The notes below the pieces were generated by a model, which searched no databases, had not been told where the DNA came from, and worked only from the letters and a program-made list of their open reading frames with translations. Positions 1 to 49,070 of a DNA stretch of 49,070 bases are shown one piece after another. The translations under genes and the position numbers were made by a program. This DNA is from Candidatus Heimdallarchaeota archaeon (lineage in GTDB: Archaea; Asgardarchaeota; Heimdallarchaeia; Heimdallarchaeales; DAOWED01): assembly GCA_030638685.1 (NCBI GenBank), contig DAOWED010000130.1, positions 1 through 49,070 of the forward strand, in the 5' to 3' direction. Position 1 is the first letter of the stretch. The number at the start of each line of letters is the position of its first letter.

Positions 1-759
1 GGCCAAGAAATTACTACTCTCAAAAAGAATGATCTTCGTTATTTCCGTAAAAATTTCCAGATTGTTTTCCAAGATCCTTATGCAAGTCTTAACCCTAGAC
101 TTACTGTTGGTTCTACTATTTCTGAACCTCTTGAAATTCACAAAATAGGTGATTCTCGAGAAGAGCGTGAAGCTCGTGTTGCTGAACTACTTGAACTAGT
201 AGGTCTAGCAGCTCACCATGCATTTCGTTACCCCCATGAACTTAGTGGAGGACAACGACAACGTGTTGGTATCGCTCGAGCAATTGCTGTTGAACCCAAA
301 TATATTGTTTTAGACGAACCTGTTTCTGCACTTGATGTTTCTATCCGTGCAGCAATCCTCAATCTTTTGATGGATTTACAAGCTCGTTTCAACTTGACTT
401 ATTTATTCATTGCACACGATCTATCTGTCATTCGTCATATTTGTGACCGTGTAGTCATCATGTACTTGGGACAAATTGCTGAGATTGGTACTATTACTCA
501 AGTCTTTGAACATCCCGTTCATCCTTATACTCGAGCCCTTCTTTCAGCTATTCCTGTTCCTGATCCTGATGTTAAGCGAGATCGTATTCTCCTTACCGGA
601 GATGTACCTACTCCTATTAATCCTGCTCCTGGTTGTCGTTTCTACCAGCGTTGCTGGCTTCGTCGTGATGAATGTAAAACATTAAAATATGAACTTATCC
701 CTGTTACAAGTGAGAGCGGTCACGAAACTGCTTGTCCTTACTGGGAGTCTCATGATTAG
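1..759 (+). CDS. oppF: ABC transporter ATP-binding protein, oligopeptide/dipeptide (OppF/DppF) type; 5' end cut by the window edge
   Basis: Frame 1 is open from nt 1 (GQEITTLKKNDLRYFRKNFQIVFQDPYASLNPR...) into the listed 367..759 ORF. It has the ABC signature LSGGQRQR, Walker B IVLDEPVSALD, H-loop FIAHDL, and the Opp/Dpp-type C-terminal extension HPYTRALLSAIP...GCRFYQRC. Confidence 0.9.
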   Translation, partial: GQEITTLKKNDLRYFRKNFQIVFQDPYASLNPRLTVGSTISEPLEIHKIGDSREEREARVAELLELVGLAAHHAFRYPHELSGGQRQRVGIARAIAVEPKYIVLDEPVSALDVSIRAAILNLLMDLQARFNLTYLFIAHDLSVIRHICDRVVIMYLGQIAEIGTITQVFEHPVHPYTRALLSAIPVPDPDVKRDRILLTGDVPTPINPAPGCRFYQRCWLRRDECKTLKYELIPVTSESGHETACPYWESHD

Positions 760-768
760 GTGATTATT

Positions 769-2856
769 ATGAAAACTTACAAACTTTTTTCACTAATTAT
801 TCTTTGTTTATTTATATCAACCCCTCTTGTTGCATCAAGTGCGTCCTCTGGTGATGCTGTGATGGTTTATGGTGACTTTGTTATTACTGATACCATTTCA
901 ACTCCTTCCTCAAACTCACCTCCGGCAGTTTATGCTTCTGCTTCTACCGATGAAGATCTCTCTCTTCAAGCCGCTTCTTATGGCCGTAGTATTATCATTA
1001 CTGAAGTTGGTGCTGATCAAATTGAACTTCAAAATGTTGCAAGTAGTACAATTAATATTACTGCTTACACCTTGGAATTAACCTATGATAACGCTTCTAA
1101 GGTAACAATTGTAATCGAAGAAGTCATTGAGATAGCCGTTGATGCTTATTATGTTTTAGATTCTACTAATACCAACTTGAATGCTTCCACTATTGATCTT
1201 CAAGCTGGTATTCTTGAACTTAAATCTGGCTCTACATCTTATCAAGACGTTGTAGCATGGGGACACCTTGGAAAAGCTCCGGCTATTCCTGTCGGTTCCT
1301 CTATCTCTCGATCTAGTCTTACTCCGTTCCAAGTAGGTGTTCAACCTGAATTTGTTGTATCTGATGATTGGAGCATTTCAACTAGCACCACCTTAGGTAC
1401 TGTAAACGATGTTGTTGCTCCTGAACTTAATTTATCTTCAATTATTCTCTCTGAGCTTTTCTCAAATGGCTCTGATAGTTTTATTGAAATCATAAACTTA
1501 GCAAATGAATCAATTGATATTGAGGATTATACCCTTTATGTTAACAATTCATTAGTTCATACTTTTGCAGCAGAAACATTAACTCCTTCAGGAACCGCTA
1601 TTTTTGAAACTACAGATGATGTTGTAACTCCTACAGGTAATTTGTACTTGTATAATTCCTCTGGAGCTCGTATTGGTCAGATGGGTTGGAATGATCTAAT
1701 AGCTGGTTTTAGTTTCAGTCGTTTCTTAAACTTCACTTATGATTACTCTGAGTTTGATGACATGTTCGTATATGATACCGAACAGCAATATGACTATCGT
1801 AAGATTGAAGTTGACTCATCATTTGAATGGGACTATTATGATGGATATAACGCTGAATTGAGCGGTTTCTCTTATTCTGAGCCTACTCGTGATGCATTTA
1901 ACATCAACACTCTTGAAATTCTTACTGTTAATGCTAGCAGTTTCTTCACTGCAAGAAAGGAAGATGTTGGTAAATGGATTAATGAAAGTTATGCACCAGT
2001 AATTGGTTTATACAATGTTTCTGTTTATAATAATGGATCATTAACAATACCTCACCTTAATTTGTATACTTACTTTGATGGAGGTGTTGATTCTCCAGAT
2101 CCTCGTGTTGTAAAGCTACCTTTGTTCAACTGGACGAATATCGAATATGAAGTTTTTGATTTTGCCCCAGGGGACTGGTTAAATGTTACCGTTAAAGTTA
2201 CCACTGTGCAAAATGGTACCGCCCACAATATTAACTTCTTAACAATGAATGATATTGTAGTTTTAGACTCAGTCACTTCTTTAAATATTAGTCAAGCAAA
2301 AGCTAAGATTACTGGCTTCTTTAATCCAAGCCGATATGAAGCTGGTAAAGCATTTATAGCTAATGTAACCTTAACAAATACAGGTACATACATTGCTGAA
2401 AACATCAATTTCACTCTACGACCCAACGCTATTGATAGTTTTGGAACTGATCGTTTAAATAGAGATGATGATTTTATATGGTCTCATGTCTTCGACGAAC
2501 AAGAGTTAGACGTTCGAGAAGCATTTGATGTTTCCTTCAATTTCACCGGTGTTCAAAATATATGGGATCCAGTTAAATTTGTTAAAATCAAATTCAGAAT
2601 AACTTATTCAACTAAGGATCTAGATGATAATCTTGAATCATTTGGGTATTTGAAAGTGTTTATTCTTTCTCCGTCGTTATTTAATCCCTTTGCCTGGGAA
2701 AATCCTTTTGCATTCGTAATTTGGGTGCTGACAGGAATATTTTCAATGTGGTGGGTTTCACGATGGTTCTACCGAGCTTCTAAACCCAAGCCTCGCCCTG
2801 AGCCAACAGAGTATGTCTATCCTGAGAATATTGTTTCTGAACCGGATGACACTTAG
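769..2856 (+). CDS. Membrane-anchored surface (glyco)protein with two lamin-tail-domain (LTD)-like segments and CARDB-like segments
   Basis: The ORF is listed as 760..2856 (GTG). The ATG at 769 is preceded by AGGTGA (757-762), so I prefer 769. The N-terminus MKTYKLFSLIILCLFISTPLVASSA looks like a signal peptide. LTD-like stretches are IIITEVGADQIELQNV... and ILSELFSNGSDSFIEIINLANESIDIEDYTLYV. A CARDB-like stretch is YEAGKAFIANVTLTNTGTYIAENINFTL. The C-terminus has a TM helix FAFVIWVLTGIFSMWWV followed by a basic/Pro tail. I count about 20 N-x-S/T sequons by eye. Confidence 0.7.
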   Translation: MKTYKLFSLIILCLFISTPLVASSASSGDAVMVYGDFVITDTISTPSSNSPPAVYASASTDEDLSLQAASYGRSIIITEVGADQIELQNVASSTINITAYTLELTYDNASKVTIVIEEVIEIAVDAYYVLDSTNTNLNASTIDLQAGILELKSGSTSYQDVVAWGHLGKAPAIPVGSSISRSSLTPFQVGVQPEFVVSDDWSISTSTTLGTVNDVVAPELNLSSIILSELFSNGSDSFIEIINLANESIDIEDYTLYVNNSLVHTFAAETLTPSGTAIFETTDDVVTPTGNLYLYNSSGARIGQMGWNDLIAGFSFSRFLNFTYDYSEFDDMFVYDTEQQYDYRKIEVDSSFEWDYYDGYNAELSGFSYSEPTRDAFNINTLEILTVNASSFFTARKEDVGKWINESYAPVIGLYNVSVYNNGSLTIPHLNLYTYFDGGVDSPDPRVVKLPLFNWTNIEYEVFDFAPGDWLNVTVKVTTVQNGTAHNINFLTMNDIVVLDSVTSLNISQAKAKITGFFNPSRYEAGKAFIANVTLTNTGTYIAENINFTLRPNAIDSFGTDRLNRDDDFIWSHVFDEQELDVREAFDVSFNFTGVQNIWDPVKFVKIKFRITYSTKDLDDNLESFGYLKVFILSPSLFNPFAWENPFAFVIWVLTGIFSMWWVSRWFYRASKPKPRPEPTEYVYPENIVSEPDDT

Positions 2857-2873
2857 TCAATATATTGACTAAG
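2852..2873. repeat. 22-bp perfect palindrome CTTAGTCAATA|TATTGACTAAG overlapping the stop codon of the preceding gene; a hairpin terminator or a dimeric binding site
   Basis: Read directly: the reverse complement of CTTAGTCAATA is TATTGACTAAG. The TAG stop at 2854-2856 lies inside the left arm. Confidence 0.9.
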
Positions 2874-3101
2874 CTATCTCAGCCTTCCCGCCCTTGCTTA
2901 TGGTGTTTTGTTGTGTTTATTTTTTCTTTAATTCGTGCTTATTCATACTAATCTATATTTATCTAAGTTAGTCCTTGCTTAGATGGATTCTAAGTTTTGA
3001 AATATTGATCCTAAGTTTGAATTTACCATTTGGCTAAAAAGAAGAAAGAGTTATATGTTATTCACTTTCTTTTAACTCAGTAATAACTAAGAGGTAACAA
3101 T

Positions 3102-4262
3102 ATGTTTACACCTTCAGAACGAATTCTTTCACTTAAACCATCTGGAATACGCTCATTTTTTGCTCTTTCTGCAGGAGTAGAGGGAGTTATTTCACTAGGT
3201 ATTGGTCAACCCAATATTCCGACCCCTGCAAAACTCATTGAATTTGCAGCTCAAGAGCTTAAAAATCAAAATAATTATTATTCTCTGAACCCAGGTACTC
3301 CCCTCTTGCGCGCCAAAATCGCAGAAGAGTACAATAGACGATTTAATTTTGATTTCACTTCATCTAATGTTTTGATTGGTTCTGGAGCATGTGAAATATT
3401 ATTTGATATTTTTCACACATTCCTTAATCCTGGTGATGAAGCCCTTCTTCCTGACCCAACTTTTCTAGTCTATGAACGGCAAATCAATCTTGCTGGCGGA
3501 AAAGCAGTTTTTATGCCTTCTAATTCTGATTTTACTATAGACATTGAACAGACTAAAGAGCTTATCACTTCCAAAACAAAAACAATTTTACTCAACTTCC
3601 CTTCAAATCCCACCGGGGCAATGATGACAAGGAGTGAGCTGAAAGCAATAGCTGATCTTGCAATTGACCATAATCTCATTGTTATTTCTGATGAAGTTTA
3701 TGAATACACTTGTTATGATGGAAGAGAACATGTCTGCGTTTCAACTTTAGGGATTGAGGACAGAACACTTATAGTGAACAGTTTCTCAAAGTCTTTCTGT
3801 GTCCCCGGTTGGAGGATAGGTTATGCTGTGGGACCTGAAGAGCTAATTAATCCAGTAAATACTTTTCACTCCTTTGTTACAGCAAATGCAACTACCCCTC
3901 TACAAGATGCTCTAGCTTCTTTTATGGGTTCTCCTGAAGCTATTTCTTTCACTGATTCTCTTCAATCAACACTTCAAGAAAGAAAAGATGTAATTGTTGC
4001 CGGTTTAAACTCATTAGAAAATGTTCATTGTCCCCCCGTTCAAGGCTCATTTTATGCTTTTGCTGACTTCAGTTCTTTTTTTGGTAAACCAATGTCGACT
4101 TCTGAGATTGCAACCAAGATTTTTGAAGAAACTAAGGTCGTTCTTATACCAGGAGATGAGTTTGGTTCAGCTGGAGAAGGTTATCTGAGAGCTTCTTTTG
4201 GCTCTGCTTCTGTTGATGAATTAAAGGACGTTATTTCTCGCTTAAAGTCTTTGCAGGAATAA
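3102..4262 (+). CDS. PLP-dependent aminotransferase, class I/II (aspartate/aromatic aminotransferase-like)
   Basis: 386 aa. The PLP-lysine motif is NSFSKSFCVPGWRIGY. The family-typical N-terminus is LKPSGIRSFF. The SD-like GAGGT lies 7 nt upstream of the ATG. Confidence 0.9.
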   Translation: MFTPSERILSLKPSGIRSFFALSAGVEGVISLGIGQPNIPTPAKLIEFAAQELKNQNNYYSLNPGTPLLRAKIAEEYNRRFNFDFTSSNVLIGSGACEILFDIFHTFLNPGDEALLPDPTFLVYERQINLAGGKAVFMPSNSDFTIDIEQTKELITSKTKTILLNFPSNPTGAMMTRSELKAIADLAIDHNLIVISDEVYEYTCYDGREHVCVSTLGIEDRTLIVNSFSKSFCVPGWRIGYAVGPEELINPVNTFHSFVTANATTPLQDALASFMGSPEAISFTDSLQSTLQERKDVIVAGLNSLENVHCPPVQGSFYAFADFSSFFGKPMSTSEIATKIFEETKVVLIPGDEFGSAGEGYLRASFGSASVDELKDVISRLKSLQE

Positions 4263-4379
4263 GATTAAACTTCAATATGATGCACTGAAGACTTTGGAAG
4301 TATTTTTTCCATCTTAAGTGCTCTTTATTCGATACTTATTTGAGTTTCAATGATAATCATTGTTTAGGTAAGAAAAGAA

Positions 4380-6644
4380 ATGTCTTCCGAATTAACTAGG
4401 CTTAGAGTCGCAAAAGGCGTTAGAAGTGATGCCGGGAAAGGTTTCGCTAGAATTCATAATTTAACCATGAAAAAACTTAATATTTCAACAGGTGACATTA
4501 TCACCGTTCAAGCCAAAAAACTGACCGGTGCAATCGTTATCCCAGCTAGACCTGAAGATGATGATGAAACTATGATACGCATGAATGGTCTTTTAAGAAC
4601 TAATTCTGGGGCTTCGATAGGTGAATATGTCAATATTGAAAAAGTCGAAGTTGAGGTTGCGGAAGCGGTAGTTATTGCTCCTGTGGAGAAAGGAATAAAG
4701 ATAAGAGCTACTGAAGAACAGATTCGATCTACCATTATTTCAAAAGTCGTTACTGAAGGAGATCTTCTCTCTCTAAGTGCTCCTTCTGTTAAAGTTCAGA
4801 AAGATAGCTCTGAAATTTCAGAGATACCCTTTTTATCACATCTTTTTGGTTCTGGCACTTCTATTTCTATGAGTGAGGTTAGAACGGTAGTGATCAATAC
4901 TACTCCTTCAAAAGTAGTACAGATTGGAGAACACACTCGAATAACTGTATCGGAATCTCCTATGGAATTTAAAGTAGGCACTTTTGTAACTTATGAGGAT
5001 ATAGGTGGCCTTGATGAGCCAATTCGACGTGTTCGAGAAATGGTAGAATTGCCTTTGAAACACCCGGAAGTATTTGAAAGGTTAGGTATAGAACCACCTA
5101 AAGGCGTTTTACTGTATGGTCCTCCCGGCACAGGAAAAACATTATTAGCAAAAGCGGTAGCAAAAGAAGCAAACGCTACTTTTCACTCAGTTGCCGGCCC
5201 CGAAATAATGTCTAAATTTTATGGTGAATCAGAACGAAAACTTAGAGATATTTTTGATGAGGCTGAACGAACCGCACCTTCAATCATTTTTTTTGATGAA
5301 GTTGATTCACTTGCACCTAAAAGAGAGGAAGTTACTGGTGAAGTTGAAAGAAGAGTAGTGGCTCAGTTATTGTCAGCAATGGATGGGATGAAAAGTAGAG
5401 GGAGAGTGGTTGTAATCGCTGCTACAAACAGAATAAATGCTATTGATCCTGCACTTAGGCGACCCGGTCGCTTTGACCGAGAGATTGAGCTAGCTGTTCC
5501 AGATAAGGATGGAAGAACGGAAATTCTCTCAATCCATATGAGAGGTATGCCTATTGCAGAATCTGTTGTACTTTCAGATTTAATTAACCGCACAAACGGG
5601 TTTGTTGGAGCTGATTTAGCTTCATTATGCCGAGAAGCAGCAATGCAAACCTTACGACGAATTTTACCTGAGATTGATTTAGACAGCAATGATCAAACTG
5701 ATAGCGTTCTCTTTAATCTAAGATTTCTTCCTGAAGATTTTGACGGAGCATTAAGATATGTCTATCCTTCTGCTTTACGTGAAGTAATGATTCAAATACC
5801 AAACGTTAAATGGTCAGAAATTGGCGGATTAAAACAGCTCAAAGCTTCACTTATTGAGATGGTTGAATTACCACTAACTCATCCCGAAGTATTTACTTAT
5901 CACGGTATTCGCCCTCCACGAGGAATACTTCTTTTTGGAGCTCCCGGTACGGGAAAAACAATGTTAGCTAAAGCTGTTGCAACGGAATCACAGGCAAATT
6001 TCATAAGTATTAGAGGTCCCGAAATCTTAAGTAAGTGGGTGGGTGAAAGTGAAAGAGCTATTCGTGAAGTATTCAGAAAAGCTAGACAAGCGGCTCCTTC
6101 AATAGTTTTTTTTGATGAGATTGATGCAATTTCTCCAAAAAGAGGTGGTTATTCTGGTTCCACACACTTGGAAACTATAGTGAATCAACTTTTGACAGAG
6201 CTTGATGGCTTAGAAGAACTAAAAGGTGTAGTTGTAATTGCAGCAACAAATAGGCCCGATATGGTTGATCCGGCCCTTCTAAGAGCTGGACGATTTGATC
6301 GTCTCTTACTTGTTCCAGCACCTGATGCAGAAACCCGCCTCGAAATCTTGAGCGTTCACATGAAAAACATGCATTTAGCTGATGATTTGAATATTCATGA
6401 TCTTGTTGAACGTACAGTTAATTTTGCGGGATCTGATCTTGAAAACTTATGTAGAGAGGCTGTAATGATTGCTTTGCGTGAAGAAATATCTATTAAAGAA
6501 GTTTCTCAACGACACTTTGGTGAAGCACTTAAATTAGTAAGACCCAGTCTTAATTCAGACATAATAAAATACTATCAAGAAATGGCTGATAAACTACTTC
6601 AAAAAATGAGTTCCTCAGCAACTATAGCAGATGATTTTAAGTAA
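4380..6644 (+). CDS. cdc48: Cdc48/VCP/p97-type AAA+ ATPase (N domain plus D1 and D2 rings)
   Basis: 754 aa. There are two Walker A motifs ([16 protein letters not shown]), two Walker B motifs ([16 protein letters not shown]) and two second-region-of-homology segments (ATNR...[12 protein letters not shown] and [20 protein letters not shown]). The N-terminus is double-psi-barrel-like (LRVAKG...GDIITV). Confidence 0.95.
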
Positions 6645-6647
6645 AAC

Positions 6648-7124
6648 TTGGATGTGAATAATCTGACTAATCAATCAAACAAATCTAAAATAATTTCCGA
6701 AGATAAAGCTTCTCCTTTTCTAGTAACTGAATTTATGACTAGAGGAGTTTTATCTTTTCATAAAGATGAAACAACTCAAACAGCAGCTACTAAAATGATG
6801 GATCTTGGAGTGGCTTGTTTTATCGTTCTGGATGATAATGGTATATCAATTGGAATTGTCACAGAAAAAGATATTGTAGGAAAAGTAGTTGCAAAAAATC
6901 TCATCCCTTCAGAAGTAACAATCGAGTCAATAATGTCTTCACCTGTGAAAAAGTTACCAACTTCAACCACTATTGATGAAGCAATTGATGAGATGAATTC
7001 TCATGGAATTAAGCATATGGTTATCTATGAGGCTCTTGAAACGGGAGAGAGTGTTGTAGGGATGCTTTCTTTTACTAATTTGGTACGAGCAGATCTTTCT
7101 CTAAACCGTCTAATTATCTACTGA
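6648..7124 (+). CDS. CBS-domain pair protein
   Basis: 158 aa with a TTG start 3 nt after the cdc48 stop. There are two CBS-like repeats (VTEFMTRGVLSF...IVTEKDIVGKV and IESIMSSPVKKL...GMLSFTNLVRA). An internal ATG start (MTRGV...) is also possible. Confidence 0.8.
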   Translation: MDVNNLTNQSNKSKIISEDKASPFLVTEFMTRGVLSFHKDETTQTAATKMMDLGVACFIVLDDNGISIGIVTEKDIVGKVVAKNLIPSEVTIESIMSSPVKKLPTSTTIDEAIDEMNSHGIKHMVIYEALETGESVVGMLSFTNLVRADLSLNRLIIY

Positions 7125-7136
7125 AAAGGTGTAATT

Positions 7137-8687
7137 ATGATCAGAATTGCTCATATATCAGATACTCACTTCACTACTGGGAAAGAGTTTGAAAAAGAAT
7201 TATATCTTCAAGCAATTCAGTACATTAATTCACTAGATCTTGATTTTGTAGTCCACACTGGTGATTTAACTCATGCTGGACTTAGACATGAATACTTAAT
7301 AGCTAAAGAATTGTTACCCTTGATTGAACACCCCGTTTATTATTTAATAGGTAACCATGATGCTAGAAATGTAGGCTATGAGCTTTGGGAGGAGTATATG
7401 GGTGTCAGATCCGGTTATTATGTTGAAGATAATTATCTTTTTGTTTATCTAGATTCTACCATCCCAGATAAGGATGCAGGTCGTTTTGGTCAGGAGACGA
7501 TCAGTTCTGTACGAGCTATCCTTCAAAAGCATCAAGATAAAAAAGTCAAAATTGTTGCTTTTCACCATCATCTAATTCCCCTTGAAAAAACCGGACGTGA
7601 GCGAGGTTTTGCTATCGATGCCGGTGAGATGATTAACTGTCTTCAAGACCATGGAGTTGATTTAATCCTAACTGGGCATAAGCATCATGCTTCTTCCTAT
7701 AAAATAGAGGACACAATCATAGTTTCCGCAGGGACTATTTCCTCATTAAAAAGAAGGGCTGGAGAGGCAGCTTCTTTTAATTTGATCACTATTAATACTT
7801 CACATAATATTGAAGTAAGCACTGTATCCTTAGGTTCCTCAAAATCTGCTCTTGCTCCCTCTTCTCCAACTTCATATTCAATTGCCAGATTAACACGTTT
7901 AATAAATGCTAACTCCCCCAAAATCTGCCGTATTGTTCAATTATCCTCAACTTATTACGGAGGTTCCGATTTTAATTCAAAATCCCATGATCACGGATTA
8001 AAGCTAATAAAGCGCCTTAATGCCGATATGGTGATTCATTGTGGGAATGTTTCCTCAAAAGGTTTAGAGGGAGAATATAAGGAATCACATAGTAACTTAA
8101 AACCACTTACTGAGAACCTATACATAACACCCGGCCCTTCCGATTTGAAACACATGGGTCCAGCATTATTTACAAGATACTATGGTGAGGATCGAACTAT
8201 CGAAAGAGAAAATATGTTACTTTATTTGCTCAACTCATCTCAGGTGGATAGTAAGTATGGTAGGATTGGGCGAGATCGCCTTAAAAAACTTGTAAATCAA
8301 GTAGATGAAAACACTGAGTCATATGACAAATATACAGCACCGGTGAGTGTACTGGTAACTCATCACGCAATAATACCTATACCGAGGCTTATCTGGAATG
8401 AGACAATAGAGGATGCTGGAGAAGTACTAAGGGCTCTTGTAAGTTTACCCATTGATCTTGTTCTTACTGGAAGCAAGCACAAAGCTTTTGCTACTAGAGT
8501 AAACGAAACCATTTTAATTAATGCTGGAACTTTTTCAAGCAATCATATTATGTCGAACTTTGGAAGTTCATTCAATGTGATTGATGTACTCCATAACGGA
8601 GGAGTAATTGTTTCAGAAGTATCAACTCAGTCCGGTATAAGAAGGATATTGGGTATTTTTTCATTAATCAGACTAAAAGAAGTCTAA
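7137..8687 (+). CDS. Tandem-duplicated calcineurin-like metallophosphoesterase; the second half has degenerate metal ligands
   Basis: 516 aa. The first half has IAHISDTHF, HTGDLTHAG, GNHD, FHHHLIP and TGHKHH. The second half aligns but reads QLSSTYY, HCGNVSS, TPGPSD, THHAIIP and TGSKHK. Confidence 0.85.
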   Translation: MIRIAHISDTHFTTGKEFEKELYLQAIQYINSLDLDFVVHTGDLTHAGLRHEYLIAKELLPLIEHPVYYLIGNHDARNVGYELWEEYMGVRSGYYVEDNYLFVYLDSTIPDKDAGRFGQETISSVRAILQKHQDKKVKIVAFHHHLIPLEKTGRERGFAIDAGEMINCLQDHGVDLILTGHKHHASSYKIEDTIIVSAGTISSLKRRAGEAASFNLITINTSHNIEVSTVSLGSSKSALAPSSPTSYSIARLTRLINANSPKICRIVQLSSTYYGGSDFNSKSHDHGLKLIKRLNADMVIHCGNVSSKGLEGEYKESHSNLKPLTENLYITPGPSDLKHMGPALFTRYYGEDRTIERENMLLYLLNSSQVDSKYGRIGRDRLKKLVNQVDENTESYDKYTAPVSVLVTHHAIIPIPRLIWNETIEDAGEVLRALVSLPIDLVLTGSKHKAFATRVNETILINAGTFSSNHIMSNFGSSFNVIDVLHNGGVIVSEVSTQSGIRRILGIFSLIRLKEV

Positions 8688-8863
8688 TTTTGTAAATTTA
8701 GATTCTTCTACACCAAAAAATTACTGAGAGACTAAATTTCAGAAAAAAAAATAAGCAAGACTTTCTAACACTTTTTAATCAAGCTTAAGGCTTTGACTAC
8801 TTACTTAACTACTTAGTGAAGATAGCTAAGAATTCATATAGTAGATAATTTTATTGTAATTAT

Positions 8864-9769
8864 ATGGTGGAAGCACAAAGTTCTATCGATCTAGAGTATG
8901 TTCTTCAGAAAGCATTATCTGTATTCGTTATAGGTGGGAATGGACAGTTGCTTCACTATGAATGTTTTAGCGATCAAGTAGAAATTGATCCAGATTTGTA
9001 TTCTACTTTTTTTACTGCAATAAATCATTTTGCTTTAGAAATTGATCAAGGAGCAATAGAAAGAATTGATTTACATTCGACAAAACTCGTTTTTAAAGGC
9101 TATGAGGACGTTTTAGTAGTTGTTGAGGTAGATGAAGCTCTACCGGATGCTCATTCTCTTTGGTTAATCTCACAAGTAATTGAAAGGTATGCAATCTTAG
9201 TCGAAAAGACAGGTAAAAACCTAGATAAAAAACTCGACACCTTATTCATGGAATTGGGTTCACAGTTAACTTTTGACATAGTCCGAGAAATAAGAATGGC
9301 AGCAACAGTTACAGAAGAGGAGGAAACCGTTGCTGAAGTCACAATTTTATCACCAAAAATTTCTTTGCAAACTTCTACAAGAAGAAAATTAACTACTTCA
9401 TTAACAAGAATAATCGAAGATAATTTTGGCTTAGAAGCAATAATTCTTTCATTTAATCATATGGAGGTAGAAAATATAATTGCTTTTTCACTTATTGATA
9501 GTGAAATTCTGGCAAAAAAAATCTCTTCCGGTTTACTTTCTATTCTTGAAGATGTTTCAAATGCTAAAGAGATAGACAACAGATTGCTTCATGTTGAAGA
9601 GTATTTCTTCTTAGCAAGCCCAATTGATATGCCAAATAGTGTATTAGTCACAGTGGGGCGAGAAAAAGAGCATTTGTCAGATATTGATCCTTTCATCAAA
9701 AGAGTTACAAGATTTGTTTCAACGCTTATTTTAGGGGATGAGGGAAGAGCTTTTGTTCCAGGTGTATAA
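8864..9769 (+). CDS. Two-module roadblock/LC7(MglB)- or longin-type protein; a candidate GTPase regulator
   Basis: 301 aa. The N-module (about aa 1-125) and C-module (about aa 170-301) both show the helix/strand-strand/long-helix/strand-strand pattern of this fold. Examples are VFVIGGNGQLLHYECF...DPDLYSTFFTAINHFALEI...IERIDLHSTKLVFKGYEDVLVVVEVD and AIILSFNHMEVENIIAFS...SEILAKKISSGLLSILEDV...HVEEYFFLASPIDMPNSVLVTVG. An acidic linker TVTEEEETVAEV joins them. The fold call is by eye only. Confidence 0.6.
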   Translation: MVEAQSSIDLEYVLQKALSVFVIGGNGQLLHYECFSDQVEIDPDLYSTFFTAINHFALEIDQGAIERIDLHSTKLVFKGYEDVLVVVEVDEALPDAHSLWLISQVIERYAILVEKTGKNLDKKLDTLFMELGSQLTFDIVREIRMAATVTEEEETVAEVTILSPKISLQTSTRRKLTTSLTRIIEDNFGLEAIILSFNHMEVENIIAFSLIDSEILAKKISSGLLSILEDVSNAKEIDNRLLHVEEYFFLASPIDMPNSVLVTVGREKEHLSDIDPFIKRVTRFVSTLILGDEGRAFVPGV

Positions 9770-9771
9770 AA

Positions 9772-10587
9772 CTATTCATCTTCTTTTTTCGCTTTAGTAG
9801 ATTTAAAGAGGTCAATTACTTCTTCAGTCATTACTATCCTCTTAATACCTGCAACTTCAATATCTAAAAGATGCATATGACTCTCAAGTTTAGCAGCAAT
9901 TTCCTCAATACGATCAACATTTGTTTCCAGCTGAGACAAACGAGAAAGAATAGAATTATCATTGTTAGACAAAGTAGGTTGGGGGGGTGAAGTTGATGAA
10001 ACAGGAGCGGATTGTTGAGAGATTGAAAGATCTTCTTCAAAAAGCTGAGACATAAGACTATCAGAAATATCATGGAATACCTGATCGATGTTTTCTCCAG
10101 TTAATGCGCTAGTATATTTAAGAAAAATGGGGATATTATACTCTTTCTTAAGTTCATCCAGAAGAGAACGAACTTCATCATCAGAGACGGACTTCAGCTC
10201 GGAAAGATCAATTTTGTTACCAATGATAGTAATGCCTAAAATGGTGTCTCTGCAGTATTCAAAAGCCTCAGAAACCCATGAACGAACTGAAGAAAGAGAA
10301 TCAGTGTTTGTAACATCAAAAACGGATATAAGAAAAGAAGTACCGTAATAAAAAGTGGAACGCATGCCTTTAAACATGTTCTGGCCAGCTAAATCCCATA
10401 TGGTGAGTACTAGCTTCTTATCTTGATAAGTAGCTGTTCTTGATGCCCAATCACATCCTAATGTAGGCATATAATTTACTCTGAATGATCTTCCCATGTA
10501 TTGTCTTCTGATGCTTGTTTTTCCTACTTGACCATCTCCTACGAGTATGATTTTAAAGGTTGCATCAGGTAAAAAGCGTTTTTCCAT
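9772..10587 (-). CDS. Ras-superfamily (Rab/Ras-like) small GTPase with a ~90-aa C-terminal low-complexity plus coiled-coil extension
   Basis: 271 aa. All five G motifs are present: G1 GDGQVGKTS, switch I YMPTLG, G3 WDLAGQ, G4 GNKID and G5 TSAL. The tail is QQSAPVSSTSPPQPTLSNNDNS followed by the heptad-like LSRLSQLETNVDRIEEIAAKLESHMHLLDIEVAGIKRI. There is no C-terminal Cys. Confidence 0.9.
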   Translation of the reverse strand: MEKRFLPDATFKIILVGDGQVGKTSIRRQYMGRSFRVNYMPTLGCDWASRTATYQDKKLVLTIWDLAGQNMFKGMRSTFYYGTSFLISVFDVTNTDSLSSVRSWVSEAFEYCRDTILGITIIGNKIDLSELKSVSDDEVRSLLDELKKEYNIPIFLKYTSALTGENIDQVFHDISDSLMSQLFEEDLSISQQSAPVSSTSPPQPTLSNNDNSILSRLSQLETNVDRIEEIAAKLESHMHLLDIEVAGIKRIVMTEEVIDLFKSTKAKKEDE

Positions 10588-10821
10588 AATTATCTCCTTT
10601 TTACTCTTTATCTTTGATTTTATTATATTGTGCTTTTATATCTCTTGTTTTTTAGTGAATTTATCAGAAAAAAATAAGATTATTCTAATTTTTACTCGAA
10701 ACTGAACACTTACGATGTTGTGTAAATAAGAATCTACTAATTAATTAAGAACAATTTTCGAGAAAAACTGAAATAGATTAGCTCATAATTGCACTTGTAA
10801 TAAAATACCTAAGGTGAATAA

Positions 10822-12120
10822 ATGACAAATAGTAATTATGAATTTGCTGGATGGACAAGGTTCATCAAAGAAAGCGAAATCAGGCGTTTATTGACAGTAA
10901 AAGTTGATTATGCTTTTGGAGGAGGCATGCCTGCAGCTTTACCACTGGATGCGTTTGCTGAGATCCTCACAGATATGGGTACTAGCTTTACAGCTGATAT
11001 AAATGCTGGAAAAGGTATGGAAACGGTTTATCCATTAATGAACTACGGTCAAACTGCAGGATTGGAACCATTTAGGAGAACTCTTGCAGAACGTTTAATT
11101 CGAAGAGATCGTCTAGACTGGATGGATATAGAAACAGGATGGCAAAATGTTTTTATCTCCACTGGCTCTCAACAAGCTCTATATCTCTTATTGGACACTT
11201 TTCTTGACCCCGGAGATATACTAGCTACACCAGCTCCCTCCTATCTTGGCTTTTTAGGACCAGCTCAAAAACTTAAAGCTGAAATAGTAACAGTACCAAC
11301 TGATATGGAAGGATTGATCCCTGAGGCTGTACAAGGAGCAATTGACAAATCTAAAGAAAAATTTGGAAAAGCGCCCAAATTACTTTATACAGTGCCAGAC
11401 AGTGATAACCCAAAAGGTACCATGCTTCCTGAGAAGAGACGAAAAGAGATTTTTGATATATGTGTTGCTGAGAAAGTGGTTATTCTTGAAGATGCGGCAT
11501 ACAAGGAAATGAGTTTTGATGGTTCACGGATCCATCCCATTAAACACTGGGATACTGAGAATGAACATGTCTGTTTTCTTTCAACAACCAGTAAAGAGGC
11601 TGCTGTTCTAAGACTAGGTTATAGCGTGTTACCTCCAGCTATATTTAATCAGATGGCTAAGGCTAAAGGTTATTTAGATCTATGCACACCAAGTCTAAAT
11701 CAGGAAATACTTGATGTTTATTATAGAAAATATATGGATAACTCATTGCCAAAGACAAGAGACGTATATAGGCAAAGAGGAGAAGCAATGATCAAAGCTT
11801 TTGATGAACATATGAGTGACTGCGCAGTAAGAACCGATCCTAAAGGTGGGTTCTTTGTCTGGGCAGAAATGAACGATAAGAGTTTTGATGCATCTAAATT
11901 CTTAGAAGAAGTAGCAATACCTAATTCAATACTATATGTACCAGGAGCAGCTTTTTACCCGATGAAAGGACCAAAGTACCATAGTTACAACCTTGAAAGT
12001 AATTCTATTGTACCAGGAGAACCAGAAGTAAACACTATGAGAATTAACTTCTCAGCTCCTTCAGTACAACAGATAGAAGACGGTATAAGCTTATTAGGAA
12101 AACTCATCTGTAAGAAATAA
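10822..12120 (+). CDS. PLP-dependent aminotransferase (ARO8/2-aminoadipate aminotransferase-like, COG1167-type catalytic domain)
   Basis: 432 aa. It has GSQQALYLLLDTFLDPGD and the PLP-lysine region LSTTSKEAAVLRLGY. The SD-like AGGTGA lies upstream of the ATG. Confidence 0.85.
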   Translation: MTNSNYEFAGWTRFIKESEIRRLLTVKVDYAFGGGMPAALPLDAFAEILTDMGTSFTADINAGKGMETVYPLMNYGQTAGLEPFRRTLAERLIRRDRLDWMDIETGWQNVFISTGSQQALYLLLDTFLDPGDILATPAPSYLGFLGPAQKLKAEIVTVPTDMEGLIPEAVQGAIDKSKEKFGKAPKLLYTVPDSDNPKGTMLPEKRRKEIFDICVAEKVVILEDAAYKEMSFDGSRIHPIKHWDTENEHVCFLSTTSKEAAVLRLGYSVLPPAIFNQMAKAKGYLDLCTPSLNQEILDVYYRKYMDNSLPKTRDVYRQRGEAMIKAFDEHMSDCAVRTDPKGGFFVWAEMNDKSFDASKFLEEVAIPNSILYVPGAAFYPMKGPKYHSYNLESNSIVPGEPEVNTMRINFSAPSVQQIEDGISLLGKLICKK

Positions 12121-12268
12121 ATCCTTAATTTTCCACAAATCTTCCTCCTCTCCTTTTCATTTACATTTTTGTAACTTTTAGAGCTAACTTAAGTTAAACT
12201 TAACTGGAAGGTTTTTTTTTGCAAAAATATGAGTAAGTTATAAATACTTGGTTGTTTTTTATTACACT

Positions 12269-12505
12269 ATGTCTTACAAACTATTATCTTTCATACAATC
12301 GATATTCATCTTGGTGTGTGGAATTTCAGTGCTAGATTATGGACTTGCGATTTATGACATACTAGATCCTAAAGATTTTGGATTCAATGAAATGCTATTT
12401 GACGATTCATCTTCAGAATGGTGGTCAATGATAGTCTTCTGGGGTTACTGCTTCTTAGTTGTAGGTGTTCTACAGTTCCTCAAAGCTTTATCTGCTGAAG
12501 ATTAA
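12269..12505 (+). CDS. Small two-TM membrane protein (hypothetical)
   Basis: The listed ORF is 12248..12505 with a TTG start. The first ATG is at 12269 (MSYKLLSF...). There are two hydrophobic helices (SIFILVCGISVLDYGLAI and WWSMIVFWGYCFLVVGVLQF). I recognised no family. Confidence 0.45.
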   Translation: MSYKLLSFIQSIFILVCGISVLDYGLAIYDILDPKDFGFNEMLFDDSSSEWWSMIVFWGYCFLVVGVLQFLKALSAED

Positions 12506-12508
12506 TTT

Positions 12509-12550
12509 AACTAGCTCAATAACTAGTTTCTCCTCCCTTTCTTTTTTTCC
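12509..12550 (+). terminator. Short hairpin (AACTAG / CTAGTT) followed by a pyrimidine/T-rich tract
   Basis: The stem is 12509-12514 paired with 12523-12528, followed by TTTCTCCTCCCTTTCTTTTTTTCC. It lies directly after the stop of the small ORF. Confidence 0.4.
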
Positions 12551-12733
12551 AAGTTTAATCTTAAAGAACTTGATTTGAAATTGTCAAAAAAACTCTAAGT
12601 TGTAGCTATATATTATTCATTACACAATCGATCGATTTTTAATAAGCTAGACAAGAACGAAGAGTAAGACGTTAAGCAATGAGTCTTAACGTTGCGGTAA
12701 CGAGAATAAATCATTTCCTGAGGATTTCCGAAT

Positions 12734-14182
12734 ATGACAAGTAAAATATTACTACTCTTCAAACCTTTTATTCCTATAACTTTCGAGATTAAAAAACCCG
12801 AAAAGAAGATTTCCTTCAAAGCAAAAATAGGATGGACATTAACAGCTTTAATATTATATTTAATGATGCTAAATGTACCTCTAAGTGGTCTACCCGAAGA
12901 AACTGGACAAGACCCCTTCTTTGCTCTCAGAGCAATTTTGGCATCTCAAAGAGGATCATTAGCAGAACTAGGCATCGGACCTATAGTCACCGCAGGAATG
13001 GTATTTCAATTATTAGTTGGTTCAGGAATTATCAAAGTTAATATGAATAACCCTGAAGAACGATCTCTTTATACCGCTGGTCAAAAAATCATGAGTGTTT
13101 TAATGACCGTCTTTGAAGCTATTGCCTACATCGCTGGTGGAGCTTATGGTGATCTCGGTGGATTAGACAATATGATCCTCGTCACGGTTCAGCTAGTAGC
13201 TGCAGGTATCGCTATCATGATGTTAGATGAACTTGTTCAGAAAGGCTGGGGTCTTGGTTCAGGTATCTCCCTGTTCATTGCCTCTTCAGTCAGTTTCCAG
13301 ATTTTCTTTGGTCTTTTTGATGTTGGTCCCGGTTATCAAGTAGGTGGATCCGGCAATTGGTTCAGAGGAGCTCTTCTATCCTTCTTCCAAGGTATTTTCC
13401 GAGGTAATGTCTTAGGCACTATTGACAAGCCAGGTAGAGAACCTGACATCTTAGGTTTATTAGCAACTATCCTTGTGTTTGCAGTAGTTATTTTTGCTGA
13501 AAGTATGAGGATTGAAGTACCGGTTACGCATACCCAATATAGAATGCCGGCAAGATATCCCTTGAAGTTAATCTACACTTCTAATATTCCTGTTATCCTA
13601 GTGTCAGCACTCTTTGCCAATGTTTACTTTATTAGTAACCTCTTGGATCAGCAAGATCACTCGGGAGGCTTTATGGCACTATTAAGTGATTTTATGGGTC
13701 ATTGGGAGCCGATAGAAGGAGATCCCAATGGTCAATTACAGCCCGTTTCGGGTCTTGCTAGTTTTACAACTGCACCTTTTGGTCTTGAAAATGTGGTAGC
13801 TAGGCCTCTTAATGCAATTGTTTATCTTTTCTTGATGATTCTTTTAAGCACGGTCTTTAGTATTGTCTGGGTACAAACTGCAGGGATGGATGCCCGTTCA
13901 GTTGCCAAGCAATTACTTGGTGCCAATATGCAAATCCCCGGTTTTAGAAGATCTGAACCTGTCATTGCACAATATTTAGAGATGTATATTACTCCAGCTG
14001 CAATATTGTCAGGCATCTTTATAGGTACTTTAGCGGCTTGTGCGGATTTTCTGGGGGCGATAGGTACCGGAACCGGTATTTTGCTAACTACCGGTATCAT
14101 ACGTCAGTACTATGAAATCCTTGCAAAAGAAAGATTAGCAGATGTTTCACCAGCATTAGCTGGTTTCTTAGGAATAGATTAA
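12734..14182 (+). CDS. secY: Preprotein translocase subunit SecY (Sec61-alpha type)
   Basis: 482 aa with about 10 TM segments. The archaeal/eukaryal-type N-terminus is PEKKISFKAKIGWTLTALILYLMMLNVPLSGL. It also has LAELGIGPIVTAGMVFQLL and a GILLTTGIIRQYYE C-terminal region. Confidence 0.95.
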   Translation: MTSKILLLFKPFIPITFEIKKPEKKISFKAKIGWTLTALILYLMMLNVPLSGLPEETGQDPFFALRAILASQRGSLAELGIGPIVTAGMVFQLLVGSGIIKVNMNNPEERSLYTAGQKIMSVLMTVFEAIAYIAGGAYGDLGGLDNMILVTVQLVAAGIAIMMLDELVQKGWGLGSGISLFIASSVSFQIFFGLFDVGPGYQVGGSGNWFRGALLSFFQGIFRGNVLGTIDKPGREPDILGLLATILVFAVVIFAESMRIEVPVTHTQYRMPARYPLKLIYTSNIPVILVSALFANVYFISNLLDQQDHSGGFMALLSDFMGHWEPIEGDPNGQLQPVSGLASFTTAPFGLENVVARPLNAIVYLFLMILLSTVFSIVWVQTAGMDARSVAKQLLGANMQIPGFRRSEPVIAQYLEMYITPAAILSGIFIGTLAACADFLGAIGTGTGILLTTGIIRQYYEILAKERLADVSPALAGFLGID

Positions 14183-14192
14183 AACTATTAAT

Positions 14193-14226
14193 CCTCTTCT
14201 CCCCCTTTTTTCTCCCTTTTTCTTTC
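14193..14226 (+). terminator. 34-nt all-pyrimidine tract with T runs downstream of secY; a candidate archaeal oligo-T terminator
   Basis: The sequence CCTCTTCTCCCCCTTTTTTCTCCCTTTTTCTTTC was read directly, starting 10 nt after the secY stop. Confidence 0.4.
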
Positions 14227-14294
14227 AAGAAATTTTTCATTGGATATCTTTAAAAAACACTTCGCTTCAATTAATATCGACTTGAGGTTAATTT

Positions 14295-15452
14295 ATGTTA
14301 GTTCGTTTAGCTATCCGTTATTTCTTTCACAATTCTCGTAGAACATCTCAAGCAACATTAACCCTTATGGTTGGTCTTATTACTTTTTTATCAACCGTTT
14401 TTATGATTCGTGGTTATTCGTATGAATTGGTTAGCATTTCTTCAGTATTAGCAGAATCTGACCGAATAATTATCCTTGAGAAAGGTACCACTTTTACTTC
14501 TAGCGTTATTACACATGAAATGCTTGATTTGTTTGAGAGTTATGTTAATTCTTCTTCGAAAGTTAAGGCATACTCTATTCAAAAATACTATAACGCTTCA
14601 TTCACTGTTTCTGGATCTAATCTTACTTACTTTCTTAACATGCGTTGTGTAATGTTTGATAATTTTCGCTCAGTAACTCGTTTTTCATTAGCTCTTGATT
14701 CTAAGTCTTTTGATGAAGGGAAAATTATTGCAGGAGATCAAGCTGCCAGAATCTTTGGTCTTTACCCCGGTCTACAGCTAAATCTTTCAGTTGCTGGGAT
14801 TGAAATAATTACAGAAGTCCAAGATATTCTTTATTCTGATGAGGGATATTCGAGTGAACTTATTGCAAATTATAGTCTTGTTTCTTCCTCTGATAATCAT
14901 GCATCAATAATAGAAATTAAGATTAACGATCCTAAATATGCTTCTGAGGTAGTTGGTGAGTTATCCTCTCTTTTCCCAACTTTAGATGTTTCTTATCAAC
15001 AGAAGACCAAGCTTTTTTTTGATATTTTATCTGAAGAGTTTATTCAAACTCTCTGGATTCTTCAAGCCGGTTTCTTCATTCTTATGCTTTTTAGCATAGC
15101 TTATACTATGCTTGTTTTAATCAATGAGTCGGAAAAAGATATACACATTTTACATTCCCTTGGTTTTGATCATTTTCAGATTGCCTTTATCTTCCTTATT
15201 CAAGCTGCGATGATTGGGTTATTCGGGAGTATACTTGCACTGGTTATCAGTTTATTAATCGTTAATGGCATTATTGCCGCTATATCAGCAGTTGCTGGTT
15301 TACCTTTCGTTGTGGTCCGGTTTGATATAGTTACCTCATTTTTTGTGATAACTATCTCAATGATTGTTTCAATAACAAGTGGGATTATTCCCTCATTAAA
15401 AGCCACTCAGATTAAATCAACAAAAAAACAATTGCGGTTTTTCCGACTGTAA
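14295..15452 (+). CDS. FtsX/MacB-family ABC-type permease subunit (4 TM with an extracytoplasmic domain)
   Basis: 385 aa. The N-terminus LAIRYFFHNSRRTSQATLTLMVGLITFL is typical of MacB/LolC/FtsX. The C-terminal FtsX domain is ILHSLGFDHFQIAFIFLIQAAMIGLFGSILALVISL plus two more TM helices. Confidence 0.85.
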   Translation: MLVRLAIRYFFHNSRRTSQATLTLMVGLITFLSTVFMIRGYSYELVSISSVLAESDRIIILEKGTTFTSSVITHEMLDLFESYVNSSSKVKAYSIQKYYNASFTVSGSNLTYFLNMRCVMFDNFRSVTRFSLALDSKSFDEGKIIAGDQAARIFGLYPGLQLNLSVAGIEIITEVQDILYSDEGYSSELIANYSLVSSSDNHASIIEIKINDPKYASEVVGELSSLFPTLDVSYQQKTKLFFDILSEEFIQTLWILQAGFFILMLFSIAYTMLVLINESEKDIHILHSLGFDHFQIAFIFLIQAAMIGLFGSILALVISLLIVNGIIAAISAVAGLPFVVVRFDIVTSFFVITISMIVSITSGIIPSLKATQIKSTKKQLRFFRL

Positions 15453-15465
15453 CGGTGTTATAAAC

Positions 15466-18400
15466 ATGTTTGATAAATTATTACTGAAAAATATTGTTCC
15501 TCGATCAAGAGCAGTTATGGCACTTATTGGGCTTTTGATTTCTTCAACAATATTATCCGGCACAATTAGTCTAATTTTGGGTGTTTATTCCGGCTCAGTA
15601 AACTATCTTGGGGAATCAGATGATATCCTTATAATTTCAAATGAAGGTGCATCTACTCCTTTCAGTTCAATGATCCCTTACGAATTAATGACCTTAGCAG
15701 CTACTTTACCCGGCGTTGTCAAAGCGAGTCCAGAAGTCTTAGCCACTGTAATAACTAAAGGACAATCCATTTACATGAGAGGGATTGATCACTCCGTTTT
15801 TTGGGAATTTGAAGATTACAAAAGTATAACTGGTCGTTTCTGGTTAAAAGAATCCTTGAATGAGATAGTCATTGGTCAACGACTTGCATCAAAAGCAAAA
15901 GTAACGGTCGGAGAAAGTATTATGGTCTACTCTACTCAGAAACCTTCTTCTATGAACCTGAAGGTAGTAGGGATTTTAAACACTAATTCTCTTTTAGCAG
16001 ATGAAGTAATCGCTCCTTTGTGGGTAGCACAATTTCTTGCTTTTCAAAACGAAGCCGTTTTATCACACGTAAGGCTGAAAATAGATCTTGACCAAGTATC
16101 AAAGAACGAGATTCGAAACCAAATAAAAACCGATTATAATCTAGAAGTTAAACTTAATCCGCTGAACGGTTCTGAAACAGAAATAAGTGGAATCATTAAT
16201 GTAGAGACGTTGGGTGGTTTTATTATTGAAAGTAGTTCTTTTACCGATTTAACTCAAGAATTTTCTTATTCTCTCCCATTCAGAAATTATGTTATCAATG
16301 TTATTTCCCAATCAGAAATAATAGGTTCTGAAAACATCCCCCTAATTAGAGATCTCTATCAAACGATAGATATCGGTAAGAATGCCTATAAAGCAACCTT
16401 CAATGTTTCAGCTGGAGGATTACCTGCAAACGGAGCACAAATAGTAATAGAATCACCCATTCTAAAAGATGGTATTCAAATTGAAACTAATAGTACCGGC
16501 TTAGCACAGATTTCTCTTACAGAAAACCATTATTCTGTTGAAGTAAATTATTTCGGTTTATCTTGGACCTTAGACTTGTATCAAAACAGTAGTCGTATTA
16601 TTCCTGTTATCTTACCGACACTCTTTCCCTCGTTTGATATTATTTCACCAATGAATGATTCAACTTATTACACCTCCCCTATAACACTAAACACTACTTC
16701 TTCTGCAAATCAGTTCTATTATTCACTTGATGAAGCTGATTTTGTCTTGTTCACTTCTGGAGATAAAATCTACCCCGTAACTGGTCAGCATGAATTAATA
16801 GTAAAAGCAACTAACAATGGTCTTAATTTTACAGAAGAAACAGTTTATTTCACTGTAGGCTCAAATACAATAGAAGCAGACTGTTTTTGGAGAGAAATGA
16901 GCAATACTCCCCATGTTAATTTGGGTGCACTAATACAAGTTTCATTCACACCTTCTGATGCAATAATTCAATATCAGTGGTCTGATGAGGAAATAATCTA
17001 TACACCATCAACGAGTAATGGTTCTTTTTACACCTTTGCTCCTATTTCAATTGGGGAGCACCATCTTTCAGTATTTCTTTATTACAATTTTGGAGACGGC
17101 ATTTATAAGATTCTTACTAAAAAACTAGGAATCTATGTAGAAGTTAGTCCTAAAACACTTGGTATTTCGGTCACAAATAATACGATTATCTACCGCAATC
17201 AGCTGATTGATTTTTGGTCGAGTCAATATAACGGGTCTTTTAACTATGCTTGGGATGCTGGTTCTGAAAAAACAATAACAAATGAAACAATTGCTATCCC
17301 CAAAGGCTTTGTAGGAATGCACAACTTAGTTATTTATTCCTTCCTTGATGAAACTGTTTTCAGTGTAAGTTACACTCTAAACATAAGTGAAGAAGGATTC
17401 CCTTCTTTTAATCTTTCCTTCGATCCTCAAAATAATGTTATTTCAGCAACATGGCAATCATTGGAATTTACTCAATCATTGCCAGATTATGTAATGATAG
17501 ATTGGGGTTTTGGAAAGATAATGCTAAACGAAAGTTACAGCTTTATGATCCCTCCTTCAGAAGGAACCTATTTTTTGAGTATTATAGTAACTGATATTCA
17601 CAATATTAATCATACCTACACTTACAAAATAAGCTCTCTAATTAACTTTCAAGAACCGTTTGCATTTCTGGAGGGAAACACTCTTGGAGTTATTCCAACT
17701 CCATACTTACCAATAAATGTGATTGGGCTATTTGATGAGGCAAACATTTCAATTTATCATTTAAATGATTCATTAATTTCAACCTACGAGTTTGATGAAA
17801 AAGTAAACTGGTACTTGTTGCCTGGGGATTATTACTGGGTTTTATCCTATCTTCATGAATCCGTTTTATCAACAAAAAAAGGAACATTCAGTATAGCAAA
17901 TTTTGTAAAAAGTGAAACATACACTCTTTTTGACCCATGGTCATCAGATGCTTTAATTGCTATTCCTCATCTTTTTCAGATTAACACTCTTTTCACATCA
18001 AATATGACTTATGTGAATGGAGAGCAGTATACTTTACCAATTGGTCTTTCAATTATCCGCTATTACGCATTAAATACAAGTTCAGGATTTATTGTTACTT
18101 TTCAAGATTATATTTATGTGAAAAACTATATTGAAGAATTCTTACCTGAAAATTGGGATTATTTGAATTTAAATGATACATTAGAAATAACTTTTTCATC
18201 TTACTATTCTGAAGTACACGATATTTATTACAAGATAAGTAATGAGAATGGAACAATAATCATTCCAGAAAGGAATTATACATCATCAGAAACCGTCTCT
18301 TTATCCTCAGGAACCTATCGGTTATTCTATCAAATTGTTGATATTTTAGGAAATTCGGTGAATAATTCTCTAGTATTTATTCATCAGCCAGAGTTATTTG

Positions 18401-19650
18401 ATGTTGTATTTGATATCTATAACGCTTCGTCAGGGGAAAAATATCTTTCTTATGATTTGGAAATTTACTCATCATATTATCATGCTTGGTTTAATTATAC
18501 CTTAACAGAAATTTTCACAGTAAAAATCCCCGCAGGGTCATACAGCGTAGATTTAATTTATGAGGGTGAAAATGTTTATAGCTTTTTAATAACGATAGCT
18601 TCAGATTTTTATTATTATATACCAATGGGTCTTTGTAACTTAACTTTAAGCTTTGAAGAACCTATCAATCATTTTCCTGTAGAAGGAATCCATTTAACAG
18701 TACGACACCTTGTATCTCAAACCATCCATTCAACATATTATACTTCCTCCTCAAGCTGTACATTCAATCTTCCAGTGGGGAATTACAGTATTGAAGCTTT
18801 AAGTAATTACAATCAAAAAGGAATAATTGAAATAATGTTGATAACAAAAAGAGTAGAAATTCTTACTCTTTCTCCAGTTTTTCATACCTCTAATCTTGAA
18901 ATAAAATGGTTAAATGGATCTTATGTTAATAATCCAGTAATTAGAGTAACCTCTCCATATTATTCTGAGCAGATTCTAGTATCTTTGTTAGCTGGAAAGT
19001 GCACTATCTCTCTTCCATTAGGTCCTCTAACTTTTGAGATTAATGTTTCTTCCTTCAACTACTTTCGTTCTATAAATCTTACTTCAGAAATGACAATTAT
19101 TGAGTTATTTCTTCCAAGTTCATCTATAAATGATCCTCAGTATTCACCTGGTTTTGATTCTTCCAAACTTTCAACCTTTGACATCTCAGTTTCAAATTCG
19201 GACGAATACTTCACTTCTTACCTTGAAGGACCACTTGCTCTAACCTCAACTTTACTCCTTTCTTTAATAGTAATAGTCTCTTTGGTCATTTTTGTTAATA
19301 TTAATAGTATTTTTAACAACATTATTGATGAGACAGAAAAAGAATTCTGGATTTTACATGCTCTTGGTTCATCTCAATTACAAATGATTTTGAACTTCAG
19401 CTCAAGAATGTTTATCATATCACTGTATAGTAGCTTTTTTGGTTTTTTTTCAGGCGTTTCGTTAATCACTCTTTTCACATCAATTGGTGAAACAAGAGTT
19501 CTAGGACATGTTTTTCATCCTGTTTTTTTGCTTGCCGTTTTCTTAAGTAATTTATGTATCATAGTTTTATTAACAATAATCAGCTGTACTTATTCAATAA
19601 TAAAGAAAAAACGCTCTTTCAGTAAAGAGACTTTTATGCAAAATAATTGA
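15466..19650 (+). CDS. Giant FtsX/MacB-family permease with a ~1000-aa sequon-rich extracytoplasmic insertion of repeated beta-rich (Ig-like / carboxypeptidase-regulatory-like) modules
   Basis: 1394 aa. The N-terminal TM (AVMALIGLLISSTILSGTISLILG) is followed by a MacB-type periplasmic core (VIGQRLASKAKVTVGESIMVYS...LKVVGILNT). The C-terminal FtsX domain is FWILHALGSSQLQMILNFSSRMFIISLYSSFFGFFSGV plus further TM helices. Between them are repeated modules of about 90 aa and more than 30 N-x-S/T sequons by eye. Confidence 0.8.
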   Translation: MFDKLLLKNIVPRSRAVMALIGLLISSTILSGTISLILGVYSGSVNYLGESDDILIISNEGASTPFSSMIPYELMTLAATLPGVVKASPEVLATVITKGQSIYMRGIDHSVFWEFEDYKSITGRFWLKESLNEIVIGQRLASKAKVTVGESIMVYSTQKPSSMNLKVVGILNTNSLLADEVIAPLWVAQFLAFQNEAVLSHVRLKIDLDQVSKNEIRNQIKTDYNLEVKLNPLNGSETEISGIINVETLGGFIIESSSFTDLTQEFSYSLPFRNYVINVISQSEIIGSENIPLIRDLYQTIDIGKNAYKATFNVSAGGLPANGAQIVIESPILKDGIQIETNSTGLAQISLTENHYSVEVNYFGLSWTLDLYQNSSRIIPVILPTLFPSFDIISPMNDSTYYTSPITLNTTSSANQFYYSLDEADFVLFTSGDKIYPVTGQHELIVKATNNGLNFTEETVYFTVGSNTIEADCFWREMSNTPHVNLGALIQVSFTPSDAIIQYQWSDEEIIYTPSTSNGSFYTFAPISIGEHHLSVFLYYNFGDGIYKILTKKLGIYVEVSPKTLGISVTNNTIIYRNQLIDFWSSQYNGSFNYAWDAGSEKTITNETIAIPKGFVGMHNLVIYSFLDETVFSVSYTLNISEEGFPSFNLSFDPQNNVISATWQSLEFTQSLPDYVMIDWGFGKIMLNESYSFMIPPSEGTYFLSIIVTDIHNINHTYTYKISSLINFQEPFAFLEGNTLGVIPTPYLPINVIGLFDEANISIYHLNDSLISTYEFDEKVNWYLLPGDYYWVLSYLHESVLSTKKGTFSIANFVKSETYTLFDPWSSDALIAIPHLFQINTLFTSNMTYVNGEQYTLPIGLSIIRYYALNTSSGFIVTFQDYIYVKNYIEEFLPENWDYLNLNDTLEITFSSYYSEVHDIYYKISNENGTIIIPERNYTSSETVSLSSGTYRLFYQIVDILGNSVNNSLVFIHQPELFDVVFDIYNASSGEKYLSYDLEIYSSYYHAWFNYTLTEIFTVKIPAGSYSVDLIYEGENVYSFLITIASDFYYYIPMGLCNLTLSFEEPINHFPVEGIHLTVRHLVSQTIHSTYYTSSSSCTFNLPVGNYSIEALSNYNQKGIIEIMLITKRVEILTLSPVFHTSNLEIKWLNGSYVNNPVIRVTSPYYSEQILVSLLAGKCTISLPLGPLTFEINVSSFNYFRSINLTSEMTIIELFLPSSSINDPQYSPGFDSSKLSTFDISVSNSDEYFTSYLEGPLALTSTLLLSLIVIVSLVIFVNINSIFNNIIDETEKEFWILHALGSSQLQMILNFSSRMFIISLYSSFFGFFSGVSLITLFTSIGETRVLGHVFHPVFLLAVFLSNLCIIVLLTIISCTYSIIKKKRSFSKETFMQNN

Positions 19651-19664
19651 TTATTAATTTTGAT

Positions 19665-22355
19665 CTAATTCATTATAAACCAAAAATTATCAGATACAGA
19701 CCAAGTATTTTGTTCAAAAGTAATTAGACCGTCTGATAACGGATTTACGGTATAATATTCCTCTTGCTGAAGCAGTTGATCGTATTGATTTATCCAAGTA
19801 TAAGCTAATGATGCATTTATTAGTTGAATAGAGTTGGATGGAAGATCCATCATTTTGTATTTAATGAAAGAGTTGAGATCAGAACTACTTAGAGAAAAGT
19901 TCTGCTGAAAAATCTCCTCTCCTACTGAATAGAATATTTGTGAAGATACTTCGACGGATGATGCTTGTAAACTAGTGAAATCGAGAAGACTTACCAATTC
20001 ACCGGTTGATGTTTCTCTTTCTTTGAGAGGAACCATTAAACTACTAATACCTAACATAGAATTATCAACTGATAATCCTAAATCTAAAACACCGTAGAAC
20101 GTATTGAAACTATTCACTTTATAGAGTTCAAACTCTGAATTATTGTAAAGATAAGAAAAAATATCACTATTATGAACCATTGAAAATATAGGGTATTCTC
20201 GTAAAATGTAGGATTCAAAAGATTCATACCAATTATGGTCCTTTCTTAAAGAAACAACAAGAGTAATATCATATTCGTTCATTATCTCAAGAAGATAAGT
20301 AGTATTGAACCTAGCAAAATGATTCTTGGAAAGATCAAACTCGGTAGTGTAGAAAAGATCTATTACGGGATGACTTGAGTAAAATTCTAATCCTGGTACG
20401 TTAGCTCCAATGATAACATCTGAGTTGGGTGCTTGAGACACTCTTATTGCTTCAATAAGATCCATCATGTTTTCTCGGGCATCGTAAACCCATTTATTCT
20501 GAAACTCATCAATGTCAAAACCTGTATCATACAGAAGATAAATTTGACCTCCTATAGGGGCGATGAGTAAAACACTTATTACTCCAACAGTAGCTCCTTT
20601 GTGAATAGCAGCACTTTTCCTAGGCTTCGGAAGCGAGAATTCATAATTATCCCATTTAATTATAAGATATATTAGCAAGGTAAAAGCTACTAAGTAGTAG
20701 CCTAACCTGAAGAGATTTCTATGATATTCATAATATCTTAAGTGAAATTCTAAAGAAACTGTTTCTAAAGGATAAAAAGGGTACTGTGATCCAAAAGCCA
20801 ATAGTAGTAATAACCCTTCTACTAAAAGACTGGGGTCTCTTCCTTCAGTTAATTTTGCATGAAGGAAATAAAATCCTTTAACTGTGATTAATGCTAGTGG
20901 TACAAGTATAACTGACAAATATCGGGTAGATGTGAACGAAAAATAAGCCAGCCAGATAATGTAGAATCCTATTAACCAGATCCTGATCATATCCCATTCA
21001 CCTTCATCTTTTTCTCTCTTAAAAATACCAACAATTTTGGGAAGAGCCCAAGGAAGAGCAAAGATTGATCCGATAAAAATGACTAGAACTGCACTCCCAA
21101 AAGATGCTTTCATGGCGTTTTCAATATATGTTTCCGCTTCAGGGATATTAATTTCAGGAAAAGAATAATTCCATTTGTCATCATTGATATAAACATACAT
21201 GTCTTCAAGAAAAGATCGAGTTCCGGGGGTGGTCTTTATTCGATCATATAACCAGTAAACCGCGACCAATAACCATGGAATGAGTTCTAGTGATAAGGTT
21301 GTTAAAGAAAGATTCTTTGTTTCTTGCTGAGTAAAGATAAGATAGGCAAGATAAAGACCAAAAAGAATAATCACAACACTCACGCCAATATAGATGTCAT
21401 ATCCTGCTTTTCTAGCCAAGAATAATGTCATGAATGTCAAGACAATTATGCGTAAAATTTTACCGATTCTGTTAGAGGGAGCGGAAAGAAGAATTAACAA
21501 TGGAAGAGCATAGCCACTAATTTTAGAAAGACCAGCTAAGGCTAAACTTAGCCCTGCAATTGTGGCATTTAGTTTCTCGTTTTCCTTCCCTTGGATTAAT
21601 CGAAGATGAAAGTAAAAAGCCATGGTGTAAAAAGCCATAATGTAAAGGTCTTGATAATAAGCCCATTCGTAAATAAGGAACCATGTAAGTGGGGAAGTAA
21701 TAAAGAAAAGAACTGAGCTAATAGCTTTTCTTTTGCTTTGAAACAACTCAAAGGCCAATCGATAGAGTGTTAAGGCTGTTAGAATAAGAATGAAAATAGA
21801 ATAAAAAACAAAACTGTCCTCTTTTGTAACGTAAAGGGCATAAGTATAAAGTAAGGAATTAAGAGGGGGTTTAAAGATGGGGAGAAAATTATAGGGGCTT
21901 ATAGCTGGAATATCATTAGTAAAATAAAAAACTCTGGCATGGGGTAAGTAAAAATGAAGGGCGTCCCATCCTCTGAAAGTGTACAATAGTGAAATAATAG
22001 TATAACTGAGCAATATTAAGCCAGAGATAATAACTCTGATATCTTTAAAAAACGAAGGAATTTTAAACTCAAAAAAAGTTAAACTGTTCATAGTATGCTG
22101 ATAATGCTTGAAAAGAAGATAAACCGGATAAAGCATACTCACAGCAAAGTAAAAGTAGCATATTGTATCAAGAGGTACATTGAATAATCGGTTTAGAAGC
22201 ACCATAGGAGCTGTAAGGAAAAAAAGACTCAAAATAGAACCACTGATGATTTTATCGAGAGTATTTTCATATTTCCAACCGAATTTATCTAAACTATTTA
22301 CTCCTAAAAGTCCAATAAAACCTATGCTAATAATAGGGAGCATTTCTAATATCAT
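19665..22355 (-). CDS. GT-C fold membrane glycosyltransferase (ArnT/PMT-like, polyprenyl-phosphate-sugar dependent) with a large C-terminal extracytoplasmic domain
   Basis: 896 aa. About 580 aa are polytopic (well over 10 hydrophobic helices), followed by a soluble region of about 300 aa. The first loop carries FRGWDALHFYLPHARVF. I found no WWDxG motif, so I do not call it AglB/STT3. Confidence 0.65.
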   Translation of the reverse strand: MILEMLPIISIGFIGLLGVNSLDKFGWKYENTLDKIISGSILSLFFLTAPMVLLNRLFNVPLDTICYFYFAVSMLYPVYLLFKHYQHTMNSLTFFEFKIPSFFKDIRVIISGLILLSYTIISLLYTFRGWDALHFYLPHARVFYFTNDIPAISPYNFLPIFKPPLNSLLYTYALYVTKEDSFVFYSIFILILTALTLYRLAFELFQSKRKAISSVLFFITSPLTWFLIYEWAYYQDLYIMAFYTMAFYFHLRLIQGKENEKLNATIAGLSLALAGLSKISGYALPLLILLSAPSNRIGKILRIIVLTFMTLFLARKAGYDIYIGVSVVIILFGLYLAYLIFTQQETKNLSLTTLSLELIPWLLVAVYWLYDRIKTTPGTRSFLEDMYVYINDDKWNYSFPEINIPEAETYIENAMKASFGSAVLVIFIGSIFALPWALPKIVGIFKREKDEGEWDMIRIWLIGFYIIWLAYFSFTSTRYLSVILVPLALITVKGFYFLHAKLTEGRDPSLLVEGLLLLLAFGSQYPFYPLETVSLEFHLRYYEYHRNLFRLGYYLVAFTLLIYLIIKWDNYEFSLPKPRKSAAIHKGATVGVISVLLIAPIGGQIYLLYDTGFDIDEFQNKWVYDARENMMDLIEAIRVSQAPNSDVIIGANVPGLEFYSSHPVIDLFYTTEFDLSKNHFARFNTTYLLEIMNEYDITLVVSLRKDHNWYESFESYILREYPIFSMVHNSDIFSYLYNNSEFELYKVNSFNTFYGVLDLGLSVDNSMLGISSLMVPLKERETSTGELVSLLDFTSLQASSVEVSSQIFYSVGEEIFQQNFSLSSSDLNSFIKYKMMDLPSNSIQLINASLAYTWINQYDQLLQQEEYYTVNPLSDGLITFEQNTWSVSDNFWFIMN

Positions 22356-22486
22356 TCAACTTCCTCAATCATTATCAGATGTAAACAAATTGACTTTTAA
22401 GAGTGTCGTATGGAATAATTTAGCAAAAATAAATCATGCAAGAATAATCTCAGTCAATGATTAATTAAACACTACTTGAGAGAAAT

Positions 22487-23443
22487 CTACTCCTCAAGAG
22501 CAAAAGGATAGGTTTGTTGAACTATCTGGTAAACAATCTCCGGTGGGAAAATGCCTGCTTCTGTGATTAATCCGTCAATATAGTCACGACTAATTGTTTC
22601 GAAAGCAGGATTGACAATATTTAGTCCCTCAGGAGCATCTGGCCAGAGTTCCTTTCCTCCTCTCATCTCAACCTCTGTTCTTTCACCTAAATGAGTTTGA
22701 GCATCAAATTTGAGTAAGCTTGCCGTAACATAAACAGGTACATCACTTTCTTTGGCTGCCAGTGCAAGAAGACGAGAACCAATTTTATTGAAAACCGTTC
22801 CTTGGCTAGTGATAGCATCGGCTCCAATAATAATAATGTCAGCATTAAACTTTCGAATAGCCCATCTCATACCTGAGTCAACAACCATGGTAGAAGGCAC
22901 ACCAGCACTGACTAATTCTTTTGCAGTTTTTCTTCCTTGATAAAGTGGTCTTGTTTCAGTACAAACAGCAGTAATGTTTTTGCCTTGCTTAAATGCTTCA
23001 ACAATGGTTCCGGATGCAAGGCTAGAGTGACAATGGGTCATTACTGTAGTGTTATCATCAATTCGAGTACTTCCAAATTCAATAATCTGTCTTTTGGAAG
23101 ATGTAAGCAAGTCAAGGTACTTAGAGCCCCTTGCTGAAGTTAATTCTTTAAGCTCATCTATTGATCCCTCATGTGAACGAAGATTAGATAAAATATAACG
23201 AAGACCATTTCTCAAAGCAGGTTCAGTAGGACGGGAATTCCAAAGGATTGACTTTGCTATTTCCAATTCTTGTAAGAATACATTTCTATCTTCAACAAAA
23301 AGCCGGGTTGCATATTCAGAAAAGGCTTTTACTCCTTCAATAGCTACATTTGTTGCTCCTTGTATTGTCAAATCTGATATTCTCTGGGAGACGTCACGAA
23401 GTAATTCCATAGTAATCAGAAATAGTATAGGAAGAAGCTTCAA
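22487..23443 (-). CDS. eIF-2B alpha/beta/delta-like protein, e2b2 / ribose-1,5-bisphosphate isomerase type
   Basis: 318 aa. It has IQGATNVAIEG, VMTHCHSS, and IIIGADAITSQGTVFNKIGS. The true start is probably the internal Met at 23410 (MELLRDVSQRI...). Confidence 0.85.
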   Translation of the reverse strand: MKLLPILFLITMELLRDVSQRISDLTIQGATNVAIEGVKAFSEYATRLFVEDRNVFLQELEIAKSILWNSRPTEPALRNGLRYILSNLRSHEGSIDELKELTSARGSKYLDLLTSSKRQIIEFGSTRIDDNTTVMTHCHSSLASGTIVEAFKQGKNITAVCTETRPLYQGRKTAKELVSAGVPSTMVVDSGMRWAIRKFNADIIIIGADAITSQGTVFNKIGSRLLALAAKESDVPVYVTASLLKFDAQTHLGERTEVEMRGGKELWPDAPEGLNIVNPAFETISRDYIDGLITEAGIFPPEIVYQIVQQTYPFALEE

Positions 23444-23523
23444 AAAGATTAGCTATGTATAGAGAGACTGAGCAATGAAATCAATGCTGAGGATTACTTT
23501 GAAAAAATAAATCAAAAAAACAT

Positions 23524-24609
23524 TTGAGTCAAAACGCTTTATTTTTAATGAAAAAGTCGATAAGAGACATAATGGATAGTCAACCCAAAGACCTTTCAAA
23601 CGTTCATAAATGGTTTAGACCCACCAAAGAAACAATCATTCACCCAACCTACTTAAAAAAACTCAAAAATCAACAATATCAAATTTTTGGGTTAAATTCA
23701 GCAGCAAAAAAATGTTTATGGGTGCATAATGCGTTGTATGGACAGGGAACTTGCTATAAAAACACCTTTTATGGGATAGCTTCTCATAGATGCATTCAAA
23801 TGACACCCAATCTAATATCATGCCCTCTTTCATGTCTATTTTGTTGGAGAGTTCTCCCAGAAGATATTCAACTACCTTCACCATTAAAAGACGGCGCCAA
23901 ACTGACATTTGACGATCCAGAAACGATTTTTTACGGAATGCACTGGGCACAAAGAAGAATAGTATCAGGATATAAGGTAGTGGTAGATAAAAAACTGTTT
24001 GAGGAGGCATGGAACCCAAAACATGTAGCTTTAAGTCTAGCTGGGGAACCGACTTTTTACCCACATATGAACGAATTGCTAGAGTTAATACATGAACATG
24101 AGCTGACATCATTCATAGTATCGAACGGACAGTACCCGTCAAGAATAGAAAAGATAATGGAAACGCCATTCCCGTCGCAGATGTATCTAACAGTAGCAGC
24201 ACCAAACATAAGAACCTACAACGAAATATGCCGACCAAAAAATGTAGAAACAGCATGGGGGCGATTAGAAAGAAGCTTAGAACTGGTAAAAGAAATGAAA
24301 ACAAGAACGGTAGTAAGATTAACAGTAGCTAATACATTAAACTTGGAAGATGCAGAAGGTTATGCTGAACGAATAGAAATAGGAAAACCAAACTTTGTAG
24401 AAATCAAAGGAGTAGTTCATGTGGGCGGAGCACAAAGTAGGATCGAGAGAGAAACAATGCCATCTCACGAAGAAGTTAAAACCTTCGGGGAAGAAATTGC
24501 AGAGCATCTAACAGGATATAAACTGGTGAAAGAGCACCCAAGATCAAAAGTAGTATTGCTCACAAATGGTAAAAACCCAGAAGTAGTGTTTGGAGAAGTA
24601 ACAAATTAA
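23524..24609 (+). CDS. taw1: tRNA 4-demethylwyosine synthase, radical SAM (Taw1/TYW1)
   Basis: 361 aa. The radical-SAM cluster motif is CPLSCLFCW, with LAGEPTFYPHMNELLE and a C-terminal wyosine-base-formation-like region. It has a TTG start; an alternative ATG is at 23548. Confidence 0.9.
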   Translation: MSQNALFLMKKSIRDIMDSQPKDLSNVHKWFRPTKETIIHPTYLKKLKNQQYQIFGLNSAAKKCLWVHNALYGQGTCYKNTFYGIASHRCIQMTPNLISCPLSCLFCWRVLPEDIQLPSPLKDGAKLTFDDPETIFYGMHWAQRRIVSGYKVVVDKKLFEEAWNPKHVALSLAGEPTFYPHMNELLELIHEHELTSFIVSNGQYPSRIEKIMETPFPSQMYLTVAAPNIRTYNEICRPKNVETAWGRLERSLELVKEMKTRTVVRLTVANTLNLEDAEGYAERIEIGKPNFVEIKGVVHVGGAQSRIERETMPSHEEVKTFGEEIAEHLTGYKLVKEHPRSKVVLLTNGKNPEVVFGEVTN

Positions 24610-24740
24610 CTAGAAGAAAAGAATTGAATTCAAGTTAATCAAGGAAAAAATTAAATAGAGCGAGAAAAGAAAGAGAATTGCTTCAAACAACAAAGTCAGT
24701 GAATAACTGCACGAGTTGTTAAAATAAAAAAAAAGAAGTA

Positions 24741-24756
24741 AAAAACCGTTAAATTC
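24741..24756 (+). promoter_or_regulatory. Candidate BRE/TATA element for the tRNA gene
   Basis: AAAAACC GTTAAATT is centred about 26 nt upstream of tRNA position 1 (24778). The call rests on spacing only. Confidence 0.35.
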
Positions 24757-24777
24757 GAAAAATACGGTTAAAAATTT

Positions 24778-24922
24778 GAGCGGGTGATTTAGCCCGGTAT
24801 AATGCTGCCTTGACGAAGAAAAGAGGCACAAATACAGTTCTTCTCTGCAAACTGGCAGAAGTCAGGAGTTCGAAAAAAAATGGAATTGCGGTTCTTTTTC
24901 GAAATTCTCCTCCCGCTCACCA
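24778..24922 (+). tRNA. tRNA-Val (anticodon GAC) with two introns (24816-24852 at position 37/38; 24875-24905 at position 59/60); 3' CCA is encoded
   Basis: Hand fold. The acceptor stem GAGCGGG/CCCGCTC pairs 7/7. U8, A14, G15, G18 G19 and A21 are present. The D stem ATT/AAT is weak. The anticodon stem CTGCC/GGCAG pairs 5/5, and the loop TTGACG+T gives GAC. The variable loop AAGTC allows the G15-C48 pair. The T stem AGGAG/CTCCT pairs 5/5, including G53-C61. After removing intron 2 the T loop reads TTCGAAT. The discriminator is A, followed by CCA and then T7. Intron 2 lies in a canonical bulge(3)-helix(4 bp TTCG/CGAA)-bulge(3) motif. Confidence 0.85.
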
Positions 24923-24929
24923 TTTTTTT
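24923..24929 (+). terminator. Oligo-T (T7) terminator immediately after the tRNA 3' CCA
   Basis: TTTTTTT was read directly after ...CCCGCTCACCA. Confidence 0.5.
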
Positions 24930-25027
24930 CAATTTGCCTTTTTAACCTCAGTTTAACTTTTATTTGAGTCTTAAAACTAAGTTATGTTATCTCCTTCTTT
25001 TTCCCCACTTTTTTCCCTTTTTGACTT

Positions 25028-25558
25028 TTAGGCGCCATTTTTAGCCTTAATTAAGTTAACTAATTCATCCTTTCTCAGTTTTAGAGCGTTGATTATTACT
25101 TCATTCTCAAAAGGTTCAAACTTTTCTCCGCACTCTGGACAGACAAATTCGAAAACCATTGCATCTTGAAAGCTTATTCTTGTGTAATGTTCACAATTTG
25201 ATTGGAAGAACATTTGGCTTTCTTCAAATTCTAACCTCATTTTTATTTTATTCAGTACCTCCTTCCTTCTAGTACTAATAATATCGTCAATTCTTTCTGG
25301 GTGAATTTTCCAAAGGTATAGAAACCATCCGCTGTTTTTGTCTCTTATTCTTCTAAATGAAGCAAGTTGGATGTCATAAAGCCTGTAGAGTGCTTTTCTT
25401 ACGTTGTTTAGCTTTATGTCTAATTCTTCTGCTATGATTTCATCTGTAGTTTCTTCCTCAGAATCAAGGAGGACTATTGCTACTTTTTTTACTTCAGGTC
25501 CTGCTATATCTTCTACCATGTTTAATAGTGTCTGTCGTTGTGTCTCTGAAATTGTCAT
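25028..25558 (-). CDS. tfe: Transcription factor E, alpha subunit (TFIIE-alpha homologue)
   Basis: 176 aa. The N-terminal extended winged helix is TDEIIAEELDIKLNNVRKALYRLYDIQLASFRRIRDKNSGWFLYLW. The C-terminal zinc-ribbon-like segment is NCEHY...FVCPECG. Confidence 0.85.
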   Translation of the reverse strand: MTISETQRQTLLNMVEDIAGPEVKKVAIVLLDSEEETTDEIIAEELDIKLNNVRKALYRLYDIQLASFRRIRDKNSGWFLYLWKIHPERIDDIISTRRKEVLNKIKMRLEFEESQMFFQSNCEHYTRISFQDAMVFEFVCPECGEKFEPFENEVIINALKLRKDELVNLIKAKNGA

Positions 25559-25714
25559 GAAAAATCCACCTTAATTAAATACATCTAGAAAATCTGACCT
25601 ATCTCCAATATCTCGTTGCCCTTAAGAAATTTATCTCTGTCGATTAAAACTTTTGTTTTATTTCCTTAAAGTTGAATGAGAGTGTTTTTTAATTAAAAGA
25701 TTTTTATTAATCAA

Positions 25715-26971
25715 GTGACAGCTTCTCACCTCTCTAAAGAACGACCTCTTGTTAAGTTTTATTTGTTTTTGAAAACTCTTGGTAAGAATATTTTCCTTGT
25801 TTCCTTCTTCATAATGTTCGTTATTTTAGCCTATATTGCTGTTGAAGATATTTTTCATGCTTTTTCTGACTGGTTTTCAGTATACTTCTCTGACCCACTT
25901 AATCAGTCAACTACTAATCACATGATGTTGTTATTCTTCATTTTCTTATTCGGTTTAGCTTTAATTATTATTGCCCAGTTTGCCGCTTTTTTCATTGGTC
26001 CTAGTAAATCCACTCTAATTACTGTTGAACCATTTGATTATGATCTTCAAAGTATTCCTAAGACTATAGTTATTATTCCAGCTTACAATGAAGAAGAGAC
26101 AATAATCGAAGCAATAGAATCGGTGAAACCTTTTTGTCATGAAGTAATTGTTATTGACGATGGGTCTACCGACAAAACTGTCGAAAATGCTCTTAAAACC
26201 AGTGCTAAAGTTTTCAAGCATCGAAGTAATCAAGGTCTAGGCATGACCTATCGTGATGGTATTTCTCAAGCGTTATCCTTAGGAGCTGAAATAATTGTGG
26301 GTTTTGATGCTGATCTTCAGTATAGAGCAGCTGAAATACCTTTTCTTCTTTCCCCTATCCTTAGAGGAGATTATGATCTAGTTATGGGGAGCCGTCTCTC
26401 TGGTACAATTGAAAAAATGCCTCTCCTCAAGCGCTTAGGTAACATTCTTTTCACAAAACTGATCGGTTCCTTAATTAATCTCAAGATTTCAGATGGACAA
26501 TCAGGCTTTAGAGCTTACACTGCTGAACTTGCTCAAACAATTACTATCCGCGGAGAATACACTTACACTCAAGAGATGATTGTTGAAGCAGCAGCTTATG
26601 GCTTCCGTATCGCAGAAGTACCTATTCATTTCGATAAAAGAAAAGTGGGCAAGTCTCGTCTTATGAAAGGAGCACTAAATTATGCCTTTCAAGCTGGATT
26701 GTTCCTAGTAAGAGTCTTAAGAGATCATCACGCAATGAAAGTTTTTGGAACAATCAGTGCTATTTTCATTGTAATTGGTTTTTCTTTAGGACAATATATT
26801 TTGATTGTATGGTTAACAGGAATTGAAAGTGAGTTTTCTCACGGTGTTCTTGCTCTTTCAGCTTTAAGTTTTATTTCAATGGGTATCACTTTTCTAGTAC
26901 TTGCACTCATTGCCGACATGAAAGATAAGACTAAACGTTCTGTTTTAGTTAACCTTACGAAAAAAGATTGA
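25715..26971 (+). CDS. GT2 polyprenyl/dolichyl-phosphate sugar synthase (GtrB/DPM1/AglD-like) with extra N-terminal TM helices
   Basis: 418 aa with a GTG start. The GT-A core has VIIPAYNEEETI, VIDDGSTDKT and FDADLQY. It has the two C-terminal TM helices typical of GtrB/ArnC-type enzymes, plus a ~110-aa N-terminal membrane extension. Confidence 0.85.
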   Translation: MTASHLSKERPLVKFYLFLKTLGKNIFLVSFFIMFVILAYIAVEDIFHAFSDWFSVYFSDPLNQSTTNHMMLLFFIFLFGLALIIIAQFAAFFIGPSKSTLITVEPFDYDLQSIPKTIVIIPAYNEEETIIEAIESVKPFCHEVIVIDDGSTDKTVENALKTSAKVFKHRSNQGLGMTYRDGISQALSLGAEIIVGFDADLQYRAAEIPFLLSPILRGDYDLVMGSRLSGTIEKMPLLKRLGNILFTKLIGSLINLKISDGQSGFRAYTAELAQTITIRGEYTYTQEMIVEAAAYGFRIAEVPIHFDKRKVGKSRLMKGALNYAFQAGLFLVRVLRDHHAMKVFGTISAIFIVIGFSLGQYILIVWLTGIESEFSHGVLALSALSFISMGITFLVLALIADMKDKTKRSVLVNLTKKD

Positions 26972-26997
26972 TCGTAGAAAATTATGAAAAAAGAGTT

Positions 26998-28188
26998 TCA
27001 TTCTTTTGAAATAAACTCCCAGATTTGACGAGCTATTTCTTTCCATTGAAAATGTTCATGAACAAACTTTTGCCCTCTTCTACCAAGTTCTTTCCTTTCT
27101 TTAGGCGATTGAGCCAGCTCAATTATTGCTTTTGAAAAAGCTTCAATATCTCTTTTGACTACTCTTCCCCCTTTTGATTGTTTAACCGTAGAACTCATGT
27201 TTGGTATCGGGGTCGTTACTACTGGCAAACTTGCAGCCATATATTCGTAAATCTTCATTGTCGATTCACCAAACTTTCTTCTCAACGAGTCTATCGTTAG
27301 ATCAGTATGTGGGAAATAAACACCTACGTCTAACGCTTTAAGGATAGAGGGCACCTTTGAGTGATCAATAAATCCTGTAAAAACAACAGAATCAATTACT
27401 CCTCTTTTTTCAGCCAGTTCTACTAACTTGTCTTTATGATCTCCATCGCCAATTAAAACTAGCTTTGCATTCTTTACTTCTTTTTTGACTCTTTCAAGAG
27501 TGAGAATAAGGTTTTCCATCCCGTGCCATGCTCTAAACGCTCCAATAAACCCTAAAGTGAACGAATCTTGAATATCAAGTTTTTCTTTTACTTTCTGAAT
27601 CTCTTTTTCAGTCACTTGTTGATAAAGTTCAGTATCTACTCCATTTGGTATGACTGCTTGTCTATTTAATGAGTAGTTAAAATGATCATTGGCATATTCT
27701 TTAAGTCCTGGAGTAACTGAAATAACCCCACTTGTTCTTTTTACTAAGAAACGCTCCATTGTTTTACTAAGATGATAAACAAACCCACTTTTTTTCAGCA
27801 CTTCTTTATTTACCAAATTTTCAGTCACTATCCCGTGAAGTTCCAAAAAAAGCTTACTAGAAGTGAAAAGTTTTGCTAGTGGGTAGTATGGACCATCAGT
27901 ATAAATAATATCTTCTTTTTTGCTTAGTTTCGCAATTGTTAAACAATCTTTCAAAGCTTTCCAGTAGGCTCTTGGATTGATTAGTTCCTTTTTATCTGAA
28001 ACATGGTCCAAACTATAAATCCACTCCACTGAGTCGTAAAGTGGGTCATTTGCTGGGATCTTGTGTGCAGATATTAATCCTATTAGTGAATATTTACTCA
28101 ATTCCTTGACTATTTTTCTTACCCGAACAGTAAGTCCGTTGTGAATCAATAGATCTCCATGAGCCGCATAAATAATCATTCTTCTCAC
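26998..28188 (-). CDS. GT4-family (GT-B fold) glycosyltransferase
   Basis: 396 aa. The C-terminal E-x7-E-type region is FGESTMKIYEYMAASLPVVTT, and LVLIGDGDHKDKL is typical of group 1 glycosyltransferases. Confidence 0.85.
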   Translation of the reverse strand: MRRMIIYAAHGDLLIHNGLTVRVRKIVKELSKYSLIGLISAHKIPANDPLYDSVEWIYSLDHVSDKKELINPRAYWKALKDCLTIAKLSKKEDIIYTDGPYYPLAKLFTSSKLFLELHGIVTENLVNKEVLKKSGFVYHLSKTMERFLVKRTSGVISVTPGLKEYANDHFNYSLNRQAVIPNGVDTELYQQVTEKEIQKVKEKLDIQDSFTLGFIGAFRAWHGMENLILTLERVKKEVKNAKLVLIGDGDHKDKLVELAEKRGVIDSVVFTGFIDHSKVPSILKALDVGVYFPHTDLTIDSLRRKFGESTMKIYEYMAASLPVVTTPIPNMSSTVKQSKGGRVVKRDIEAFSKAIIELAQSPKERKELGRRGQKFVHEHFQWKEIARQIWEFISKE

Positions 28189-28210
28189 TCTTTCAAATTT
28201 TCAAAATAAT

Positions 28211-28429
28211 TCATTCTTCTTTGTAGATTGAAATTGCCATTTCTGGGCAGTGGATTTCACATAATCTACAAACTGTACAATTGTCAAGGTCGATAACTTC
28301 CGGAAGATTTCCACCTATTCTTGATGGTTGTTCAGAGATGCCTAATACTTCATGAGGACAGTAATAGATACATAGGGAGCATTCTGATCCCGCACAGTTT
28401 TTTTCAGAGATGATTATTTTAACAACCAT
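28211..28429 (-). CDS. Small 2x[4Fe-4S] ferredoxin-type protein
   Basis: 72 aa. The two cluster motifs are CAGSECSLCIYYCP and CTVCRLCEIHCP. It lies 22 nt upstream of the GT4 gene on the same strand. Confidence 0.85.
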   Translation of the reverse strand: MVVKIIISEKNCAGSECSLCIYYCPHEVLGISEQPSRIGGNLPEVIDLDNCTVCRLCEIHCPEMAISIYKEE

Positions 28430-28577
28430 AATTGTTTACCTTGAAATAAATCAAATTTAATATGACTGAACTTATTAAAAAATGTGTCATCTATTATTAA
28501 CTATTTCCTTGATTATTCAGCTTTTTCTTAAAGAATTCTGGCTAAAATGATAAATAGTCATTAATCAAACTAATATT

Positions 28578-29810
28578 GTGGCTCGTTATCTTACTTTAGC
28601 ATCTACTTTTCCTCGATGGAAAGATGATGTTGAACCTGGATTTATTTGGGATCTGGTTAAACATCTTAAAGAAAACAATAATGATGATGAACACTTTATT
28701 CTTGCTCCACATGCTCCTCGAGCCAAAAAATACGAAGAATGGGAAGATATCAAAATCATCAGGTTTCCGTACTGGGTACCTAAAAGATGGCAAATATTAT
28801 GTTATAATGGAGGTATTCTCCCTAATCTAAGAAAACATAGATTTAAAGCCGTTCTTCAATTATTCACTTTTGTTTTGATGGAAACACTTGTGGCACTTTA
28901 TATCACCTTGAAGCACAGAATTGATATCATACATGCACATTGGATTATTCCTCAAGGATTAGTAGCTAGATTTGTATCTTTCCTTACAAGACGACCATAT
29001 TTAGTAAGTGCTCATGGAGGAGATATTTTTTCCTTGGATAAAGGGGTTAAACGAGCTTTAGGGATAATGGCTCTCTCTGAAAAAACTCTGATTACTGCAA
29101 ACAGCGTTAGTACCACTACTCAGATACAAAAAGTGTTAAACTGGAAAAAAGCTATCCCTCTTATCCCAATGGGAATAGAATTGAGTAGATTTAAGCCTCA
29201 AAAGAAATCAGAAGCTTGGCGTAGTAAATTTCCGGAGGGATCAGTTTTAGTAGGAAATATTGGTAGACAGGTACCGAAGAAGGGATTGGATAACTTAGTA
29301 TATGCCTTTCAAGAGATAGTAAAAGAACATCCAAACAGTCACTTAATCCTTGGAGGGGATGGTCCTGAGAACAAAAACCTCAGAAAACTTGTTGAAACCC
29401 TAGCTCTTCCTAATGTTCATTTCTTGGGTTTAATCCCAGCCAAAGAGCTACCGGTGGTAATGGCCAGCCTTGATATCTTTGTTTTACCATCAGTTCGTTT
29501 AGCTTCTGGAGATACTGAAGGTCTCGGCGTAGTATTAATTGAAGCAATGGCTTCCAAAGTTCCTGTAATTGGAAGTAACGTTGGGGGAATTACTGACTTA
29601 ATTCAATCTAATAAAACAGGTTTATTATTTGAACCAGGAAGTAGTTCTTCACTGGTAAAAGCAATTGATTTGTTAATTCTTGATGAAAAACTAAGAAGCT
29701 CATTGGCTGAAGCGGGATACAATCTTGTTTTAGAGGTCTATGGATATGAAACTATTGCTACTAATTTACTCCAAGTAACTAAATCATTTTTATCAACAGA
29801 ATCGACATGA
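28578..29810 (+). CDS. GT4-family (GT-B fold) glycosyltransferase
   Basis: 410 aa with a GTG start. It has LILGGDGPENKNL and TEGLGVVLIEAMASKVPVIGSNVGGI (E-x7-E region). Confidence 0.85.
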   Translation: MARYLTLASTFPRWKDDVEPGFIWDLVKHLKENNNDDEHFILAPHAPRAKKYEEWEDIKIIRFPYWVPKRWQILCYNGGILPNLRKHRFKAVLQLFTFVLMETLVALYITLKHRIDIIHAHWIIPQGLVARFVSFLTRRPYLVSAHGGDIFSLDKGVKRALGIMALSEKTLITANSVSTTTQIQKVLNWKKAIPLIPMGIELSRFKPQKKSEAWRSKFPEGSVLVGNIGRQVPKKGLDNLVYAFQEIVKEHPNSHLILGGDGPENKNLRKLVETLALPNVHFLGLIPAKELPVVMASLDIFVLPSVRLASGDTEGLGVVLIEAMASKVPVIGSNVGGITDLIQSNKTGLLFEPGSSSSLVKAIDLLILDEKLRSSLAEAGYNLVLEVYGYETIATNLLQVTKSFLSTEST

Positions 29811-29882
29811 TCGATCACTTTTTCAATGAATTCAAACTTGTCTTTTTTATAAACACACTTGAAAAATCAAGTGAAAAAATGA

Positions 29883-31148
29883 GTGAATTACATGGCTTAT
29901 ACGATGATTCAGAAAATCATTGGATCTCATTCAGATGAAGAACCAATACCCGGTTCTATCGTTTGGATGGATTTAGACATTAGAAGTGCTAGAGATTTTG
30001 CTGGTGCTAGTGTTGTAAAAAACTTGGAAACAAACTATGAGGGTGAATCCCAAATAGCTGATCTTGCGAAAACTGTTTTTACTTTTGATTGTGTTGTTCC
30101 AGCTAATAATCTAGGATATGCTGAAAACCAACAAATAATTCGTGATTATGCTCGAGAGCGAGATATCAAGCTTTATGATGTGAATGCAGGAATTGGATCC
30201 CATATCTTAATTGATGACGGATTGGCTGTTCCTAATAGCACTGTGGTGGGTACTGATAGTCACCTTAACATTTTAGGAGCTATTGGTTCTTTTGGTCAAG
30301 GAATGGGAGATCAAGACATTGCTTTCACCTTCAAGGCAGGAAGGACCTGGTTTGAAGTACCTGAAACAATCAAAGTTACAATAGAAGGAGAAATGCCTGA
30401 TTATTGTTCTCCCAAAGATCTGACCTTAGCTGTTGTTAAGAGGTTTGGGTCAAAAGGAGCTCTTGGAAAAGCAGTTGAATTTGAAGGAAAAGCAATAGAT
30501 CAACTAGGTCTTGATGGAAGAATAACTCTTGCATCAATGGTTACAGAAATGGGTGGAATCATAGGTTTGATTGAACCAAATGACGAAGTAATGGACTATT
30601 GTCGAACTCGATCTAATAATCCTGATCTTGAAAAAGTGCAGGCCGATGAAGGAGCTAATTATGTAGATGAAGTAGTAATCGATATATCCGATCTTGAACC
30701 TTTGATTTCTCTTCCCGGACATCCAGAAGATGTAGTTACTGTTCGTTCCTTGGAAAACCAAAAAATATCAATTGATTCTACAATTATTGGTTCATGCACA
30801 AATGGACGCTGGTCCGACATCAAAGCATTAGCTGATATTTTGGAAGGTAATAAAATCCACAGTAGAGTTATGATGAAAGTAGTTGCGGCAACTCGAGAAA
30901 TTTATGGTAAAATGCTCAGTGAAGGAACACTTCAAGCATTGTATGATGCAGGAGCAATAGTCAGCCACCCCGGTTGCGGAAGTTGTGCCCAAGGACAGTT
31001 AGGTATGATTGGAACAACTGAAGTACAAATTTCAACAGGCAATCGTAATTTCAGAGGAAAACAAGGATTGGGTCAAAACTATCTTGCAAGTCCTGCTACC
31101 GCAGCAGTTAGTTCTTTAGCTGGTTATATTAAAGCAGTAGATTATTAG
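29883..31148 (+). CDS. leuC: Aconitase-family dehydratase large subunit (3-isopropylmalate dehydratase LeuC or homoaconitase HacA type)
   Basis: 421 aa. It has GTDSHLNILGAIG, GSCTNGRWSD and HPGCGSCAQG (Fe-S ligands). The true start is probably one of the ATGs just downstream of the GTG (MAYTMIQKI). Confidence 0.9.
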   Translation: MNYMAYTMIQKIIGSHSDEEPIPGSIVWMDLDIRSARDFAGASVVKNLETNYEGESQIADLAKTVFTFDCVVPANNLGYAENQQIIRDYARERDIKLYDVNAGIGSHILIDDGLAVPNSTVVGTDSHLNILGAIGSFGQGMGDQDIAFTFKAGRTWFEVPETIKVTIEGEMPDYCSPKDLTLAVVKRFGSKGALGKAVEFEGKAIDQLGLDGRITLASMVTEMGGIIGLIEPNDEVMDYCRTRSNNPDLEKVQADEGANYVDEVVIDISDLEPLISLPGHPEDVVTVRSLENQKISIDSTIIGSCTNGRWSDIKALADILEGNKIHSRVMMKVVAATREIYGKMLSEGTLQALYDAGAIVSHPGCGSCAQGQLGMIGTTEVQISTGNRNFRGKQGLGQNYLASPATAAVSSLAGYIKAVDY

Positions 31149-31159
31149 GAGGAAAAAAA

Positions 31160-31690
31160 ATGAAACCAACTACAATAAAAGGAAAGGCAATTGTTATACG
31201 AGACGAAAACGGGAAAAGTATTGATTCGATTGATACAGATATGATTTTTCATAACAAATATTTACATATCACAGATATCAATGAAATGGGTCAATATGCT
31301 TTTGATAATCTTGAAGGCTGGGAAGATTTTGCAACAAGAGATATCGGAGAAATATTAGTTATAGGCCAAAACTTCGGATCTGGGTCTTCCAGACAGCAAG
31401 CTGTTGATTGTTTCGTAGCTTTGGGTGTTAAAATTATTCTAGGTGAATCATTCGGAGCAATCTACAAGCGTAATACTATCAATGCTGGAGTGCCTTTGAT
31501 TGAATCACAAGGAATAATGGATGAAACAAATCCACCTATTGATACAGAAGATGAGCTGGAAATTAATCTAGAAACAGGAGAGATAAATAATCTTACAAAA
31601 GGAACAATTATCTCTGCGAAACCGATGTCAAAAGTTCAATTGGATATCTACAAAGCAGGTAATCTATTCGAATACGGGCGTCAATTATAA
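31160..31690 (+). CDS. leuD: Aconitase-family dehydratase small subunit (LeuD/HacB type)
   Basis: 176 aa. It has GQNFGSGSSRQQAV, lies 11 nt after the large subunit, and is preceded by the SD AGGAGG. The substrate loop reads YLHIT, so I could not tell LeuD from HacB specificity. Confidence 0.9.
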   Translation: MKPTTIKGKAIVIRDENGKSIDSIDTDMIFHNKYLHITDINEMGQYAFDNLEGWEDFATRDIGEILVIGQNFGSGSSRQQAVDCFVALGVKIILGESFGAIYKRNTINAGVPLIESQGIMDETNPPIDTEDELEINLETGEINNLTKGTIISAKPMSKVQLDIYKAGNLFEYGRQL

Positions 31691-31717
31691 TATCCAACTA
31701 TAAAAAAAATAAAATTT

Positions 31718-31745
31718 GAAGGAAACGTCTTTTTTAGTTTCCTTT
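31718..31745. terminator. Hairpin between convergent leuD and pgk (8 WC pairs plus 1 G-T, 10-nt loop) flanked by A/T runs; a candidate bidirectional terminator
   Basis: GAAGGAAAC gtctttttta GTTTCCTTT was read directly. Confidence 0.5.
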
Positions 31746-31762
31746 ATTTTTCAATTTCTCCT

Positions 31763-33007
31763 TCAGCTATTCTTTCTTTTGTAAGAGTTGTAAAGAGCTT
31801 CTATTGCAGGTAATTGTTTACCCATAAGGAACTCAGTCATTGCTCCTCCTCCTGTTGAAATAAGTGAGAAGTCTCCATCCGCGTAGTCCATGAAGTCAAG
31901 TACTTTTAGAGTATGACCTCCACCTAATACTGAAAATCCTTGAGAATCAGCAATAGCTTGAAAAACACCTAATGTGCCATTTCTAAACTCCTTTTTCTCA
32001 AAAACACCCATTGGTCCGTTGCAGATTATTGTTTTAGATTTCTTAATATATTCGGCATAATTAGCAGTTGTTTCAGGTCCAATATCGTAAATCAACTGAT
32101 CAGATTTGATGTCTTCAACAGAAATTATTTCAATCACTTCGTCAGATGGATCAGAAGTTGGAGTAAGAACAACAGCATCTGTAGGTAGAATAAATGCTTC
32201 TTTATTGAAATTATACATTTCAGATAAATCTTTTATTAAAGAAAGTCCACCAAATAGGTTAATAGCTGTAATATTCCCTTCACCAATTTTGTATCCAGCT
32301 ACTTCTAACAACATAGGAGCCAAAATCCCACCTGAAAGGATGTGATCTACTTTTTTATTAGAAAGCATATTCACAATTATGTCAATTGATGCATCGGGTT
32401 TTGTTCCTCCGACAACTAAGGAAGTGGGTGGGTCAGGGAAAAGAGTTTTGGAAAGTCCATTAATTTCTCTCTCCATTACCCTACCAGCAACGGCAGTAAG
32501 TTTTTCAGCAAACCCAACAAGGGAAGTATGTCCTCTATGTGCAGCAGCAAAGGCATCATTTACAAAATAATCAGCTAGAGGAGCCAAATTTTTCACAAAA
32601 AAAGTATTGGCTAATCTCTCAGGAGTTTTTTCTAAGATTTCTTCTGATAATAATCTAACGTTTTGCAATACTAAAATTTGTCCATTTTCAAGTTTTTTGA
32701 TTTTTTCTCTAGCATGGAGCCCTATTATATCATCTACCAACTCAACGTTTTTTCCCGTGTGTTTCTCTAAAATCAAAGAGTGCTCGTTTAACAATGAAAA
32801 ATCACTGCTTCCTGGTCTCCCTTGGTGTGCAAGAATCACGACTTTTGCACCTTTAGATGCTAATTCTTCAATCGTTTCACTATGTAGACGAATTCTAGCG
32901 TCTCCAACAACTTTAAGTTCATTATCAAGAGGTGAGTTAAAATCAACTCGGCATAGGACAACTTTTCCCTCGAAATCAAAATCATCTAAAGTCCAATAAT
33001 CGGTCAT
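31763..33007 (-). CDS. pgk: Phosphoglycerate kinase (archaeal type)
   Basis: 414 aa. It has VDFNSPLD, ILAHQGRPG, FVNDAFAAAHRGHTS, and GGGAMTEFL. Confidence 0.95.
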   Translation of the reverse strand: MTDYWTLDDFDFEGKVVLCRVDFNSPLDNELKVVGDARIRLHSETIEELASKGAKVVILAHQGRPGSSDFSLLNEHSLILEKHTGKNVELVDDIIGLHAREKIKKLENGQILVLQNVRLLSEEILEKTPERLANTFFVKNLAPLADYFVNDAFAAAHRGHTSLVGFAEKLTAVAGRVMEREINGLSKTLFPDPPTSLVVGGTKPDASIDIIVNMLSNKKVDHILSGGILAPMLLEVAGYKIGEGNITAINLFGGLSLIKDLSEMYNFNKEAFILPTDAVVLTPTSDPSDEVIEIISVEDIKSDQLIYDIGPETTANYAEYIKKSKTIICNGPMGVFEKKEFRNGTLGVFQAIADSQGFSVLGGGHTLKVLDFMDYADGDFSLISTGGGAMTEFLMGKQLPAIEALYNSYKRKNS

Positions 33008-33103
33008 TAAATAATCGATATTTGGTCGTCTAAAAAATCTTACTCCTATAGATATTCCGATTAAGCTATCTGATAATCTTTTGAAAATGATTTTTCAAAT
33101 TAC

Positions 33104-33868
33104 TTATACTTTTTCAAAATTATCAAGAGCCTTTCTTAAAGAGACCTGAATCAATTTTTGAAGGGGACGAATAATTAAGTTAACAGAACCAGGTCTATGT
33201 TCAGGTTTAAGTGTTCCTTCATGAGTAACTAAATCTAAAATGTTATCTTTCTTAAGAAGGGCAAGAAGATCATTTCTTGCAGTAAGACAACTTCCCGTCA
33301 TTACAAAATCAGAAGCTTTGGTTTTTGAATGCACTATACCTTCATCGACTAGAATCTCAATCAACTCAGATTTTGGTGTTCGATCAGATGAAGGGATATC
33401 ATTTTTATTAATAAAAGTTACAACCGGCAAGCCTTCTTTCACTTTTTCTGCAGTAAACTTAATGGCGTTTAAATTATCCTCCCAACTTCTATTATCAAAA
33501 TCTAACAAAAGAAGAATGCCATGAGCCCCCTTTATAATAATATCTCTTTGTGTTTTATGTCGTTCCTCACCTGGTGTGGTCCAGATTTGAAATCTGAATC
33601 TTTCAAGAAGCTGCCCTTTGATTTTTGGTGTTTGAAAAAGACCTTTATCGAAGAAAATTGTTCTTCCTACTTCATCTTCTAACATTTGAAGTTCAGAAAC
33701 AACAAGCTCTGGATCTTCAATCTTTCTGATTGCATTGATTATTCTTAAAGCGGACGTTTTACCTGCAGCAGATGGTCCGTGAAGAACTATTTTAAGAGTG
33801 GGTAGTCCTTCCCAATCAACTGTAAGTGGAGAAGAGATCATAGATTTAGAATAAACTCTATCATACAA
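33104..33868 (-). CDS. MglA-like small GTPase with a Q-to-E substitution in G3 and a ~80-aa C-terminal extension
   Basis: 254 aa. The motifs are KIVLHGPSAAGKTS (G1), GRTIFFD (MglA-type switch I with Arg), FQIWTTPGEE (G3 with Thr in place of Asp, as in MglA TVPGQ, but Glu in place of Gln), IIKGAHGILLLLD and INKND (G4). Confidence 0.8.
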   Translation of the reverse strand: MYDRVYSKSMISSPLTVDWEGLPTLKIVLHGPSAAGKTSALRIINAIRKIEDPELVVSELQMLEDEVGRTIFFDKGLFQTPKIKGQLLERFRFQIWTTPGEERHKTQRDIIIKGAHGILLLLDFDNRSWEDNLNAIKFTAEKVKEGLPVVTFINKNDIPSSDRTPKSELIEILVDEGIVHSKTKASDFVMTGSCLTARNDLLALLKKDNILDLVTHEGTLKPEHRPGSVNLIIRPLQKLIQVSLRKALDNFEKV

Positions 33869-33984
33869 AAATCGATCGCAATGACTTATAAGTCAGTCCG
33901 GTTTTTTGTTTATTTGAAAGCCTTTATTTTCTAAGTCGTCCAATTGATATTAGTAATCGTTAATTTAACTTATAAGGTAATAAT

Positions 33985-36216
33985 ATGATCTTCAGAAAAC
34001 AATTCCTTCTCTTTTTTATCTCAGTATTGCTTGTTTCTTCATTATCAAATAACTCCAATGCAAGTACTACTATTTCATTAAGCAAAGAATCACTCACTTC
34101 AACCATTGAACCTTCTATTCAAGATAGTCTTTCCTCTTCTGAGTTTGTGGATATTACAGCTATTTTGAAATCACGAACACTAGAATATACACCTGATTCA
34201 GAACCTGAAATAAGAAAACCGAGCTTAACTCCTTCTATTCAAGTTGTGGGTGATTTTGAGTTATTCTACGTGTACAGTAACCCTGGTTATGACCAAATAA
34301 ATACTACACTAAAGGCGATTGGCGAACACTGCTACATTTATGTTGCAAATAGCTATTCAATGACTGCTGGAGAAATCGCCAACTTTATGGATGAGTTTGA
34401 CACTATTATTTATCCTGAAGAAACAAGTTTCTTTGGGGATACTGATGGTACTCTTGGAGATATTGATGGTGATCAGAAGATCACTTTACTATTTTATCAT
34501 ATCCCCTTTGCCGCCGGTTATTTTGATTCGATACATGAACACCCCATTAATTATTTTACTGGGTATGAATACAAAGAATGCAGTAACGAAAGAGAAATGG
34601 TATTCTTAAGAAAGGATGGTTTTAGCACCTTAGCCCACGAATTTAACCATTTAATACATTATAACATCGATCAAACAGAGGATCGTTTTCTTGACGAAGC
34701 TTTTGCACAAATGGGTGAATGGATTACCGGATACCTCCCATCTGATAACAGAACTGGTTTTGTTTCTTATTTTGAGAACTATTCTAATGATTCTCTTTTA
34801 ATGTGGGACTATGATTCTGAGGATCATGATGCCAGAGTTGATTATGGTGGAGCTTACCTTTTTATTTTCTATTGTGTTGAACAATTTGGGATCGAAATCT
34901 TGGAACCTCTAATGTCTTCTCAAGAAGATGGTGCAACTTCTATTGAAAACACTCTAGCAGACCTTGGTTATTCTATTACTTTTGAAACTCTCTTTACTAA
35001 TTGGTATTTGGCTATGCGACTTGATGATCCTACATTAGGTGATGGAGAATGGGGTTATAGGTGGCTAGATGTAACACTTTATGACAAGGTATTCATCACC
35101 TCAGCTCCTACAAATGTAACAATTAAAGAATTCGAATGGTCAGGATCTTTTTACCATTTTAACATTGAATCATCAAATGAACAAAGTATAAACATTACAG
35201 CCCCTTCAGATGCAAACTATCAATTAGTGTTCTTACCTTATGAAGATGGTTTACTTCCACCATACGATTCAGTTTGGATTTCCTCAGGGAATTCATATCA
35301 AGTAAATGATGATCAATGGAATCAAACTGATAGATTTGAAATGCTTGTTTTATCTATTCCTAATAATTTAACAGGAGATTTTGGTATCGGTGACCTTTTA
35401 ATTGGTTCATTTGAACTTGAAGCTGTTTTTTATTCTGTTTCAACTGGAGATTTCAATTACAATCTTCAATATTTTAGTCTTGAAAATGTTGAAATAAGAT
35501 ACAATGATTCATTAGTATTGCCAGAATCAATATCTGAGGTTTCAATTCATTTCTTTGATGAATTAGATACTGAACAAGTTTTTTTAACAGTAGATTTAGT
35601 TTATGATGAAGAAAATCAATCTTGGCGTTTATCTGAAAATATAACTTTAGAGTACCTTTCACACGGATTAAACTACTACAAAATATATGTTATACACAAT
35701 GAAGACCATTGGTGGAGTGCAAAATCCACTACTTTTGAAATTGTGCACGAAATGCTTCTTGAATCATTATCAATCTCCAGTACTTCTGAAACTCTTAATA
35801 CTTATTATGTTAAATCAAGCTTCAATTTTACTTATCCACTTTGGGAAGATTATTTGGATGATCTGACCGTAGAAGTTGAATTCTTTGAGGACGGAAGTGC
35901 TTCTCCTTTTGAAATAAAAACAGCATATTATTCATCTGATGAAGGTGTATGGATAACCTCAATTACTCTTACTTCAGACATGGACCCCATTTACGTGGTT
36001 ATTAATGCTTCAATTACTATAGCTGGTGATTCATTTAGCTTGGAAGTTACTTCATCTCCAATTGATCTCGAATATTATCCCCCATCTGACCCTCCAACCG
36101 ATGAACCGTCAGATTCCTCACTTAGTGAATTCAACTTGGCATCTCTTGGAATAATTATGATTTCGATGGTTAGTTTGGTTTTTATTAGACGATTTTCAAA
36201 TAGGAAGAAACTTTAA
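33985..36216 (+). CDS. Secreted, C-terminally anchored zinc metalloprotease-like protein (HExxH, gluzincin-like) with a large beta-rich C-terminal region
   Basis: 743 aa. It has a signal-like N-terminus (LLFFISVLLVSSLSNNSNAS), TLAHEFNHLIHY...FLDEAFAQMGEW (HExxH plus a downstream Glu), a Pro/Asp/Ser linker PPSDPPTDEPSDSS, a TM helix LASLGIIMISMVSLVFI and an RRFSNRKKL tail. Confidence 0.7.
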   Translation: MIFRKQFLLFFISVLLVSSLSNNSNASTTISLSKESLTSTIEPSIQDSLSSSEFVDITAILKSRTLEYTPDSEPEIRKPSLTPSIQVVGDFELFYVYSNPGYDQINTTLKAIGEHCYIYVANSYSMTAGEIANFMDEFDTIIYPEETSFFGDTDGTLGDIDGDQKITLLFYHIPFAAGYFDSIHEHPINYFTGYEYKECSNEREMVFLRKDGFSTLAHEFNHLIHYNIDQTEDRFLDEAFAQMGEWITGYLPSDNRTGFVSYFENYSNDSLLMWDYDSEDHDARVDYGGAYLFIFYCVEQFGIEILEPLMSSQEDGATSIENTLADLGYSITFETLFTNWYLAMRLDDPTLGDGEWGYRWLDVTLYDKVFITSAPTNVTIKEFEWSGSFYHFNIESSNEQSINITAPSDANYQLVFLPYEDGLLPPYDSVWISSGNSYQVNDDQWNQTDRFEMLVLSIPNNLTGDFGIGDLLIGSFELEAVFYSVSTGDFNYNLQYFSLENVEIRYNDSLVLPESISEVSIHFFDELDTEQVFLTVDLVYDEENQSWRLSENITLEYLSHGLNYYKIYVIHNEDHWWSAKSTTFEIVHEMLLESLSISSTSETLNTYYVKSSFNFTYPLWEDYLDDLTVEVEFFEDGSASPFEIKTAYYSSDEGVWITSITLTSDMDPIYVVINASITIAGDSFSLEVTSSPIDLEYYPPSDPPTDEPSDSSLSEFNLASLGIIMISMVSLVFIRRFSNRKKL

Positions 36217-36284
36217 GAAAAATAAAGTAAATTAAAGAGATATAGAAAGATATCCTTTGAGATAAAAGAAGAAAGATGAAGTAA

Positions 36285-37265
36285 ATGTCTCCACCACCTA
36301 CCATAACCAATAGAACGGATGATTTTCAACTAATCATCCATTCCAAAAATCATATCATTCCTTTCTCAAGAGGTTTTTTAGTAGATAGTCTTTTATCGTT
36401 AGGAATGACTTATGAGCACGCTTTTTCTTTTGCAGGTACTATAAGTGACGAATTTCCTTATGTTTTTTCAAGTGGAGTAGTTTCGGGAGAGGAGTTCCAA
36501 GATTATATTAGCCAGCATCTAATCGCTGTTTCACCACAATGGGCATCTAGATTTCAGCTTTTTAATTTAGAAGAAAATGCTCTAAACCCACTTATAATTT
36601 TAATTGGGGGTACTCCCGGGATAGGTAAATCTACCTTAGCTAACCTCGTAGCTCGAAGATTAAAAGCTACGAACTTATTAGGAACAGATATATTGCGAGA
36701 AATATTAAGAGGTATAATTTCTACTTCATTGATGCCTGCGTTGCATTTTTCAAGTTTTGAGTCTTCTCAATTTTTAAGCGGACACCTGCTTACAAGGCAA
36801 AACCCTATAATAGTTGGCTATGAGCAACAAGCAACCAAAGTAATGGTTGCTATTGAAACTGTTATTTCCCATCAACTTCAACGTCCCGATATTTCTATTA
36901 TTGAAGGTGTACATCTAATTCCGACATTGATTAGTCCTGAATTATTAAATAACCCTCGAGTTATTTTTTTGATGCTTTCTCTGGATAATGAGCAAAAACA
37001 TCTCAGTCGATTAAAAAGAAGGGCAAGAAATCACCCTTCTAGAAAATCAGAACGACTTATAGAGTTATTTGATAATATAAGAGTAATAAATTCTTATCTT
37101 ATTGAAAAAGCTAATGAAGCCAATATACCCGTAATTGACTGTGAAAATACTGAATTAGCAATTGAATGTTTGATGAACGAAATTTGGGAAAAAATAATTC
37201 TTCAAATTAAACCAAAAGAAGATAATTTAGAACAAAACAATGCGACTACTGAGGAATTAAAATGA
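36285..37265 (+). CDS. 2-phosphoglycerate kinase-like protein (ATP-cone-like N domain plus P-loop kinase)
   Basis: 326 aa. The N-terminus is IIPFSRGFLVDSLLSLGMTYEHAFSFAGTI and the P-loop is GGTPGIGKSTLANL. Layout matches archaeal 2PGK (COG2074) as I remember it. Confidence 0.8.
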   Translation: MSPPPTITNRTDDFQLIIHSKNHIIPFSRGFLVDSLLSLGMTYEHAFSFAGTISDEFPYVFSSGVVSGEEFQDYISQHLIAVSPQWASRFQLFNLEENALNPLIILIGGTPGIGKSTLANLVARRLKATNLLGTDILREILRGIISTSLMPALHFSSFESSQFLSGHLLTRQNPIIVGYEQQATKVMVAIETVISHQLQRPDISIIEGVHLIPTLISPELLNNPRVIFLMLSLDNEQKHLSRLKRRARNHPSRKSERLIELFDNIRVINSYLIEKANEANIPVIDCENTELAIECLMNEIWEKIILQIKPKEDNLEQNNATTEELK

Positions 37266-38170
37266 TGCCAACAATGGTTCAAATTCATGATCTTGATGAT
37301 CAACAGTTTTTCTCAAAAGGTTTACTTGCTCATCAACTAACAAATAGAGGTTTTATAGTTGACAGCTTAAAAGCGTACAGCTTAGCTCTAAAGGTTGAAG
37401 AACGTTTATTGAAGGATGGAATCAGTGAAATAAGTGCTTTAGAGTTAATTGAAGTTGTTACAGAAGAACTTAAAGCTGAGTTTGATCCAAAGATTGCCGA
37501 TAGATATAATCTTGTTTCAAGGTTACCTCTTGAAGGAAAATCATTGGTAATAGTGATGATTGGTTCAGTAGGGGTAGGGAAAGGTACTCTTGCAAATGAT
37601 TTGGCAACGATTTTTCGAATACCTCGAGTGATTGGAACTGACGTAATTCATAGGCTTATGAGAGATCTTTTAAGTCCAATGCTAGTACCGGAATTGCAGA
37701 CATCACCATTCGAGGCCTATAAAGGTTTAAGACCAATTTATTCATCAATTTATGACCCTTTATTGATAGGTTTTGACGAAGTATCAAAAATAGTAGATGC
37801 TGGACTAAGGTCAGTAATCTATCGATCTGAACGTGAGAAAATTTCTACAATTATCAGAGGAGAACTTTTCTCCCTCAAAGAAATCGGCCCCTGGCTTCTT
37901 GATCAGCCTGAAGTTTTTCCTTTTATGATTACATTAAGCGATGAGGATCTTCATAAAGAAAGACTAAATAAAGAAGAACAGCTAGACAATCAGGAAATAA
38001 CTTCAGAAAGCTTTGATGCAATAAGAAAAATTCAAAGTTATCTTTTAGAGGGCTCTGAAGAAATGGGGATCCAAATAATAGATAATCTTTCTTCAGATGA
38101 AACAATTGAAACGATTTTAGATGTTATTGTATCAAAGATGAAACCTCAACTTGAGGAAGAAGAACTTTAG
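37262..38170 (+). CDS. Second, divergent 2-phosphoglycerate kinase-like paralogue
   Basis: 302 aa. Its start overlaps the upstream stop (ATGA). It has FFSKGLLAHQLTNRGFIVDSLKAYSLALKV and the P-loop IGSVGVGKGTLANDL. Confidence 0.75.
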   Translation: MMPTMVQIHDLDDQQFFSKGLLAHQLTNRGFIVDSLKAYSLALKVEERLLKDGISEISALELIEVVTEELKAEFDPKIADRYNLVSRLPLEGKSLVIVMIGSVGVGKGTLANDLATIFRIPRVIGTDVIHRLMRDLLSPMLVPELQTSPFEAYKGLRPIYSSIYDPLLIGFDEVSKIVDAGLRSVIYRSEREKISTIIRGELFSLKEIGPWLLDQPEVFPFMITLSDEDLHKERLNKEEQLDNQEITSESFDAIRKIQSYLLEGSEEMGIQIIDNLSSDETIETILDVIVSKMKPQLEEEEL

Positions 38171-38176
38171 TTTTAG

Positions 38177-38542
38177 TTATACAACTAATTGTATTGGTTG
38201 GTCAACTTGAACTGAAATTTCTCCATTTTCTTCATGAGTTATTTTGGCATTAGATGGGACAATTATTGAAAAGAGGTTTTTTGATCCTCTGCTGAATAAC
38301 CCCTTTTTCTCATGTTCTGTTTCACATTTTAAATACTGAATGCCTCTATATTCTTCAGGGTCATTTGCTATGGTTAGCATTATTCGTTCAATAAGACCAA
38401 ATTCTTCTTCTGATGTTAAAATATGGTTCTCAAGTATTAATATAGTATTTTTCTTACTTTTTCTAACAAGAAAATCTAATTTGCTATCTGTTGATAATCT
38501 GTTAAGTTTAGCTTCAGGGATTAAGGCAACATTAAACATCAT
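38177..38542 (-). CDS. Small conserved-looking hypothetical protein (possibly DUF2073-like), translationally coupled to the upstream GTPase
   Basis: 121 aa. Its ATG overlaps the GTPase TGA (ATGA at 38539-38542), with GAGGTGGT just upstream. The core is ILILENHILTSEEEFGLIERIMLTIANDPEEYRGIQYL. The family assignment is from memory only. Confidence 0.6.
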   Translation of the reverse strand: MMFNVALIPEAKLNRLSTDSKLDFLVRKSKKNTILILENHILTSEEEFGLIERIMLTIANDPEEYRGIQYLKCETEHEKKGLFSRGSKNLFSIIVPSNAKITHEENGEISVQVDQPIQLVV

Positions 38543-39255
38543 ACCACCTCTGCTATCTTTGAATAGAGCTCCTTCACTCCTTTTCCATCAAGTGCTGAAA
38601 TTAATATTATGGACATGTCTGGAAAAATTTGATCAAGTAGTTCACTATTTTCTTTTGCTCCTGGGAGATCCATTTTATTACCAACAATAATGCAAGGAAC
38701 TTTATTAGCCTCCAAATTGCCTAATATTGTCAAATTCACCTGGTCAAAAGGAGCCTTCGATAAATCTACCACTATTAAACCAAGATCGACTTCTGTAATG
38801 CTTCTAATCGCTTCAATTATTCCTCTTGTAGCTTCTCTAGCTCTTACGAGTGCATCTTCTCTTGGAATTCCCATCCTTATAAATTCTTGAAAATCAACTG
38901 AGGAAGCAATTCCTGGCATATCCATTAGAGTTAACTCTAACGAAGTATCATCTATATGAAAATTGACTTGTTCAAGTTTTTCAATTGTTCTCGTTTCATG
39001 AGGGATTTCACTTACTGAACCCATTTTTTTACCAGTATAATCAAGAGAAAAATGATTAGCAAGGGTTGTCTTTCCAGCGTTTGTTTCACCGAAGAAACCT
39101 ATCTTTGCATCATTACGTTTTCTACTAATCCATCTTGAAAACCAGTTGCTTTTTGAACTTGAGGTGGCCATATAACTCAAACTATTTTTAAACCAATTAA
39201 TAATAAAACAAAGGTAATACTCGAAAAATACTACGGGAATACCGGAATAATACAC
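38539..39255 (-). CDS. Era/HSR1(MMR_HSR1)-type small GTP-binding protein
   Basis: 238 aa. The motifs are G1 GETNAGKTT, G2 region HETRT, G3 DMPG, G4 GNKMD and G5 ISALDGKG. The listed start adds a hydrophobic 28-aa leader. The internal ATG at 39171 (MATSSSKSNWF...) is an alternative start. Confidence 0.85.
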   Translation of the reverse strand: MYYSGIPVVFFEYYLCFIINWFKNSLSYMATSSSKSNWFSRWISRKRNDAKIGFFGETNAGKTTLANHFSLDYTGKKMGSVSEIPHETRTIEKLEQVNFHIDDTSLELTLMDMPGIASSVDFQEFIRMGIPREDALVRAREATRGIIEAIRSITEVDLGLIVVDLSKAPFDQVNLTILGNLEANKVPCIIVGNKMDLPGAKENSELLDQIFPDMSIILISALDGKGVKELYSKIAEVV

Positions 39256-39370
39256 AAATAATTAGTGGATTTTTATCAGAAACGACTCAATACTGTAGTT
39301 AACTTCTTATGACAATACTTTATAATGAACTCTGAAACATTTTATTATCTGATTTAATGGAATGAGTTAA

Positions 39371-40627
39371 ATGGAAAATTATAAAGTTAAAGACATAGAG
39401 TTAGCAGAAAAAGGAAGATTGTTGATTGACTGGGCAGAAAGTAGAATGCCTGTTTTAATGCATCTCCGTAAAAAATATCAAGAGACAAAACCTTTGAAAG
39501 GATTAACTGTTGCTGGCTGTTTACATGTTACAAAAGAAACAGCTGTTTTAGTGGAAACAATAGTTGCAGCAGGAGCAGAAGTGGCTTGGAGTGGATGTAA
39601 TCCTTTAAGCACTAATGATAAAGTTGCAGCTGCTTTAGCAGCAAACGGTATTCCTGTTTTTGCTTGGCATGGAATGAACAAGGAAGAGTTTTATTGGGCA
39701 ATTGATAAAACAATAGAGGCTAATCCTGATTTAACTTTAGATGATGGAGCCGACCTAATATTTCAGATGCATAGCAAACACAAAGAAAAATCCACAAAAG
39801 TGATTGGTGGGACAGAAGAAACAACAACTGGTGTCCATAGGCTAAGAGCAATGGGAGAATCAGGTAAACTCCTCTATCCAATTATAGCTGTTAACGACAC
39901 CCCAACAAAATGGCAATTTGATAATGTTTATGGCACTGGTCAAAGCACACTTGATGGCATTTTAAGGGCAACAAGTATCCTTATTGCTGGTAAAATTGTA
40001 GTAGTTGCTGGTTATGGTCATTGTGGGAGAGGTGTAGCAATGAGATCTCAAGGACTAGGTGCGAAAGTTATCGTTACTGAAGTTGATCCTGTTCAAGCAC
40101 TGAAGGCAACTTTGGAGGGTCATAATGTTATGACTATGGATCAAGCCGCTCCTCAAGGTGATATTTTTGTAACAGCAACGGGAATAAAGGATATCATCAC
40201 AGGTAAACATTTCGAGCAAATGAAAGATGGAGCAGTAGTTTGCAACACTGGACATTATGATGTTGAGATTAATATTGGTGATCTTGAAAGCTTGGCAAAA
40301 TCTGTTCGAGAAGTTCGACCTAACAATGAAGAATATTTATTAGAAGGTGATAGGCGCATTTTCTTATTAGCAAAAGGCAGGCTAGTAAACCTTGCTGCTG
40401 CGGAAGGACACCCCAGTGAAGTCATGGATATGAGTTTTGCAAATCAGTTACAAGCTTTAATTTACCTTAATGAAAACAGCAGCAAACTTGATAATAGAGT
40501 ACATGATGTTCCTGAAGAAATAGACACAGAAATAGCCACTTTAAAACTTAATACAATGGGTATGGAAATTGATGAGCTAACTCCAGAGCAAATTACTTAC
40601 TTATCTGACTATTCTGCAGGCACATAA
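39371..40627 (+). CDS. ahcY: S-adenosyl-L-homocysteine hydrolase (adenosylhomocysteinase)
   Basis: 418 aa. It has LKGLTVAGCLHVTKETAVL, EETTTGVHRL, the NAD-binding VVVAGYGHCGRGVA, and NTGHYDVEI. Confidence 0.95.
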   Translation: MENYKVKDIELAEKGRLLIDWAESRMPVLMHLRKKYQETKPLKGLTVAGCLHVTKETAVLVETIVAAGAEVAWSGCNPLSTNDKVAAALAANGIPVFAWHGMNKEEFYWAIDKTIEANPDLTLDDGADLIFQMHSKHKEKSTKVIGGTEETTTGVHRLRAMGESGKLLYPIIAVNDTPTKWQFDNVYGTGQSTLDGILRATSILIAGKIVVVAGYGHCGRGVAMRSQGLGAKVIVTEVDPVQALKATLEGHNVMTMDQAAPQGDIFVTATGIKDIITGKHFEQMKDGAVVCNTGHYDVEINIGDLESLAKSVREVRPNNEEYLLEGDRRIFLLAKGRLVNLAAAEGHPSEVMDMSFANQLQALIYLNENSSKLDNRVHDVPEEIDTEIATLKLNTMGMEIDELTPEQITYLSDYSAGT

Positions 40628-40734
40628 ATCATAATCTCCATAAATTCATTTTAGGCTTTTTCATTTTTTAATGTTTGAATGCAAATGATACAAAGCGATA
40701 GCTTTAATGGTTAGTTTTGTACTGTATACTTTGA

Positions 40735-41862
40735 GTGATACCATTGAATACAATTGATGTTTCTCATATCAATAGTGAGTTTTCCTCTCTGGACTCAGAA
40801 GCCACACTTGATCAATTAATTGAACTTTTCAAAAAAGATCATGATGTTTACATCTTTCAAAATGAAACCTATTTAGGTTGTGTTACTGAACATGACTTAA
40901 TGGGTCATGAGGGAGATGAAGCTGTTTCTACTATTAGTACTTTTGTTAACCCTCAACCGGTAATAACTCTTGATACTCCTTTTCATGAAGCTGCTAGAAT
41001 AATACTCAATCATAGAACACACTCAGTAGGTGTTAATGATAAAGACGGTGACTTCATTGGAGTGGTTTCGGATAAGATACTAATTGCTAGCCTTGATGGT
41101 GAAGATATGGCCTTGATTGACTATATGTCCTCAAATCTGGTTACTATTTCAGATAAAACTAATATTTCTCAAGCAATTGATCTTCTACGAGCTAATAAAA
41201 TCTCTAGAATACCTGTGATAGATGATAATTTCGACATTATAGGTCTCTTATCTTCACATAATATTCTAGAATTGTTTTTGGACACTTCATCAACGGAGCA
41301 GAACAAAGATCAAATATGTGTTTCTGATATTATGAATTCTTCACCTGTTTTAGCTACTGAATTTCAAACACTTTCAGATGCAGCAAAACTAATGATAGAC
41401 CGCAATACCTATGCAGTTGTAGTTGTCAGAACTGATACAAAGATCCCAATTGGAATAATTACAATAACTGATCTTTTAGAAAACCTAAGCATTGAACCCG
41501 CACAAGAAGGTTATCAAGTAAAGGTAATTGGAGACTATGATGAAAGTGTACTTGAATACTTGGTAGAAGAGTCTCTTTCACTAGTTTCAAAGTTTGCTTA
41601 CTTCATGGGTGGGTCAGGGAAAGTAATTATTCGAACAAGAGCTTATCCTAAAAGAAAATTCAGGGGTCAGATTCTATATAATATCAGAGTCAGAGTAATC
41701 GGTAACAAAGGTTTCTCTCAAACTGCAAAAGCTGACAGTTATGGAGTAGAAGCGGCGTTCCAAATGGCTTTAGATCATTTTGAAAGAGCAATAATAAATG
41801 TTATTGATATTGAAGAAGATAGGCAGAAAACAATCTTTGATACTGGTTTAGACGACCTGTAA
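40735..41862 (+). CDS. Four-CBS-domain protein with a C-terminal HPF/RaiA (ribosomal S30AE)-like domain
   Basis: 375 aa with a GTG start. Four CBS repeats span about aa 1-250. Residues aa 260-358 (nt ~41512-41808) read YQVKVIGDYDESVLEYLVEESLSLVSKFAYF..GKVIIRTRAY..YNIRVRVIGNKGFSQTAKADSYGVEAAFQMALDHFERAIIN. That is a beta-alpha-beta-beta-beta-alpha pattern ending like the HPF family motif. The CBS call is solid. The HPF-like call is by eye. Confidence 0.75.
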   Translation: MIPLNTIDVSHINSEFSSLDSEATLDQLIELFKKDHDVYIFQNETYLGCVTEHDLMGHEGDEAVSTISTFVNPQPVITLDTPFHEAARIILNHRTHSVGVNDKDGDFIGVVSDKILIASLDGEDMALIDYMSSNLVTISDKTNISQAIDLLRANKISRIPVIDDNFDIIGLLSSHNILELFLDTSSTEQNKDQICVSDIMNSSPVLATEFQTLSDAAKLMIDRNTYAVVVVRTDTKIPIGIITITDLLENLSIEPAQEGYQVKVIGDYDESVLEYLVEESLSLVSKFAYFMGGSGKVIIRTRAYPKRKFRGQILYNIRVRVIGNKGFSQTAKADSYGVEAAFQMALDHFERAIINVIDIEEDRQKTIFDTGLDDL

Positions 41863-41879
41863 AAAAAAATGAATAAAAA

Positions 41880-41907
41880 GGATGAGAAATGTTAGATTTT
41901 TTCATCC
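41880..41907 (+). terminator. 10-bp hairpin (9 WC pairs plus 1 G-T, 8-nt loop) embedded in A/T runs downstream of the CBS gene
   Basis: GGATGAGAAA tgttagat TTTTTTCATCC was read directly, 18 nt after the stop codon. Confidence 0.5.
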
Positions 41908-41947
41908 ATAATTTTAGAAAAAAAGAATCTTATTGGAATGAATTCAA

Positions 41948-42850
41948 ATGTGGGCTGAAGCAATAAAAAACGGCATTTCGTGGATCCTGTCACAAGAAAC
42001 AGTTGATGGAGGATGGTCTGAAATACCAAGAGGACCCCCAAATAATGCAAGTTTACAATCTGTAGGCAAATTGGTTCAGTCAGAATTAATCAAATTAACA
42101 GACGAACAGATCAGAAAAGCGAGCACAGTAGTAATATCTGCACAATTTGAGGACGGTTCTATACCTTATTATCTTAATGAGCGAAGCGCTGGAGTACAAT
42201 CGACAACATTAGCATTAAATGGTTATTTTGATATTTGCCCAGAAGAAATGAGAGATGTATTATTTGTTTCGAAGGCAATTCAATTTATCACACGTCATCA
42301 AGAGAAAGATGGAAAATTCATAGAAAAAATAAGAATAAATCCTCAAGGCGGAATTGCTGAAACGGCAATTTCAAGATCCTTAGTAACAGCATTAGCACTG
42401 CTTCCTCTTCAGAAGTATTATGGTTTAAAGGATAATATTTCTCTAATTAGAGCCTACGAAATGCTAATTATAGACTTTAAAAAATTCATGGCTAATAAGT
42501 TGCCAGAATACGAATTTTATCGGTCAAGAATTGTTTTAGAAGTAATAAGTGAATGGTTCAGTGAACAAACAGAATATCAATCACTTCTTGCTGCTAGAAT
42601 CGCCCAGCTTCAGAGGAGTGATGGCTCATGGGTATTCAAGAAAATGAATGCTGCTTTTTCAACACCTATTGCTGTTGCAATGCTAGAATTAAGTAATGTA
42701 GGAACAAATGATCCAATGTTACAGAAAGCATTTCACTACCTGATAAACAATCAAGCACCTGAAGGTTTCCGGAGAACTGGATCCCCTAAAAATTCTCTAC
42801 CTAGTTTGTCATTAACAGCAGAAATTCTTTTACTACTTAATCATAAATAA
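41948..42850 (+). CDS. Prenyltransferase/squalene-oxidase-repeat (alpha/alpha-toroid) protein
   Basis: 300 aa. It has five spaced Q-x(2-3)-[DE]G-x-[WFI] repeats: SQETVDGGWSE, AQFEDGSIPYY, HQEKDGKFIE, LQRSDGSWVF and NNQAPEGFRR. It has only one Cys, so I saw no obvious Zn site of protein prenyltransferase beta subunits. Confidence 0.65.
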   Translation: MWAEAIKNGISWILSQETVDGGWSEIPRGPPNNASLQSVGKLVQSELIKLTDEQIRKASTVVISAQFEDGSIPYYLNERSAGVQSTTLALNGYFDICPEEMRDVLFVSKAIQFITRHQEKDGKFIEKIRINPQGGIAETAISRSLVTALALLPLQKYYGLKDNISLIRAYEMLIIDFKKFMANKLPEYEFYRSRIVLEVISEWFSEQTEYQSLLAARIAQLQRSDGSWVFKKMNAAFSTPIAVAMLELSNVGTNDPMLQKAFHYLINNQAPEGFRRTGSPKNSLPSLSLTAEILLLLNHK

Positions 42851-42923
42851 TTAGCTTTTAACACGAAAAATGATTTAGCCATCTCCACAAAAGCTTTAAT
42901 ACTTAGCTTCTTAATTTTACGTA

Positions 42924-43967
42924 ATGTCAATTGATGAGAACCCAATTATTGCAGATGCAATAAGCAACCTTGATTATTTTTTTCAGGCAGAATCCTCTAA
43001 ACTGCTTAAAGAAGAAGTAACCAATTGGCAAGTTACTAGTGTTACTCATACAGAAAAAAAGGGGCGTTTTGCATCTATTTACCTCTTAAAGATCTCACTA
43101 TTAACTGATCTTGGAGAAATCGAACATAGTGTAGCCATAAAAATGATTGGAGAAGGTACCTTACCGCTGGATGAATTAGCCAATTCTTTCTACCTTGAAA
43201 ACACTTTTAGAATATTACCTGAGTTTGGTACCCCTCGAGTACTTTACTACAAATCTTCTGCTCCTGCTTATATTCTTTATGAGGGTGTAAGAGGAAGTAA
43301 TTATGATGAACTTGCGCTAGTTAAAGACAAAGCAACCCATGCTGGTCGCTTACTAGCAGCCATTCACGGAATCTCACAAAAAAGAATTGATATTGAAACT
43401 TATGAGGGGTTAACACGGTTAATTGGTCAACAGCTGAATGACACACTAGAGGAACGCCGGATATCCGCAGGAATAAAACCTTTTCTTGAAATAATGGAAA
43501 CCTCAAATGGCGGTTGCTATCCTTTTGGTGATTTTCATCAAAGCAATGTAATGGTTGAATCGGCAAATAACTTAGTTTCAAGAATGTACGTTATTGATTC
43601 GGAATATATGTTAAAAATTCCATTTGACCGATTTGATGACATAGGTTCCTTTTTTGGAAGACAATTATATCTAGAATATCGTTCAACTCAAAACTTCACG
43701 CAAACTGCTACAGATATCAGTGACTTCATAGCTGGTTATAATAGTTTTCTGAAAGAAAGAAATACTCCAACTTTAGATGAACTCTACCCAAAAGGAACTA
43801 CTTTAGACTTCTTTCTGTCACAATGGCTAATAATGAATTTACTAGATCAAAAATTGGACCCCTCTAGAGCAAGATCACCTACAGAAGATGCTCAAAAAAT
43901 GACCCTTATTCTGGCTTTATTGGAAGAAAAACCCTTTCAAAAGTTACTTTCTCATCAAATCCTTTAG
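42924..43967 (+). CDS. Aminoglycoside-phosphotransferase (APH)/choline-kinase-like small-molecule or protein kinase-fold enzyme
   Basis: 347 aa. The catalytic-loop-like segment is YPFGDFHQSNVMVE and the metal-binding-like segment is YVIDSEYM. It also has an N-lobe Lys region (VAIKMIGEG). Confidence 0.7.
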   Translation: MSIDENPIIADAISNLDYFFQAESSKLLKEEVTNWQVTSVTHTEKKGRFASIYLLKISLLTDLGEIEHSVAIKMIGEGTLPLDELANSFYLENTFRILPEFGTPRVLYYKSSAPAYILYEGVRGSNYDELALVKDKATHAGRLLAAIHGISQKRIDIETYEGLTRLIGQQLNDTLEERRISAGIKPFLEIMETSNGGCYPFGDFHQSNVMVESANNLVSRMYVIDSEYMLKIPFDRFDDIGSFFGRQLYLEYRSTQNFTQTATDISDFIAGYNSFLKERNTPTLDELYPKGTTLDFFLSQWLIMNLLDQKLDPSRARSPTEDAQKMTLILALLEEKPFQKLLSHQIL

Positions 43968-44143
43968 TCAATTATTATCTTATAAATTGGCAAAAAAAGT
44001 AATTATCAGACGCTTAAGCAAGTGATTCGGAAAAACTCCTTTTTTTAACTCCTCAGCATCATCCTTAAATAGAAGGTTTAATCTATTTTTGAATGATACC
44101 ATATTTATTTATGGCGTCAGTCAGTAATATTAATTAATTAGAA

Positions 44144-44578
44144 ATGGAGATAAAGATAGTAATGGCTTCTGTCACTCTAGCTCAAATGTCAACTTTAGGA
44201 ACTGATGAGCCAATAACACTCCCTAAAGCCTTCTTAGAGGCTTTGGCATCGGATGAAACATCACATTGTATTTTAATTCTAGCACCTAGTAACAAGATTA
44301 TTCGTTTGATTCCTACTGCTTCTAATGAAGTAATCAAAGTGAAAATCAATATAGGTAAGCTCAGTCCTGATTTCTTACGTCAGATGGGTAGTATATTTAT
44401 TAGATTAGGAATTAAAACACTCTACTCAACCGGATTATGCTTCACTCAAGATTCGTGTGTTTACGAAGGTTACATCGATTCAATTGAATTGGAAAATGTA
44501 ACTAAGGATGAAATAAAAGAAGAATTTATTGGAATTGAAGGCGTATCATCTGTAGATATTGATGTATTAACAATCTAA
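44144..44578 (+). CDS. Hypothetical protein; N-terminal AbrB/SpoVT-like swapped-hairpin segment plus a C-terminal ACT-like segment
   Basis: 144 aa. PITLPKAFLEAL...ILILAPSNKIIRLIP resembles AbrB/MazE-type domains. VIKVKINIGKLSPDFLRQMGSIFIRLGIKTLYSTG...GVSSVDIDVL resembles an ACT fold. The call is low-confidence and by eye. Confidence 0.45.
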   Translation: MEIKIVMASVTLAQMSTLGTDEPITLPKAFLEALASDETSHCILILAPSNKIIRLIPTASNEVIKVKINIGKLSPDFLRQMGSIFIRLGIKTLYSTGLCFTQDSCVYEGYIDSIELENVTKDEIKEEFIGIEGVSSVDIDVLTI

Positions 44579-44624
44579 CCTTCATTTTTAATTGGCTTAA
44601 GCATCATTCGCATGATTAAGTGAT

Positions 44625-45359
44625 GTGTTAATTGTGAAAAAACGACCTAAATTATTAATGCATCCAATACGTTTAGAGATTTATAAGTTTGTAAGTGAAA
44701 CTCCGGGTTCTCATTTGTATGAAATAATAGATAATCTAAATATTCCTCAGGGGACAATAACTTGGCATCTACGTAAAATGAGTGACGCCGGGTTAATTGA
44801 TACAGTTAAAATTGGGGGACGACGAGCTTTTTTCTCAAAAGCATTACGAGGAGTGGACACTGAACAGGCATTTGCAATGTTGAAATCAGACAAAGCGAAA
44901 GAGATCTTTCTCTACATTGTTAAGAATAGTTGTTGTTATCAAACAGAAATGGCTCAAGATTTTGACTTACATCATGATACAATCAGACACCATTGTGAGC
45001 GGTTGGAGAGTGTAGGTCTAATAAAAACACACAAAGAAGGCAGGATGCTCCGTCACCAAGTAGGTGAAATTGGAAAAAAAATACTTGCCTCAAATATTGA
45101 GCTAATTTCTCATGCATATATTTATCACTTAAAAACTAAACTCGAAGATGAATGCCTCACACCCTTAGTTGAAGAGTATTCAGATGATTCTCTGACTATG
45201 AGAATTTCATGTGCAGGTTATGATGATGTTACATTATCTCTCAAGCTCAAAGATTGGGAATTCATTCAAGATCTGGTTGAAGGGGACAGTGAAGATGATG
45301 AAGATGATGAAGATGATGAAGATGATGAAGATGAAAGCATTGTGGAAAACTCAAGTTAG
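44625..45359 (+). CDS. Double winged-helix (ArsR/TrmB-like) transcriptional regulator with a poly-acidic C-terminal tail
   Basis: 244 aa with a GTG start. The first wHTH is HPIRLEIYKFVSETPGSHLYEIIDNLNIPQGTITWHLRKMSDAGLI. The second is KEIFLYIVKNSCCYQTEMAQDFDLHHDTIRHHCERLESVGLI. The tail is EGDSEDDEDDEDDEDDEDE. Confidence 0.75.
   Translation: MLIVKKRPKLLMHPIRLEIYKFVSETPGSHLYEIIDNLNIPQGTITWHLRKMSDAGLIDTVKIGGRRAFFSKALRGVDTEQAFAMLKSDKAKEIFLYIVKNSCCYQTEMAQDFDLHHDTIRHHCERLESVGLIKTHKEGRMLRHQVGEIGKKILASNIELISHAYIYHLKTKLEDECLTPLVEEYSDDSLTMRISCAGYDDVTLSLKLKDWEFIQDLVEGDSEDDEDDEDDEDDEDESIVENSS
45291..45335 (+). repeat. In-frame 9-bp tandem repeat (GAAGATGAT x4 plus GAAGATGAA) encoding the acidic tail
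   Basis: Read directly. It lies inside the regulator CDS. Confidence 0.95.
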
Positions 45360-45362
45360 TTT

Positions 45363-46313
45363 CTATCTTCTTGAATAAACTTCTTTTTTATCTTTCTCAA
45401 GTTTAATTATTTTCCCTTCAGCCTCTAGTTTTTTCAGGTGTGCAATAACTGTTTGTTCTCGTGCTAGTAAATCATAAGGTGAGCTCCATTGAATATTGAG
45501 CACTTTAGTGACTTTATCAGTTATTTGCTCTGAAGTTTGCTCTTTTGATAATCCTTCAAGAATTTGGTTTTCCATCATTTTGAAACCTTCTAAACTAGCT
45601 TGAATGATTGATCTTGCAGATGGGGCCTTTAGAGATGGTTCAGTGTGAATGGGGCAGAGAGTATTGATTTTAGTGCGTGATAAGAATGTTAACTCTTTCT
45701 CAAAACCTGCAGCATCCCCAGTTAAGTCAATATAATAGTTAAGTTGTTTTTGAGGGAGTATAGATAAAGCATCTCCGCAAAACATTACTCTATTGCGGTC
45801 TAAGAAGAATAAGGAGTGACCTATTGAATGTCCATTGAATGATATAGCATGCAAGGATCCCTCTCCTAAGGAAATTGTATCCGCATCGTTAAAGTATTCA
45901 TCAACGTTTATTTTTTGCAAATTATCAAAAGGATCTTGACGAAAGGCTAATCGAAGACGCTTAGATCGGGTAATATTGAAATGATTCTTTTGTAGATGGT
46001 AGGACGGATTACTTAACGTATCTTTCAAAACCTCCGGAGCGATAAGTTTAGCTTCGGGGAAATAAATTTTTAATAAATTGGCACTTCCAATATGATCATG
46101 GTGTGCATGAGATAATAAAATCCATTTTACATCCATTGGAGAACGTTTAGCAGCTTTAACCGTATCCAGATAAGGTTGAGCTAATGTATTCTGTAGCCCT
46201 GTATCAATAATAGCCAGTTCTTCATCAATAATAAGATATCCTGCATTTGAAACCCCTGCTGATCCATGACTACTTTTAACGCGATATATTCCATCATCAA
46301 TGAGTTGAAACAT
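45363..46313 (-). CDS. Metallo-beta-lactamase-fold hydrolase with a C-terminal winged-helix-like segment
   Basis: 316 aa. It has ILLSHAHHDHIGS (HxHxDH), later His/Asp ligands (FNGHSIGH, CGDAL, PIHTEP), and the C-terminus TVIAHLKKLEAEGKIIKL. Confidence 0.85.
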   Translation of the reverse strand: MFQLIDDGIYRVKSSHGSAGVSNAGYLIIDEELAIIDTGLQNTLAQPYLDTVKAAKRSPMDVKWILLSHAHHDHIGSANLLKIYFPEAKLIAPEVLKDTLSNPSYHLQKNHFNITRSKRLRLAFRQDPFDNLQKINVDEYFNDADTISLGEGSLHAISFNGHSIGHSLFFLDRNRVMFCGDALSILPQKQLNYYIDLTGDAAGFEKELTFLSRTKINTLCPIHTEPSLKAPSARSIIQASLEGFKMMENQILEGLSKEQTSEQITDKVTKVLNIQWSSPYDLLAREQTVIAHLKKLEAEGKIIKLEKDKKEVYSRR

Positions 46314-46441
46314 TATTACTACCTATCACATTTACTTTCTTTCTACTATTAGACTATTTTTATTTAATATATCTGAAATTCATGTACTTAACTAACTTTC
46401 TTTCAGAAAGCCTTTTTATTCAGATTATCTCTTTTTTATTT

Positions 46442-47227
46442 ATGGCACGTGAATGCACTCGTTGCGGTGAAGAAGTAAATGAAAAATGGCTCTTTTGTAG
46501 ATTCTGTGGAAATAGGGTTAAAAGCGAATTCTCATCTGAATCGTCCGATTCCTTTGGCTATGATGAATCTTTTTCAGAAGATATCGACGAAGTTGATGAT
46601 TTAAGCACCCCCGAGGAAGTTATTGACGAGTTATCACTAGAAGAAGTTTATTTGATTATTACAACTAGAGATAAAAGACGAACTCTTAACACCATGAAAA
46701 AGGATCTTTCAGCTGAGATTGATAAGTTACTTGAAAGGATTAAACTCAAACTACTACCCAGAGAGGACGCTGTAAAACAACTAACTCAACTTAAGACTCA
46801 AAAAGAAGAAGTTGAACAGGTAGAAGCATCCCTTCCAGTTATTACTCAAGATTTAATCCCTCTTGAGATCTTAATAGAAGACGAAGAAATTGCAAAAGGG
46901 AAGCTATATGAAATCAATGCTTTAAGAAAGGAAGGGACGGTGAGTAAAGACACTATACGTAAAGCAAAAATGGAATACGAAGATCAGCTTAACAGTATTA
47001 AAGAAGAGTTGGGACTTGAATTGGGTCGAATGCGTGCTTGGAACGCTGATCTCACTCAAGATCTTAAAGAAAAACGAACTAAACTTGAAATGTTGATTGT
47101 CAGGAAAAGAACTGGTGAGTTAACTGAAGATGAATATGAAGAAAAAAGAGCTACTCATGCAGAAGAAATTAAATCTGTAGAGTTTTGCAATGAATTTATA
47201 GGTCGTTTAATCAAACAAGCTAAGTAG
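46442..47227 (+). CDS. Zinc-ribbon protein with an acidic linker and a long coiled-coil region carrying SHOCT-like motifs
   Basis: The listed ORF starts at 46382. The ATG at 46442 gives MARECTRCGEEVNEKWLFCRFCG (CxxC...CxxC). This is followed by a D/E/S-rich linker and heptad-rich helices, including LRKEGTVSKDTIRKAKMEYE and RKRTGELTEDEYEEKRATH. Confidence 0.65.
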   Translation: MARECTRCGEEVNEKWLFCRFCGNRVKSEFSSESSDSFGYDESFSEDIDEVDDLSTPEEVIDELSLEEVYLIITTRDKRRTLNTMKKDLSAEIDKLLERIKLKLLPREDAVKQLTQLKTQKEEVEQVEASLPVITQDLIPLEILIEDEEIAKGKLYEINALRKEGTVSKDTIRKAKMEYEDQLNSIKEELGLELGRMRAWNADLTQDLKEKRTKLEMLIVRKRTGELTEDEYEEKRATHAEEIKSVEFCNEFIGRLIKQAK

Positions 47228-47343
47228 TAATCTCTTAGATACTGATTTCTTTCTGGTTCGCGTATTAATCGCTTTTTTAGTTGAAGTATTTTCAGATAAG
47301 AATTTATACTAATAATTGTACTTTTTTAACGAAGGAATGTAAA

Positions 47344-48228
47344 ATGTCAGAAGATATGATAAAATGCCCTAGTTGCGGTGAACTCAATTATCCATCGGAT
47401 GAATGTCTTTTTTGCGGGAGCTCTTTATCCTCTAAAGAAGCAGAACAGAAAGAAGCATCTGAATTAACCGAAAATGAAATTGTTTGTCCGAATTGCTTTT
47501 CAATGAATTCTTCTGAGTCTAAAACTTGTTCTTCTTGCGGGATGGGATTAGAACCTTCTGAAGTATCTGAAGATGAGGATGATTTATCATTTGATTTACC
47601 AGTGTTGCCTTCCTTAGATGACGCACCAAGTTACGTTACTGATGAAGATGCTTCTGCAGCATTACCTTCTCTTCCAGATTTTGATTTTCTTGCACCTACT
47701 GATGGAATCGTTGATGATGATTTATACCTTGATGCTGATGTAGAAGTCAAACCCTCTTTCGTAGCATCTATCGGATTATATGGGTCCCTAGTTTGGGGTT
47801 TGGTTTTCTTTTCATTTGTTACTCTTTCATCTTTGGGATCAATTGGTTTTGTAAACCCTAACATAACTTTCCGAGGTGAGATATTTGGATTAGAAGAAGG
47901 TCTTACAGTTGATCCAATTGGGTTGATTTATTCGCTTCTCTTTTTCATTATTTTTGGATGGCACACTCGCTACCGTTGGGAAATGAGCGATAAAGCTGTT
48001 AACTTTCCTATTTACAGTATATTGACCTTACTTTTGGCTGAAACAATCACTTTATTTTTCTTACTCATACCTTTACCATTTTTAGCTTCTTCTTCAGAAC
48101 TACTTTATGTTTTTCTAATTCTAAGCGCATTTTGGAGCATCTTTATACTGTTTACTTTTGGTATAATTTTGTTTATTTTCAGTTCGAGCTTTATGTATCG
48201 GCCTATTTTGAACATGGTTTCACAATAA
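47344..48228 (+). CDS. Double zinc-ribbon membrane protein (two CxxC...CxxC ribbons, an acidic linker and about 4 C-terminal TM helices)
   Basis: The listed ORF starts at 47281. The ATG at 47344 gives MSEDMIKCPSCGELNYPSDECLFCG, and a second ribbon is CPNCFSMNSSESKTCSSCG. The C-terminal half is hydrophobic (LYGSLVWGLVFFSFVTL, LIYSLLFFIIFGW, ILTLLLAETITLFFLLIPLPFL, FLILSAFWSIFILFTFGIILFIF). Confidence 0.65.
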   Translation: MSEDMIKCPSCGELNYPSDECLFCGSSLSSKEAEQKEASELTENEIVCPNCFSMNSSESKTCSSCGMGLEPSEVSEDEDDLSFDLPVLPSLDDAPSYVTDEDASAALPSLPDFDFLAPTDGIVDDDLYLDADVEVKPSFVASIGLYGSLVWGLVFFSFVTLSSLGSIGFVNPNITFRGEIFGLEEGLTVDPIGLIYSLLFFIIFGWHTRYRWEMSDKAVNFPIYSILTLLLAETITLFFLLIPLPFLASSSELLYVFLILSAFWSIFILFTFGIILFIFSSSFMYRPILNMVSQ

Positions 48229-48536
48229 TAACTTGAAAGTAAGCTTTAGGGCGCCAATAATTATTCTGAAACAACAAAGAGAAATCAATGTAAAGAAGAA
48301 GAGAAGAAATAGCAATAAAAAACAAAACTACTTCAGCATGGGAATAATCTTTTTGAAGAAAAAATCATTTTAGAATATAATCCATAATCCTGTGATGAAA
48401 AAGTGATGTTGAGCAAAGAAGGAAGACGACTTCTAATCGTTTTTCATTATTTGTGAGGAAAGCCGACTTTTGCGCTGAGTTTTGTGGATTACCTTGCTTT
48501 CACGGTACTAGGCAATCTTTTTTTATTGAGATACAA

Positions 48537-49070
48537 ATGATAGATAAGAGTGCGAACTTTATGGCTGAAAATATAACTGATGTAATAATTAAGATACCTC
48601 AAATGGCAATTATTGCTGCAATTGTAGGACTGTTACTTTACCGTCGTCAAAAAAATAAGGTTAGGGGTTATACTTGGTTAATTGTAATCTTTGTATTCGC
48701 CTTTTTCCAGGGACTTATAGAGGTAATTGTTTATTTCTTGAAAGAAGAAGATGATTTTTGGTATAGATTCGACTGGTCTGAGTACATACCCTATGGCTTA
48801 GCATTAATGTCCTTTTATATTTTTACAGAATTTTTCAATAATGATTTTCCGCCATTGAAGAGGCTTATTCCAATGAGCAGTTTACTCGCGAGCGTATATG
48901 CAATCTATCTTTATTCAGAGTTATATATGGATATTGACAAAGACCCTAATAAAACAGCCTACTCTTTTCTCTTTGATATTTTCCAGTTGAGTGTTTTTCT
49001 TTATGCCTTCTACGCATACTACCAAGTGCACCGAACTATTGCCTTTAGTGAAATTAAACGCATTTCAACA
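48537..49070 (+). CDS. Polytopic membrane protein (hypothetical); 3' end cut by the window edge
   Basis: It is not in the ORF track because it has no stop codon. I translated from the ATG at 48537 to nt 49070 (178 codons) without a stop: MIDKSANFMAENITDVIIKIPQMAIIAAIVGLLLYRRQKNKVRGYTWLIVIFVFAFFQGLIEVIVYF... It contains several hydrophobic helices. Confidence 0.5.
   Translation, partial: MIDKSANFMAENITDVIIKIPQMAIIAAIVGLLLYRRQKNKVRGYTWLIVIFVFAFFQGLIEVIVYFLKEEDDFWYRFDWSEYIPYGLALMSFYIFTEFFNNDFPPLKRLIPMSSLLASVYAIYLYSELYMDIDKDPNKTAYSFLFDIFQLSVFLYAFYAYYQVHRTIAFSEIKRIST

Follow-up and report, generated by a model that had tools for sequence, protein, structure and literature searches.

A predicted tandem roadblock protein of a very rare family, encoded tail-to-tail with a Rab-like GTPase in a Heimdallarchaeota contig

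On a contig of an Asgard archaeon of the Kariarchaeaceae (Candidatus Heimdallarchaeota), a gene for a predicted roadblock-type protein lies tail-to-tail with a gene for a small GTPase, and the locus raises the question of whether the two products are partners. The window that we analyzed is a whole stretch of 49,070 nucleotides (contig DAOWED010000130.1). Within it the first gene, coding for 301 amino acids, occupies positions 8864–9769 on the forward strand, and the GTPase gene, coding for 271 amino acids, occupies positions 9772–10587 on the reverse strand. As a sequence-only reading of this DNA had stated, the two open reading frames converge with 2 nt between their stop codons. The junction (9767–9774) consists of TAA, 2 nt, and TAG on the opposite strand; on the forward strand GTA TAA (9764–9769) is followed by AA and by CTA, which is TAG when read on the reverse strand, at 9772–9774. 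The same 2-nt gap is found in the related loci L001 and L015. In comparisons to a relative with 88% identity, dN/dS is 0.11 for each of the two genes, and we therefore regard both as real.

The 301-aa protein is predicted to consist of two roadblock-type (RB) modules joined by a linker. In an AF2 model made from 8 sequences, its secondary structure runs H-E-E-H-E-E-E-H twice, at residues 10–116 (the N module; 8891–9211, forward strand) and residues 170–297 (the C module; 9371–9754, forward strand), on either side of a linker at residues 117–169 (9212–9370, forward strand). The pLDDT is 70 overall and about 80 for the modules–about 80–89 in the N module and 63–82 in the C module–and is 33–49 in the linker. 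RB topology has been defined by a sheet of five strands with a single helix on one side and the two terminal helices on the other (PMC10933270), and both modules of the model follow its order, α1-β1-β2-α2-β3-β4-β5(-α3). The N module has a short α1, β1-β2, α2, β3-β5 and a long α3, and the C module has α1, β1-β2, α2, β3-β5 and a 30-residue α3 with an invariant arginine (R280), so each module keeps an α3 helix of its own. Because the model comes from only 8 sequences and has a pTM of 0.45, it does not establish how the two modules pack, for example as a pseudo-dimer.

A Foldseek search of the PDB with the 301-aa model gave 78 matches at E ≤ 1e-3, mostly to roadblock and longin proteins; with the AF2 topology, they support the two roadblock- or longin-like modules that had been proposed from sequence. 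The top matches are Mon1/Ccz1, BLOC-3 and Fuzzy/Inturned (E-values of 7e-7 to 1e-4, spanning about 300 columns). LAMTOR2/p14, MglB, the Asgard RB protein 7yh1 and the Streptomyces RB protein 3kye match with E-values of 3e-5 to 4e-4 and a probability of 1.00, and their target-normalised TM-scores against the 301-aa model, which is of moderate confidence, are 0.52–0.67. The sequence-only reading had pointed to Pfam family PF03259 as a further check on the modules, but this part did not turn out as the structural part did: the gathering score of 23 bits is not reached, and the window protein has no match to PF03259 at all. Searched by sequence and by profile against Pfam, NCBIfam and the PDB, neither the whole protein nor its modules gave a significant match. 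Sub-threshold matches to Robl_LC7, in register, occur in the N modules of the relatives P0005 (E = 0.07) and P0010 (E = 0.009), with scores among relatives peaking at 13.3 and 16.1 bits, and the N module of P0008 has a sub-threshold match to Intu_longin_1 (E = 0.22). All matches being sub-threshold, there is no sequence-level membership in the Robl_LC7 or longin families, a point against viewing the protein as a GTPase platform. A profile–profile comparison of the N and C modules to each other is not significant (hhalign probability 0.35, E = 0.17), and the segment that it aligns is in the expected α2-β3-β4 register.

Other classes of protein with similar folds were considered and rejected. 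Longin domains have the order β-β-α-β-β-β-α-α, without an N-terminal helix and with two C-terminal helices, whereas both modules are modelled with an N-terminal helix (residues 10–16 and 170–186) and a single C-terminal helix; the N-terminal helix of the N module is short, which makes that module borderline between RB and longin topology. GAP longins of the FLCN/NPRL2/SMCR8 type carry a GP motif and an arginine finger around the β1-β2 loop (PMC12290439), but in the 301-aa protein this loop reads GGNGQ or xxSGI, with an invariant glycine (G27), and lacks both the GP motif and the arginine. A tri-longin Rab GEF of the Mon1/Ccz1 type would have three modules, and 301 amino acids hold two. No paralogue of the gene adjoins it in the window or in the family loci that we inspected.

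We conclude that the 301-aa protein is, by its modelled fold, a tandem roadblock protein. Its family is very rare, comprising 8 clusters among 1.84 billion representatives, and has been seen so far only in Heimdallarchaeia-type contigs. When further homologues were sought by word index, with the family alignment as query, only P0010 was gained, a scan of genomes with the 301-aa protein as the single query recovered only close relatives, and for an alignment-based locus search in genomes the family offers no conserved stretch of 7–10 columns. Mean column identity is 52% in the N module versus 38% in the C module. The N module is the best-conserved part of the family alignment, and α2 is its most conserved element; invariant in this module are the DPDL...FA α2 helix, G27, E33, K74 and R108. 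R108 and R280 are each at about the 13th–14th residue of α3 in their respective modules. The linker is conserved as well (a TLF..G..I.FD motif, invariant L127, L162 and S163, and a dN/dS of 0.08), yet its model confidence is low. A distant relative, P0011, also appears by eye to have two modules, with a longer linker between them. Our search of the literature available to us found no description of tandem roadblock proteins, nor of coiled-coil-tailed Asgard Rabs.

The 271-aa protein is a Rab-like GTPase and, judging from its sequence, a standard glutamine-dependent switch. Its G domain (residues 9–185; 10033–10563, reverse strand; dN/dS 0.06) contains the motifs G1 to G5–G1 GDGQVGKT, G2 T42, G3 DLAGQ, G4 NKID and G5 SAL–and the catalytic Gln69. 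The complete set of motifs including DxxGQ, already recognized in the sequence-only reading, is confirmed by the Pfam match to Ras (E = 9.1e-38, residues 12–178; Roc, 1.3e-25) and by the 46 relatives, among which the G1–G5 residues are invariant or nearly so. The best PDB matches by sequence are Ypt31/32, Rab1 and Rab7 at about 1e-28, with Rab35 also near the top, and the top 50 Foldseek matches are all Rabs (target-normalised TM-scores of 0.71–0.87). Among small GTPase classes it is closest to Rabs, as judged by sequence and fold matches and not by phylogeny. An MglA-type GTPase is ruled out by the canonical DxxGQ and by the lack of a switch-I arginine: the residues near T42 are P41 and Y39, so that an intrinsic arginine like that of MglA or Gα is missing there. 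An MglB-style indirect GAP mechanism would therefore not transfer directly, which is a further point against the platform reading of the 301-aa protein.

Beyond the G domain, the AF2 model has a disordered S/P/Q-rich linker at residues 186–210 (9958–10032, reverse strand; pLDDT 29–36) and then a single helix spanning residues 210–270, of which we assign about 60 residues (211–270; 9778–9957, reverse strand; pLDDT 73–86) to the C-terminal heptad-repeat helix. Both elements had been anticipated, and the helix has hydrophobic residues at 12 of its 12 a/d positions over 42 residues in one heptad register. The linker evolves fast (dN/dS 0.56) and is not alignable among orthologues; dN/dS in the helix is 0.07. 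It had also been noted that the C-terminus has no cysteine, and indeed the only two in the protein are C45 and C112, the tail ending in ...KSTKAKKEDE. A C-terminal prenylation motif (CC, CXC or CAAX) is absent from this protein and from the orthologues aligned. The orthogroup is widespread in Heimdallarchaeia, with more than 70 clusters, and every Heimdallarchaeia relative aligned has the linker and the C-terminal helix; Thor-, Loki- and Hermod-labelled relatives have a linker and a longer C-terminal coiled coil, as read from their sequences. This conserved amphipathic or coiled-coil helix on a floppy linker sits where eukaryotic Rabs have their prenylated tail, and presumably it serves in oligomerisation or in docking to a partner or membrane.

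The sequence-only reading had gone on to propose a cognate GTPase–regulator pair, with overlapping 3' ends that allow antisense coupling of expression. On such a view the tandem RB protein would be dedicated to the adjacent GTPase as its GAP, GEF or scaffold, and might engage its coiled-coil tail. The roadblock fold suits a GTPase platform, purifying selection on the two genes is similar, and the adjacency with its exact 2-nt gap is kept in three Kariarchaeaceae contigs. However, a survey of related genomes found the convergent adjacency only in these three contigs, whose proteins are 83–88% identical and whose whole region is syntenic, so they are not independent evidence for the pairing. An adjacent GTPase gene is present in none of the seven more distant tandem-RB clusters, and the GTPase orthogroup is far wider than the 8-cluster tandem-RB family. 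Conversely, a tandem-RB neighbor is absent at the two GTPase relatives examined, H. aukensis and L017; open reading frames considered there as hidden homologues (286 and 136 aa in H. aukensis, 317 and 129 aa in L017) were rejected because they score at most 1 bit with the family HMM. RB proteins that lack α3 bind helices of their partners (PMC10933270), and contact between the GTPase helix and an RB module is therefore conceivable, but both modules here retain their own α3. Nor is this a co-directional RB–GTPase operon of the MglA/MglB type: the genes converge and are not co-transcribed, each apparently has its own promoter region, and adjacency is absent in distant relatives. Tran et al. (2024, PMC10933270) report that the GTPase genes of Asgard archaea as a rule share no operon with genes for roadblock or longin proteins. 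Of the roughly 40 genes in the window, a second one codes for a Ras-like GTPase, and the small GTPases of MK-D1 number 74 (PMC10933270); on these figures we put the probability of adjacency to a small GTPase by chance at roughly 4–10%, which is not negligible. As for the 3' ends, those of the two transcripts probably do overlap (the nearest run of at least five Ts for the forward transcript is a T6 at 9784–9789, within the GTPase coding region), but this is nothing special: of seven convergent pairs in the window, four are separated by no more than 14 nt (2, 3, 6 and 14 nt), so we attribute the tight 3' ends to genome compaction and not to a peculiarity of this pair. Gene order does not support a cognate pair; with the arrangement confined to very close relatives, it is unproven that the two proteins work together, and we consider a dedicated regulator unlikely. 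The tail-to-tail arrangement looks like a Kariarchaeaceae-specific juxtaposition, and the pairing as it stands is plausible but ordinary.

Other neighbors of the tandem-RB gene recur more widely. A two-domain GpdQ/CpdA-like metallophosphoesterase (7137–8687, forward strand; Pfam Metallophos, PDB match to GpdQ at 2e-10) is encoded 176 nt upstream in the same direction. Its sequence is 44% identical to the product of positions 4384–5997 of L009, which stops 3 nt before the tandem-RB homologue P0009, and a phosphoesterase gene directly precedes the tandem-RB gene not only in the window and L001 but also in the L009/L010/L012 lineage; it is thus the neighbor found again beside that gene in a distantly related lineage. 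In four clusters (P0005, P0006, P0007 and P0009), a Zn-ribbon DEAD/MZB helicase gene is directly downstream and co-directional, separated by 13–85 nt or by an 87-aa open reading frame, and this linkage is kept at tandem-RB protein identities of 23–27% and with differing outer flanks. The family's conserved neighbors are thus the phosphoesterase and the helicase, not the GTPase, which hints at a different partner: the tandem RB protein could belong, as an accessory subunit, to a module that acts on nucleotides or nucleic acids, where it would regulate or scaffold an MrfA/YprA-type helicase of this kind, the phosphoesterase, or both, with the helicase link broken in Kariarchaeaceae and the GTPase there by chance. 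Koonin and Aravind reportedly first proposed RB/LC7 domains, in 2000, as general NTPase regulators, which is in favor of this idea. We find it doubtful nonetheless, because we know of no RB domain that regulates a superfamily-2 helicase or a phosphoesterase of the calcineurin-like kind, no such helicase is present among the Pfam-scanned open reading frames of at least 120 aa in the window (three at its far end being outside the scan), and conserved order among related archaea may in part be inherited synteny. The structurally characterized RB and longin pairs, moreover, all bind GTPases, SNAREs or motor subunits (PMC3747258). If the protein were instead a pure scaffold or adaptor without enzymatic regulation, like dynein LC7 or profilin/longin modules, its neighbors would be irrelevant. 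[quoted passage not shown]

The explanation that we tentatively prefer, with confidence somewhat short of even, is that a small GTPase of some kind binds to the 301-aa protein, which would act as a roadblock platform made of one chain. We infer, by analogy to MglB homodimers, LAMTOR2/3 and the longin pairs of TRAPP and Mon1-Ccz1, that the two RB modules most likely pack side by side. Together they would then make up a single platform; a Ras-superfamily GTPase would bind to its α2 'top' face and thereby have its nucleotide state or its location modulated. Most of the contact would be made by the N module, the better conserved of the two. Support for the RB/longin fold as a GTPase platform is cited from a 2013 paper (PMC3747258). 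The client is not fixed by gene order, and the adjoining Rab-like GTPase would be one candidate among many small GTPases. A bolder version, which we think improbable, would make the family single-chain RB pseudo-dimers that serve Heimdallarchaeia as GEF or GAP platforms for Rab-like GTPases with coiled-coil tails. The family would then represent, in archaea, a step between homodimers like MglB and the eukaryotic multi-longin Rab GEFs (Mon1-Ccz1, BLOC-3 and CPLANE), and the coiled-coil tail would be a targeting device that preceded prenylation.

Asgard archaea have many small GTPases, and finding the regulator of each is a problem in which genome layout rarely helps (Tran et al. 2024, PMC10933270). 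If the tandem RB protein binds a Rab-like GTPase, it would offer a tractable one-chain platform for studying the origin of eukaryotic multi-longin GEFs from prokaryotic RB dimers; if it works with the helicase or the phosphoesterase, RB domains would extend to a new class of partner. The relatives labelled Heimdall, Thor, Loki and Hermod that we read share the architecture of the GTPase, with a G domain, floppy linker and coiled coil and without a lipid anchor. This architecture is one candidate explanation of how Rab-like switches in Asgard archaea are localized without prenylation.

Among known systems, Mon1, Ccz1, HPS1/HPS4 and Fuzzy/Inturned are the top Foldseek matches and align across consecutive domains of the 301-aa protein. 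They are multi-domain single chains that act on Rab GTPases, and the tandem-RB family has the faint Intu_longin_1 signal. They have three domains, however, where the 301-aa protein has two, and both of its modules have an N-terminal helix, as in RB domains and unlike a canonical longin LD1; the RMSD to the tri-longin GEFs is 15–22 Å, so the domain arrangement does not match. They also act with a heterodimeric partner, and their sequences have no significant relationship to that of the 301-aa protein. LAMTOR2/LAMTOR3 (p14/MP1) gives the best single-domain structural match of the model (target-normalised TM-score of 0.52–0.67), with full RB topology, and as a heterodimer of diverged RB units it parallels the N and C modules. 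The LAMTOR subunits are separate chains held by LAMTOR1 whereas the modules here are fused, and LAMTOR binds the RB domains of Rag GTPases and not a G domain; the window GTPase has no RB domain. MglB in its complex with MglA (6h5b, 6hjm and 3t1q) resembles the modules in having an RB fold with N- and C-terminal helices (target-normalised TM-score of about 0.52–0.63), the setting is prokaryotic in both, and two RB units serve each GTPase, an arrangement that the tandem protein would reproduce. MglB forms homodimers of single-domain chains, and its gene shares an operon with mglA, whereas the window has two fused, diverged modules encoded convergently with a GTPase. MglA has an intrinsic arginine finger and an atypical G3, whereas the window GTPase is Rab-like, with DxxGQ and no arginine adjoining T42. 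Within Asgard archaea, the modules match MKD1-RB (7YH1) in structure; described Asgard RB proteins are single-domain homodimers or GTPase fusions, and a free-standing tandem RB-RB protein is not described among them (PMC10933270). Thor-Rab (7EZB), which the window GTPase matches at 1.8e-23, likewise has a Rab-like core without prenylation cysteines, but its C terminus is truncated, whereas the window GTPase continues into a linker and a 60-residue coiled-coil helix.

The convergent pair consists of an ORF at 8864-9769 (+) encoding a 301-aa protein and one at 9772-10587 (-) encoding a 271-aa Rab-like GTPase, with stop codons 2 nt apart (junction GTA-TAA-aa-CTA), in a window whose G+C content is 35%. 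Among named relatives, the closest belong to a Candidatus Kariarchaeaceae MAG (Heimdallarchaeia, Asgard archaea). Against an 88%-identical Kariarchaeaceae relative, dN/dS is about 0.11 for each gene, so both are real coding genes.

By sequence, the 301-aa protein has no significant match in Pfam, NCBIfam or PDB, and PDB profile searches with its family or with each module also gave none. An AF2 model built on an 8-sequence alignment (pLDDT 70, about 80 inside the modules; pTM 0.45) has an N module at residues 10-116 (helix 10-16, strands 17-24 and 29-34, helix 43-59, three strands in 67-90, helix 95-116) and a C module at 170-297 (helix 170-186, strands 190-199 and 202-209, helix 213-232, three strands, helix 268-297), separated by a low-confidence linker and then a short strand (158-161). 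By the topology criteria of Tran et al. 2024 (PMC10933270), helices at both termini mark a module as full roadblock (RB) rather than longin. Foldseek returned 78 PDB matches at E ≤ 1e-3. Single-domain matches included LAMTOR2/p14, MglB, the Prometheoarchaeum roadblock 7yh1 and a Streptomyces RB protein, and likewise the longins of ζ-COP and σ-adaptin (target-normalised TM 0.5-0.67); subunits of Mon1/Ccz1, BLOC-3 and Fuzzy/Inturned aligned over about 300 columns, but with an RMSD of 15-22 Å. Model topology and Foldseek therefore support the two-module roadblock/longin fold proposed by the sequence-only reading, for which tandem roadblock protein is the more precise label: as modelled, it has an RB fold by structure, below the Pfam threshold. 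We rejected membership of the tri-longin GEF family, because there are two modules rather than three and the domain arrangement is unmatched. In the literature searched, we found no description of a free-standing RB-RB architecture among Asgard RB proteins.

The tandem-RB family is very rare: when 1.84 billion cluster representatives were scanned exhaustively with HMMER, just 8 clusters passed E ≤ 1e-3, corresponding to some 20 sequences before clustering. Members are 286-367 aa long and 23-27% identical in alignment, and the N modules of some relatives have sub-threshold, in-register Pfam matches (Robl_LC7, E = 0.009 and 0.07; Intu_longin_1, E = 0.22). Mean column identity is 52% in the N module, where conservation peaks in the α2 helix (DPDL...FA...G), versus 38% in the C module. 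Invariant residues include G27, in the β1-β2 loop, and R108 and R280, each approximately the 13th-14th residue of its module's α3 helix. Although poorly modelled, the inter-module linker is conserved and evolves under purifying selection. Marginal relatives (P0011; E = 4e-4, 363-369 aa), encoded at 1598-2689 of contig L021, have the same two modules around a long acidic linker, the C module carrying an Intu_longin_1 signal (E = 0.0026); the genes beside them look lipid-synthesis-like by sequence, with no GTPase nearby.

The GTPase matches Pfam Ras (9.1e-38), as well as Roc and Arf, and its nearest solved structures by sequence are Ypt31/32, Rab1, Rab7 and Rab35; PDB sequence matches also include the Thorarchaeota Rab 7EZB. 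Across 46 aligned relatives, motifs G1 (GDGQVGKT), G2 (T42), G3 (DLAGQ), G4 (NKID) and G5 (SAL) show little or no variation. The AF2 model built on 46 sequences (pLDDT 79.7) comprises a canonical G domain, then a disordered segment at 186-210 (pLDDT 29-36), then one helix spanning 210-270 (pLDDT 73-86), and its top 50 Foldseek matches in PDB are all Rabs (target-normalised TM 0.71-0.87). The tail is hydrophobic at 12 of 12 a/d positions in one register (six heptads), and there is no Cys beyond residue 112. By region, dN/dS is 0.06 in the G domain, 0.56 in the S/P/Q linker and 0.07 in the tail helix. The earlier description of this protein (complete G motifs, no C-terminal Cys, a linker and a heptad helix) was thus correct.

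Orthologues of about 245 residues, labelled Heimdallarchaeaceae, Heimdallarchaeum or Heimdallarchaeota, are built the same way: a G domain, a variable linker and a helix at the C terminus. Relatives of 335-456 aa (P0081-P0124; source-named members labelled Thor-, Loki- or Hermodarchaeota) share this plan, with a long, acidic or S/T/P-rich linker and a longer coiled coil, of about 100 residues as read from the sequences. In a Kariarchaeaceae paralogue (P0079, 447 aa) the coiled coil is rich in repeats. Judged from these sequences, the tail is a trait conserved across a large Asgard group and no oddity of the window GTPase, which is a previously unseen member of a known Asgard Rab-like class. 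The lack of prenylation cysteines in Asgard Rab-like proteins has been reported before (Tran et al. 2024, PMC10933270); the linker plus coiled-coil architecture, though widespread, was not described in the literature we searched.

Other genes in the window include one at 760-2856 (+) whose 698-aa product contains a lamin-tail domain (LTD, 3.6e-9), and genes for an MMR_HSR1/TRAFAC-type GTPase and a homologue of OapB (origin-associated protein) that overlap by 4 nt (38177-38542 and 38539-39255, both -); the latter may hint at a replication origin nearby.

The 3' ends of the convergent pair likely overlap, as had been proposed: the first T-run of at least five past the tandem-RB stop is a T6 at 9784-9789, within the GTPase coding sequence, and on the GTPase strand the closest runs are T4 at the stop and, about 105 nt beyond, T5. 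The tight junction does not point specifically to the proposed antisense coupling, since close convergence is the local norm (gaps of 2, 3, 6, 14, 26, 72 and 418 nt in the window). The 14-nt gap separates an 896-aa ORF without Pfam match, at 19665-22355 (-), from the gene for a 1394-aa MacB_PCD/FtsX protein.

Whether the two proteins are a cognate regulator pair, as the sequence-only reading inferred, turns on how far their adjacency is conserved. Tail-to-tail order with the identical 2-nt gap was kept only in the window, L001 (a contig of GCA_054388035.1) and L015, where the proteins are 83-88% identical and every flanking gene is syntenic, so the three count as one observation. No adjacent GTPase was found in the gene contexts of the seven more distant clusters (P0005, P0006, P0007, P0008, P0009, P0010 and the marginal P0011). 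Conversely, of two GTPase relatives examined, P0080 and one from the complete Heimdallarchaeum aukensis genome, neither has a tandem-RB family member within 5-10 kb, and family-HMM scoring rejected their unannotated neighbours as hidden homologues. The GTPase group (292 proteins at E ≤ 1e-20) is also spread far more widely than the tandem-RB family. Small GTPases are common, with 74 in MK-D1 (PMC10933270) and a second, divergent Ras/Roc-like one in the window (33104-33868 (-), 254 aa; Roc 3e-7, Ras 8e-7), so any given gene has roughly a 4-10% chance of a small-GTPase neighbour, and one such case is expected somewhere in a genome rich in RB and longin genes. (Transcribed divergently from the Ras/Roc-like gene is a 743-aa ORF without Pfam match, 33985-36216 (+).) In general, Asgard GTPase genes do not share operons with RB or longin genes, and genome layout gives no clue to the pairings (Tran et al. 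2024, PMC10933270). Gene order thus leaves the pairing unsupported: what was seen is right, but the inference drawn from it goes too far, and we regard the adjacent GTPase as an unlikely specific client.

A different linkage recurs. Directly downstream of the tandem-RB gene and co-directional with it, four distant clusters (L004, L005, L006 and L009/L010/L012) encode a Zn-ribbon, DEAD, Helicase_C and MZB helicase, 24-43% identical between lineages. Upstream, a mere 3 nt separate the tandem-RB gene of the L009/L012 lineage from the end of a gene for a two-domain metallophosphoesterase; this enzyme is 44% identical to the product of window 7137-8687, for which GpdQ is the nearest solved structure, and the window and L001 have the same order of phosphoesterase and tandem-RB genes. 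The set spans L009 4384-7801, L012 2477-7348, L004 6001-9842, L006 6001-9472 and L005 479-2027. Outside Kariarchaeaceae, the tandem-RB gene lies in a tight co-directional set between a two-domain GpdQ-like phosphoesterase and an MrfA/YprA-type MZB helicase, which may be a conserved operon. Because the outer flanks differ between lineages, this linkage resembles what is left of an operon more than leftover synteny. It supports an alternative role serving the helicase or phosphoesterase module, which we likewise consider unlikely, and that the protein is a plain scaffold seems improbable. An 85-87 aa Cys-rich protein (CKWKP...FPCR.P..ELT.ELCTQCL), with no Pfam match on record, is conserved beside the MZB helicase in two lineages (L004 7037-7300; L016 4107-4364), including the complete Heimdallarchaeum aukensis genome.

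We tentatively favour a platform for a small GTPase, with the client left unfixed by gene order. The GP/Arg-finger motif that marks GAP longins is absent from the family. The window GTPase has no intrinsic arginine of the MglA type, and therefore no particular catalytic mechanism can be assigned. RB and longin domain pairs dimerise through β3/α2 into a platform whose single-helix face binds the GTPase, as in MglB2-MglA, TRAPPC1/C4-Rab1, the Rag C-terminal domains and Mon1-Ccz1 (Levine et al. 2013, PMC3747258). By analogy, the tandem-RB protein would most likely act by forming such a GTPase-binding platform from both of its RB modules, inside one chain.

Follow-up and report, generated by a model that had tools for sequence, protein, structure and literature searches.

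A HibA/AHA-type candidate ribosome hibernation factor with a truncated CBS3–CBS4 loop in a Kariarchaeaceae-like Asgard archaeon

The combination of a four-CBS module with an HPF-like domain was published in 2025–2026 by three groups, using cryo-EM, under the names HibA and AHA. This hibernation factor is widespread in archaea: about half of their genomes encode it, and it has been reported from Asgard archaea. HibA is represented by PAB0961 of Pyrococcus abyssi and TERMP_00697 of Thermococcus barophilus (Madru et al., Nat Commun 2026, PMC13324472; PDB 9SR9–9SRF and 9T7H), and according to the data-availability section of that paper entries 9SR9–9SRF hold HibA on the 70S ribosome. HibA inhibits translation in vitro, for which its C-terminal domain (CTD) is essential, and deletion of hibA results in ~60% fewer 70S ribosomes and in delayed regrowth (PMC13324472). 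Its affinity for nucleotides decreases in the order AMP > ADP > ATP (PMC13324472). AHA is HVO_2384 of Haloferax volcanii (Souza et al., bioRxiv 2026, PMC12934967); it has two AMP molecules bound, its deletion mutant loses viability, and it has been reported in 17 archaeal phyla, including Asgardarchaeota/Hodarchaeales (PMC12934967). Binding to 70S, inhibition of translation and preservation of 70S in stationary phase have been shown for HibA of P. abyssi/T. barophilus and AHA of Hfx. volcanii only. HibA occurs in ~47% of archaeal genomes and standalone HPF-like proteins in a further 8%, so that the statement made in a sequence-only reading of the present locus, namely that HPF homologues are not standard in archaea, is out of date. 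According to the papers, HibA on the one hand and the Dri and Sri/ARC families on the other are mostly mutually exclusive across genomes.

The window, i.e. the whole stretch of 49,070 nucleotides analysed here, contains a gene which very probably encodes a ribosome hibernation factor of the HibA/AHA family from an Asgard (Kariarchaeaceae-like) archaeon, acting as its homologues do (Table 1). The product aligns collinearly and over its full length with the P. abyssi HibA chain 9sr9_H (query residues 13–363, target residues 11–378, E = 4.6e-27, phmmer) and is 25.6% identical to this characterized protein. An exhaustive search of representatives revealed a large family with the two-module architecture in common, dozens of representatives of 350–400 aa aligning over both modules. 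We took the family set from this search and not from word-index searches, which gave four matches with the full-length query and none with the CTD profile, and which were dominated by generic CBS proteins when the full-length profile was used. The 375-aa product starts with GTG at 40735, and a conserved alternative TTG at 40744 would yield 372 aa; since an 86%-identical orthologue from a Kariarchaeaceae metagenome-assembled genome (MAG) starts at the equivalent of this TTG, three codons downstream, the start of hibA is uncertain by three codons. The current database label of the protein is just ‘CBS domain-containing protein’, and IMG annotates some family members as ‘predicted transcriptional regulator’. 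Elsewhere, the window has a CBS-pair ORF at 6648–7124 (Pfam; phmmer --max), whereas no second HPF-like domain was detected in the window; no tRNA genes or Rfam matches were found in the window.

Table 1. Position of the hibA/AHA-type gene, its protein features and the adjoining upstream elements
Feature	Residues	Position in the window	Strand	Basis or remark
ahcY (S-adenosylhomocysteine hydrolase), upstream neighbour		39371..40627	+	Pfam AdoHcyase 1.2e-78, AdoHcyase_NAD 2.4e-57
T5 and T6 tracts, 30–42 nt after the ahcY stop		40657..40669	+	putatively terminator-like, archaeal type
Conserved upstream block GATACAAAGCGATAGCTTTAAT		40687..40708	+	putative own promoter of hibA; sequence and MAG comparison
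hibA/AHA-type gene	375 aa	40735..41862 (including stop)	+	ORF listing
CBS module, N-terminal tetrad	1–254	40735..41496	+	Pfam CBS x4, E 6.2e-37; model secondary structure
CBS1; CBS2; CBS3; CBS4	~10–57; ~66–120; 129–182; ~197–251			Pfam and model
Truncated CBS3–CBS4 loop DTSSTEQNKDQIC	183–195	41281..41319	+	equivalent of the HibA ‘PTC loop’ / AHA ‘loop 3’
HPF/RaiA-like CTD	257–375	41503..41859	+	profile, Pfam, Foldseek
CTD elements β1; α1; β2; β3; β4; α2	260–266; 270–291; 295–309; 312–323; 328–336; 338–370			AlphaFold2 model
KFRGQIL	308–314	41656..41676	+	aligns with archaeal insertion 2, Pab 324-KFRGVHL-330

The N-terminal module consists of four CBS domains, as had been recognized in the sequence-only reading. 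The AlphaFold2 model of the whole protein (pLDDT 92.8, pTM 0.87) has its best Foldseek matches (E from 5e-20 to 1e-15) in ribosome-bound SriA (5e-20), SriD (5e-17) and Dri (~1e-15), in AMPK-gamma (~1e-16) and in MJ1225, with TMt values of 0.63–0.77 to CBS tetrads. The disc-like four-CBS tetrad of HibA/AHA is thus found by Pfam, AlphaFold2 and Foldseek alike. The 9SR* chains of HibA are absent from the top Foldseek matches of both the full and the CTD model (PDB library, cut-off 2026-04-08). The ribose-binding motif G-h-h-[ST]-x-x-[DN] is kept in CBS3 (GLLSSHN) and CBS4 (GIITITD), the two repeats in which the family conserves it, and at least 58 of the 63 family members share T243 and D246. The ‘CBS-domain dimer’ on crenarchaeal ribosomes to which the sequence-only reading referred is Dri, whose eight CBS domains belong to one chain and form two lobes.

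Residues 260–358 (41512–41808) adopt, in the AlphaFold2 model, the same β-α-β-β-β-α order that had been read from the sequence, and the domain boundary at residue 270 of the P. abyssi protein (Pab) corresponds to residue 257 here. When the CTD was modeled separately (pLDDT 92.5), the best eight Foldseek matches were all HPF/pY/PSRP1 on ribosomes (TMt 0.61–0.74), and hibernation factors made up 10 of the 11 matches with E ≤ 1e-3. In searches against the PDB, the CTD alone matched HibA (E = 1.6e-4), whereas the family profile of the CTD matched HibA (1.3e-33), 9l96_a (5e-17), bacterial HPF (3.8e-6) and RaiA/YfiA (2.6e-3), with hibernation factors accounting for 28 of the 29 matches listed. PDB 9L96 is another chain with the CBS+HPF architecture; a literature search found no paper describing it. 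Moreover, when the window protein and its orthologue were left out of the family CTD profile, the window CTD still scored 93.9 bits, whereas none of 1000 shuffles exceeded 9.8 bits. PF02482 is matched by 30 of 45 family CTDs (best relative, E = 6.8e-9), and no other Pfam family is matched by more than one of the 45. The window CTD itself scores 15.5 bits (E = 0.031) against PF02482 and does not reach the Pfam gathering threshold of 23.7 bits; accordingly, we class it as a distant homologue rather than as one of the canonical proteins of that family. In the profile alignment, helix α2 displays a motif common to the CTD and bacterial HPF/RaiA, A-A-[FI]-x-x-x-[LI]-D-x-[FL]-x-R, so that the terminal-helix motif given in the sequence-only reading matches in this part, but its D-x-Y register is shifted. 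Collectively, the secondary-structure order, the profile, the PF02482 relatives and Foldseek identify an HPF-like CTD as in HibA/AHA, and the generic ferredoxin-like or ACT fold that had been considered as the adverse outcome was not found by Foldseek or by the profile.

These results bear on the possibility of a non-ribosomal CBS regulator, such as a transcription factor resembling HhpR (CM-3) or a metabolic regulator, whose CTD would be a generic ferredoxin- or ACT-like effector. CBS tetrads do serve in many contexts, the transcription factor HhpR is itself built on a CBS tetrad whose CBS3–4 loop is long, and HhpR is among the weak, far sub-threshold NCBIfam matches of the CBS region; the transcriptional-regulator labels in IMG and the score of the window CTD below the Pfam cutoff for PF02482 can be read in the same sense. 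However, all of the evidence on the CTD, including nearly all of the profile and Foldseek matches counted above, is for HPF/RaiA, the family contacts to rRNA and uS12 are conserved, and HhpR-type CM-3 proteins have no HPF domain. We regard a non-ribosomal function as extremely improbable.

Among those contacts, archaeal insertion 2, which lies between β14 and β15 and in P. abyssi touches uS12 and the decoding bases A1461/G496 (PMC13324472), is present in the window protein: K308, F309 and R310 are identical to Pab K324, F325 and R326, the arginine being found in 39 of the 63 family members. The family-conserved 30S contacts R336 and R366 (Pab numbering) are likewise identical, whereas the 30S contact Q277, kept in 41 of the 63 members, is replaced by K. 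Archaeal insertion 1 (Pab 283-SAL-285), situated between β13 and α11 and forming part of the uS19-tail site in P. abyssi (PMC13324472), is represented by a gap in the HMMER alignment; this region is variable within the family, and HibA without both insertions is unimpaired in inhibition in vitro (PMC13324472).

The analysis thus shows the architecture, homology, fold and conserved motifs of the window protein; how it binds ribosomes and nucleotides, and what it does in the cell, we infer by homology to the cryo-EM structures obtained for Hfx. volcanii and P. abyssi. When energy or nutrients run short, the HPF/RaiA-like CTD would lodge in the decoding centre and the mRNA/tRNA channel of the 30S subunit, with the family-conserved K308-F309-R310, R320 and R351 placed against h44/A1492-equivalent bases, uS12 and h31, and once lodged it would block the binding of mRNA and of A/P-site tRNA. 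The tethered CBS tetrad would fill the tRNA space of the 50S subunit, such that the 70S ribosome would be held together and shielded from degradation. The CBS3/CBS4 pocket is predicted to bind an adenine nucleotide, most likely AMP, which may tune engagement or release. The sequence-only proposal, in which a CBS sensor joined to an HPF/RaiA-like domain forms an energy-controlled silencing factor, is supported by sequence, profile and fold, and agrees with the cryo-EM and genetics of HibA/AHA (PMC13324472, PMC12934967). Energy control as such is still hypothetical for the entire family, because neither AMP nor ATP visibly changed the binding of HibA to ribosomes in P. abyssi (PMC13324472).

The gene lies 107 nt downstream of ahcY on the same strand, just as had been read from the sequence, and this arrangement raises the question of whether the protein could instead be a SAM/SAH (methylation-state) sensor coupled to the adjacent SAH hydrolase, with the CBS tetrad controlling translation or ahcY. 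Indeed, the same arrangement is present in the 86%-identical Kariarchaeaceae orthologue, it is established that some CBS domains bind SAM (a point also made in the discussion of HibA, PMC13324472), and the ligands in the published calorimetry (ITC) of HibA are AMP, ADP, ATP, GTP and GMP only (PMC13324472). However, the orthologous Kariarchaeaceae locus is the only one besides the window in which ahcY adjoins hibA and, being too closely related, it provides no independent evidence; an AdoHcyase neighbour was found at none of the five other family loci whose surroundings could be read (Heimdallarchaeaceae P0005, P0006, P0007 and P0009; Thermococcales P0013). The intergenic region points in the same direction. 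The second of the T-runs that follow ahcY is kept at the orthologous Kariarchaeaceae locus, and the upstream block, which the Kariarchaeaceae MAG retains amid an otherwise diverging intergenic sequence, ends in a TATA-like TTTAAT ~27–30 nt before the start codon, a spacing typical of archaeal TATA boxes that makes the block a putative promoter. The T-tracts and the conserved TATA-like box together suggest that ahcY and hibA are separately transcribed. Furthermore, the CBS3/4 site is where characterized homologues bind AMP, and its motifs are kept in the window protein. The methylation-state idea, originally drawn from the adjacency of ahcY, finds no support in the five loci or in the preference of HibA for AMP over ADP and ATP, and we consider such a sensor very unlikely. 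We rejected a functional link between ahcY and hibA on the basis of the same five loci. An APH-like kinase as a recurring neighbour was also rejected, the proteins of the window and of locus L004 being non-homologous (blastp E = 8.7).

With respect to the HibA/AHA-type hibernation factors, one real deviation is left, in that the window protein is a natural loop-less, highly acidic HibA variant. Its CBS3–CBS4 loop has 13 residues, a net charge of −2 and a single basic residue, compared with medians of 22 residues, a charge of +1 and four basic residues in the family, and the anchor-to-anchor distance is 26 versus a median of 35, with at least 33 in 54 of the 61 other members. The tip of the loop, Pab 195–203, including the conserved E201/K202 of GEKIP, a type of loop motif described in the HibA supplement (PMC13324472), is deleted, and Pab P189, R190 and K192 are replaced by T, S and T, respectively. 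The PTC loop of HibA/AHA is therefore missing from the window protein; short loops occur in 8 of the 63 sampled family members, so that the PTC loop, although characteristic of the family, is not found throughout it. The CBS module has a net charge of −26, which is the second most acidic value among the 63 members, compares with −9 in the Thermococcales representative P0013 and is unusual for a surface contacting rRNA. Basic residues that contact 23S rRNA in Pab are exchanged (K47L, K66V, K106D, K151Q, R190S and K192T), whereas the CBS-body contacts conserved in the family, P75, R88 and R152, are still present. The loop truncation and the acidic CBS module together suggest altered docking on the large subunit. 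Given a shortened, acidic PTC-plugging loop and a very acidic CBS module, the PTC-inserted state has probably been weakened or lost, and it is more likely that the protein would occupy the 50S subunit sterically, as in uL5- or L1-stalk-type states. In AHA, loop 3 reaches deep into the PTC and has been proposed to couple AMP binding with ribosome affinity (PMC12934967); lacking most of loop 3, the window protein could not use this proposed coupling in the same way.

The truncated loop with its deleted tip, the charge of the CBS module and the exchanged 23S-contact residues could also be the marks of a degenerating or diverged HibA paralogue, one that binds the 30S subunit only and whose acidic, loop-less CBS module serves only for nucleotide-dependent regulation or sequestration and no longer docks on the 50S subunit. 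Consistent with such a protein, the CTD is essential for inhibition in P. abyssi and the N-terminal module alone is non-inhibitory (PMC13324472). By contrast, P75, R88 and R152 are kept, the tetrad is intact and confidently folding in both Kariarchaeaceae orthologues, and the occurrence of short loops in 8 of the 63 members indicates that short-loop forms appear to persist. Moreover, in the view of the HibA authors, the CBS module works by filling vacant tRNA sites and not through specific contacts, and the PTC loop is unused in two of the three observed HibA states (PMC13324472). A diverged paralogue thus seems unlikely, although clearly less so than a SAM/SAH sensor or a non-ribosomal regulator. 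We also entertain, as an unlikely reading, a distinct Kariarchaeaceae sub-type of HibA that would have dispensed with the PTC-plugging loop and acquired a strongly acidic, nucleic-acid-like tetrad. Such a protein would silence the more eukaryote-like Asgard ribosome via its HPF domain, while the tetrad would mimic tRNA electrostatically or dock only in uL5/L1-stalk-type states; its nucleotide pocket might even be retuned to SAH/SAM, which would be in keeping with the lineage-specific adjacency of ahcY.

Overall, the window protein adds a somewhat atypical Asgard representative to the known HibA/AHA family and does not define a new category of systems. An architecture established by cryo-EM was here also recognized independently from raw sequence, and the assignment corrects the annotation and transfers a concrete, testable HibA mechanism to an uncultured Asgard lineage. 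Furthermore, the loop-less acidic variant could probe both the proposal made for AHA, that AMP binding acts via the PTC loop, and that made for HibA, that the CBS module provides steric occupancy and not specific contacts; both proposals are addressable on ribosomes of the archaeal lineage nearest to eukaryotes.

Compared with HibA of the hyperthermophile P. abyssi, the window protein comes from a mesophile-like Asgard archaeon of low GC content (35%). The two proteins share the KFRG insertion, the 30S contacts equivalent to R336/R366 and the nucleotide-site motifs of CBS3/CBS4, whereas insertion 1 (SAL) is absent from the window protein. The PTC loop of P. abyssi HibA is nine residues longer and contains GEKIP, which the window protein lacks, and the C-terminal tail, which is basic and contacts h23/uS7/uS11/eS28 in P. 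abyssi HibA, is shorter and acidic (net −5) in the window protein. AHA, which is the HibA family under another name, combines an AMPK-gamma-like CBS tetrad with an HPF domain and has the same build as the window protein. Bacterial HPF, RaiA (YfiA, pY) and plastid PSRP1 (PF02482, Ribosomal_S30AE) have the same fold as the window CTD and are detectably homologous to it. However, bacterial HPF/RaiA either stand alone, with ~95–120 aa, or, in the case of long HPF, have a dimerisation domain at the C-terminus; the window protein has neither form, since a 254-aa CBS tetrad precedes its HPF-like domain, and this domain contains the archaeal KFRG insertion. Dri (Pyrobaculum calidifontis; 9E6Q/9E7F) and SriA–D / ARC-A/P (Methanosarcina acetivorans; 9ZNF–9ZNI) are CBS-tetrad hibernation factors that fill tRNA sites, and they are among the best structural matches to the N-terminal module of the window protein. 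Neither has an HPF domain: Dri comprises eight CBS domains in two four-CBS lobes and SriA–D / ARC-A/P are standalone CBS tetrads, whereas the window protein has four CBS domains and an HPF-like CTD. Dri places its second CBS tetrad on the 30S subunit.

Pfam detects four CBS stretches in the window protein, HibA (E 6.2e-37), as the sequence-only reading had counted, and the 107-nt gap it gave between ahcY and hibA agrees with the ORF coordinates. The start of hibA is either the GTG or a TTG at 40744, three codons further on, since a start at the next in-frame ATG would cut into CBS1; the TTG is conserved and is the annotated start of the closest homologue, an orthologue of 86% identity from a Candidatus Kariarchaeaceae MAG (Asgard/Promethearchaeati). 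The next closest homologue, from Heimdallarchaeaceae, is 32% identical. Searched alone against PF02482, the C-terminal 121 aa score 15.5 bits (E 0.031), below the cutoff of 23.7, so at the single-sequence level the proposed HPF/RaiA-like module of the C-terminal domain (CTD) is only a lead.

Comparison at the level of the family and of structure bears the proposal out. The full-length protein is collinear with 9sr9_H (query 13–363, target 11–378, E 4.6e-27), a 392-aa chain labelled 'Dehydrogenase' in the PDB, and in a search of all PDB chains the CTD alone matches residues 289–378 of this chain (E 1.6e-4). In the work of Madru et al. (Nat Commun 2026, PMC13324472), entries 9SR9–9SRF and 9T7H are Pyrococcus abyssi HibA on the 70S ribosome. 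When 1.84 billion representatives were searched exhaustively with phmmer, 237 matches were obtained at E<=1e-10, with dozens of proteins of 350–400 aa aligning over both modules in a single stretch; 63 matches were aligned and 45 CTDs were excised. Against the PDB, the CTD-only family profile finds HibA (1.3e-33), then 9l96_a (5.3e-17), followed by bacterial and plastid HPF, RaiA, YfiA and pY (E 3.8e-6 to about 1), hibernation factors making up 28 of the 29 matches listed. PF02482 is matched individually by 30 of the 45 CTDs (best E 6.8e-9), and every other family in this Pfam scan by at most one. Moreover, when the window protein and its orthologue are left out of the profile, the window CTD reaches 93.9 bits, against 9.8 bits for the best of 1000 shuffles. 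The chain 9l96_a (also 9l98, 9l9c, 9l9v) is a 406-aa 'CBS domain-containing protein' of CBS + HPF-like architecture with an acidic, haloarchaeal-looking CTD; a literature search found no paper for PDB 9l96.

The AlphaFold2 model computed with the 63-member alignment (pLDDT 92.8, pTM 0.87; CTD-only model, pLDDT 92.5) places the CTD elements at E260-266, H270-291, E295-309, E312-323, E328-336 and H338-370. The top eight Foldseek matches of the CTD model in the PDB, namely 6eri_BV (1.3e-5), 5mmj_y, 28lu_y, 5x8r_y, 8uu7_w, 8fmw_W, 7m4z_v and 5zep_x, are all ribosome-bound HPF, pY or PSRP1 (TMt 0.55–0.74), and hibernation factors account for 10 of 11 matches at E<=1e-3; the CTD is thus not a generic ferredoxin-like or ACT fold. 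With the full model the CBS tetrad dominates, ribosome-bound SriA and SriD being the best matches, along with SSO3205-AMP, MJ1225, AMPK-gamma and Dri, the same relationships as those set out in the AHA preprint (PMC12934967).

We projected the published HibA-ribosome contact table (P. abyssi numbering, Pab) onto the 63 members. The family-conserved 30S contacts are identical in the window protein: Pab K324-F325-R326 (h44 A1461, h18 G496, uS12) corresponds to K308-F309-R310, R336 (h31/uS9) to R320, R366 (h44) to R351 and A346 to A331. The remaining contact positions are mostly variable across the family. Pab Q277, a 30S contact that is Q in 41/63 members, is K263 in the window protein. Of the archaeal-specific insertions, insertion 2 (Pab 324-KFRGVHL-330) reads KFRGQIL, and insertion 1 (Pab 283-SAL-285) is absent in the HMMER alignment with HibA. 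The ribose-binding motif G-h-h-[ST]-x-x-[DN] is best conserved in CBS3 and CBS4, the AMP or ATP site of HibA (PMC13324472) and AHA (PMC12934967), and is intact in both repeats of the window protein (GLLSSHN and GIITITD, respectively). Conserved contacts on the body of the CBS module (P75, R88, R152) are likewise retained.

The CBS3-CBS4 loop, termed 'PTC loop' in HibA (residues 190–207; PMC13324472) and 'loop 3' in AHA (PMC12934967), enters the peptidyl-transferase centre near A2602 (E. coli numbering) in both. Its length is 13 residues (DTSSTEQNKDQIC) in both the window protein and the orthologue, with a net charge of -2 and one basic residue, versus family medians of 22, +1 and four. Between fixed anchors it spans 26 residues (median 35), whereas at least 33 are found in 54 of 61 other members; short loops occur in 8/63. 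The tip, Pab 195–203, is deleted, including E201/K202 of the GEKIP motif, a pair conserved in Dri too (PMC13324472), and at the loop base T, S and T take the place of Pab P189, R190 and K192. Furthermore, the CBS module (40735-41496) carries a net charge of -26, or -10.2 per 100 aa, compared with -3.6 for the average of window proteins (about threefold per residue) and a family median of +1, and is the second most acidic among the 63 members. This acidity might represent tRNA-like electrostatic mimicry.

Inhibition by P. abyssi HibA requires the CTD and is not achieved by the CBS module alone, and the PTC loop is unused in two of the three observed positions of this module (PMC13324472). By analogy, the window protein would silence the ribosome via its HPF domain, its PTC-inserted state probably being weakened or absent.

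The window and the Kariarchaeaceae MAG share the gene order GTPase<-, ahcY->, hibA->, alpha/alpha-toroid protein->, APH-like->. A methylation-state link had been suggested from the ahcY adjacency, yet AdoHcyase is a neighbour in none of the five other family loci whose context was readable. T5 and T6 tracts follow the ahcY stop, and a conserved block between divergent flanks ends with TTTAAT some 30 nt upstream of the start codon, which fits a putative terminator and a separate putative promoter. We therefore conclude that the adjacency is a local trait of the lineage and does not speak for a methylation-state sensor. Next to the Heimdallarchaeaceae homologue P0006 there is likewise an APH kinase, but the two kinases are non-homologous (blastp E 8.7), and the recurrence was dismissed as coincidence.

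Annotated features of the window
Feature	Position	Strand	Remarks
hibA ORF	40735-41862	+	375 aa from GTG start
ahcY, S-adenosylhomocysteine hydrolase	39371-40627		upstream of hibA; Pfam AdoHcyase 1.2e-78
Alpha/alpha-toroid protein, prenyltransferase-like	41948-42850	+	downstream of hibA; SQHop_cyclase_C 1.1e-8
APH-like kinase fold, weak	42924-43967	+	downstream of hibA; E 0.0077
GTPase + OapB-family gene	38177-38542, 38539-39255	both -	MMR_HSR1 2e-14; PF09846, 3.4e-8; 4-nt overlap
Small GTPases, Ras/Arf/Roc family	9772-10587, 33104-33868	both -	Ras 9e-38; Roc 3e-7
CBS-pair protein, standalone	6648-7124	+	Pfam 4.9e-20; starts 4 nt after Cdc48-type AAA ATPase (4380-6644)
Lamin-tail-domain protein	760-2856	+	LTD 3.6e-9
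IF-2B family protein	22487-23443	-	
Tyw1-like wyosine radical-SAM enzyme	23524-24609	+	
TFE-alpha	25028-25558	-	

No further HPF-like domain occurs in the window, and the one other CBS ORF (Pfam; phmmer --max) encodes a generic 158-aa pair without an HPF domain; its similarity to the CBS repeats of hibA is weak (phmmer --max E 8e-5), and default phmmer filters miss it. The GTPase and the OapB-family gene (PF09846, 'origin-associated protein OapB') form an OapA/OapB-like pair, divergent from ahcY. As 'eukaryotic signature' proteins typical of Asgard archaea, the two Ras/Arf/Roc GTPases agree with a Kariarchaeaceae-like origin of the window; in a Heimdallarchaeaceae contig (L002) a Ras-family GTPase lies directly upstream of the HibA homologue. 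The lamin-tail, IF-2B, Tyw1-like and TFE-alpha genes make up an ordinary archaeal chromosomal setting; no tRNA genes or Rfam matches were found in the window. Two large ORFs, 19665-22355 (-; 896 aa) and 33985-36216 (+; 743 aa), match nothing in Pfam at E<=1e-5; the product of the second is extremely acidic, at -12 per 100 aa, and has a positional counterpart of 748 aa in the Kariarchaeaceae MAG (L001 3236-5482).

Its architecture, homology, fold and conserved contacts place the window protein in the HibA/AHA family. The family, its mechanism, AMP binding and Asgard presence are already published, and the protein therefore adds a member only; what the sequence-only reading had inferred, a CBS sensor joined to an HPF-like silencing factor, is in substance what those discoveries established (PMC13324472, PMC12934967). 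As a loop-less, acidic variant the window protein remains of interest, and could provide a natural test of what the PTC loop is proposed to do. Canonical bacterial HPF/RaiA is excluded as its identity by the sub-threshold PF02482 match of the CTD and its fusion to a CBS tetrad, Dri by the CBS count (eight domains versus four), and Sri and ARC, which lack an HPF domain, by the presence of one here. AHA, by contrast with these, is the same family as HibA, found independently in Haloferax volcanii and reported from 17 phyla including Asgardarchaeota (PMC12934967).
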